NCBI GenBank assembly: GCA_041484545.1
Contig: JBGPHU010000003.1
Coordinates: forward strand, 1 to 37,263
DNA from: Candidatus Eiseniibacteriota bacterium
Lineage (GTDB): Bacteria; Eisenbacteria; RBG-16-71-46; SZUA-252
Length of the DNA: 37,263 nt
Reading direction: 5' to 3'
A program made the position numbers and the translations under genes. Below are positions 1-37,263 of the stretch, piece by piece; position 1 is the first letter of the stretch; every line of letters starts with the position of its first letter. Under the pieces are notes generated by a model, which made no database searches, was not told where the DNA came from, and worked only from the letters and a program-made list of their open reading frames with translations.

Positions 1-978
1 CGTGCGGATCTCATGGCTCACGTTCGCCACGAAATCGCTCTTGGCGCGATTCGCCGCCTCGGCGGCGTTCTTGGCGCGCTGGAGCTCGATCTCGGCGTGC
101 TTCCGCTCGCTCGTGTCCCAGACGATCGCGGAAGCCCCGGTGACTCCCGCGGTGGCGCTCTTGATCGGAGAGAGCGTCACAGAAATATGGACGCGCTCAC
201 CGTTCTTGCGCAAACCGAGCAACTCGCGGTTCGCGACCCCGGTCCCGTCCCGGACATGGCTCAACAGCTCGGCCGAGTCCCGGGAGCGCTCGGGCGGAAA
301 GAGGGCGTCGAATGGTTTGCCGATGGCTTCGTCCGGCGCGTAGCCGAAGAGGCGCACGGCCGCCGAGTTCCAACTCTCGATGCGCCCTGCCGGGTCGAGG
401 CCGATGATGGCGTTCCCACAGGTCTCCACGATCGAGGCCATGTGGTGGAGCGCCACCTGGTTCTTGTTTCGCTCGCTCACGTCGCGGTAACTGACCGCGA
501 TCCCGCGAACGCCGGGATGGTCGAACCGATTGACGCCCACGCCCTCCAGCTCACGCCAACTCCCGTCCTTGTGCAACGCTCGGTATTCCGCCCGGATCGG
601 CGTGCCGGGGCTGGCCAGACATTCGGCGAAGAGCAATCGCGTCCGCTCCATGTCGTCGGGATGGATGAGGTCGAAGGCGTCCCGGCCCACCAGCTCCTCG
701 GCCGTATAGCCGAGCACCCTCGCCGTCGTCTGACTGGCGTAGACGAAGGTCCCCTGTTCGTTCAGCACGGCCATCGCGTCGGAAGCGAATTCGACCAGGG
801 CGCGGAAATGCTCCTCGCTCGCGGCCAGCCGATCCCAGGCGCTGCGAAGCTCGGCCGGGCTCAGACCCGAATTGAATCGCTGAGATGTCGCCCGTGACCG
901 CGCCGGTTGGTCCGGGCGCGCGCCGCCCGCGCGCGTTCCGCGCGTCCGGGCTGCCGATGTCCGATTTGGCGTGGCCAT
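1..978 (-). CDS. PAS-PAS sensor histidine kinase (probably hybrid), N-terminal part; runs off the left edge
   Basis: Not in the ORF track. Manual minus-strand translation from ATG at 978 (GGGAG RBS upstream) gives two PAS domains (..LGYTAEELVGRDAFDLIHPDD..; ..WNSAAVRLFGYAPDEAIGKP..) and ends in the HisKA H-box AKNAAEAANRAKSDFVANVSHEIRT. Confidence 0.93.
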   Translation of the reverse strand, partial: MATPNRTSAARTRGTRAGGARPDQPARSRATSQRFNSGLSPAELRSAWDRLAASEEHFRALVEFASDAMAVLNEQGTFVYASQTTARVLGYTAEELVGRDAFDLIHPDDMERTRLLFAECLASPGTPIRAEYRALHKDGSWRELEGVGVNRFDHPGVRGIAVSYRDVSERNKNQVALHHMASIVETCGNAIIGLDPAGRIESWNSAAVRLFGYAPDEAIGKPFDALFPPERSRDSAELLSHVRDGTGVANRELLGLRKNGERVHISVTLSPIKSATAGVTGASAIVWDTSERKHAEIELQRAKNAAEAANRAKSDFVANVSHEIRT

Positions 979-1359
979 GCGTCTACTCCCGCTAAAGTGA
1001 GGGCCTGCGTTGAATCGCTGCGGTGGGGGCATAGGTCGTTGCTCCGGGGCGACTCGATGGGCCTTCGAAAAACCTATCGGCAGGCGGGGAGGACTGATTG
1101 ACGGGAAACTGCTGCAACTCGCGATACTCGGAATTGCGGAACACAATGCGGCGACTGTGTAGTTCTACCTAGCCCCGCGGCCTTATCGCTTCAGCGCGAT
1201 TCGCTTCTTGGAACGGACGCTGGACCCGCGAGGATCAACCAAACGCAGTTCCACCCGGGGGTTCGAAGGTGGTGGTCCTTCCTACTGAGAAGGCATTGAT
1301 TTCGCGGGAAACAGAGGTTGCCTCTTTACGCGCCGGCTTGGTGGCGCTAGCATGTCTTC

Positions 1360-2142
1360 ATGGGGTCCACTGTCGCAACGCGCGCTGGCTCGAGAGGTTC
1401 CGTCCACCGGAGCGCCATCAGGATCGTCGTGGCCGACGACCAGTCCATGGACCGGGGCGCCCTCATCGCTCTCCTCAAGACGCAACCGGACTTCGTGATC
1501 GTGGGCGAAGCCGCGAACGGCCAGGAGGCGGCCAGCCGGTGCAAGCGGCTCCGGCCGGACGTGGTCATCATGTCACTCCAGATTCCCACTCTGAACGGAG
1601 CGTCCGCCATATCCACGGTCTGCGCGGCGTACCCTCCCGCTCGTGTCATCGCGCTCGCGGAGCGCGGGGTGGGTTACTGCCAGGTTTTGAATCCTCCGAG
1701 GAAATCCCGGCTGGGGCTCCAGATGTCCCAGCAAACCTCGGGCACGCAGACCGATTGTCTGCAGATTGCGGTTTCCGAGGGAGCGCTCGGAGCGCTCAGG
1801 CGCGATACGGAGCCGGAGCAGCTCTTCCGCGCGGTGCGCGCGGTGGCGCAGGGGAACGCCTGGTACGAGCCCGGCACAGCTTCCGCGATTTCGACCAGGG
1901 CGCGCGGGGCCGGGTCGACGAACGGAGCGCGCCCTCTGTCGTCCAGGGAGCTGGACGTTGCAGGCCTCATCGCGGACGGCCATTCCAACAAGGAAATCGG
2001 CCGGGCGCTCGGAATCAGCGAGCCGACCGTCAAGAAGCACGTCGGTCACGTTCTCGTAAAGCTTGGGCTTCAGGACAGGCTCCAAATCGGTATCTACATC
2101 GTGCGCAATCCGCTCCTCTTCCAGGACAGGCGCGAGCGCTAG
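1360..2142 (+). CDS. NarL/LuxR-family response regulator with an atypical (pseudo-)receiver domain
   Basis: REC-like IRIVVADD...GEAANG...RPDVVIMSL plus LuxR HTH LSSRELDVAGLIADGHSNKEIGRALGISEPTVKKHV. The phosphoacceptor position is Ser. Start codon uncertain. Confidence 0.88.
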   Translation: MGSTVATRAGSRGSVHRSAIRIVVADDQSMDRGALIALLKTQPDFVIVGEAANGQEAASRCKRLRPDVVIMSLQIPTLNGASAISTVCAAYPPARVIALAERGVGYCQVLNPPRKSRLGLQMSQQTSGTQTDCLQIAVSEGALGALRRDTEPEQLFRAVRAVAQGNAWYEPGTASAISTRARGAGSTNGARPLSSRELDVAGLIADGHSNKEIGRALGISEPTVKKHVGHVLVKLGLQDRLQIGIYIVRNPLLFQDRRER

Positions 2143-2202
2143 GCCTCCTGCGGAGAACTTAGCGGCGCCCCGGCCGGTCTTCTCCCGCCGGTCTTCCCCC
2201 GG

Positions 2203-5200
2203 TCACAACCGTTCCACCCGCTCCACCGTGAGCGCGCAGACCCCGAAGTCCTCCTCCACGCGTCCGGTGAGGAGGAACGGGCGGTGCGGGGCGAGCAGAT
2301 GACAGAAGCGCTCGTAGGCGTTGGGGAAAAACGTGGCGTCGTAGAGCGCGGTCGTGTCCTCGAATCCGACAAATTCCATGAGCCGCTCGTTCTTATCGTG
2401 GACCAGTTTCGACGTGACGTGCCAGCCCAGGACTGAGACGCGCGCTCCCACGTGGCGATCGAGATCCTTTGCCGCGATCACGCCGCGCCCGCGCACGGCG
2501 CGCTCGTGGAGCGAAAGCGGGTGCGCGCTTAACAAGAATCCCAGGGTCTCCACCTCGTGCCGCAGCATCGTCTCGCGATCGTAGGCCTTCGCGCGTGGCG
2601 TCGCGATGGGCTGCGGCGCGAAGAGATCGAGCGTTCCGGCCGCGCGCGGAGCCGCCATGCCGAGATGAAGCTGCCACAGGAGCTCGGCGCGCGTCCGCCC
2701 CCGCGCGATGGAATCGCACGCGCCCGCCTTCACCAGGAGCGCCGCGTCGGACGGATGGAGCGCCACCCGGCGCCTCAGATCCGCGAAGCAGGCGAACGGC
2801 CCGCCCCGCGCGCGCTCCCCCACGAGCGCTTTGGCTGCGTCCTCGTGGAGGCCCTTGAGCTGCATCAGCCCGACGCGCACCTCCCGGCCTTCGCCCGTGT
2901 ACTCCCGCGCGCTCGCGTTCACGTCGGGCGGCAGCACGGCGAGGCCCATGCGCCTCGATTCGGAGACGTACGCGAACGTGTCGTAATAGCCCCCCTGGTT
3001 CGAGATCACGGCGGCCATGAACTCGGCCGGGTGGTGGGCGCGGAGCCAGCCCGAGCGGAAGGAGACCAGCGCGTAGGAGGCGCTGTGCGGCTTGCAGAAG
3101 GAGTAACCCGCGAACGAGAGGATCATGAGCCAGACCTTGTCGATCACGTCGCGCGTGACGCCCCGCGCCGCAGCCCCCGCATGGAACGCTCCCATGTATT
3201 CGCGAAGCAGCTTCATGGACCGCTTCTGCCCGAGCGCCTTCCGCATGCCCTCGGCCTGCGCGAGCGAGAGACCGGCCAGCTCCATGGCCACCTTCGTGAT
3301 GTCCTCCTGGTAGCACATGATCCCGTAGGTCTCGTCCAGCGTGTGGTGGAGCGCGGGGTGGAGCGGATCGTAGGCGCCTCCCCGGAGCCGCCTCACGTAT
3401 TCGCGGATGTAGGAGTTCGCGGCCGGGCGGATCATCGAGGAATGGATAACCAGGTGATCGAAGTCTCCTTTCCCGGCCTTTCGCTGGAGCTGCCGCATGG
3501 AGGGCGATTCCGCGTAGAAGACCCCGATCGTGTCGCCCCGGGCCATCAGCCGCCTCGTCGCCGGGTCGTCGATCGGGTTCCACGCGCGCTCGTCGATCTC
3601 TACTCCCGTGTTCCGCTTCACCGCCTGGATCGCGTCCCGGATCACCGCGAGCGAGCGGTTCCCGAGGAGATCCATCTTCACGAGGCCGAACTCCTCGACC
3701 TGGTCCTTCTCCCACTGGACGATGGGCACGCCCTTCGGCGCCATCTCCACGGGCACGTGGTCGGAGAGATCGTGGGGCACGAGCACGATGCCGCCGCTGT
3801 GCACGGCCAGATGGCGCGGGTGCCCTTCCAGCGCCTCGGCCTGCGCCAAGATCTCGGGCCACGGAGGCTCGAGGTCCACGTCGCGGAAACGGGGGCGCGC
3901 GCCCATGCCCTCGACAGGATCCTCGGAGCCCCAGTGCCCCTGCAACCGCCTCGTGACGTTCCGGATCTCGTCCTCGGGAAGGCCGTACACCTTCGCGATC
4001 TCGTGGATCGCGGCCCGGGCGCGAAATCCCACGTGGTTCGCCACCATCGCGGCGCGCACGGGGGCGCCGTTCTCCGCGAGCACGTCGAGCTGGATCTGGT
4101 CGCGCTCGTCCCAGGCGAAATCCACGTCGATGTCGGGCGGGTCCTTCCGTTCGGGCGAGAGGAATCGCTCGAAGAAGAGGTTGTGCCGCACGGGATCGAC
4201 GTGAGTGATGCCGAGGAGATAGGCCACGATGCTCGCGGCGCCCGATCCGCGCCCGCAGATCCGCGGCGTGCGCGAGGTGATCGCCTCGACGATCAAGAAG
4301 TAATCCGCGAAACCCTTGTCGCGGATGACGGCCAGCTCGCGCGTGAGCCGTAGGCGGACCTCGGGATCGGGGTCGCGGCCGTAGCGGTGGAGGATCCCCG
4401 CCTCGCAGCGGGCGCGCAGGATCTCGAAGGCGTCGCCGCGCTCCAGGGGGTAGGACGGAAAGATCGTGCGGCCCATCGGCCAGTCGATCGCGCATTCCTC
4501 CGCGAGCCGCGCGGCGTTCTCCAGGGCTTCGGGCGCGTGCGGGAACCGGGCTTCCATCTCCTCGGCGCTCAGGAAAGCGCGCTCGGGCTCCGCCAGGTCC
4601 TCGCGCGGCACGCGATCGAGCGTCGTGTTCCGCGCGATGGCGCGCAGCGTGTGATGGATGCGATGCCGCGCGCGATGGACGAAGTGGACGTCGTTGGTGG
4701 CGACGGGTGCTATGCCTTCCTGCCGCGCCCAGTGAAGAAGCGGGCGATCGCCACGCCCGGGAACCAGCTCGGCGTAGACGGGGAGGGTCCCGCGCAGAGC
4801 CGAGAGCAGCGGGCGCTGCTCGCTCAGGAGCACGAGCGAGGCGGCGTTCTCGCGCACGGCGCGCTCGAGAGAGAACGTGGGGTCCAAGTGGCGCGCGGTG
4901 ACGACGTGGCAGAGCGAGCTGTAGCCCTCGCGCCCGCGGGCCAGAAGCACGGCCCTGGCGGGAGCTGGCGCGCGGGCGGCCGGCGCGCCGCCCGCCTCCA
5001 CGACCGCCGCGCCGGCGATCGGCGTGAGCCCCCACTCCTCGCAGATCTGCCGGTAGAACACGAATCCATAGAGCGCGTTCGTGTCGGTCAGCGCGAAACG
5101 GTCCATCTTCCGCTCGCGCGCCGCGTCGGCCAGCGCCTCGACCGGCTCCGTCCCCCGCATGAGCGAGTAGTGGCTATGGACGTGAAGATGCGCGAACGCT

Positions 5201-5208
5201 GAGGCCAT
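2203..5208 (-). CDS. dnaE2: Error-prone DNA polymerase III alpha subunit (DnaE2/ImuC)
   Basis: Start trimmed to MASAFAHLHVHSHYS (PHP domain). Has GRGSGAAS, PPDIDVDF and KMDLLG catalytic motifs, YSFCKPH and a C-terminal OB fold. About 1001 aa, no tau-binding tail, lies downstream of lexA and imuB. Confidence 0.92.
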   Translation of the reverse strand: MASAFAHLHVHSHYSLMRGTEPVEALADAARERKMDRFALTDTNALYGFVFYRQICEEWGLTPIAGAAVVEAGGAPAARAPAPARAVLLARGREGYSSLCHVVTARHLDPTFSLERAVRENAASLVLLSEQRPLLSALRGTLPVYAELVPGRGDRPLLHWARQEGIAPVATNDVHFVHRARHRIHHTLRAIARNTTLDRVPREDLAEPERAFLSAEEMEARFPHAPEALENAARLAEECAIDWPMGRTIFPSYPLERGDAFEILRARCEAGILHRYGRDPDPEVRLRLTRELAVIRDKGFADYFLIVEAITSRTPRICGRGSGAASIVAYLLGITHVDPVRHNLFFERFLSPERKDPPDIDVDFAWDERDQIQLDVLAENGAPVRAAMVANHVGFRARAAIHEIAKVYGLPEDEIRNVTRRLQGHWGSEDPVEGMGARPRFRDVDLEPPWPEILAQAEALEGHPRHLAVHSGGIVLVPHDLSDHVPVEMAPKGVPIVQWEKDQVEEFGLVKMDLLGNRSLAVIRDAIQAVKRNTGVEIDERAWNPIDDPATRRLMARGDTIGVFYAESPSMRQLQRKAGKGDFDHLVIHSSMIRPAANSYIREYVRRLRGGAYDPLHPALHHTLDETYGIMCYQEDITKVAMELAGLSLAQAEGMRKALGQKRSMKLLREYMGAFHAGAAARGVTRDVIDKVWLMILSFAGYSFCKPHSASYALVSFRSGWLRAHHPAEFMAAVISNQGGYYDTFAYVSESRRMGLAVLPPDVNASAREYTGEGREVRVGLMQLKGLHEDAAKALVGERARGGPFACFADLRRRVALHPSDAALLVKAGACDSIARGRTRAELLWQLHLGMAAPRAAGTLDLFAPQPIATPRAKAYDRETMLRHEVETLGFLLSAHPLSLHERAVRGRGVIAAKDLDRHVGARVSVLGWHVTSKLVHDKNERLMEFVGFEDTTALYDATFFPNAYERFCHLLAPHRPFLLTGRVEEDFGVCALTVERVERL

Positions 5209-6418
5209 GGAGCATCCAGGTGGCCGGGACGAGCGCCTCGACGCCGAAGCGCTGCCGCGCGCGTTCGATCGTGGACTCGAGCGAGGAGACGCCCCCTGCG
5301 CCCCGCCCGCCCACGTCCGCTTCGCCCGCGGACCCATCCCAGAGGGCGAGCTGCCGGCCTTCCGCGACGATCCCCCACGCGGAGAGCCGCAATCGCCTCA
5401 CGCGGACGCGCCGCTTCACCGCGCGCGCCAAGAGCGCCACGACGGCGGACCCGACCGCGGCGCTCCCCCGGAGCGGCTCGCCGAAGGTCTGCCTCGCTTG
5501 GCCCTCGCGCCCGTCCGCGTACTCGACCCCGAGCGCGATCCCGCGCGCCCCTTCCCCTCGCGCGCGGAGCCCGGCCGAGAGCTCGACGGCGAGCCGGGCG
5601 GCGTGGGCCGAGAGGGCGCGCGAGTCGTTCGTCTCGCGGGCCAGCGTCTCCTCCGCGACCACGCGCGGGCGCGCGTCGGGCGCGCGCACGGGGGTCGGGT
5701 CGACACCGCGCGACTCGCTCCAGAGCCGGGACCCCTCGCGGCCCAGCGCGCGCGTCAGGTGCGCGAGGGAGAGCGCCTGGACCTCGCGCACGGAACGGAC
5801 GTTGAGAAGATCGAGCAGCGCCGCGGTGTCCGGACGGCGCGCGGCGGGGAGCATGTCCACCGCGAGTGGCGCCAGGAAGCTGGCCTCGCTCCCCGTGGAG
5901 ACGTCGAGGAGATCGCCGTCGGGCGCCACGACGCGAGCCGCGACCCGGCTCACGAGCTTGTTCCCCGCGACCCCGAGCGTCGGATGGAGGCGGAACCACG
6001 CCTCGACGTCGCGCCCGGCGCGCACGGCGCGGTCGCGCGCCTCGCGATGGCTGCGCGCGACGCCGGTCAGGTCGAGGAAGAAGCGACCGCTTCCCGCGCC
6101 GACGCCTGCCGCGCCGCCCGGTTCCACCACCGGCGCGAACGGCGCCAGGCGCTCGAAAATGGATTCCCCGATGCCCCCGTAGAAATCACGGTCGAGCGGA
6201 AGCGCGACCAGGTCCGCACAGAGGCGCCGCGCGTGAACCAGCGGCGTCCCCGGCGTGACTCCCGCGGCGCGCGCCTCGCGCGAGACCAGGATCACGCGGG
6301 GTCGAAGGGAGCCCCCTGGGGCGAGCGCGACCGGACGCCCCGTAAGCTTCGGGCAGCGCAGCCGCTCGGCCTGGATCGGAAAGGAATCGATGGCGAGATG
6401 AAGGATGGTGCGTTCCAT
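5174..6418 (-). CDS. imuB: Y-family polymerase-like ImuB (catalytically degenerate DinB homolog)
   Basis: Y-family fold motifs (ILHLAIDSF, VSREARAAGVTPG, GVAGNKLVSRVA). Catalytic D and DE are replaced (HLAID; GSGRFFLD). QLALW clamp-binding motif. Overlaps the dnaE2 start. Confidence 0.85.
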   Translation of the reverse strand: MERTILHLAIDSFPIQAERLRCPKLTGRPVALAPGGSLRPRVILVSREARAAGVTPGTPLVHARRLCADLVALPLDRDFYGGIGESIFERLAPFAPVVEPGGAAGVGAGSGRFFLDLTGVARSHREARDRAVRAGRDVEAWFRLHPTLGVAGNKLVSRVAARVVAPDGDLLDVSTGSEASFLAPLAVDMLPAARRPDTAALLDLLNVRSVREVQALSLAHLTRALGREGSRLWSESRGVDPTPVRAPDARPRVVAEETLARETNDSRALSAHAARLAVELSAGLRARGEGARGIALGVEYADGREGQARQTFGEPLRGSAAVGSAVVALLARAVKRRVRVRRLRLSAWGIVAEGRQLALWDGSAGEADVGGRGAGGVSSLESTIERARQRFGVEALVPATWMLHGLSVRASSRP

Positions 6419-6436
6419 GGAGGCGCTCGGAGAAGT

Positions 6437-7072
6437 TCAGGAGTAACGGCGCAACAGTCCTACCAGGATTCCCCGGATCTCGACCCGCGAGGCGGGCCAC
6501 CGCTTGGGACGGAGCGCCGCGTTCGCGGGACGAAGCTCGATCCGGGGGCCGCGGCGGAAGAAACGCTTGAGCGTCGCCTCCCCGTCCACAACCGCGACCA
6601 CCGTCTGTCCGTTCTCGGCCCGAGCCGCGCGACGAACCAGGACCAAGTCCCCGTCCTGGATCCCGTCCTCGATCATCGACTCGCCGCGGACGCGCAGCGC
6701 ATAGCGCTCGCCCGGGCCGAGCATGGACGCCGGCACCTCGATCGGCTCGGGATTCTCGATCGCCTCGATGGGCCGGCCGGCGGCGATGAGTCCCAGGAGA
6801 CGCACCGTCATCGGCGCGCGCTCCGGCTCGTGCGCTCCGGCTCGCGGCGCGCGGAGGACCGGCCCCGCCAGAAGCGTCAGACTCCGCTTCGCATTGAAGG
6901 GAGCCTCGGCGAGAGCGCCGCGGCGGCGGAGCTGGAGGACGAGCTTCGCGACCGCGTTGAGGGACCGGAGCCCCAGATGGCGGCGAATCTCCTCGTAGGA
7001 TGGGGCGTAGTGGTGCCGATCGAGAAAATCGGCGATGAATTCGTAGGCGGTGTGCTGGCGCGGCGTGAGCAT
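6437..7072 (-). CDS. lexA: LexA SOS repressor
   Basis: Start trimmed to MLTPRQ. wHTH PSYEEIRRHLGLRSLNAV, Ala-Gly cleavage site IAAGRP, catalytic Ser (GESM) and Lys (ATLKRF). Confidence 0.96.
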   Translation of the reverse strand: MLTPRQHTAYEFIADFLDRHHYAPSYEEIRRHLGLRSLNAVAKLVLQLRRRGALAEAPFNAKRSLTLLAGPVLRAPRAGAHEPERAPMTVRLLGLIAAGRPIEAIENPEPIEVPASMLGPGERYALRVRGESMIEDGIQDGDLVLVRRAARAENGQTVVAVVDGEATLKRFFRRGPRIELRPANAALRPKRWPASRVEIRGILVGLLRRYS

Positions 7073-7238
7073 GATCGTGGCGATACCTCGCGGCCGCCGC
7101 TCCGAAAGAGGGGTCGGCAAGCCGCACGGGGGTTTCTTCGTGGGTGTCCCGGGACGGCGGCATGGCGCCCTGTAGCAGCCGCCCGGGACCCCGATCCGCC
7201 TGGCGGTACGCGAATGCGCGCCCTGCGAACGTGCTGCC

Positions 7239-7267
7239 ACAATAGGTGAATAAAAGGTGAAAGTCAA
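7239..7267 (-). promoter_or_regulatory. sigma70 promoter of lexA-imuB-dnaE2 with a direct-repeat operator in the spacer
   Basis: Minus strand reads TTGACT (7267-7262), then a 17-nt spacer TTCACCTTTTATTCACC, then TATTGT (7244-7239). Confidence 0.8.
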
Positions 7268-7309
7268 GTATGTATTCCGCGCGCGCGCCGTGGGTTACGA
7301 TGCGCGCCG

Positions 7310-8161
7310 ATGGAGACGACCTCGTTCACCCACTATCGGTCCTTTCGCTCTACGGCGTCGGCTGTCTGGCAATGCCTCACCATCCCCGAGCGCATGGCCG
7401 GCTGGTTCGGCACGGCGGACCTCGAGCTGGCCCACGAGGGGACCCTCAGCCTCGAGACCTGGAACGGCGATCGGTTTCGGGGACGCGTCATCGCGGCGGT
7501 CCCGACGGCGCGGCTCGAGTTCGCGTGGCGGCCGTTCGAGTTCGACCCGGAGAGCCACGTCACCTGGCGGGTCGCAGGGGATGGCCCCGGTTCGAGACTG
7601 ACGGTCACCCACGACGGCCTGCGGAGCCGGGAGGAGCGCGACCACGCGCGGCTCTTCTGGCGCGATTCGCTGGACGCCCTCGCGCGGTTCATGGACGACA
7701 AGACAACCTCTCCGGAGTGGGGCGGCACGCACCCCGTGACCATGCGCGCGCTCCTGCCGCGCACCGCCGCCGACCTGTGGCCGCTCCTCTCGACGGGCTC
7801 AGGACTCGCGAAGTGGGTGGCGACGGTGGAGCAGTTCGAAGCGCAGCAAGGGAACGCGTTCCGTTTCCGGTCGCGGAACCGAGGGCAGGACATCATCGAG
7901 CAGGGCGTCGTCCAGGAGGTCGTGCCGGAGTCGAGGCTCAGACTGTCCTGGGAGTGGGTGGGCGAATCCTGGGCCGCGCCAACCGAGCTTCTCTTCGCGC
8001 TCGAGTCCGAGGCGGGCGGGACGTCGCTCCTGATCTCGCACTCGGGGTTCGAACGGATCGCCGAGCAAGGAGGCGCCGCGGCCCGCCGCAATTACGCGGG
8101 CGCGTGGGCGGAAGTGCTCTCGGACTTGAAGCGGCTCGTGGCGCCCGTCGCCGCGAGGTAG
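7310..8161 (+). CDS. Tandem SRPBCC/AHSA1 (START-like) domain protein
   Basis: Two repeats of the AHSA1 pattern (VWQCLTIPERMAGWF...RLEFAW...LTVTHDG; LWPLLSTGSGLAKW...RLRLSW...LLISHSGF...W...L). Confidence 0.85.
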   Translation: METTSFTHYRSFRSTASAVWQCLTIPERMAGWFGTADLELAHEGTLSLETWNGDRFRGRVIAAVPTARLEFAWRPFEFDPESHVTWRVAGDGPGSRLTVTHDGLRSREERDHARLFWRDSLDALARFMDDKTTSPEWGGTHPVTMRALLPRTAADLWPLLSTGSGLAKWVATVEQFEAQQGNAFRFRSRNRGQDIIEQGVVQEVVPESRLRLSWEWVGESWAAPTELLFALESEAGGTSLLISHSGFERIAEQGGAAARRNYAGAWAEVLSDLKRLVAPVAAR

Positions 8162-8197
8162 CGGACCCGCGTCGGCCGCCGCGGCGGCAGCGGCGCG

Positions 8198-9217
8198 CTA
8201 CACCCGAAGGACGATCTTCCCCACGTTTCTCCGTTCCTCGAGCAGGCTGTGCGCGGCGCCGGCTTCCGCGAGCGGCATGACCCGCCCCGGCTCGGGATGG
8301 ATCTCTCCCGACGCGGTCATCCGGAGCAGCTCCTCCAGGATCGTGCGTGTGAGCACGGGGTCCCGCATCAGGGGCGCCAGGTTCAAGCCATAGAACCCGT
8401 GGCTCGACCGAAGCAGGCGGAGGGGATTCAGCCGCGGCGTCAAGAGCCAGAGCCCGAGCGCGCCCAAGATGCCGCGCCCCGACAGACGCGCGACGCCGCA
8501 GCTCACGAGACGGCCGCCGGGCCTAAGCGCGCGCATCCCTTCCGCGATCGAGCGCCCCCCGACCGAATCGATCACGATGTCGAAGCCGCCTTCTCTGCTG
8601 TAGAGATGCTTCGCGACGCGATCCACGTGCGCCTTCCTCGAATCCACGACGTGCTTCACGCCCTCGGCCTGGAGACGCTCGCGCTTGAAGTGCGAGCTTG
8701 CGGCGCCGACCACCTCCAGCCCCGCGCGGCGCGCGAGGTCGATCACCGCGAGCCCGACGCCGCCCGCGGCCGCGTGGAGGAACACCCGCATGCCCGGCTC
8801 GACGGGCCCGGTGCGGTAGAGCGCGACGTACGCCGTGCCGTAATTGAGCGGAAGCACCACCGCGGACTGAGAGCCCAGCGAATCGGGGATGGCGAGCACG
8901 TTTGCCGCGGGCGCCGATACGCGCTCGGCATAGCCGCCGGAGGGATGGAACGCGAGCACGCGCTGGCCGATCCTGAACCCGTTCACGCCCGCGCCCAGCG
9001 CCAGGACTTCGCCGCTCGATTCGAACCCGAGGATGAAGGGGCCCTTGGGCGCGTCGGGATAGAGACCCTGGCGCGCGAGCACGTCGGCGAAGTTCACGCC
9101 GGCGGCCCTGTTTTGCAGCAATACCTCGCCCGGCCGGGGCACCGGATCGGGCGCGTCCTCGACCCGCAGACTCCGTGGGGGCCCGGGACGACGGAGCAGA
9201 ACGGCGCGCATGGTCAT
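8198..9217 (-). CDS. MDR-family NAD(P)H oxidoreductase (quinone reductase / VAT-1-like)
   Basis: Start trimmed to ATG 9217, which overlaps the arsC stop. GVNFADVLARQGLY, GFESSG, HAAAGGVG and RRNVGKIVL motifs; no Zn ligands. Confidence 0.88.
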   Translation of the reverse strand: MTMRAVLLRRPGPPRSLRVEDAPDPVPRPGEVLLQNRAAGVNFADVLARQGLYPDAPKGPFILGFESSGEVLALGAGVNGFRIGQRVLAFHPSGGYAERVSAPAANVLAIPDSLGSQSAVVLPLNYGTAYVALYRTGPVEPGMRVFLHAAAGGVGLAVIDLARRAGLEVVGAASSHFKRERLQAEGVKHVVDSRKAHVDRVAKHLYSREGGFDIVIDSVGGRSIAEGMRALRPGGRLVSCGVARLSGRGILGALGLWLLTPRLNPLRLLRSSHGFYGLNLAPLMRDPVLTRTILEELLRMTASGEIHPEPGRVMPLAEAGAAHSLLEERRNVGKIVLRV

Positions 9218-9615
9218 GCGACTCCAGCGCGCAGACGCGCCACGAGTGCCGCGACCTTCTGGCGGATCTCGTCGCGAATGCGCCGCACGTCGTCGGGCCC
9301 TTTCTTCGACGGGTCCTCGATCGACCAGTCCTCGACCTTCCGCCCGGGATACTCGCAGACGGCGGGATCGTCGCAACCCATCGAGATGACGTGGTCGGCG
9401 CGGTCGAGCATGGCCTTGTCCACGCGCTGCGGCGTTCGTCCCCTGAGATCGATCCCGACCTCTTCCATCGCGTCGATCACGGAAGGATGCACGGCGGCCG
9501 CGGGCTCGGACCCCGCCGAGATCGCCTCGTGCGCGGGCGGCGCCATGCGCTCGAAGAAAGCCTGCGCCATCTGGCTCCGGCCAGCGTTCTGACGGCAGAG
9601 GAAAAGAATCGTCAT
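9214..9615 (-). CDS. arsC: Thioredoxin-coupled arsenate reductase / LMW-PTP family protein
   Basis: P-loop CRQNAGRSQMA, SAGSEP, resolving cysteines GCDDPAVC, W..EDP and RDEI. Confidence 0.85.
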   Translation of the reverse strand: MTILFLCRQNAGRSQMAQAFFERMAPPAHEAISAGSEPAAAVHPSVIDAMEEVGIDLRGRTPQRVDKAMLDRADHVISMGCDDPAVCEYPGRKVEDWSIEDPSKKGPDDVRRIRDEIRQKVAALVARLRAGVA

Positions 9616-9633
9616 GCCGCGACTATACGCGAA

Positions 9634-9686
9634 CCCGTCACGAGGCCGCCAGCGCGCGCCCTGCCCGTCACGAGGCCGCCAGCGCG
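9634..9686. repeat. 23-bp perfect direct repeat (period 30) duplicating the 3' end of the UDG gene
   Basis: CCCGTCACGAGGCCGCCAGCGCG at 9634-9656 and 9664-9686. The second copy contains the UDG stop codon. Confidence 0.9.
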
Positions 9687-10354
9687 TGGGCCTTGTCGAA
9701 CACGCCGCGCCACATGGCGGTTGTCAGCTTCCCCGTGCTCGTGTTCTGCTGGCTCGGATGGTAGGACGAGAGGAGAAATCCTCCTTCCGGAAGCGGCGTC
9801 GACGCGCCGTGCGCGAACTCGGGGCGCGGCCTCAGCTCCGGAAGCCCCAGCTCCCGCCGCGCCTTCCCGAAGGCATCGAAGGCCACCCGCCCGAGCACGA
9901 GCCGGACGCGCACACGTCCCAGCGCCGACATCTCGCGGATCAGGTACTCGCGGCACCGGCCCAGCTCCAGGGCCGTGGGTTTGTTGTCGGGAGGCGCGCA
10001 TCGCGCCGCCGCCGCGATGTACGCGCCTTTGAGCGCGAGCCCGTCTTCGCGGTGGATCGAGTGGGGCGCGCTGGCGAGCCCCTGACGGTGAAGCTCACCG
10101 TAGAGCCATTCCCCCGAGCGGTCGCCCGTGAACATGCGTCCGGTGCGGTTGGCGCCGTGCGCGCCGGGGGCCAGCCCGACGATCAGGAGCCACGCGTCCG
10201 GATCGCCGAAGCCCGGGATCGGACGCCCCCAGTATTCCTCGTGCAGGTACGCCTTCCGTTTCACGCGGGCGATCTCGGCTGAGTATTCGCGGAGCCTGGG
10301 GCAACGCTCGCATGAGACGACATCCCGGGAAATGACGCTGAGATCCCCGGCCAC
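9668..10354 (-). CDS. udgB: Uracil-DNA glycosylase family 5 (UdgB-type, Fe-S)
   Basis: CERCPRL, GLAPGAHGANRTGRMFTGD, RCAPPDNKP and YHPSQQNT motifs. The ORF-track N-terminal extension is antisense to the next gene; the GTG 10354 start is approximate. Confidence 0.9.
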   Translation of the reverse strand: MAGDLSVISRDVVSCERCPRLREYSAEIARVKRKAYLHEEYWGRPIPGFGDPDAWLLIVGLAPGAHGANRTGRMFTGDRSGEWLYGELHRQGLASAPHSIHREDGLALKGAYIAAAARCAPPDNKPTALELGRCREYLIREMSALGRVRVRLVLGRVAFDAFGKARRELGLPELRPRPEFAHGASTPLPEGGFLLSSYHPSQQNTSTGKLTTAMWRGVFDKAHALAAS

Positions 10355-10420
10355 AGGCGCGGCGGCGCCGGGTATAATGCGCCGTTTCCCGGTCGTCACC
10401 CTCACATTCCCGGAGGCATC

Positions 10421-11533
10421 GTGTCGAAGCAGCGCATCCTGTCCGCCATGTTCGCCGCTGCCCTTCTCGTCGGGGTTCTCACGCCCCGCGCCGGCGCGGA
10501 GCTCACGCCGGGCACGCCCGCGCCCGATTTCGCGGGCAACAAGACCTGGATCAACAGCGCGCCCCTCTCGCTCACGAAGGGGCTCGAGGGCAAGGTCGTT
10601 CTCGTGGATTTCTGGGAGTACACCTGCATCAACTGCATCCGCACGCTCCCCGCGCTCAAGCGCATCTACTCGCGATACAAGCCCTACGGCTTGGAGATCA
10701 TAGGCGTTCACGCGCCGGAATTCGATTTCGCCTACAAGCCCGAGAACGTCGCCATCGGAACCAAGCGGCAGCGCATTCCCTGGCCCGTCGTGGTGGACAG
10801 CGACTTCTCGATCTGGCGCGCTTACGATAGCAACTCCTGGCCGAACAAGTTCCTCATCGACTCGCACGGGACCATCGTACGCCAACACGCGGGCGAAGGC
10901 TCCTACGCCGAGCTGGAGCGTGCGATCCGCGACGAGATCCGGAAGGCGAACCCCAGGGTCGCCTTCCCCGCGGCCTGGTCGATCCCGCCCGACACCGACG
11001 ACTTCAATCCGAGCCGGTGCGGCTCGACCTCGGAAGAGACCTACGTCGGAACGGCGCGCGGCTCGCGCTGGGGCGGCGAGATCGGGAATCGCGAAGGCTT
11101 CCAGCCCGGCAAGACGGTGCTCTATTCGAGCATGGCTCGCCAGGTCAAGCGCGGCTTCTCCGCCCACGGCGCATGGAAGAACAACCCCGACGATTTCGAG
11201 CACCCGAGGCGAACCGCGCAGCCCAAGGACTACGTCGGGATTCAGTATCGCGGCTCCGAGGTGTACGTGGTGATGAATCTCAAGAAAGGCGCGACGTCAC
11301 GCGTCTACGTGACCCGCGACGGCAAGCCCGTCCCGGCGCCGAAGCGGGGCGTCGACGTGCAGACCGACGCGCGGGGACGCACCTACATCGACGTGAGCCA
11401 GGGGCGGATGTACTACGCGATCCAGGGGGAGGACATGGGGTCGCACGAGCTGCGCTTGAGCCCCACCGATGCCGGGGTTGCCATCAACTCGTTCACGTTC
11501 GGAAATCGCTGTTTGAAGTTCGACAGGCTCTAG
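10421..11533 (+). CDS. Exported TlpA/DipZ-like thioredoxin with DipZ-type C-terminal beta domain
   Basis: Signal peptide; VVLVDFWEYTCINC, GVHAPEF, WPNKFLID, GEGSY; C-terminus ending INSFTFG. GGAGG RBS and TATAAT at 10373-10378. Confidence 0.85.
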   Translation: MSKQRILSAMFAAALLVGVLTPRAGAELTPGTPAPDFAGNKTWINSAPLSLTKGLEGKVVLVDFWEYTCINCIRTLPALKRIYSRYKPYGLEIIGVHAPEFDFAYKPENVAIGTKRQRIPWPVVVDSDFSIWRAYDSNSWPNKFLIDSHGTIVRQHAGEGSYAELERAIRDEIRKANPRVAFPAAWSIPPDTDDFNPSRCGSTSEETYVGTARGSRWGGEIGNREGFQPGKTVLYSSMARQVKRGFSAHGAWKNNPDDFEHPRRTAQPKDYVGIQYRGSEVYVVMNLKKGATSRVYVTRDGKPVPAPKRGVDVQTDARGRTYIDVSQGRMYYAIQGEDMGSHELRLSPTDAGVAINSFTFGNRCLKFDRL

Positions 11534-11540
11534 GACCGCG

Positions 11541-12842
11541 CTACTTCAAGATCGCGAAGCGCCCGGTTACGGTCCTCGTCGAAGAGTCGATCCGGTACAG
11601 ATAGATTCCCGAGGGCATGCCCGACCCGTCGATCCGGACGGAATGGTCCCCCGCGGGCGCGAGCGACTGGTTCACCACCTCGCGAATCATTCTGCCCCGG
11701 ACGTCGAAGATCCGCACTCGAAGGGACCCCGGCGCGTCGGTGACGAAGCGAAGCGTCGCCTCGGGATTGAGCGGGTTCGGCGATACCGAGGCCGCGAGTG
11801 TCGTCCGATCTCCGATCACCGTGATCGATGCTGTGCCGTGCAGGCTTCCGCCGGACGAGAGTGCCGCCTCCACCGTCACCGTGACATCCTGGCGTCCCGT
11901 CACGTTGCTGAAGAGCCGTTCCAGGTCCGTCCGCGCAAAGCACGCCGTGATCTCCTGAACGCCGTTTCCATCTCGGTCGCCGCCCACGCTCGTCTTGTCG
12001 GGGCTTGCAAGGATCTGACTTACCGTTCCGGTTCCCGGCGAGAGCATCACGAGCGTGTTGAGATTCACGCTCGAGTTCACGTATGCGGCGCCGACAGGCT
12101 CAACCTGCACGCAGAGGCCCGGCTTCCCCGAGTGGATCCGGAAGGTGTCGCCCGAGTTCGTGGAGTAGACCCGCGCCGCGTAGGAAGTCTCGGTCGAGCT
12201 CGCCGCCCTCAGCCCGTCGGTGTCAAACCAATCGACGCCCAGCGTGTAGAAGTTCGGATTGAGCGACGCGTCACAATGACCGCCGAAGCCTGTGAAATTG
12301 TTATATATGAAGGAACTCGCTCCCTCGACGTTAGGCGAGATCCGTATCGACGGGGCACCCGAGGCAACCGTGACGTCGAGGGTCCCCAATTTGTACTTCC
12401 CAGCCGGCAGAGTCAGATCGATCGGCCCAGTGCGGCAAATCGACAGGTAGAAAGGCTCCGACTGATTGGCAAGCTCAGAGTCGAAGCCAACGCTGTCGGC
12501 AAAAGCGCCCCAGATGACCGACCCCGCAGTCCGATCCACGACCTCCAAGAGAAAGCAGTGGAGGAACATGTCCAGCGGCTCGGCCAAGGGCGGGCCCGTG
12601 TGCGAGTTGCAGGTGACCGGCGTCCCGTCTCGATCGTGCGCGATATCGAGCCATACCGTCACGTGGGTCGGTCCGACCGCATTGAGCCGGTCATCCGCCG
12701 TGTTGATTCCGTCACCGTTCGAATCGAGGTACATGTATTGCGCCGATGCTTTGTGGGGAGAGGCAAGAAGCAACGACAGGGTCAGTAGTCCCAGAATGGA
12801 AACATTCGACTGCGGCCTGAGGAATGAGGTTCGCGCGAACAT
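11541..12842 (-). CDS. Secreted protein with a C-terminal FlgD-Ig / T9SS-type-A-like sorting domain
   Basis: Start trimmed to ATG 12842 (GGGAG RBS). Signal peptide ASA|QYMYLD; DxDxDG-like motifs; C-terminus PNPLNP...RIFDVRGRMIR...SGIYLYRI. Confidence 0.8.
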   Translation of the reverse strand: MFARTSFLRPQSNVSILGLLTLSLLLASPHKASAQYMYLDSNGDGINTADDRLNAVGPTHVTVWLDIAHDRDGTPVTCNSHTGPPLAEPLDMFLHCFLLEVVDRTAGSVIWGAFADSVGFDSELANQSEPFYLSICRTGPIDLTLPAGKYKLGTLDVTVASGAPSIRISPNVEGASSFIYNNFTGFGGHCDASLNPNFYTLGVDWFDTDGLRAASSTETSYAARVYSTNSGDTFRIHSGKPGLCVQVEPVGAAYVNSSVNLNTLVMLSPGTGTVSQILASPDKTSVGGDRDGNGVQEITACFARTDLERLFSNVTGRQDVTVTVEAALSSGGSLHGTASITVIGDRTTLAASVSPNPLNPEATLRFVTDAPGSLRVRIFDVRGRMIREVVNQSLAPAGDHSVRIDGSGMPSGIYLYRIDSSTRTVTGRFAILK

Positions 12843-13021
12843 GGACTGGCTCCCTTGGTCGGCATGGTGAGGCGGGGCGCGCTTCGGGGGGGGCGTTGTT
12901 CCGGAACAGAGGAAGCATACGCTCGCCAAGCCTTGTGTAAAGTGGTTTGCCCCTCCGCGCTTGAAAATTCACCAAATTCAGGCGAGAATGAGGTGTCGGT
13001 CGAGGAGCCGGCCACCCACAC

Positions 13022-13843
13022 ATGCGATTTCTTGTTCCGCTGTTAACAACCATATTGCCAGTAGCTTACGCCCTCTCGGTCGCGGCGTACGCGCGGGCGT
13101 ACGTCAGCGAGGGCAGCCCCGCCGAGCGCCTGGGGCCGATCGCCCTTCGCGCGGCGGTCCTCCTCCACATCGTTTATCTCTCGATGCGGGGCGTCCTCGA
13201 AGGGCACCTCCCGCTCGCGTCCGTCTATGACTTCCTCTCCGCCACGGGGCTCTCCATGGCCGTGGTCTATCTCTACGTGGAGTCGCGCGAGCGGATCCGC
13301 ACGACGGGTGTCTTCGTCCTTCCGTTCATTTTCCTGATCCAAATCGTATCGTCGGCGTATGGAAGCCTTGCGGCGCCGGATCCGGTGGCGCTCAAGCCGA
13401 TCTGGTTCGAGCTGCACACGCTGACCGCGGTCCTGGGCTACAGCGCCTTCGCCGTCTCCGCGATCTATGGGGTCCTCTTCCTCCAGCTCTACCGGGACAT
13501 CAAGGCGAACCGCTTCTCCTTCTTCTTCCGGCGCATGCCTCCGCTCGAGACGCTCGGCCAGATGAACATACGCGCCGCGGGTGGCGGACTCGCGCTCCTG
13601 ACGCTCGCGATCGCGCTCGGGGTCGGATGGATCAAGCGCTCCGGCACCGGCACGCTCACCGACCCCAAGATCTGGCTCACGCTCGTCGTGTGGGGCATCT
13701 TCGCCTTCCTGCTTCTCGCCTATCACCGCTTCGGCTGGCGGGGTCCTCGCGCCATCTACCTGTCGCTCGTCGGATTCACGACCCTCCTTCTGTCCCGGGT
13801 CGCCGTGGATCTCTTCTTTCGGTCGTTCCACTCCTTCCGCTAG
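13022..13843 (+). CDS. Cytochrome c assembly family membrane protein (CcsA/HemX-like)
   Basis: Multi-TM protein with WFELHT, MPPLETL and DPKIW motifs and GWRG. Lacks the WGxxWxWD heme-presenting motif. Lies immediately upstream of hemA. Confidence 0.82.
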   Translation: MRFLVPLLTTILPVAYALSVAAYARAYVSEGSPAERLGPIALRAAVLLHIVYLSMRGVLEGHLPLASVYDFLSATGLSMAVVYLYVESRERIRTTGVFVLPFIFLIQIVSSAYGSLAAPDPVALKPIWFELHTLTAVLGYSAFAVSAIYGVLFLQLYRDIKANRFSFFFRRMPPLETLGQMNIRAAGGGLALLTLAIALGVGWIKRSGTGTLTDPKIWLTLVVWGIFAFLLLAYHRFGWRGPRAIYLSLVGFTTLLLSRVAVDLFFRSFHSFR

Positions 13844-13847
13844 CCAC

Positions 13848-15164
13848 GTGACCCCAAAGGCCGGCGTCGACTCGCTCGACTTCCTCTGCGTGGGCCTGAA
13901 CCACGAGACCTCGCCGCTCGAGATCCGTGACGCGCTCGTGATGAACGAGGCCGAGATGGAGCGCGCGATCCGCGTTCTGCGCGACCGCGGAGGAGCCGAG
14001 GAGGCGCTGAGTCTCTCTACCTGCAACCGCACCGAGATCTACGCGCGCGGGGCTTCGGTCTCCGATCTTCCCCTCTTCGTGAACGACCTCCTGCGCGAGA
14101 TCAAGGGCATGGACCTGGGGGCGCGCGGCCACAGGCTCTACGCCTACCGGGAACCCGATTCGGTGCGCCACCTATTCCGGGTCGCGTGCGGACTCAACTC
14201 GCAGGTTCTGGGGGAGCCGCAGATCGTGGGCCAGGTGAAGGACGCCATCACGCTCGCCGCGCGGTCCGGCGGCTCCGGCCCCGTCACGGAACGGCTCCTG
14301 GACGCGGCGCTTCGATGCGCCAAGCGGGCGCGGACCGAGACCGGAATCGGACGCGGACCCATTTCTTCCGTCTACGCGGCCGTCAATCTCGCCTCGAAGG
14401 TGCTCGGGCATCTTGGCGACAAGCGCGTGCTCCTGGTCGGGTCGGGCGAGATGGCCGGGCTGGCCATGTGCCACCTCATGGATTCCGGGGTTCATCAGTT
14501 CGTGATCGCCGCGCGGAATCAGGTGCGGGCCACGGCGCTCGCATCGCGAACCGGCGCGCGCGTGGTGAGCCTGGAGGCGATCCCCGTCGTGCTCCCCGGC
14601 GCCGACATCGTGGTGTCCGCCACGTCGGCCCCCGAACCCGTGATCTCGGGCGAGACCGTGCGCGCGGCGATGAAGATCCGGAAAAATCGCACCCTGCTCC
14701 TGGTCGACCTCGCCGTGCCTCGCGACGTCGATCCGGGAGCCGCCAAGCTGCCCAACGTGTTCCTCCACGATCTCGACGCGCTGGCGGGGATCGTCGCCCA
14801 GAGTCTGGAGCAACGCAGGTCCGAAATCCCCAGGGTCGAGGCGATCATCGAGGATGAGGTGCGGCGGTTTCTGCGCTGGCACCGCTCGCTCGAGCTCAAG
14901 CCCACCGTGACCGCCTTCCGGGGCCAGTTCGAGCGCATCGCGCAGGAGGAGCTGGAGCGCCATCGGGGCCGCTTTCGCCCCGAGGACCAGCCGGCGCTCC
15001 AGGCGCTCACGCGGGGCATCGTGCAGAAGCTCCTGCATCGCCCCACCACGCTGCTCAACCGGGCGGGAGAGGACGGCACGGGGATCCGGCGCATCGACAC
15101 GGTGCGCGAGCTGTTCGGGATCGAGCGCGAGGAGGGTTCCGATGAGGATCGGGACCCGCGGTAG
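13848..15164 (+). CDS. hemA: Glutamyl-tRNA reductase
   Basis: GLNH, STCNRTE, GEPQIVGQVK, GSGEM and DLAVPRD motifs. Confidence 0.97.
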   Translation: MTPKAGVDSLDFLCVGLNHETSPLEIRDALVMNEAEMERAIRVLRDRGGAEEALSLSTCNRTEIYARGASVSDLPLFVNDLLREIKGMDLGARGHRLYAYREPDSVRHLFRVACGLNSQVLGEPQIVGQVKDAITLAARSGGSGPVTERLLDAALRCAKRARTETGIGRGPISSVYAAVNLASKVLGHLGDKRVLLVGSGEMAGLAMCHLMDSGVHQFVIAARNQVRATALASRTGARVVSLEAIPVVLPGADIVVSATSAPEPVISGETVRAAMKIRKNRTLLLVDLAVPRDVDPGAAKLPNVFLHDLDALAGIVAQSLEQRRSEIPRVEAIIEDEVRRFLRWHRSLELKPTVTAFRGQFERIAQEELERHRGRFRPEDQPALQALTRGIVQKLLHRPTTLLNRAGEDGTGIRRIDTVRELFGIEREEGSDEDRDPR

Positions 15165-16062
15165 CGCCCTCGCGCTCGCCCAGAGCGAGCACGTGCGCGC
15201 CTCGCTCCCCGGCGGCCCCCGCGAACACCGGCTCGTGATCATCAAGACCTTGGGGGACCTGAACCCCAACGCCTCGCTCTCGAGAATCGGCGGGAAAGGG
15301 GTGTTCACGAAGGAGATCGAGGAAGCGTTGCTCCGGAACGAGATCGACATCGCGGTCCATTCGCTCAAGGACCTCCCGACGGACGAGCGCCCCGGGCTCA
15401 AGCTCGGCGCCCTTCTCCCCCGCGAGGATGCCCGGGACGCGTTCGTGAGCCGCGAAGGAGTCCCATTCGAGCGCCTTCGGTCCGGGGCGACGGTCGGCAC
15501 CTCCTCGCTCCGGCGCCGATCGCAGGTGCTCGCCAGGCGTCCCGATTTGCGCGTCACGGACCTGCGCGGGAACGTCCCGACGCGCCTCGCGCGTCTCGAG
15601 GATGGAACCCTGGACGCGATCATCGTCGCGGCCGCGGGGCTGAACCGCCTGAAGCTGTCGAACCGCGCGACTCAACTGCTCGACGAAGCGATGATGCTCC
15701 CCGCTCCGGGCCAGGGAGTTCTTGCGATCCAGATCCGCGCGGGAGACCGCGCGACGGCCGACCTTGTCCTGGCTTTGAACGACGGCGAGGCGGCGGCGGA
15801 AGCGACCGCCGAGCGCGCGCTCCTGGAGGGTCTCGGGGGCGGCTGCCTCATCCCCGTCGGCGCCCGCGCGCGGGCGAAGGACGGCACGCTGGAGCTGAAC
15901 GCGTACGTCGGACACCCCGATGGTAGGCCCTCCATTCGCTCGAGCGCCGTAGGGAGAGCCGCGGAGCCCGCGGACCTGGGGCGCGCCCTCGCGGTCACGA
16001 TGCTGGGACAGGGCGCCCGGCCGATCCTGGACGAGGTCCGGAGCGCGGAGCGCTTCCCATGA
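15142..16062 (+). CDS. hemC: Hydroxymethylbilane synthase
   Basis: IGTRGSALA, GKGVFTKE, HSLKD, GTSSLRR, RGNV and GGC motifs. Confidence 0.97.
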   Translation: MRIGTRGSALALAQSEHVRASLPGGPREHRLVIIKTLGDLNPNASLSRIGGKGVFTKEIEEALLRNEIDIAVHSLKDLPTDERPGLKLGALLPREDARDAFVSREGVPFERLRSGATVGTSSLRRRSQVLARRPDLRVTDLRGNVPTRLARLEDGTLDAIIVAAAGLNRLKLSNRATQLLDEAMMLPAPGQGVLAIQIRAGDRATADLVLALNDGEAAAEATAERALLEGLGGGCLIPVGARARAKDGTLELNAYVGHPDGRPSIRSSAVGRAAEPADLGRALAVTMLGQGARPILDEVRSAERFP

Positions 16063-16838
16063 ACCCGCTCTTCTTCCTCACACGTCTGGAGCCGACCGAC
16101 GACATGCTGGCCGCCCGAGCGTCGGCGTTGGGATTCACCGTGCTGCGTGTCCCGCTCCTCGCCACGGAGCCTGGCCATGACAGCGCGGGCGTCCTGAGAC
16201 GGATCTTGAGCCTCGGGGACAAGACCGCGATCGCCTGGACCAGCCGGCGCGCGGCGCAGGCTCTCGCACGGATCGTCCCGCGCGCGGGCGGCGTTCTTTC
16301 GCGCGTTCCTCTCTACGCTCTGGGCGAGGAGAGCGCAGGGCCGGCGCGCAGGGTCGGTCTCGATCCGATGATCCCCGCCGATGGCGAGGGCGCGGGGGCC
16401 GAAGGCCTGGCGAAATTCATCCTGGCGCGCGCATCGGAAGACGGGATCCAGTCGGTCCTCATCCTGCGCGGCGACCGGTCGCTGCCGGATCTACCGGACG
16501 GAATCAAGTCCGGAGGAATCCGGGTATCCTCCATCGAGGTCTACCGCACGCGGTTCCTCGACGCCGACGTGGGCGGGATCACGACCTGGCTCGAAAAGGA
16601 GGCCCCGGTGGCGGTCGCTTTCTTCAGTCCCTCCGGCGTTGCCGCGCTCGAACGGCTGCTTCCGGAGCGGCCGCGCGCGGCGCTCCACGCGTGCGCCGCC
16701 GCGATCGCGCGCGGCCACACGACGGCCAAGGCTCTCGACCGCCACGGATATAGGCACGTGTTCCGCCCCCAAGGCGGAAGCACGTTCGAGGCGGTCGCAC
16801 ACGAGGCGCTCCTGACGACGTATGGGGGGCGGCCATGA
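16059..16838 (+). CDS. hemD: Uroporphyrinogen-III synthase
   Basis: LTR, WTS..A, VYRT and FFSPSGV motifs; located between hemC and hemB with ATGA overlaps. Confidence 0.85.
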   Translation: MNPLFFLTRLEPTDDMLAARASALGFTVLRVPLLATEPGHDSAGVLRRILSLGDKTAIAWTSRRAAQALARIVPRAGGVLSRVPLYALGEESAGPARRVGLDPMIPADGEGAGAEGLAKFILARASEDGIQSVLILRGDRSLPDLPDGIKSGGIRVSSIEVYRTRFLDADVGGITTWLEKEAPVAVAFFSPSGVAALERLLPERPRAALHACAAAIARGHTTAKALDRHGYRHVFRPQGGSTFEAVAHEALLTTYGGRP

Positions 16839-17818
16839 GCTTTCCGGCGACGCGCATGCGGCGGCTGCGGGCGAGCGAATCGCTCCGCGCTCTGGTCCGC
16901 GAGACCTCGCTCTCGCCGCGGAGCCTGGTGGCGCCGCTCTTCGTCTGTCACGGCGAGAAGGTGCGGCGACCCATCGCTTCCATGCCCGGGCATGCGCAGC
17001 TCTCCGTGGATCTTATTGTCGAGCGCGCGAATAAGCTCGCGTCCCTGGGCGTCGGCGGACTCATCCTCTTCGGCATTCCGGCAAGGAAAGATCCCGAAGG
17101 CAGCGAAGCCTACGATCCCGAGGGAATCGTTCCCCGCGCCTTCCGCGCGATCAAGGCCGCGGAGCCCGAGATCCTCCTCTGGGCGGACGTCTGTCTCTGC
17201 GAGTACACCGACCACGGCCATTGCGGGGTGGTGCGGGACGGCGACGTGGACAACGACCGGACCCTTCCGCTCCTGGCCCGCGCCGCCGTCGTCTACGCCG
17301 AGGCGGGCGCCGACATCGTGGCGCCCAGCGACATGATGGACGGCCGCGTGGGCGCGATAAGGAAGGCGTTGGATCAGGCGGGGCACCGGGAGATCCCGAT
17401 CGTGGCCTACTCCGCCAAGTACGCGAGCGGCTTCTACGGACCGTTCCGCGAGGCCGCCGAGTCGGTTCCCCAGTTCGGCGACCGGCGCGCCTACCAGATG
17501 GACCCCGCGAATTCGGACGAGGCGCTCCGCGAGGTCGCGCTGGATCTGGAAGAGGGGGCGGACGCCGTGATCGTCAAGCCGGCGCTTCCCTACCTGGACG
17601 TGATCCGGCGCGTGAAGGACCGCTTCCACGTTCCGGTGGTCGCCTACAACGTCTCGGGCGAATTCGCGATGATCAAGGCGGCCGCCCAGCTCGGCTGGCT
17701 GGACGGCGAGCGGGTCGCTCTCGAATCGCTCACGTCGATCCGCCGCGCGGGCGCGGACCTGATCATCACCTATTTCGCGGAAGAGTTGGCGCCGCTCCTG
17801 GGTAAGAACAGAGCATGA
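16835..17818 (+). CDS. hemB: Porphobilinogen synthase (Zn-type)
   Basis: RMRRLR, DVCLCEYTDHGHCG, PSDMMDGR, YGPFREA, VKPA and YNVSGE motifs. Confidence 0.98.
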   Translation: MSFPATRMRRLRASESLRALVRETSLSPRSLVAPLFVCHGEKVRRPIASMPGHAQLSVDLIVERANKLASLGVGGLILFGIPARKDPEGSEAYDPEGIVPRAFRAIKAAEPEILLWADVCLCEYTDHGHCGVVRDGDVDNDRTLPLLARAAVVYAEAGADIVAPSDMMDGRVGAIRKALDQAGHREIPIVAYSAKYASGFYGPFREAAESVPQFGDRRAYQMDPANSDEALREVALDLEEGADAVIVKPALPYLDVIRRVKDRFHVPVVAYNVSGEFAMIKAAAQLGWLDGERVALESLTSIRRAGADLIITYFAEELAPLLGKNRA

Positions 17819-19125
17819 GCGAGACGCGAGCCCTCCAGGCCACGAAGAATAGCGACGCCCTGCACAAGTCGGCGCTCGGCCTCTTTCCCGGCGGCGTGAA
17901 CTCGCCCGTGCGCGCGTTCCGCGCGGTCGGCGGGAATCCCAGGATCATCGTCTCGGCGCGCGGCGCCTATCTCACCGACGCGGACGGAAACGAGCTCCTG
18001 GACTACGTGCTGGGGTGGGGACCGATGCTTCTCGGCCACGGTCGCCCCGAAGTCGTGGGCGCGGTGGAACGGCAGCTCCGGAACGGCACCCTCTTCGGGA
18101 TGACGAACCCGCTCGAGATCGAGCTGGCCGAGCGGGTGCGCCGCTTCTACCCCGCCGCCGACCGGCTGCGCTTCGTCTCCTCGGGCACCGAGGCGACCAT
18201 GGCGGCGATACGGATCGCGCGGGCCGCGACGAAGCGCGACGCGATCGTGAAGCTGGACGGCTGCTACCACGGCCACGCGGATTCCTTCCTCATCCGGGGC
18301 GGCTCAGGCCTCCAGACATTGGGCATTCCCGACTCGGCGGGCGTTCCGGCAGCGGTCGCCGCGGAGACGCGCGTGGCCGGGTTCAACGACCTGGCCTCGG
18401 TGGCCGCGGCGCTCGCGTTTACGCCGGGCGCGGTCGCGGCGGTCATCCTCGAGCCGGTGATCGGAAACATGGGCGTGATCCCGCCGGACCCCGCGTTCCT
18501 CCCCGGTCTGCGCGAACTCTGCGACCGGGCCGGTGTCCTCCTCGTGTTCGACGAGGTGATGACGGGATTCCGCGTCGCGCGAGGGGGCGCGGCCGAGCGT
18601 TATGGCGTCCGCCCCGATCTCGTGACCCTGGGCAAGGTGATCGGGGGCGGGCTGCCGGCGGCGGCCTTCGGAGGCAGGGGCGATCTCATGAGCCTCGTGG
18701 CCCCGGAGGGACCGGTCTACCAGGCCGGGACCTTCGCCGGACACCCGCTGGCCATGGCCGCGGGGGCGGCGACTCTGTCCGTGCTCGAAGACGATACCGC
18801 CCTGTTCCGCCGCGCCGAGGCCCGGACCACCATGCTCGCCGCGGGCCTGCGGGAGATCCTGACCCGGCGTAAGATTTGCGGCGTGGTGAACGCGATCGGC
18901 TCGATGTGGACGCTCTTCTTCGGCGTGGATCGGGTTTCCTCCGCCGACGAAGCCCGCCGCGCCGACACCGCGCTCTACGCCCGGTTCTTCCAATCCATGC
19001 TGGAGCGCGGGGTGTTCCTTCCGCCTTCGGCGTTCGAGAGCGCGTTTCTCTCCGACGCCCACGGCGAGGCGGAGATCGACCGCACGCTCGAGGCGGCGGA
19101 CGAAGCCCTGGAGGGAATGTCATGA
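17815..19125 (+). CDS. hemL: Glutamate-1-semialdehyde 2,1-aminomutase
   Basis: PGGVNSPVRAF, SGTEATM, GCYHGH, FDEVMTGFR, GKVIGGG and YQAGT motifs. Confidence 0.98.
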   Translation: MSETRALQATKNSDALHKSALGLFPGGVNSPVRAFRAVGGNPRIIVSARGAYLTDADGNELLDYVLGWGPMLLGHGRPEVVGAVERQLRNGTLFGMTNPLEIELAERVRRFYPAADRLRFVSSGTEATMAAIRIARAATKRDAIVKLDGCYHGHADSFLIRGGSGLQTLGIPDSAGVPAAVAAETRVAGFNDLASVAAALAFTPGAVAAVILEPVIGNMGVIPPDPAFLPGLRELCDRAGVLLVFDEVMTGFRVARGGAAERYGVRPDLVTLGKVIGGGLPAAAFGGRGDLMSLVAPEGPVYQAGTFAGHPLAMAAGAATLSVLEDDTALFRRAEARTTMLAAGLREILTRRKICGVVNAIGSMWTLFFGVDRVSSADEARRADTALYARFFQSMLERGVFLPPSAFESAFLSDAHGEAEIDRTLEAADEALEGMS

Positions 19126-20180
19126 CCCAGGGCCCCTCGCTCGCGCCCGCCTATTCCTTCCTCCGCGCCTGCCGGAACGAGCCCATCGGCGAGACGCCGA
19201 TCTGGATCATGCGTCAGGCCGGGCGCTACCTTCCCGAGTATCGGGCCGTGCGCGAGAAACATGGGTTCCTCGAGATCTGCCGCACGCCGGAGCTCTGCGC
19301 GGAGGTGACGGCGCAGCCCATCGAGCGGTTCGGGTTCGACGCGGCGATTCTCTTCTCCGACATCCTGATTCCGCTCATCGCCATGGGCGTCCCGATCGAG
19401 TTCGATCCCGGGCCCAAGTTGGGCAAGCGCATCACCCACCGCCGCGAGATTGCGTCACTGGAGTGGCGCGGCGCCGCCTCGCTGCCGCACGTCCGCCCGG
19501 TGATTCGCGCCGCGAAGGAACGTCTTCATGGTCGGGTCCCGCTCATCGGCTTCGCGGGGGCGCCCTTCACCATGGCTTCCTACTTAGTGGACGCGGGCGC
19601 CTCGAAGGACGCCGCGCTCACGCGGAGCTTCCTGGCGCGCGACGAGGCGGGATTCGCGGAGCTGCTGGACGTGCTGGCGGGAGCCACCATCGACTACCTG
19701 AAAGAACAGGTCGCGGCCGGGGTGGACGCGGTGATGCTCTTCGATACCCAGGCGGGCTGGCTTCCGCCGGGCGATTTCGCCCGCACGGCGGCCGCCGCGG
19801 CCGATCGCGTGCTTCGCGCGATCCCGAAATCGACGCCAACGATCTACTTCGCGCTCGCCTCCTCCAACGGCCAGCTCGACGCGATGCGGGCCATCCATTC
19901 CGACGTGATCGGGCTGGACTACCGCGTCTCCCTGAGCCAGGCGCGCGCGATCCTGGGCAGCGGCCGCTGCGTCCAGGGGAACCTCGATCCGGCCGCCCTC
20001 GTCGGCCCGCCCGAGCAGGTGGTGAAGCGCGCGGAGGCGGTCCTGCGCGAGAACGGCGGCCGTCCCGGATTCATCTTCAACCTGGGGCACGGCATCTATC
20101 CCGACACGCCCGTCGAGAACGTCGCGCTCCTCGTGGAGACGCTGAGGCGCCATCGCAATCCGGCGCAGAGGATCCTGTGA
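19122..20180 (+). CDS. hemE: Uroporphyrinogen decarboxylase
   Basis: Start trimmed to ATG 19122 (ATGA overlap). PIWIMRQAGRYLPEY, FSDIL, GFAGAPFT, QGNLDP and NLGHG motifs. Confidence 0.97.
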   Translation: MTQGPSLAPAYSFLRACRNEPIGETPIWIMRQAGRYLPEYRAVREKHGFLEICRTPELCAEVTAQPIERFGFDAAILFSDILIPLIAMGVPIEFDPGPKLGKRITHRREIASLEWRGAASLPHVRPVIRAAKERLHGRVPLIGFAGAPFTMASYLVDAGASKDAALTRSFLARDEAGFAELLDVLAGATIDYLKEQVAAGVDAVMLFDTQAGWLPPGDFARTAAAAADRVLRAIPKSTPTIYFALASSNGQLDAMRAIHSDVIGLDYRVSLSQARAILGSGRCVQGNLDPAALVGPPEQVVKRAEAVLRENGGRPGFIFNLGHGIYPDTPVENVALLVETLRRHRNPAQRIL

Positions 20181-21568
20181 CACGTCCCACCGCGGCCGTC
20201 ACCGCCGATCTCCTGGCGAAGTACGACCGTCCCGGTCCGCGCTACACCTCGTATCCGACCGCGGTCGAGTTCCACGAAGGGTTCACGCCGCAGCGCTACC
20301 AGGAGAAGCTCGACCAGGCCGCGGACGCGAAGGACGAGCCGCTCTCGGCCTACGTCCACCTCCCCTTCTGCCGCGAGCGATGCAGCTTCTGCGGCTGCAA
20401 CGTGATCATCACGCAGAAACCGGGCGTCGCCGGCGCCTACATCGAGGACTTGGAGCGCGAGGTCGCGCTGGTCGCGGAGCGGCTCCGGAAGCGCACCCGG
20501 CTCGTGCAGTACCATTGGGGAGGCGGGACGCCCACGTTCCTCTCCCTCGAAGAGATCGAGCGCGTCTTCCGGGCCTTCGCGGACCGGTTCACGTTCGAGC
20601 CGGGGGCCGAGATCGCGATCGAGGTCGACCCGCGCGTCACCACGCACCGCCAGGCGGAGCTTCTGAAGCGGCTCGGGTTCAATCGGATTTCCATGGGCGT
20701 CCAGGATTTCGACACCGACGTCCAGGAGGCGGTGAACCGCTACCAGACCTTCGAGCAGACGAAGGACCTCCACCTGCACCTCCGCGGGCTGGGCGTCGAA
20801 TCGATCAACTTCGATTTCATCTACGGACTTCCGCACCAGACGCCCGAGTCCTTCCGGAAGACGATCCAGCTCGCGCTCGAGCTTCGCCCGGACCGGGTCG
20901 CGGTCTATTCCTACGCGTTCGTGCCCTGGATCAAGGCGCACCAGAAGGCGATCCACCTCGAGGACCTCCCGGCGCGCGAGGTGAAGCTGGAGCTCTTCGG
21001 CATCGCGCACGAGCTTTTCACGGCGGACGGATACCAGCAGATCGGGATGGACCACTTCGCTCTCGAGAACGACTCGCTCGCCCGCGCGGCCAGGGACCGC
21101 ACTCTGTATCGCAACTTCATGGGGTACACGACGCACCCGGCCCGCGACTCGGTCGGCTTCGGCGTGTCGGCCATCGGGGATCTGGGGGGCGCCTTCGCGC
21201 AGAACACGAAAAAACTGAACCGGTACAAGGACGCCCTGGATTCGGGGCTGCCGCCCATCGAGCGCGGGTTCGAGCGGAGCAAGGACGACGAGATACGCCG
21301 CGACGTGATCCAGAGCCTCATGTGCAACTTCTTCCTCGACGTCCGCGCGGTCGAGCGCGCGCACCGGATCGATTTCGCGTCCTACTTCGCGGAAGCGCTC
21401 CGGGAGCTGGACCTCGGCCCCGCGCGGAACGGATTTCTCACGCGCACGGCCGAGACGATCGAGGTCACGCCGCAGGGCCGCCTCTTCGTCCGGAACGTCT
21501 GCATGGCATTCGACGCCTATCTGAAACGACACGAGGGCGAGAAGCGGCTCTTCTCGCGCACGGTCTGA
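20177..21568 (+). CDS. hemN: Oxygen-independent coproporphyrinogen III oxidase (radical SAM)
   Basis: Start trimmed to GTG 20177 (GTGA overlap). GPRYTSYPTA, HLPFCRERCSFCGC, GGGTP, GMDHF and RNFMGY motifs typical of true HemN. Confidence 0.97.
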   Translation: MTRPTAAVTADLLAKYDRPGPRYTSYPTAVEFHEGFTPQRYQEKLDQAADAKDEPLSAYVHLPFCRERCSFCGCNVIITQKPGVAGAYIEDLEREVALVAERLRKRTRLVQYHWGGGTPTFLSLEEIERVFRAFADRFTFEPGAEIAIEVDPRVTTHRQAELLKRLGFNRISMGVQDFDTDVQEAVNRYQTFEQTKDLHLHLRGLGVESINFDFIYGLPHQTPESFRKTIQLALELRPDRVAVYSYAFVPWIKAHQKAIHLEDLPAREVKLELFGIAHELFTADGYQQIGMDHFALENDSLARAARDRTLYRNFMGYTTHPARDSVGFGVSAIGDLGGAFAQNTKKLNRYKDALDSGLPPIERGFERSKDDEIRRDVIQSLMCNFFLDVRAVERAHRIDFASYFAEALRELDLGPARNGFLTRTAETIEVTPQGRLFVRNVCMAFDAYLKRHEGEKRLFSRTV

Positions 21569-22527
21569 AGACCGGAATCCTGCTCCTCAATCTCGGCGGT
21601 CCGGACACGCTCGGCGCGGTGCGCCCCTTCCTGACCCGGCTGTTCACCGACCGCGAGATCCTCCAGCTTCCCGGCGGCTCCCTGGGCCAGGCCGTGATCG
21701 GACGGGCGATCGCCTGGAAGCGCACGCGCGAGGTGAAGGAGAACTACGCGAGGATCGGCGGCGGCTCTCCCATCGTTCGCTGGACGACGCTCCAGGGGCG
21801 AGGCCTCGTGGAACGGCTCGGGGCTCGCGGCCACGACGTCGCCTTCGCGCTCGCGATGCGCTACTGGGACCCCTCGACGGACGATGCCTTGGACGAGCTG
21901 GAGCGGGCGGGCGTGGACCGGCTTCTCGCACTCACCCTCTATCCCCACTACTCGGTGGCCACCACCGGATCGAGCGTGGCCGAGCTCGAGCGGGTCATGA
22001 AGAGGCGGGGGACGAAGCTTCCGCTGGACCGCATCGACACGTGGTACGACCATCCGGGCTACCTCGACGCGGTCGCGCTCCGCGCGAAGGAAGCGCTCGC
22101 GCGATTCGCCCCCGACGCCCGACCCACGATTCTCGTCAGCGCGCACGGACTGCCCAAGCAGTTCATCGAGGCCGGCGATCCCTACATCGAGCACATCCGG
22201 GTGACCACGGAGGGGGTCCTGCGCCGCCTTCCGGATCTGCCCCACGTCGTGGGCTACCAGAGCCGCGTCGGTCCGGTCGAGTGGATCGGACCGAGCACGG
22301 ACGAAGTGATCCGGGACCTGGCGGCGCGCGGCGTCCTGGACGTGGTCGTGATCCCGATCAGCTTCGTCTCCGATCACGTCGAGACGCTCTACGAGATCGA
22401 CCTCCTCTACGGAGACCGGGCCCGCGCCCTCGGCATCAAGAATTTCAGGCGCTCCGACTCCCTCAACGATTACCCGCCCTTCCTGGACGCGCTCGCGGAC
22501 TTGGTCGAGCCGAAGCTCCGGGCATGA
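21565..22527 (+). CDS. hemH: Ferrochelatase, apparent CTG start
   Basis: KTGILLLNLGGP, IGGGSP, AMRYW, LYPHYS, SAHGLP, QSRVGP.EW and FVSDHVETLYEID motifs. The only plausible start is the CTG overlapping the hemN TGA. Confidence 0.93.
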   Translation: MKTGILLLNLGGPDTLGAVRPFLTRLFTDREILQLPGGSLGQAVIGRAIAWKRTREVKENYARIGGGSPIVRWTTLQGRGLVERLGARGHDVAFALAMRYWDPSTDDALDELERAGVDRLLALTLYPHYSVATTGSSVAELERVMKRRGTKLPLDRIDTWYDHPGYLDAVALRAKEALARFAPDARPTILVSAHGLPKQFIEAGDPYIEHIRVTTEGVLRRLPDLPHVVGYQSRVGPVEWIGPSTDEVIRDLAARGVLDVVVIPISFVSDHVETLYEIDLLYGDRARALGIKNFRRSDSLNDYPPFLDALADLVEPKLRA

Positions 22528-23918
22528 GGGTCGCGATCCTCGGCGCGGGGATCGCGGGTCTCACCCTGGCTCACGCGCTCAGGCGGGAGGCCTCGCGGGG
22601 CGGCCGTCCGCTCGATCTCGAGGTCTTCGAGGCGGGAGCGCGCGCGGGTGGCCGCATCCGCACCACCGAGGCGGACGGATTCCTGATCGAATGGGCCGCC
22701 GACGCGTTCCAGATCGAGTCGGCGCCCGTCCTGTCGCTCCTGGAGGAGCTGGGGCTTCGAGGGGAGCGCGTGGAGGCCGCGGCGAGCGCGGCGCGGCGCT
22801 ACGTCTTCGCGAAGGGCAAGCTGCACCGATTTCCGTCCGGTCCGGGGTCCCTGTTCCGGTTCGGGGCCATTTCCTGGGCGGGCCGCCTGCGGATGCTGGC
22901 GGAGCCACTCGTCGCGGGACGGGTGGCTCGCGAGGAGACGGTGCACCAGCTGGCAGCCCGCCACGTCGGCGAGGAAGCCTCCCGGGTCATGATGGGAGCG
23001 TTCGTGCGGGGCGTCTACGCGGGCGACTCGACGAAGCTCTCGGCCGACGCCGCATTTCCGCGCGTGCGCGAGCTGGAGCGAAAGCATCGATCGCTCGCGG
23101 TGGCGATGGCGAAGGAGGGCCGCGCGAGAGGCGTCGGGAAAGCCGGCGCCCGCCGGGCCGGGATGCAGGCCCTCTGGTCGCTCAGGCGCGGGATGGGCTC
23201 CCTCACCGACCGGCTCGCCGGCTCGCTGGGAACCGCCCTCAGGCTCAGGATGCCGGCGCTCGTGCTGAGCCGCGCTCCCGATTACGCCGCGCCCACACCC
23301 TTCGCCGTGCGCTTCGCGAGCGGGGAGACGCGGAGCTTCGACGCGGTGGTCGTCGCCACGCCGCCGAACGACGCCGCCGCACTCCTTCGCGACCTCGATC
23401 AGGAGGCCGCGAACGCCCTGCGCGACATCCCGAGCGCGGGCGTAGCGGTCGTGGCGCTCGCGATCCGTCTCGAGGCATTCCGCTCCAAGCCCGACGGCTA
23501 CGGGTTCCTGACGGCGCCGGGCGAGGCGCTCGCGGCGCTGGGCGCGCTCTTCGAGTCGAATCTCTTCCCCGGACGCGCGCCCGATGGATTCGCGCTCGTG
23601 CGCGTGTTTCTCGGCGGGGTCGATCGCCCCGAGCTGGTCACGGAGCCCGACGCGAAGCTCATCGGGCTCGCGTGCGAGGCGCTGGACTTAGCCCTGGGCC
23701 TGAAGGGCGGCCCGGAGCGGACGTGGGTGATGCGGCAGGAGAACGCGATCCCCCAGTACACGCTGGGGCACCGCGAGCGGGTCGCGGCGGTCATGAGCCG
23801 GCTCGGTGGGTTTCCGGGCCTCTACGTTGCCGGGAACGCGTACAGGGGGGTGTCGGTGGGCTCGATCGTGGAAGACGCGGACCGCGTGGCGGGCTGGCTC
23901 CTCCACGCGGCGCGATGA
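22524..23918 (+). CDS. hemY: Proto/coproporphyrinogen oxidase, HemY family (FAD)
   Basis: Start trimmed to ATG 22524 (ATGA overlap). ILGAGIAGL, GGRIRT, GVYAGD, GYGFL, FPGRAP, AIPQY..GH and GNAY.GVS motifs. Confidence 0.94.
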   Translation: MRVAILGAGIAGLTLAHALRREASRGGRPLDLEVFEAGARAGGRIRTTEADGFLIEWAADAFQIESAPVLSLLEELGLRGERVEAAASAARRYVFAKGKLHRFPSGPGSLFRFGAISWAGRLRMLAEPLVAGRVAREETVHQLAARHVGEEASRVMMGAFVRGVYAGDSTKLSADAAFPRVRELERKHRSLAVAMAKEGRARGVGKAGARRAGMQALWSLRRGMGSLTDRLAGSLGTALRLRMPALVLSRAPDYAAPTPFAVRFASGETRSFDAVVVATPPNDAAALLRDLDQEAANALRDIPSAGVAVVALAIRLEAFRSKPDGYGFLTAPGEALAALGALFESNLFPGRAPDGFALVRVFLGGVDRPELVTEPDAKLIGLACEALDLALGLKGGPERTWVMRQENAIPQYTLGHRERVAAVMSRLGGFPGLYVAGNAYRGVSVGSIVEDADRVAGWLLHAAR

Positions 23919-23960
23919 CCTAGCCTTCGCCCTGGCGGAGCTCCTCCCCGGGAGCGAGCT

Positions 23961-24323
23961 TCACGCGCCCTCGTACTCGCACCGCGCCTCGCAGGTCTCG
24001 TGCACGGTGATCTTCACCAGCGAAGGAAGCGCGGGTTTCACTCTCTCCCAGACCCACCGGGCGAGATTCTCCGACGTCGCGTTCTCGAGCCCCGGCACTT
24101 CGTTCAGGTAGTAGTGATCGAGCCGGCTCCGGATGGGCTCCACCGCGGAGGCGATCACCCCGTAATCCAGAAACCAGCCGGTTCCCGGATCCACCTCTCC
24201 CTCGACCGTGATCTCGATACGGAAGGAGTGCCCATGGAGTCTCCGGCACTTGTGCCCTTCCGGAGCCCGGGGGAGCAGGTGCGCGGCCTCGAAGGCGAAG
24301 TTCCGGGTCAATCGCACGCGCAC
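23961..24323 (-). CDS. queD: 6-carboxy-5,6,7,8-tetrahydropterin synthase
   Basis: FEAAH, KCRRLHGHS, LDHYYLNE, TSENLA and HET motifs. Confidence 0.95.
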   Translation of the reverse strand: MRVRLTRNFAFEAAHLLPRAPEGHKCRRLHGHSFRIEITVEGEVDPGTGWFLDYGVIASAVEPIRSRLDHYYLNEVPGLENATSENLARWVWERVKPALPSLVKITVHETCEARCEYEGA

Positions 24324-24345
24324 GGGGTCACCTCGGCGGCTCGGT

Positions 24346-25032
24346 TCAATGCATGCCCGCCATCTTGTGGGTCTGGGGAATCATCCGCGCTTCGGGATAG
24401 CGGCCCCAAGGCCACCACTCGAAAATCCGCCGCGCGTCTCCCTTCTCGTGCTCGGGCTGGAGTATGATGACGCCCTTGTACTCCAGCTCATCCAGAATCC
24501 GGATCGCGTCGTCCAGGTCCTCGCGCGTCTGGATCACGAATTTGAACTGGCGCCGCTCCGGAGGAAGCGATAGGTACCGATGGAGCGTGGGCGCCTGTGC
24601 CACGACCGCGTCGCCCTCGAAGGTCTCGGCGCTCCTTCCCTTGGGCGCCACGGTCCAGAAGTCGATCGCGTCGAAAAGCTCTTCGACGACGCGCGCGCCG
24701 CTCGTCTCGATCGAGATCCAATATCCGGCCATCTTGAGCTCCCCGATGAGCCAGAGGAGCTCCGCGCGCGGGGCCACGACCGGCTCTCCGCCGGTGAGGC
24801 AAACTCGGCTCGTGTCGGGAAACGAGGCCACCGTGTTCCGAACGTCTCCGGGCGTCATGACCCGAAACGTGCCGACTCCCGTGTGGGTCAGGGCCTCGGG
24901 CTGGTCGCACCAGACGCAGCGGAGGGGGCAGCCGTAGAAGCGCACGAACGCTGTGCGCTCTCCGACGTGCAAACCCTCCCCTTGCACTGAGAGGAAAATC
25001 TCGTTAATTCTAAAGTCTCGCATCTCTTGCAC
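24346..25032 (-). CDS. queE: 7-carboxy-7-deazaguanine synthase (radical SAM)
   Basis: EIFLSVQGEG, FVRFYGCPLRCVWCD, TGGEP, IETSG and PQTHK motifs. Confidence 0.93.
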   Translation of the reverse strand: MQEMRDFRINEIFLSVQGEGLHVGERTAFVRFYGCPLRCVWCDQPEALTHTGVGTFRVMTPGDVRNTVASFPDTSRVCLTGGEPVVAPRAELLWLIGELKMAGYWISIETSGARVVEELFDAIDFWTVAPKGRSAETFEGDAVVAQAPTLHRYLSLPPERRQFKFVIQTREDLDDAIRILDELEYKGVIILQPEHEKGDARRIFEWWPWGRYPEARMIPQTHKMAGMH

Positions 25033-25118
25033 AGGGCGATGATACAGCTTTCAGGGAATCCAGGTTAGAGTGCGCCGCGAAGGGTCCCGGGCCCGAACCA
25101 GGGCGCGGTTCGAGGGCG

Positions 25119-25147
25119 TTGACTCGAAATACCGCGCTTCGTAGTAT
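25119..25147 (+). promoter_or_regulatory. sigma70-like promoter of the fatty acid hydroxylase gene
   Basis: TTGACT (25119-25124), 17 nt, TAGTAT (25142-25147). Confidence 0.6.
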
Positions 25148-25192
25148 TGTGGAGGCGTTGATTCGGGGAGAGCCCCGACGCCATCAGGGAGC

Positions 25193-25858
25193 ATGGAAGC
25201 CATGGCCAAGACCACCTACGCGAACCTTCCCATCAACCACGGCGAGAAACCGATCCGCCTTTTCAAGTCGGACGCCCTCGAGTTCTTCACGCACATTCAC
25301 CCGGCCGTCGTGCTCCTCTTGTTCGTGCCGGTCGTGGTCTTCTTCCTCGCGCGCGCCACGATGGGGGGCCAGGCGGAGGCGCCGATCGTCCTCGTGCTCG
25401 CGGCCTACGCCGCCGGGATCCTGGTCTGGTCCCTGAGCGAGTACCTGCTTCACCGGTTCGTCTTCCACTACGAGCCGAAGCAGCCGTGGCTCCAGCGGGT
25501 GTGGTACCTGATCCACGGCGTCCATCACGAGCAGCCCCAGTGCAAGACCCGCCTGGTCATGCCCCCGATCCTCAGCATCCCGCTCGCGTTCTTCTTCTAC
25601 GCGCTGTTCTACGTCGTCATGGGCGTGGTCCTCGGGATGCCTCACTTGAACGGTCCGGCCTTCGCGGGCTTTCTCACGGGGTACCTCTGCTACGACATGG
25701 TGCACTACGCGGAGCATCACCTCTCGATGCGCTGGGGCTTCCTGAAATACCTCAAGGTCTATCACCTCAAGCATCACTACAAGAATCCCAACCACGGCTT
25801 CGGTGTCAGCTCCCCCGTCTGGGACGTTGTATTCCGCACGAAGCCGAAAGAGCCCTAA
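25193..25858 (+). CDS. Fatty acid hydroxylase superfamily di-iron enzyme, FA2H/Scs7-like (sphingolipid 2-hydroxylase candidate)
   Basis: Four His boxes EYLLHRFVFH, HGVHHEQP, YDMVHYAEHH and HLKHHY, plus RLVMPP and GFGVSSPVWD. No cytochrome b5 domain. Confidence 0.88.
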   Translation: MEAMAKTTYANLPINHGEKPIRLFKSDALEFFTHIHPAVVLLLFVPVVVFFLARATMGGQAEAPIVLVLAAYAAGILVWSLSEYLLHRFVFHYEPKQPWLQRVWYLIHGVHHEQPQCKTRLVMPPILSIPLAFFFYALFYVVMGVVLGMPHLNGPAFAGFLTGYLCYDMVHYAEHHLSMRWGFLKYLKVYHLKHHYKNPNHGFGVSSPVWDVVFRTKPKEP

Positions 25859-25883
25859 CCGCCCCCAACCCCGTGGCGCCCAC

Positions 25884-25916
25884 CGGGCCCTTCTCGAGGC
25901 GGGCCCGATTTTTTTT
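25884..25916 (+). terminator. Intrinsic terminator after the hydroxylase
   Basis: Stem CGGGCCC (25884-25890) / GGGCCCG (25901-25907) followed by A and a run of 8 T. Confidence 0.8.
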
Positions 25917-25948
25917 CCGCGGACCGAATCGCCCCCTATACTGTCGCC

Positions 25949-26728
25949 GTGGAAGCCTTGGCCGCGGTCGGCAACCGGGTGCGCCGCGTTCTGGAGGTCG
26001 TCCAGGACGTCACGCTGTTCTGCGTCTCGGTGCTCCGCTCCGCCTTCTTTCCTCCCTACTACAAGCACGAGATCGTCGAGCAGATCCACTTCTCGATGAT
26101 CGGCTCCATGTTCATCGTGATGTTCTCCTCGCTCGTCGCCGGGCAGGCGCTGGCGATCCAGCTCGCGCGCGAGCTCGCGAAGACCGGCGCCAAGTCGGAG
26201 CTGGGGCACTTCATGGTCATCTCCTCGGTTCGCGCGCTGGGCCCGGTCCTCACGGGAATCGTGGTGGCTTCGCGCATGTCGGCCGGGATCACGGCGGAGC
26301 TGGGCACCATGAAGTCCAGCGACCAGATCGACGCCCTGGTCGCCTTCGGCACAGACCCCATGAAGCGGCTCGTGGCGCCCCGCATGATCGGTCTCTGGAT
26401 CGCGCTACCGGTGCTGACGATCCTTGGCGACACACTGAGCGTCGTCGGCGGCGGGTTCGTGGGGCTGGGTTACCACATCACGCTTCAGTCCTATTACAAC
26501 GGCGTCGCCAAGTACCTCACGCCGGCGAACCTTCTCGTGGGGATGATCAAGCCCGTCTTCTTCGCAGTGCTCATCACGACGGTGGCCTGCTGGAAGGGTC
26601 TCACGTCGGGCGGAGGCGCCAAGGGAGTGGGCGTGGCCACGACGCAATCGGTCGTGATCTCCTCGGTCGGGATCCTGGTCACCGACTTCATCTGCACCAA
26701 GCTCGTCTTCCGGGTCCTGGGCTGGTAG
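25949..26728 (+). CDS. mlaE: MlaE/YrbE-family ABC permease
   Basis: RALGPVLTG, AELGTMKSSDQIDAL..G.DP..LVAPR and GGAKGVGVATT.SVV motifs. Confidence 0.93.
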   Translation: MEALAAVGNRVRRVLEVVQDVTLFCVSVLRSAFFPPYYKHEIVEQIHFSMIGSMFIVMFSSLVAGQALAIQLARELAKTGAKSELGHFMVISSVRALGPVLTGIVVASRMSAGITAELGTMKSSDQIDALVAFGTDPMKRLVAPRMIGLWIALPVLTILGDTLSVVGGGFVGLGYHITLQSYYNGVAKYLTPANLLVGMIKPVFFAVLITTVACWKGLTSGGGAKGVGVATTQSVVISSVGILVTDFICTKLVFRVLGW

Positions 26729-26732
26729 TCCG

Positions 26733-27566
26733 ATGATCGAATTCCGAAACGTCGTCTTCTCGATCGGCGACCACACCATCCTGATCAACGTATCGTTCCG
26801 GGTGACACGGGGCCAGACACGCGTCATCCTCGGGCCCTCGGGCTCGGGGAAGAGCACGATTCTCCGGCTGCTCATGGGCCTCTGGCAGCCGGACTCGGGC
26901 AGCATTCTCGTGAACGACGAGGACATCACGCAGGTGAGCCCCCAACGGCTGCGGGAGATCCGGAGAGCGATGGGAATCGTCTTCCAGCACGGGGCCCTGT
27001 TCGACTCCATGACGGTCGGCGAGAACGTCGGGTATACGCTGCTCGAGGACAAGCACGACGAACCGGAGATCGAGAAGGCCGTCGAGAAATACCTGACGAT
27101 GGTCGGGCTTGATCCCGATCTTGAGGACCGCATGCCCGACGAGCTTTCCGGAGGCATGCAGCGGCGCGTCGCGATCGCTCGCGCGCTCGCGGCCCGCGAT
27201 CCGGGCATCCTGCTCTATGACGAGCCGACGACCGGCCTGGACCCCCAGAGCGCGGAGCGGATCACGGATCTCATCCTCAGCTTGAGGGATACCATGGGCA
27301 AGACCTCGATCATGGTCACCCACGATATTGCCGATGCATTCAAGGTGGGAAACCGCATCACGGTGCTGGACCGGGGGATGGTCGTGTTCGAGGGCACGCC
27401 TGAAGAGCTGAATGCCGCGAATGATCCGTTCATTGCGGAGTTCCTGGCGCCATTTCGCAAAGCGGTTGTGGCGGCCCGCCTGCGCATGGATCAGGTCCGC
27501 GGCGGCGCGGCGTCCGGACGCGCCACGCCCGACCCATTCCCGCAGCAACCCGGAGGAAGCCTGTGA
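26733..27566 (+). CDS. mlaF: MlaF/Mkl-family ABC ATPase
   Basis: GPSGSGKS, FQHGALFDSMTV.ENV, LSGGMQRRV, YDEPTTGLDP and VTHD motifs. Confidence 0.94.
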   Translation: MIEFRNVVFSIGDHTILINVSFRVTRGQTRVILGPSGSGKSTILRLLMGLWQPDSGSILVNDEDITQVSPQRLREIRRAMGIVFQHGALFDSMTVGENVGYTLLEDKHDEPEIEKAVEKYLTMVGLDPDLEDRMPDELSGGMQRRVAIARALAARDPGILLYDEPTTGLDPQSAERITDLILSLRDTMGKTSIMVTHDIADAFKVGNRITVLDRGMVVFEGTPEELNAANDPFIAEFLAPFRKAVVAARLRMDQVRGGAASGRATPDPFPQQPGGSL

Positions 27567-28492
27567 AACGGACCGGCCGCGTCCCGTTCATGAAGCTTCA
27601 GATCGGGTTCTGGGTGCTCGTGGCTTTTGCGCTCCTGTTGTGGGCCACGTTCCAGTCCGGGAGCATCAAGTTCTTCGGCCGCGAGGAGAAGATCCACCTC
27701 ACGTTCAATTCCGTGGGCGGCCTCGAGGAGGGCTCCACGGTCCGCCTGAACGGAGTGCCGGTGGGACACGTGCGGGACATCTCGCTGGCGAAAAGCGGAA
27801 ACGACGTGGTGGTGGAGCTGGGGGTGAAGAGCGGCACCCGCGAGCGGCTCCACCGCGGCGCGACCGCGCGCGTCACCTCGACCGGATTTCTCGCCGAGCT
27901 GTACGTCGAGCTGGAGGGCGGCGACCTGAGCCAGCCGCCGATCCAGGACGACCGCGAGATCTCGGTCTCCTCCCCCCCCGATCCGAACGCGGCGATGAAG
28001 AAGATCACGGCGATCACGGACAGTTTACAGGTGCTGCTCGGGAACTTGAACAAGGCCGGGAGGGCGCTCGGAAACGGGCGCGGCACCCTCGGCCGCCTGA
28101 CTCAGGACGAGCGTCTCTACGAGGAGCTGGTGGAGCTGAGCCACAACGCGAACGTCCTCACGGCCAGGCTCAACGAGAACCAGTCGCGGGTCTCGACCCA
28201 GTTCATGACCCTCGCGGCCTCGCTCGACTCGCTCGTTCAGAAGATGCAGAACGGCCAGGGAACCATCGCCCAGCTCATGAACGACTCCACGCTGCACCAG
28301 AAGCTGGCGTCGAGCACGGCCCGGGCCGACTCCATCCTGGGCTCGATCGCTTCGGGCAGGGGGACGTTCGGAAGGCTCTACGCGGATTCGACGCTTTACG
28401 ACGACACGAAGGCGCTGATGGCTTCGATGAAACGTCTCATGGCGGAAATCGAGAAGGATCCCAAGAAGTACTTCAAGTTCAGCGTTTTCTAG
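27563..28492 (+). CDS. mlaD: MlaD/MCE protein with a long helical C-terminal extension
   Basis: N-terminal TM helix; MCE motif GGLEEGSTVRLNGVPVGHV; three GxGT[LIF]xxL repeats; C-terminus PKKYFKFSVF. Confidence 0.92.
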   Translation: MKRTGRVPFMKLQIGFWVLVAFALLLWATFQSGSIKFFGREEKIHLTFNSVGGLEEGSTVRLNGVPVGHVRDISLAKSGNDVVVELGVKSGTRERLHRGATARVTSTGFLAELYVELEGGDLSQPPIQDDREISVSSPPDPNAAMKKITAITDSLQVLLGNLNKAGRALGNGRGTLGRLTQDERLYEELVELSHNANVLTARLNENQSRVSTQFMTLAASLDSLVQKMQNGQGTIAQLMNDSTLHQKLASSTARADSILGSIASGRGTFGRLYADSTLYDDTKALMASMKRLMAEIEKDPKKYFKFSVF

Positions 28493-28513
28493 CCTCGCCG
28501 CTGCCCGCGAGCC

Positions 28514-29500
28514 CTACACCCAGCCGGCTTCCCGGTACCAGAGCGCCGTGGCGCGCACGCCTTGCTCCAGCGGGGTGGCGGGAACCCATCCCAGTTCCTC
28601 CCGGATCTTCCGCGAGCTCACGAGCCAGGCGCCGGCCGTGATCTCGCGAAACTTCTCGCGAGAGAAGAAGGGCGCCCGGCGCGTGACGGCGCCGGCAAGC
28701 TCCCCCGCGAGCGCGCCCGCCTGGAGCAGGAACCCGGGAACCGGAAGACGCAGGGCCCAGGTCCCCAGAGCGCTCTCGATCGCGTCCCCCACTTCCTCGT
28801 AGCTCGTGGTGTCCGGGCCTCCCACGAAGTAGATCTGGCCCACCGCCGTCTCCTGGGTGAGCGCCGCCCAGACCGCGCGCGCGTGGTCCTCCGCGTAGAC
28901 GATGCTGAACGACTTAGCCCCGCCCAGATACGGCCTCAGGTGATGCTTCACGGCGCGGAAGTACTTGAGCAGCGCCTTTTCCCTCGGGCCGTAGACGATG
29001 GGAGGACGGATCGACGTGACCGGGAGCCGGTCGGCCGCGCGCATCACGAGTGTCTCCCCGCCGAGCTTGGACCTGCCGTAGGTGGAAACCGGCCGCGGAG
29101 CGAGATCCTCGGTCACCGGCGCTCCGTTCCGGCTGGGTCCGGCGGCCGCCTGGCTCGAGATGTAGACGAACCGCCGGGGCCTGGGATCGGCCCGGAGCGC
29201 CGCGGCGAGGACGTTCTCGGTGCCCGACACGTTGGCGCTGTAGAACTCGGCCTCGTCCCGGGCATACGTGAGGCCGGCCGCGTGGACGATCCAGTCGGCC
29301 CCGGCCACCGCCTGGTCCAGCCCGCCGGGGTGGCGGACGTCGCCCTCCGCGTATTCGACTTCTTTGCCTTCGAGCCAGCGGCGGGAGGAGGAGCCGCGCA
29401 GGAGACAGCGGACGCGGGCGCCCTGGCGCAGGAGCTCGTCCACGACGTGGCTCCCGACGAACCCCGAAGCGCCCGTGACAAGCGCCAGCGGCGCCTTCAC
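28514..29500 (-). CDS. Extended SDR (NAD-dependent epimerase/dehydratase); candidate oxidized-ceramide reductase CerR
   Basis: Start trimmed to GTG 29500 (GTGA overlap with the upstream GNAT). TGASGFVG, HAAG, SSQAA, YGRSK and RPPIVYGP motifs. The CerR role is inferred from context. Confidence 0.85.
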   Translation of the reverse strand: MKAPLALVTGASGFVGSHVVDELLRQGARVRCLLRGSSSRRWLEGKEVEYAEGDVRHPGGLDQAVAGADWIVHAAGLTYARDEAEFYSANVSGTENVLAAALRADPRPRRFVYISSQAAAGPSRNGAPVTEDLAPRPVSTYGRSKLGGETLVMRAADRLPVTSIRPPIVYGPREKALLKYFRAVKHHLRPYLGGAKSFSIVYAEDHARAVWAALTQETAVGQIYFVGGPDTTSYEEVGDAIESALGTWALRLPVPGFLLQAGALAGELAGAVTRRAPFFSREKFREITAGAWLVSSRKIREELGWVPATPLEQGVRATALWYREAGWV

Positions 29501-30612
29501 AGACTCCGCTCGTAGATCCGGTAGGTCTTGTAGTGGTCCCCGTGCACGGCCTCGATCAGCCGGTTGACCAGATCGTTGTCCTCGAGCGTCCAACCGACCT
29601 CGCACCAGACGTACCCGGCCGCGCGTGACGCCACCGCCGCCTGGTGAACCAGGGCAGCGTCGATGCCGCGGCGCCGGTAGCCCGACTTGATCCCGAGCGC
29701 CATCAGCCGGAGCGTGCGGATCTTTCGAAGGGTCCAGAGCAGGCGCACAATCCCGAACGGGAAGAGCCGCCCGCGCAGCGGCTTCAGCGCCACGTTCACG
29801 TCGGGGATCGCGAGCGCGAAGCCGACCGTCTCGCCGTCGATTTCCGCGAAGAGCGCGAGATCGGGCACGATGGCCGGCCGGAGCTGCTTCGCCATGTGGT
29901 CGATCTCGTGCTCGGTCATCGGGACGAAGCCCCAGTTCTTCTCCCAGGCCGAGTTGTAGATGTTCTTCACGTGCTGGAGCTCCTGGTTGAAGCGCTTCAT
30001 GTTCATCGGACGGACGCGCACGTGGTACCGGTCGCGCGCCTTCTGCGCGATCCGCGCGACCTTCTCGATCTCCGCGACGGGCGATTCCGGAATCGGCACC
30101 TTGAAGGCGAAGAGGTCCTTGATCTTCGTCAGCCCCGCGGCCTCCACCCAGGATGGGTAGCTCGGTGGGTTGTACGGCATGAGGATGGTCGGCGGCTCCT
30201 CGAAGCCGCGGATCAGGAGCCCGCAATCGTCGTTGGTTGTGAAGTTCATCGGCCCGCGCATCACGCGCGCTCCGCGCTCCCGTCCCCACCGCTCGGCCGC
30301 CGCGAGCAAAGCGCCCGTGGCATCCGCGGATTCCGCCTCGAAGAAACCGAATGCCGCCTGCCGCTCCCCGTGATAGGCGTCGTGGTTCCGGTCCACGCTC
30401 GCCGCGATGCGTCCCACGTCTCGGCCGCCGTCGCGCGCCAGGAAATAGGCGGCCTCGGCGTGCTCGAAATAAGGGTTCTTCCCGGGCGTGAGCCGGACGC
30501 GCTCGTCCGAGGTGAGCGGCGCCACCCAGTTTGGATCGTCTCGGTAGATGTCGTGGGGGAGGCTGATGAAGCGGGCGAAATCCTTCTTGCTTAAGACGGG
30601 GACGACATCCAC
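29497..30612 (-). CDS. Tandem-GNAT acyltransferase; candidate bacterial ceramide synthase bCerS
   Basis: WVAPL, NPYFEH, VGRIAA, FGFFE, GPMNF, MPYNP.YP, NSAWEKNWGFVP, PDVN, RLMALG..YRRRG and WTLEDN motifs match the YghO/bCerS-like family. Overlaps the spt stop. Confidence 0.82.
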   Translation of the reverse strand: MDVVPVLSKKDFARFISLPHDIYRDDPNWVAPLTSDERVRLTPGKNPYFEHAEAAYFLARDGGRDVGRIAASVDRNHDAYHGERQAAFGFFEAESADATGALLAAAERWGRERGARVMRGPMNFTTNDDCGLLIRGFEEPPTILMPYNPPSYPSWVEAAGLTKIKDLFAFKVPIPESPVAEIEKVARIAQKARDRYHVRVRPMNMKRFNQELQHVKNIYNSAWEKNWGFVPMTEHEIDHMAKQLRPAIVPDLALFAEIDGETVGFALAIPDVNVALKPLRGRLFPFGIVRLLWTLRKIRTLRLMALGIKSGYRRRGIDAALVHQAAVASRAAGYVWCEVGWTLEDNDLVNRLIEAVHGDHYKTYRIYERSL

Positions 30613-31874
30613 GGCATCCCCGGCGGCGGCGTCGCGTTCTCAGCGGAGGACATGACCAGACCCATCTCCGCGTCCACTTCCTTCACGATGCGAAGAATGG
30701 TGTCCAGTTGCTGGTCCTCGTGGGTGGCCATGTAGGAAGTGCGGAGGAGATCCCGACCCGGCTGCACCGCGGGCACGACGATGGCGTTCACGAAAACGCC
30801 GCGGTCCAGGATCTTCCGCCATGCCTGCATCGTCTTGATCCGGTCGCCGATGAAGATCGGGACGATCGGCGTCCCGATCCCGGTCCCGACGTCGAGCCCG
30901 AGCGACTTGAATCCGTTCCGCATCTTGTCCGAGATCTGCCTGAGGCGCACGCGAAGCTGGGGCTCGTGCTCGATGATCTCGAGCGAGGCGAGCGCGGCCG
31001 CGGCGCTCGCGGGCGTGATGCTGGCGCTAAAGATGAGCGCCCGCGCGTGGTGGCGCAGGTAGTCCATCACGGCGCGCGGGCCCGCGATGAAGCCGCCGAG
31101 CGAGGCGAAGGACTTCGAGAACGTTCCCATGATCAAGTCCACGTCGTCCTCGACCCCGAGCGCCTCGGAGGCGCCGGCGCCGCGATTCCCCAGAACGCCG
31201 AACCCGTGCGCGTCGTCCACCATGAGCCGCGCGTGGTACTTCCGCACCACGCGCACAATCTCTGCCAAGGGCGCGATGTCCCCTTCCATGCTGTAGAGCC
31301 CGTCCACCACGACAAGCTTCCCCGCCTTCGCGGGAATCGACCCGAGCACGCGCTCCAGGTCGCGAACATCGTTGTGACGGAACCGCTTCACGTCCGCGGG
31401 GCTCAGCCGCGCGCCGTCCACGATGCAGGCGTGCGCCTCCTTGTCCATCACCACGACGTCGCCCTTGTCCATGAGGGCCGAGATGCTGCCCAGGTTCGTG
31501 AGATACCCGGTCGAATAGACGAGCGCTGCCTCCTTGCCCGTGAACTTGGCCAGGCGCTCCTCGAGCTGAACGTGCATTTCCAGCGTCCCATTCAGGAATC
31601 GGGAGCCGTTGTTCGAGGTGCCGAAGCGGCGCAGCGCGTCTTCGGCGGCGGCGATGACCTTAGGGTGCTTCGTCAGGCCCAGGTAGTTGTTCGAGCCCGC
31701 CATGATGATGCGGCGGCCGTCGATGGTTACCTCGGTGCCGTGGTTTTGGGCAATCGGGAGAAAATAGGGGTAAATGCCTGCTGCCTTGGCCAAGCGGTGT
31801 TCTTTGAAGCGATTACACTTGTCGAATAGATCCACGCGTACCCTGGGTTTTGGTCTTATGGATTCGCTCGCCAC
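30591..31874 (-). CDS. spt: Serine palmitoyltransferase (alpha-oxoamine synthase, PLP)
   Basis: GIYPYF, GSNNYLGLT, GSRFLNGT, DGLYSMEGD, DDAH and PLP-lysine motif GTFSKS (BioF/Kbl usually have GTL[SG]KA), plus LIFSAS. Alternative start at GTG 31835 (VDLFDKC). Confidence 0.85.
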   Translation of the reverse strand: MASESIRPKPRVRVDLFDKCNRFKEHRLAKAAGIYPYFLPIAQNHGTEVTIDGRRIIMAGSNNYLGLTKHPKVIAAAEDALRRFGTSNNGSRFLNGTLEMHVQLEERLAKFTGKEAALVYSTGYLTNLGSISALMDKGDVVVMDKEAHACIVDGARLSPADVKRFRHNDVRDLERVLGSIPAKAGKLVVVDGLYSMEGDIAPLAEIVRVVRKYHARLMVDDAHGFGVLGNRGAGASEALGVEDDVDLIMGTFSKSFASLGGFIAGPRAVMDYLRHHARALIFSASITPASAAAALASLEIIEHEPQLRVRLRQISDKMRNGFKSLGLDVGTGIGTPIVPIFIGDRIKTMQAWRKILDRGVFVNAIVVPAVQPGRDLLRTSYMATHEDQQLDTILRIVKEVDAEMGLVMSSAENATPPPGMPWMSSPS

Positions 31875-32023
31875 TCAGAGCGCCGGATCGAGACGTAAAC
31901 GGCCTCCCGACGACCATACCCGAATCGGGAAAGCCAGTCAATCTACCTTGCTCGGACGCCTCCCTGCCCCTACTATCCCTCTCGTTGATTGGGACTTAGC
32001 CCCTTTCCCGCACGGAGGCTCCC

Positions 32024-33010
32024 ATGTTCGCGCCTGTTCGCATCCTGCTCGGCCTCGCCCTTGTTTCCGCCCTTGCCGCCCCAGCCCAGGCCACCTTTTC
32101 CATCGTCGCGCGCGACCCGGAGACGGGTGACCTGGGCGTGGCGGTGCAATCGCACTACTTCTCCGTCGGCCCGATCGTCCCGTGGGCGGAGCCTGGCGTG
32201 GGAGCGGTCGCCACGCAATCGCTCGTGGAGGTCAGCTACGGCCCGCGGGGTCTCCAGATGATGAGCAGCGGACGAGGCGCCAAGCAGACGTTGGATGAGC
32301 TTCTCTCGCAGGACCCGAACAAGGAGGTGAGGCAGGTCGCGATGATCGATGCGCACGGCGACGTGGCGGCCTGGACCGGGAAACGGTGCATTCCCGCCGC
32401 CGGGGATCACGTCGGCGCGCAGTATTCGGTGCAGGCGAATCTCATGTCGAACGATCGCATATGGCCCGCCATGGCCCAGGCCTACGAGACCGCGAAGGGG
32501 GACCTGGCGACGCGCCTTCTCGCGGCCCTCGAGGCGGGCCAGCGCGCCGGGGGCGACATCCGGGGGCAGCAATCCGCGGCCATCATCATCGTGAAGGGCA
32601 AGCGCTCGAACAAGCCCTGGAACGACCGTGTCATGGACCTGCGCGTGGAGGACAGCCCGCACCCGATCGCCGAGCTGGAGCGTCTCGTGCGCACGTGGCG
32701 GGCCTACCGCAACGTGGACCAAGGAGACGCCTACGCCACCGACGGAAAGATCGAAGACGCCATGAAGGCCTACGCCGAGGGAGCGCGCCTGGCGCCCGGG
32801 AACGACGAGATCCTGTTCTGGCAGGCGGCGTCTCTCTGGCAACTGGGGAGGGAGAAGGAGGCGTCCCCGATCTTCCGGAGAGTGTTCGCGCACGATCGTC
32901 GCTGGGCGGAGCTGGTGCCGCGGCTGGTTCCGGCCGGGCTCTTGAAGGACGATCCCGCATCGATCCGCCGCATCGAAGCCCTGGCTCCAGGCGGACGGAG
33001 AGCCCGATAG
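32024..33010 (+). CDS. Exported DUF1028 (Ntn-hydrolase-like) protein with a C-terminal TPR-like region
   Basis: Signal peptide AQA|TFSIVARD; GAVATQS, RQVAMID, GGDIRGQQSAA and DLRVEDSPHPIAEL motifs; GGAGG RBS. Confidence 0.85.
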   Translation: MFAPVRILLGLALVSALAAPAQATFSIVARDPETGDLGVAVQSHYFSVGPIVPWAEPGVGAVATQSLVEVSYGPRGLQMMSSGRGAKQTLDELLSQDPNKEVRQVAMIDAHGDVAAWTGKRCIPAAGDHVGAQYSVQANLMSNDRIWPAMAQAYETAKGDLATRLLAALEAGQRAGGDIRGQQSAAIIIVKGKRSNKPWNDRVMDLRVEDSPHPIAELERLVRTWRAYRNVDQGDAYATDGKIEDAMKAYAEGARLAPGNDEILFWQAASLWQLGREKEASPIFRRVFAHDRRWAELVPRLVPAGLLKDDPASIRRIEALAPGGRRAR

Positions 33011-33083
33011 ATCGGCCCCGCTGCTTGCATCAGCGCATCCAAAGAAGCAGAATGCGCATGAACCCCCATTTTGGAGGACACCT

Positions 33084-34259
33084 ATGACGGAGCGCACCGC
33101 TCCCCCGGCAGCGGAAGGACATACGACCGTACCCTACATCCCAGGCCTCGCCGACGTTCCGGCGGCGCGCTCCAGCATCTGCTTCATCGACGGCGAGCAG
33201 GGAATCCTGGAATACCGCGGCTATCCCATCGAGACGCTGGCGGAGCGCAGCACGTTCGAGGAGACGACCTATCTCCTCCTCTGGGGGAAGCTCCCCAACA
33301 AGGCCGAGCTGGAGAAGTTCTCGAAGGACCTCTCGATCAACCGCGACGTGCGCTTCCGGTTGATCGATCTGCTGAAGTGCCTGCCGGACACGGGCCACCC
33401 CATGGAGGCCCTGCAGGCAGCGATCGCGGCTCTCGGGATGTTCTATCCCGACCGCGATCCATTGAATCCCACGGACCGCTACAACTCCACGGTCCGGATC
33501 ATCGCGAAGGCTCCGACCCTGGTGGCCGCCTATCACCGGCTGAGCCACGGCAAGGAGTACATCCCGCCTCGCGACGATCTGACCCACGCCGAGAACTTCC
33601 TCTACATGGTCTCGGGCGAGGAGCCCGAAGCGGACGTGGCGCGGGTCATGGACGTCTGCTTCATCCTCCACGCCGAGCATTCCATGAACGCCTCGACCTT
33701 CGCGGGACGCGTGACGGCCTCGACACTGGCCGATCCGTACACGGTCGTGTCCTCGGCCATCGGCGCGCTCACGGGCCCCCTGCACGGGGGCGCGAACGAG
33801 CAGGTCATCCACATGCTCCAGCACATCGGCGAGGTCGAGAAGGTCCGGCCCTTCATCGAGGATCTGATCCAGCGCAAGCAGAAGATCATGGGCGTGGGCC
33901 ACCGTATCTACAAGGTCAAGGACCCGCGCGCGCTCGTGCTGCAGAAGCTCGCCGCGCAGATGATCGCGAAGCGCGGGCCGGATCCCCTCCTCGCGGTGGC
34001 GCAGGAAGTGGAGAAGGTGGTCGCGGAGCATCTGTCCGCGAAGAAGATCTACCCCAACGTGGACTTCTATTCGGGCGTGGTCTACGAGGCGATGGGCATG
34101 CCGGCCTCGCTCTTCACGCCGGTCTTCGCCATCGCGCGCGTCACCGGCTGGCTGGCGCACTGGCTCGAGCAGCTCGAGGACAACCGCATCTACCGCCCGT
34201 CGCAGATCTACACCGGAACGCACAACGAGCCGTACGTCCCCACCGGCGAGCGCGTCTAG
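33084..34259 (+). CDS. gltA: Citrate synthase (short dimeric type)
   Basis: LEYRGY, HAEHSMNAST, GPLHGGAN, GVGHRIYK..DPR, YPNVDFYSG and RIYRP motifs; GGAGG RBS. Confidence 0.96.
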   Translation: MTERTAPPAAEGHTTVPYIPGLADVPAARSSICFIDGEQGILEYRGYPIETLAERSTFEETTYLLLWGKLPNKAELEKFSKDLSINRDVRFRLIDLLKCLPDTGHPMEALQAAIAALGMFYPDRDPLNPTDRYNSTVRIIAKAPTLVAAYHRLSHGKEYIPPRDDLTHAENFLYMVSGEEPEADVARVMDVCFILHAEHSMNASTFAGRVTASTLADPYTVVSSAIGALTGPLHGGANEQVIHMLQHIGEVEKVRPFIEDLIQRKQKIMGVGHRIYKVKDPRALVLQKLAAQMIAKRGPDPLLAVAQEVEKVVAEHLSAKKIYPNVDFYSGVVYEAMGMPASLFTPVFAIARVTGWLAHWLEQLEDNRIYRPSQIYTGTHNEPYVPTGERV

Positions 34260-34313
34260 CGCGGCCGGCGAGCGGCGCGACCTTCCTGGCATCGCCGCCC
34301 TGCGGGCCCTCTC

Positions 34314-35120
34314 ATGTGCACGCTGATCCTGGGCCTGGGAATCCTCGGCCCGGGATCACTCCTTCTGGGGGCGAATCGCGACGAATCCCCGCGGCGGCCA
34401 TCGGCCGACCCGGGCGTTCTCGTCAAGACGCCCCGCGTGGTCGGCGGGCGCGATCTCGCCTCAGGTGGAACCTGGCTCGCAGTCCGCGAGGCAACGTTCG
34501 TGACCGCGCTGATGAACCGGCGGCCCGCGGACGGCGACACGCGAGGTCCGGCCGCGGGCGACACGCGCGATCCGGCGACCCTGCGATCGCGCGGCCTCCT
34601 CTGTCTCGACGCAGCCGCAGCAGGCTCCGGCGGCGGACGCCCCACCGACGGGAACGCGAATGCCGATTCCCACCTGGACCACGCCTTGCGGCTCCTGAGT
34701 CGCGGATCCTTCGCCCCATGCACGCTGATCGGGGTGGGTGCGGACGGCGAGGCGTGGGCGATTCAGGCGGGCCCCGGCGTCCCCCGCGTCCAGGCGATCG
34801 CCCGCGGGTGGCACGTCGTCACCCACCAGGACGTGGATGACCGGAGCGAGCCGCGCACACGGTGGATCCTGGAGGACGTCGAGGAGAAGAGACCGGAGTC
34901 GGTGGACGAGGCCTTCGATCTGATGACGGCCTACCTGCGCTGGCACGGGGACGCGGCGAGACCCGCCGTGTGCCTGCACCGCGAGGTGCTTCCCACCGTC
35001 TCCAGCAGCCTTCTCGCTCTGGGTGTGAACGGCGGGCCCCGGTACCGGCATGCGCCCGGACCGCCGTGTGTCACCCCGTACCGGGACTGCACGCCGCTTC
35101 TCTCGAGCCAAGGAGACTGA
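34314..35120 (+). CDS. NRDE family (TANGO2-like) protein
   Basis: N-terminal MC, ANRDE, GGRD..SGGTWL, SRG.L and TVSSS motifs. Confidence 0.88.
   Translation: MCTLILGLGILGPGSLLLGANRDESPRRPSADPGVLVKTPRVVGGRDLASGGTWLAVREATFVTALMNRRPADGDTRGPAAGDTRDPATLRSRGLLCLDAAAAGSGGGRPTDGNANADSHLDHALRLLSRGSFAPCTLIGVGADGEAWAIQAGPGVPRVQAIARGWHVVTHQDVDDRSEPRTRWILEDVEEKRPESVDEAFDLMTAYLRWHGDAARPAVCLHREVLPTVSSSLLALGVNGGPRYRHAPGPPCVTPYRDCTPLLSSQGD
34524..34571 (+). repeat. Imperfect in-frame 24-bp tandem duplication within the NRDE gene
   Basis: Encodes PADGDTRG / PAAGDTRD. Confidence 0.7.
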
Positions 35121-35121
35121 A

Positions 35122-35694
35122 GTGACCCATGCTTTCGTGCTCTGGTCCTTCTATGGATACTTCGCGCTCTTCCTTCTCGTGGAATTCGTGTTCACGCGAT
35201 TCCGCCTCGGCTCCAAGGACCAAGGGGATCAAGACCGCCTGTCGGGCCTTTTCTTCGGGGGATTGCCCTCCCTCGGGATGTTCCTGTGGATGGGCGCCGT
35301 GAATCGGGGGTTCGTGGCCGCGAATCCGTCCTGGCCGCAGTGGATCCTGGGCTGCGCCCTGGGATTGTCGGGATTCGCGGTGCGGATCATCGCGAAGCGG
35401 ACGCTCGGGAGGTTCTTCACGGTCCGGGTGCAGCTGCAGCGCGATCACGAGATCGTGGACACCGGCATCTACGGCGTCCTGCGCCATCCCCTGTACTCGG
35501 GGATCATCCTGGAATGGCTGGCGCCGCCTTTGATCCTGGGCAGCCCAGCGGGCTTCCTGTTCACCACGCTCTGGATCGTGATCGGCGTTCTGCAGCGCAT
35601 TCCCCGCGAAGAGAAGCTGCTGGTCGATGGGCTCGGCCAGAAATACCGCGATTACATGGGGCGGACGAAGAGGCTTATCCCGGGTGTGTGGTAG
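35122..35694 (+). CDS. Isoprenylcysteine carboxylmethyltransferase (ICMT/PEMT-like) membrane methyltransferase
   Basis: Start trimmed to GTG 35122, 1 nt after the NRDE stop. TLGRFFT, H.IVDTGIYGVLRHPLY, RIPREE and Y..Y...TKRLIP motifs. Confidence 0.88.
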   Translation: MTHAFVLWSFYGYFALFLLVEFVFTRFRLGSKDQGDQDRLSGLFFGGLPSLGMFLWMGAVNRGFVAANPSWPQWILGCALGLSGFAVRIIAKRTLGRFFTVRVQLQRDHEIVDTGIYGVLRHPLYSGIILEWLAPPLILGSPAGFLFTTLWIVIGVLQRIPREEKLLVDGLGQKYRDYMGRTKRLIPGVW

Positions 35695-35784
35695 TGACGC
35701 CGATGCCCCACGGGCCGGGCCCCCGGGCGCGCCCCACGCGAAGGACGGGGCGCACGCCGGAAGCGCGCGCCCCCCTTCTCGCTT

Positions 35785-36237
35785 CTACTTCCCCGCGGGC
35801 TGCTCGGCGGGTTTCTCCGCGGGTTTCTCGGCGGCTGCCTTGGGCTTTCCGCTCTCGTCCATCTTGAGCGACGCCAGCCATTCCGTGACGGTCTTCAGGT
35901 CGGAGGCGGGACCCAGGAATTTCTTCATATGCGTCTTTCCCTCCACGGTCTCCTTCTTCTGGAGCCACTTGGAGAACCAGGCCGCGTCATGCTCGAGACC
36001 GATTCCAGAGAGATCCGGCGGCTTTCTCTTCGCCTTGGCCGCGTCCGCTGCGGCATCTCCCGCCTCGCCGGCCTTCTTCTCGATACCGACCGCCTTGACC
36101 GAATGACACGTCGTGCAGCGGTTCTTGACGAATAGCTTCGCGCCCTTGGATGCCTCGGCCGCTCGGGCCAATGGGACCGTCGCGCACAAGCCGAGCGCGA
36201 CGACGGCCACGATGATCCACGCATTCACTCTGTCCAC
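35785..36237 (-). CDS. Exported monoheme c-type cytochrome
   Basis: Start trimmed to GTG 36237 with AGGAGGAGG RBS. Signal peptide, CTTCH, PPDLSGIG, candidate distal ligand in THMKK, and an AEKP-repeat tail. Confidence 0.88.
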   Translation of the reverse strand: MDRVNAWIIVAVVALGLCATVPLARAAEASKGAKLFVKNRCTTCHSVKAVGIEKKAGEAGDAAADAAKAKRKPPDLSGIGLEHDAAWFSKWLQKKETVEGKTHMKKFLGPASDLKTVTEWLASLKMDESGKPKAAAEKPAEKPAEQPAGK

Positions 36238-36274
36238 GATCCTCCTCCTTTGCCGGTTCCCTACGGGATACGAT

Positions 36275-37263
36275 TCACCGAATATCCTCACGTCTGTTTC
36301 TGTCCACCTGGCGGATCTTGAGTGCGAGACCCGTCAGGACAAGTATCACCAACACGAGCGATACCGCGAGACCCTTGCGGCGGACCTGAATCTCTTCCAG
36401 AGCCCGGTTTCCCGCGGCTTTGGCCTCCGCGGCGGCAACGCGCCCCTCGGCGGCGCGCTTCACGAGCCGAGGCGGATCGAAGGAATGGACCAGAGAGCGC
36501 GCCTCGATTGCCGCGGTCATGCCCTTGCTCTTCAGGTCGAACAAGGGACGGCTCACCTCCATCCCCGCGAGCTCCGCCTTTCGCAGCAGCGTCGCTCCGA
36601 GCCGTATCTCGCGGTCGAGCCCACTCAGGGTAGCGTACATCGTTTCGGAGGCGACGTCGCACGAATCTCCCGTCTTGTGACATTTCATGCAAGCCGCGCC
36701 TGGGATCGAGTGCACCGCCAGGCCGGGTCGATCGAAGATACGGAGATCCTGCACCCCTCCGGACCCCGCGGCAACCTCGAGCCGGAAGAGGATCGCGTCA
36801 CCGGCCTCGGCCGGCATCCCCGACAGCGGCTCGATGGCGAGCGTCGTCGAGAAGCGGGCGGGGGTTCCGGATTGGGCGGTGGACCGCGGCGTTGCGTCGG
36901 CGCCGGGACGCACGGTCGCGTCCAGGACCACCGGGGTCGTGCCCTTCGCGGAGACCTCGATCATGTGGCGGTAGCGGGGATCCGCCGCGTCGACATGAGG
37001 GCTCAGGATGTCCCTCCAAGTCGCCGTGACCTTCTGGCCCGGCGCCAGCTCCCCGACCTGGGCGGCGAAGGGATCCTTGCTCGTGATCGCGCCCGCCGTG
37101 ATCTCGGGCGCCGACCGCCCATGGAACAGCTCGGGCGTCGGGTGAAGGATCCGGTGGTTGCTGTGGCACACGATGCATTCGGGAACCTTCAACCGCTCGA
37201 AGAGCGCCTTCTTCATCGAATTCTGATAGAGGCCCGCCTCGCGCGCGTGGCACTGACCGCAGA
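36275..37263 (-). CDS. Membrane-anchored multiheme cytochrome c, C-terminal part; starts beyond the right edge
   Basis: The frame stays open past the listed ATG 37216 to the window edge, adding CGQCH. Visible heme motifs are CGQCH, CIVCH and CMKCH, followed by a C-terminal TM helix. Confidence 0.88.
   Translation of the reverse strand, partial: CGQCHAREAGLYQNSMKKALFERLKVPECIVCHSNHRILHPTPELFHGRSAPEITAGAITSKDPFAAQVGELAPGQKVTATWRDILSPHVDAADPRYRHMIEVSAKGTTPVVLDATVRPGADATPRSTAQSGTPARFSTTLAIEPLSGMPAEAGDAILFRLEVAAGSGGVQDLRIFDRPGLAVHSIPGAACMKCHKTGDSCDVASETMYATLSGLDREIRLGATLLRKAELAGMEVSRPLFDLKSKGMTAAIEARSLVHSFDPPRLVKRAAEGRVAAAEAKAAGNRALEEIQVRRKGLAVSLVLVILVLTGLALKIRQVDRNRREDIR

Follow-up and report, generated by a model that had tools for sequence, protein, structure and literature searches.

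The DNA analysed here, called the window throughout, is a 37,263-nucleotide stretch from an uncultured sediment bacterium of Candidatus Eisenbacteria that carries two convergent gene blocks (Table 1). On the minus strand, genes for an alpha-oxoamine synthase, a GNAT-type N-acyltransferase and an extended SDR form an overlapping operon: synthase and GNAT share 22 nt (GNAT start GTG at 30612, synthase stop TAA at 30591–30593), and the SDR start and GNAT stop share the 4 nt GTGA. For the synthase, position 31874 marks simply the first in-frame start following a stop codon, and translation may really begin slightly further downstream, by a few codons. The plus-strand block comprises a putative hydroxylase followed by mlaE, mlaF and mlaD. 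The mlaD gene closes with its stop codon at 28492, and that of the SDR gene lies at 28514–28516 on the minus strand; a terminator search of the 21 bp between them revealed no terminator-like hairpin (fold z-score 0.73). Two sigma-70-like sites were found in 7.3 kb against 0.6 expected, a consensus scan that says nothing on function. Every feature of this layout described in the first-pass annotation was present at its coordinates. The gene block recurs in related genomes, where 13 of 18 close genome loci have a convergent mlaD after the SDR, and again in metagenome contigs resembling family f1 of the phylum; because of this recurrence, we regard the arrangement as more than chance.

Table 1 Features of the locus, in window coordinates.
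Feature	Coordinates	Strand	Evidence
Sigma-70-like promoter match TTGACT-17-TAGTAT	25119..25147	+	Consensus match only; 46 nt upstream of hydroxylase start
FA2H/Scs7-like membrane fatty-acid hydroxylase, 221 aa, catalytic domain only	25193..25858	+	Pfam FA_hydroxylase PF04116, E 6.8e-19
MlaE-type ABC permease	25949..26728	+	Pfam MlaE, E 7.6e-64
MlaF-type ABC ATPase	26733..27566	+	Pfam ABC_tran, E 2.5e-35
Long MlaD/MCE protein, 309 aa	27563..28492	+	Pfam MlaD, E 2.4e-18
Gap between convergent mlaD and SDR stop codons, 21 bp	28493..28513	.	Sequence
CerR-like extended SDR, 328 aa	28514..29500	-	Pfam Epimerase, E 1.2e-38
bCerS-like tandem-GNAT N-acyltransferase, 371 aa	29497..30612	-	Full-length homology, predicted fold
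Spt-like alpha-oxoamine synthase, 427 aa, GTFSKS (PLP lysine)	30591..31874	-	NCBIfam, PDB ranking, tree
Sigma-70-like promoter match TTGACT-17-TATGGT	31913..31941	-	Consensus match only; 39 nt upstream of synthase start

The synthase belongs to the class I/II aminotransferase fold (Pfam Aminotran_1_2, E 6.5e-57), and its GTFSKS motif aligned to the same motif of PDB 8guh. NCBIfam models ranked SerpalmtaseCFB first (492.6 bits), followed by SerpalmtaseBetaP (413.8), bioF (386.7) and Kbl (350.2), and in a PDB sequence search bacterial serine palmitoyltransferases took the first ten places (395.8 to 293.2 bits), ahead of the first non-Spt match at 266.9 bits. With none of the NCBIfam Spt models did the protein reach the curated cut-off (CFB, 492.6 versus 640; BetaP, 413.8 versus 500; AlphaP, 337.5 versus 670); as these models are lineage-specific, we read the scores as placing the synthase outside the modelled lineages, not outside Spt. 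The only other alpha-oxoamine synthase in the genome adjoins threonine dehydrogenase (tdh) and scores above the cut-offs for Kbl/BioF (561.6 bits), thus accounting for the housekeeping Kbl. Grouping with BioF or Kbl had been named at the outset as one result that would count against Spt identity. Instead, a 60-row tree, whose three outgroup rows were the BioF and Kbl of E. coli and the organism's own Kbl, split all 57 bCerS-linked synthases from the outgroups (SH-aLRT 99). Assignment of the synthase as Spt-like is therefore well supported by homology, with L-serine as its probable substrate.

The sub-cut-off scores also bear on a different product, namely some other N-acylated long-chain amino-alcohol built on a 1-deoxy base (from alanine or glycine) or a cysteate-derived base of the sulfonolipid type. 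Alpha-oxoamine synthases with other amino-acid substrates are closely related, with cysteate-C-fatty acyltransferase reaching 241.7 bits in the PDB search, and 1-deoxysphingolipids have been reported in nature (PMC11334938). Nonetheless, we judge such a product very unlikely, given that the two best NCBIfam models, like the ten best PDB matches, are serine palmitoyltransferases and that the partner genes belong to the bCerS and CerR families, which were defined in serine-derived ceramide synthesis.

The second gene had been described as a tandem GNAT, which Pfam could not show, yielding a single weak Acetyltransf_1 match (residues 214–347). The description was borne out at the level of predicted fold: the AlphaFold2 model (pLDDT 93.3, pTM 0.90) had the tandem-repeat GNATs 7q3a, 5kf1, 2wpw and MshD 1ozp as its best Foldseek matches, with query-normalised TM-scores (TMq) of 0.55–0.63. 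Aligned end to end, the protein was 38–42% identical to homologues at Caulobacteraceae/Phenylobacterium loci and 34% identical to that of Novosphingobium; Sphingomonadaceae homologues were also found (34–42% overall). These Caulobacteraceae and Sphingomonadaceae loci have the Caulobacter-type layout of SDR, ACP and synthase, with the GNAT gene around 6–7 kb further on. The comparison used MAG loci, with orthology assigned by synteny, in place of the C. crescentus protein; likewise, our trees contain no characterised Spt, bCerS or CerR sequences, and orthology with Caulobacter comes from synteny in Caulobacteraceae MAGs.

Reverse searches from alphaproteobacterial-type sphingolipid clusters matched the window genes first (GNAT, 285 versus 168 bits; synthase, 268 versus 223; SDR, 128 versus 56), making the GNAT and SDR genes reciprocal best hits of genes in alphaproteobacterial sphingolipid clusters. 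For SDRs from the spt clusters of Alphaproteobacteria, Gammaproteobacteria and Gemmatimonadaceae, this SDR was the best match in the genome; SDRs of loci L069, L077 and L023 matched it first at 128, 117 and 195 bits and 31–38% identity, with next matches at 56 (L069) and 89 (L023), and its identity to cluster SDRs of other phyla was 29–38%. It falls in the Pfam families Epimerase and 3Beta_HSD and carries a TGASGFVGSHV nucleotide-binding motif and a YGRSK catalytic motif (YxxxK). The best NCBIfam model was that of the hopanoid-associated HpnA (141.9 bits, under cut-off), and NDUFA9 chains were among the PDB matches (51.6 bits), though not the best. With the Rossmann motif starting at residue 9, there is no room for a cleavable signal peptide. 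Assignment of the GNAT as bCerS-like and of the SDR as CerR-like is well supported by homology.

Of 151 genomes sampled from the phylum, 84 had a bCerS-family match, a count that includes one unpublished genome (G015), and in all Eisenbacteria-like loci of sufficient length spt, bCerS and cerR lay side by side in the same direction. The lineage had been proposed as one probably not known to make sphingolipids. This stands insofar as we found no paper that names Eisenbacteria together with sphingolipids; it is weakened by the prediction of Spt-like genes in 38 phyla of a single habitat (PMC11334938). The ceramide operon would add Eisenbacteria to the known sphingolipid makers.

Family models, PDB ranking, tree and reciprocal best hits agree on an spt-cerS-cerR gene set in pathway order, as the first-pass annotation had claimed. 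We consider it probable that the minus-strand operon encodes a bacterial ceramide pathway like that of Caulobacter and Bacteroidetes, joined by a convergent hydroxylase that most likely acts on the acyl chain. By homology, the Spt-like enzyme would make 3-ketosphinganine by condensation of L-serine and a long-chain acyl thioester, the bCerS homologue would add the N-acyl chain and the SDR would reduce the 3-keto group to give dihydroceramide; the order of N-acylation before reduction follows the Klein-laboratory model. The annotation had seen no ACP or acyl-ACP synthetase gene in the window, and this holds for the whole contig: the sole PP-binding match of the assembly lies on contig C158, and none of its five AMP-binding matches is on this contig. 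Because neither dedicated gene is present, the thioester is most likely acyl-CoA, which fits an acyl-CoA-using Spt of the CFB type, the best-scoring model; Bacteroidetes Spt is reported to use acyl-CoA (PMC11324152). The hydroxylase would then most likely place a 2-hydroxyl on the amide-linked acyl chain. The end product may be free (hydroxy)ceramide, or it may be decorated by genes elsewhere, such as a PAP2_3 gene on contig C118. Calling the locus a complete module was an overstatement, as the window contains no head-group enzyme or transferase, whereas sister families have a PAP2_3 gene directly after cerR.

The hydroxylase had been annotated as an FA2H-like, His-box enzyme, and its best PDB sequence match was yeast Scs7p (4zr1, E 1e-28, residues 13–216), with all four histidine motifs (HRFVFH, HGVHH, HYAEHH and HLKHHY) aligning with those of Scs7p. 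The match starts at residue 175 of the full-length Scs7p chain, and the 221-aa protein has no second Pfam domain; since it lacks an N-terminal cytochrome b5 domain, we file it as an FA2H-like catalytic domain only. Among the 151 genomes, 36 encode the hydroxylase, every one of them bCerS-positive. It lies directly beside bCerS in three other, unrelated lineages (Solirubrobacter L050, alphaproteobacterial L069 and L070, and Sphingomonadaceae L079) and apart from it in families f3 and f4. These distributions make a link to the ceramide operon plausible, as does the fact that Scs7p, the closest solved relative, acts on ceramide. They argue against the idea that the hydroxylase and MlaEFD serve envelope lipids in general and simply lie next to the operon, with the hydroxylase acting on ornithine- or lipid-A-type acyl chains or on free fatty acids. 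That idea draws on the orientation of the hydroxylase, which is co-directional with mlaE across a 90-bp gap while the ceramide operon lies on the opposite strand; on two f1-like metagenome contigs (L160 and L161) with no hydroxylase between queE and mlaE; on synteny of the entire region within f1; and on the presence of LpxC, indicating that lipid A is made. On balance we think it unlikely, and favour a hydroxylase acting in ceramide synthesis.

The adjoining mlaEFD genes are harder to connect with the operon. The MlaF protein scored 180.8 bits against the NCBIfam MlaF model, under cut-off. MlaD, whose best NCBIfam model was the MCE family TIGR00996 (also under cut-off), has an N-terminal membrane helix, an MCE domain and a helical, repeat-bearing C-terminal region ending NPKKYFKFSVF; its AlphaFold2 model is of low confidence outside the MCE domain. 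Matches to MlaC (PF05494) and MlaA (PF04333) were absent from the 89%-complete genome, and Pfam revealed no MlaB/STAS gene in the locus, for which reasons we file the system as an MlaEFD/MCE-type ABC system and not as a canonical Mla pathway. The genome has two MlaEFD systems; the second, whose MlaE copy on contig C91 is 38% identical, lies in a housekeeping region, with dnaB on one side and radA-ispDF-ddl on the other. In MlaD trees, proteins of the phylum form two clades (SH-aLRT 100), with the window protein in type 2, the type carried by families f1, f3, f7, f10 and f14.

The first-pass annotation had raised the possibility that this locus also moves its product across the envelope, which would make the MlaEFD system a dedicated transporter of (hydroxy)ceramide from the inner membrane toward the outer membrane. 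Both the housekeeping setting of the other system and the two-clade split are consistent with such specialization. By score, the window type occurred in 46 of 151 genomes, all bCerS-positive (46/84 versus 0/67 bCerS-negative, with the unpublished G015 counted), although the families are few and related, so that this co-occurrence is no statistical test. Two arrangements place the window type beside the operon, convergent in f1 (8 bp to 2.7 kb) and co-directional in f7 (3.5–7 kb). The DUF1028/TPR gene next to spt in the window comes immediately after mlaEFD in f10; in f1, therefore, the operon lies between mlaEFD and that gene. The genome also has a single lptF-lptG pair, and sphingolipid producers of this kind may use another route, according to a 2026 preprint on Caulobacter LptF2G2C2 (bioRxiv 10.64898/2026.04.12.717747).

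Several observations weigh against a dedicated transporter. Relatives of this MlaD (28–37% identical, with the same C-terminal motif) were found in 55 other metagenome contigs (GC 0.35–0.73), and in no case was a synthase, GNAT, SDR, hydroxylase or PAP2_3 gene matched; of these contigs, 11 extend 5 kb or more past mlaEFD on both sides and 24 do so on one side or more. The relatives sampled from them fall on the window-type side of the MlaD tree, so that this Mla type is widespread and not a sphingolipid-specific invention. The Mla and ceramide loci are 360 kb apart in f3 and on different contigs in f10 and f14, and the bCerS-positive families f4, f5, f6, f9, f12 and f13 have no window-type match, leaving f1 and f7 as the only two families in which it lies near spt. 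Within f1, the neighbourhood from queD to citrate synthase is all syntenic, so adjacency there may reflect descent alone. An MFS transporter is a more constant neighbour of the operon in f7, f10 and f3. We therefore hold a dedicated transporter to be unlikely and the Mla link to the ceramide operon to be weak, with a role in moving ceramide as a possibility only.

Among the closest known systems is that of Caulobacter crescentus, whose spt (CC_1162), cerS/bcerS (CC_1154; CCNA_01212) and cerR (CC_1164; CCNA_01222) represent the same three enzyme families, and the gene order in the window matches the sequence of steps that the Klein laboratory proposed (PMC11087976). Here the genes overlap in a single operon, whereas in Caulobacter they are spread over about 10 genes, and the locus has no AcpR or AasR. 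The window SDR has no signal peptide, and a periplasmic location has been reported for the CerR of Caulobacter (PMC11087976). The hydroxylase is of the FA2H/Scs7 type, whereas Caulobacter uses the DesA-family CC_0202 (PMC11324152). The best match to the synthase was the Bacteroidetes/Sphingobacterium Spt (PDB 3a2b and 8guh; 395.8 bits, residues 16–398), with which GTFSKS, HA..DG and DDAH motifs aligned; the sphingolipid genes of Bacteroidota, however, have been described as scattered (PMC11334938), in contrast to the single operon here. The hydroxylase shares the catalytic membrane domain and four histidine motifs with yeast Scs7p and human FA2H, which alone carry the N-terminal cytochrome b5 domain. 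FA2H-type enzymes are also present in myxobacteria.

For transport, Caulobacter LptF2/LptG2/LptC2 (bioRxiv 10.64898/2026.04.12.717747) is the only bacterial sphingolipid transport system that we found in the literature. Like the putative transporter described here, it is an ABC-type envelope lipid system beside sphingolipid synthesis genes; it belongs to the Lpt family, with function shown in Caulobacter, whereas the window genes are of the Mla/MCE family. The preprint contains no mention of 'Mla'. The window organism has no LptF2/G2/C2 paralogues beyond its single lptFG pair. Compared with E. coli MlaFEDCB-MlaA, homologues of MlaE, MlaF and MlaD are likewise together in one operon, in the order E-F-D and with no MlaB in the locus. 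At 309 aa and with its long C-terminal region, the window MlaD resembles Mce/Pqi-type MCE proteins more closely than E. coli Mla, both in its length and in its layout.

The minus-strand core of the locus is a predicted bacterial ceramide synthesis cluster of known kind, encoding a serine palmitoyltransferase (Spt)-like synthase, a GNAT-type bacterial ceramide synthase (bCerS) and a CerR-like SDR. Pfam assignments and the sequence itself bore out the gene layout described in the first-pass annotation, placing the features it described where it had put them (see table). The GNAT gene overlaps the synthase gene by 22 nt and the SDR gene at GTGA, and 21 bp separate the convergent stop codons of mlaD and the SDR gene. 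Promoter-like hexamers, scored only as consensus matches, lie just 5' of the first gene in both blocks (two seen, 0.6 expected). No terminator was found in the convergent gap, and the fold of 28460-28560 was no better than that of shuffled sequences (z 0.73). The window is one whole contig, C3, of a 2.6-Mb metagenome-assembled genome (206 contigs, 89% complete, around 68% G+C). It also carries an SOS mutagenesis cassette (2203-7294, minus strand) and a haem-synthesis run (12992-22527, plus strand) comprising a cytochrome c assembly protein, glutamyl-tRNA reductase, a class-III aminotransferase, uroporphyrinogen decarboxylase and ferrochelatase.

Features of the sphingolipid locus, the SOS cassette and an insert found in related loci
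Feature	Coordinates	Strand	Basis or context
FA_hydroxylase protein, 221 aa	25193-25858	+	Pfam
mlaE	25949-26728	+	Pfam
mlaF, ABC ATPase	26733-27566	+	Pfam
mlaD, 309 aa	27563-28492	+	Pfam
Extended SDR, 328 aa	29500-28514	-	Pfam
GNAT protein, 371 aa	30612-29497	-	Pfam
Alpha-oxoamine synthase, 427 aa	31874-30591	-	Pfam
LexA	6437-7294	-	SOS cassette
Y-family polymerase, IMS family	5174-6436	-	SOS cassette
DnaE2-like Pol III alpha	2203-5397	-	SOS cassette
883-aa secreted-type protein	L009:10032-12683		Same position in L011-L013, L016, L017, L020, L157, L159, L164, L165

Sequence comparisons identify the synthase as Spt-like, not BioF or Kbl. Among NCBIfam models, all scoring below their curated cut-offs, the Bacteroidetes-type SerpalmtaseCFB ranked first (492.6 bits), ahead of SerpalmtaseBetaP (413.8), bioF (386.7) and Kbl (350.2). 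The ten best distinct PDB sequences were bacterial serine palmitoyltransferases (395.8 to 293.2 bits), followed by a BioF/Kbl-type enzyme at 266.9 bits and cysteate acyltransferase at 241.7, and GTFSKS and the other PLP-site motifs align with the PDB sequences. The genome's sole other alpha-oxoamine synthase, on contig C16, is 41% identical, adjoins the gene for threonine dehydrogenase and scores above the Kbl/BioF cut-offs, at 561.6 bits. A 60-row tree, built from tblastn segments that spanned 80% or more of the query (locus L002, a duplicate of L089, was left out), separated 57 bCerS-neighbouring synthases of many phyla from its three outgroup rows, BioF and Kbl of E. coli and the genome's own Kbl, with an SH-aLRT of 99; no row is an experimentally characterised Spt. 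The tree agrees with the earlier naming of the gene as spt.

The second gene is, to judge from its alignments and its predicted structure, a bCerS homologue with a tandem-GNAT fold. Pfam detects a single weak GNAT domain in the 371-aa protein, and no sequence relative was found in the PDB; its AlphaFold2 model (pLDDT 93.3, pTM 0.90) is matched best by solved tandem-repeat GNATs. A homologue search brought up at least 7,884 relatives, but the names it gave were all generic ('GNAT family N-acetyltransferase') and did not help to name the protein. It aligns end to end, at 34-42% identity, with homologues from Caulobacteraceae, Phenylobacterium, Steroidobacteraceae, Sphingomonadaceae and Novosphingobium, at loci that cluster the SDR gene with the synthase gene and a small DSL-motif ACP, the GNAT gene being around 6-7 kb away, once beside lptF/G; this is the Caulobacter layout described in the available text of PMC11324152. 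In reverse searches from alphaproteobacterial-type clusters, the window genes were the first match in this genome. A second bCerS-like paralogue (G000:C30:18027-19124; locus L088:7971-9146, minus strand) is 32% identical over its full length, has no Pfam match and stands alone beside msrA, and several genomes from its genus and family carry such paralogues (32-39%). Outside the phylum, the synthase is divergent from bCerS in Solirubrobacterales (Actinomycetota) loci L024, L030, L032-L038, L042, L044, L048-L055, L063 and L066. In these loci a search out to 8 kb detected no CerR-like SDR, and their reductase may come from another family or from a gene elsewhere.

The SDR carries nucleotide-binding and YxxxK motifs, and by sequence alone it returns generic extended-SDR matches, NDUFA9 among them; we assign it to CerR because of reciprocal best hits and its fixed position after bCerS. 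It lacks a signal peptide, whereas Caulobacter CerR is reported, in the accessible portion of PMC11087976, to be periplasmic. The earlier observation that the window has no ACP or acyl-ACP synthetase gene also stands: the single ACP of the assembly is on contig C158, and its five AMP-binding genes likewise lie elsewhere. Available sections of PMC11324152 state that Spt takes acyl-CoA in Bacteroidetes and works with a dedicated AcpR in alpha-, beta- and gammaproteobacteria; the lack of local acyl-carrier genes fits the CFB-type best match of the synthase.

The pathway is widespread in Eisenbacteria. At a threshold of E <= 1e-20, bCerS-family matches were present in 84 of 151 sampled genomes of the phylum (a count that takes in one unpublished genome, G015), including 30 of 31 in the window's own family (f1; the window's genome left out) but only 4 of 60 in family f2, where matches were weak and paralogue-level (29-37% identity). 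The closest relatives of the GNAT gene among species-representative genomes (80-90% identity) are mostly titled Candidatus Eisenbacteria. Five loci that are 59-86% identical at this gene (L005, L007, L011, L012 and L018) bear the titles Binatia, Dormiibacterota, Omnitrophota, Bacteroidota and Limnocylindrales; because loci so labelled nest inside Eisenbacteria rows in both the synthase and MlaD trees, we regard them as binning or labelling noise, probably mislabelled or mis-binned genomes. A survey of synteny found synthase, GNAT and SDR genes adjacent in every Eisenbacteria-like locus long enough to show them. In families f7, f10 and f3 (L091-L094, L096, L098, L177, L178 and L221), the order continues as spt-bcerS-cerR-PAP2_3 with an MFS transporter nearby, and in f7-like loci (L091-L094, L177, L178 and L221) a conserved 355-374-aa protein without a Pfam family follows PAP2_3. 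Aur1-type phosphoceramide synthases belong to the PAP2_3 superfamily, and this continuation is likely to be a phosphosphingolipid extension absent from f1. The window has none of these genes, and the best PAP2_3 gene of its genome is on contig C118; the description of the locus as a complete module was therefore overstated, since it lacks the head-group gene kept by sister families. Around half of the window's relatives carry a 2.6-kb insert between cerR and mlaD, absent here, which we rejected as a lipid gene: it encodes a CarboxypepD_reg and FlgD_ig protein unrelated to lipids.

Among solved proteins, the convergent hydroxylase is closest to the yeast ceramide fatty-acid 2-hydroxylase Scs7p (E 1e-28); the four His motifs all align, and the cytochrome b5 domain is absent. 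The gene was found in 36 of 151 genomes of the phylum (29/31 in f1, 4/7 in f3 and 2/2 in f4), every one of which also had a bCerS match. The best evidence that it acts on ceramide is its recurrence beside bCerS in unrelated lineages, with homologues immediately next to the bCerS gene in one Solirubrobacter, one Sphingomonadaceae and two alphaproteobacterial loci. Against this, the gene runs in the direction of mlaE and opposite to the ceramide operon, is located elsewhere in the genome in f3 and f4, and is absent from two f1-like metagenome contigs (L160 and L161). In these contigs, whose MlaD is 68-69% identical, mlaE directly follows queE with no hydroxylase between. The recurrent link between an FA2H/Scs7-type hydroxylase and bCerS in several phyla provides a candidate for the 2-hydroxylation of bacterial ceramides, of an enzyme type that differs from the DesA-type hydroxylase of Caulobacter.

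The first-pass annotation had further suggested that the locus may move ceramide across the envelope; we now consider such a role of the adjoining MlaEFD system unlikely. Besides the set in the window, the genome has a second mlaE-mlaF-mlaD set, on contig C91 between dnaB and radA-ispD-ispF-ddl, and no MlaC or MlaA was found in the 89% complete assembly. In a 56-row tree, MlaD of the phylum formed two clades (SH-aLRT 100), of which the window type occurs in f1, f3, f7, f10 and f14, and all 46 of the 151 genomes with window-type MlaD by score were bCerS-positive. Moreover, mlaEFD adjoins the operon in f1 (convergent) and f7 (co-directional, 3.5-7 kb off), and the gene after it in f10 is the DUF1028/TPR gene found next to spt in the window. 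However, window-type Mla is unlinked to the operon in f3, f10 and f14, and six bCerS-positive families gave no window-type match. A metagenome scan seeded with the window-type clade yielded 80 loci: 21 f1-like, 4 f7-like (three with the synthase-to-mlaD arrangement, and L174 with the MFS gene and mlaEFD only) and 55 others. These 55 (GC 0.35-0.73) carry mlaE-mlaF-mlaD without a synthase, GNAT, SDR, hydroxylase or PAP2_3 match. Sequence of 5 kb or more flanks the transporter on both sides in 11 of them, and on one side or both in 24. A 77-row tree including 32 of the 80 loci, picked for length, placed sampled rows of those contigs on the window-type side; with segment coverage of 75% or more required in both MlaD trees, G087:C471 is unplaced. 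Because these sampled unlinked relatives fall on its side of the tree, the window MlaEFD belongs to a widespread type and is not a sphingolipid-specific invention, and our first reading of it as a specialised paralogue was withdrawn after this metagenome control. Solirubrobacterales mlaE-mlaE-mlaF genes, 3-5.5 kb from the synthase in most loci, were likewise discarded as support: the intervening genes are unrelated and MlaD was not detected.

Window-type MlaD has about four copies of G-x-G-T-[LF]-G-x-L...D..LY in its C-terminal half (alignment A2) and a nearly invariant C terminus, NP[KR][KR]YFKFSVF, common to relatives in many low-GC metagenome contigs. Its AlphaFold2 model from 14 sequences was poor (mean pLDDT 57.4; MCE domain 76-85; helical C-terminal part below 55).

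We found no literature linking Mla or MCE to sphingolipids. Transport by MlaEFD is nonetheless worth testing, because outside Caulobacter the route that sphingolipids take to the outer membrane is described as an open question (available text of PMC11324152 and bioRxiv 10.64898/2026.04.12.717747) and this genome, with a single lptFG pair, lacks a counterpart of Caulobacter LptF2G2C2. A fuller scenario, which we rate as even less probable than ceramide transport as such, is that in f1 the operon moved between mlaD and its old neighbour DUF1028, lost PAP2_3 and MFS genes and gained an FA2H-like neighbour, and that MlaEFD took over (2-hydroxy)ceramide export to the outer membrane. If true, this would constitute an Mla/MCE route for bacterial sphingolipids, distinct from that of Caulobacter.

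The uncultured candidate phylum Eisenbacteria, from soil and sediment, thus joins the likely sphingolipid producers. The suggestion that the lineage was not known as such holds in part: no paper naming Eisenbacteria together with sphingolipids was found, but the available portion of PMC11334938 predicts Spt-like genes in 38 phyla of a single habitat, and its phylum lists may already include Eisenbacteria. Three overlapping genes with no visible ACP requirement make the locus a convenient target for heterologous expression; the hydroxylase link is of moderate interest and the Mla neighbour speculative. Compared with known bacterial ceramide clusters, this one is distinguished by its compact overlapping operon, the absence of ACP genes, a CFB-like Spt and a candidate hydroxylase of the FA2H rather than the DesA type.
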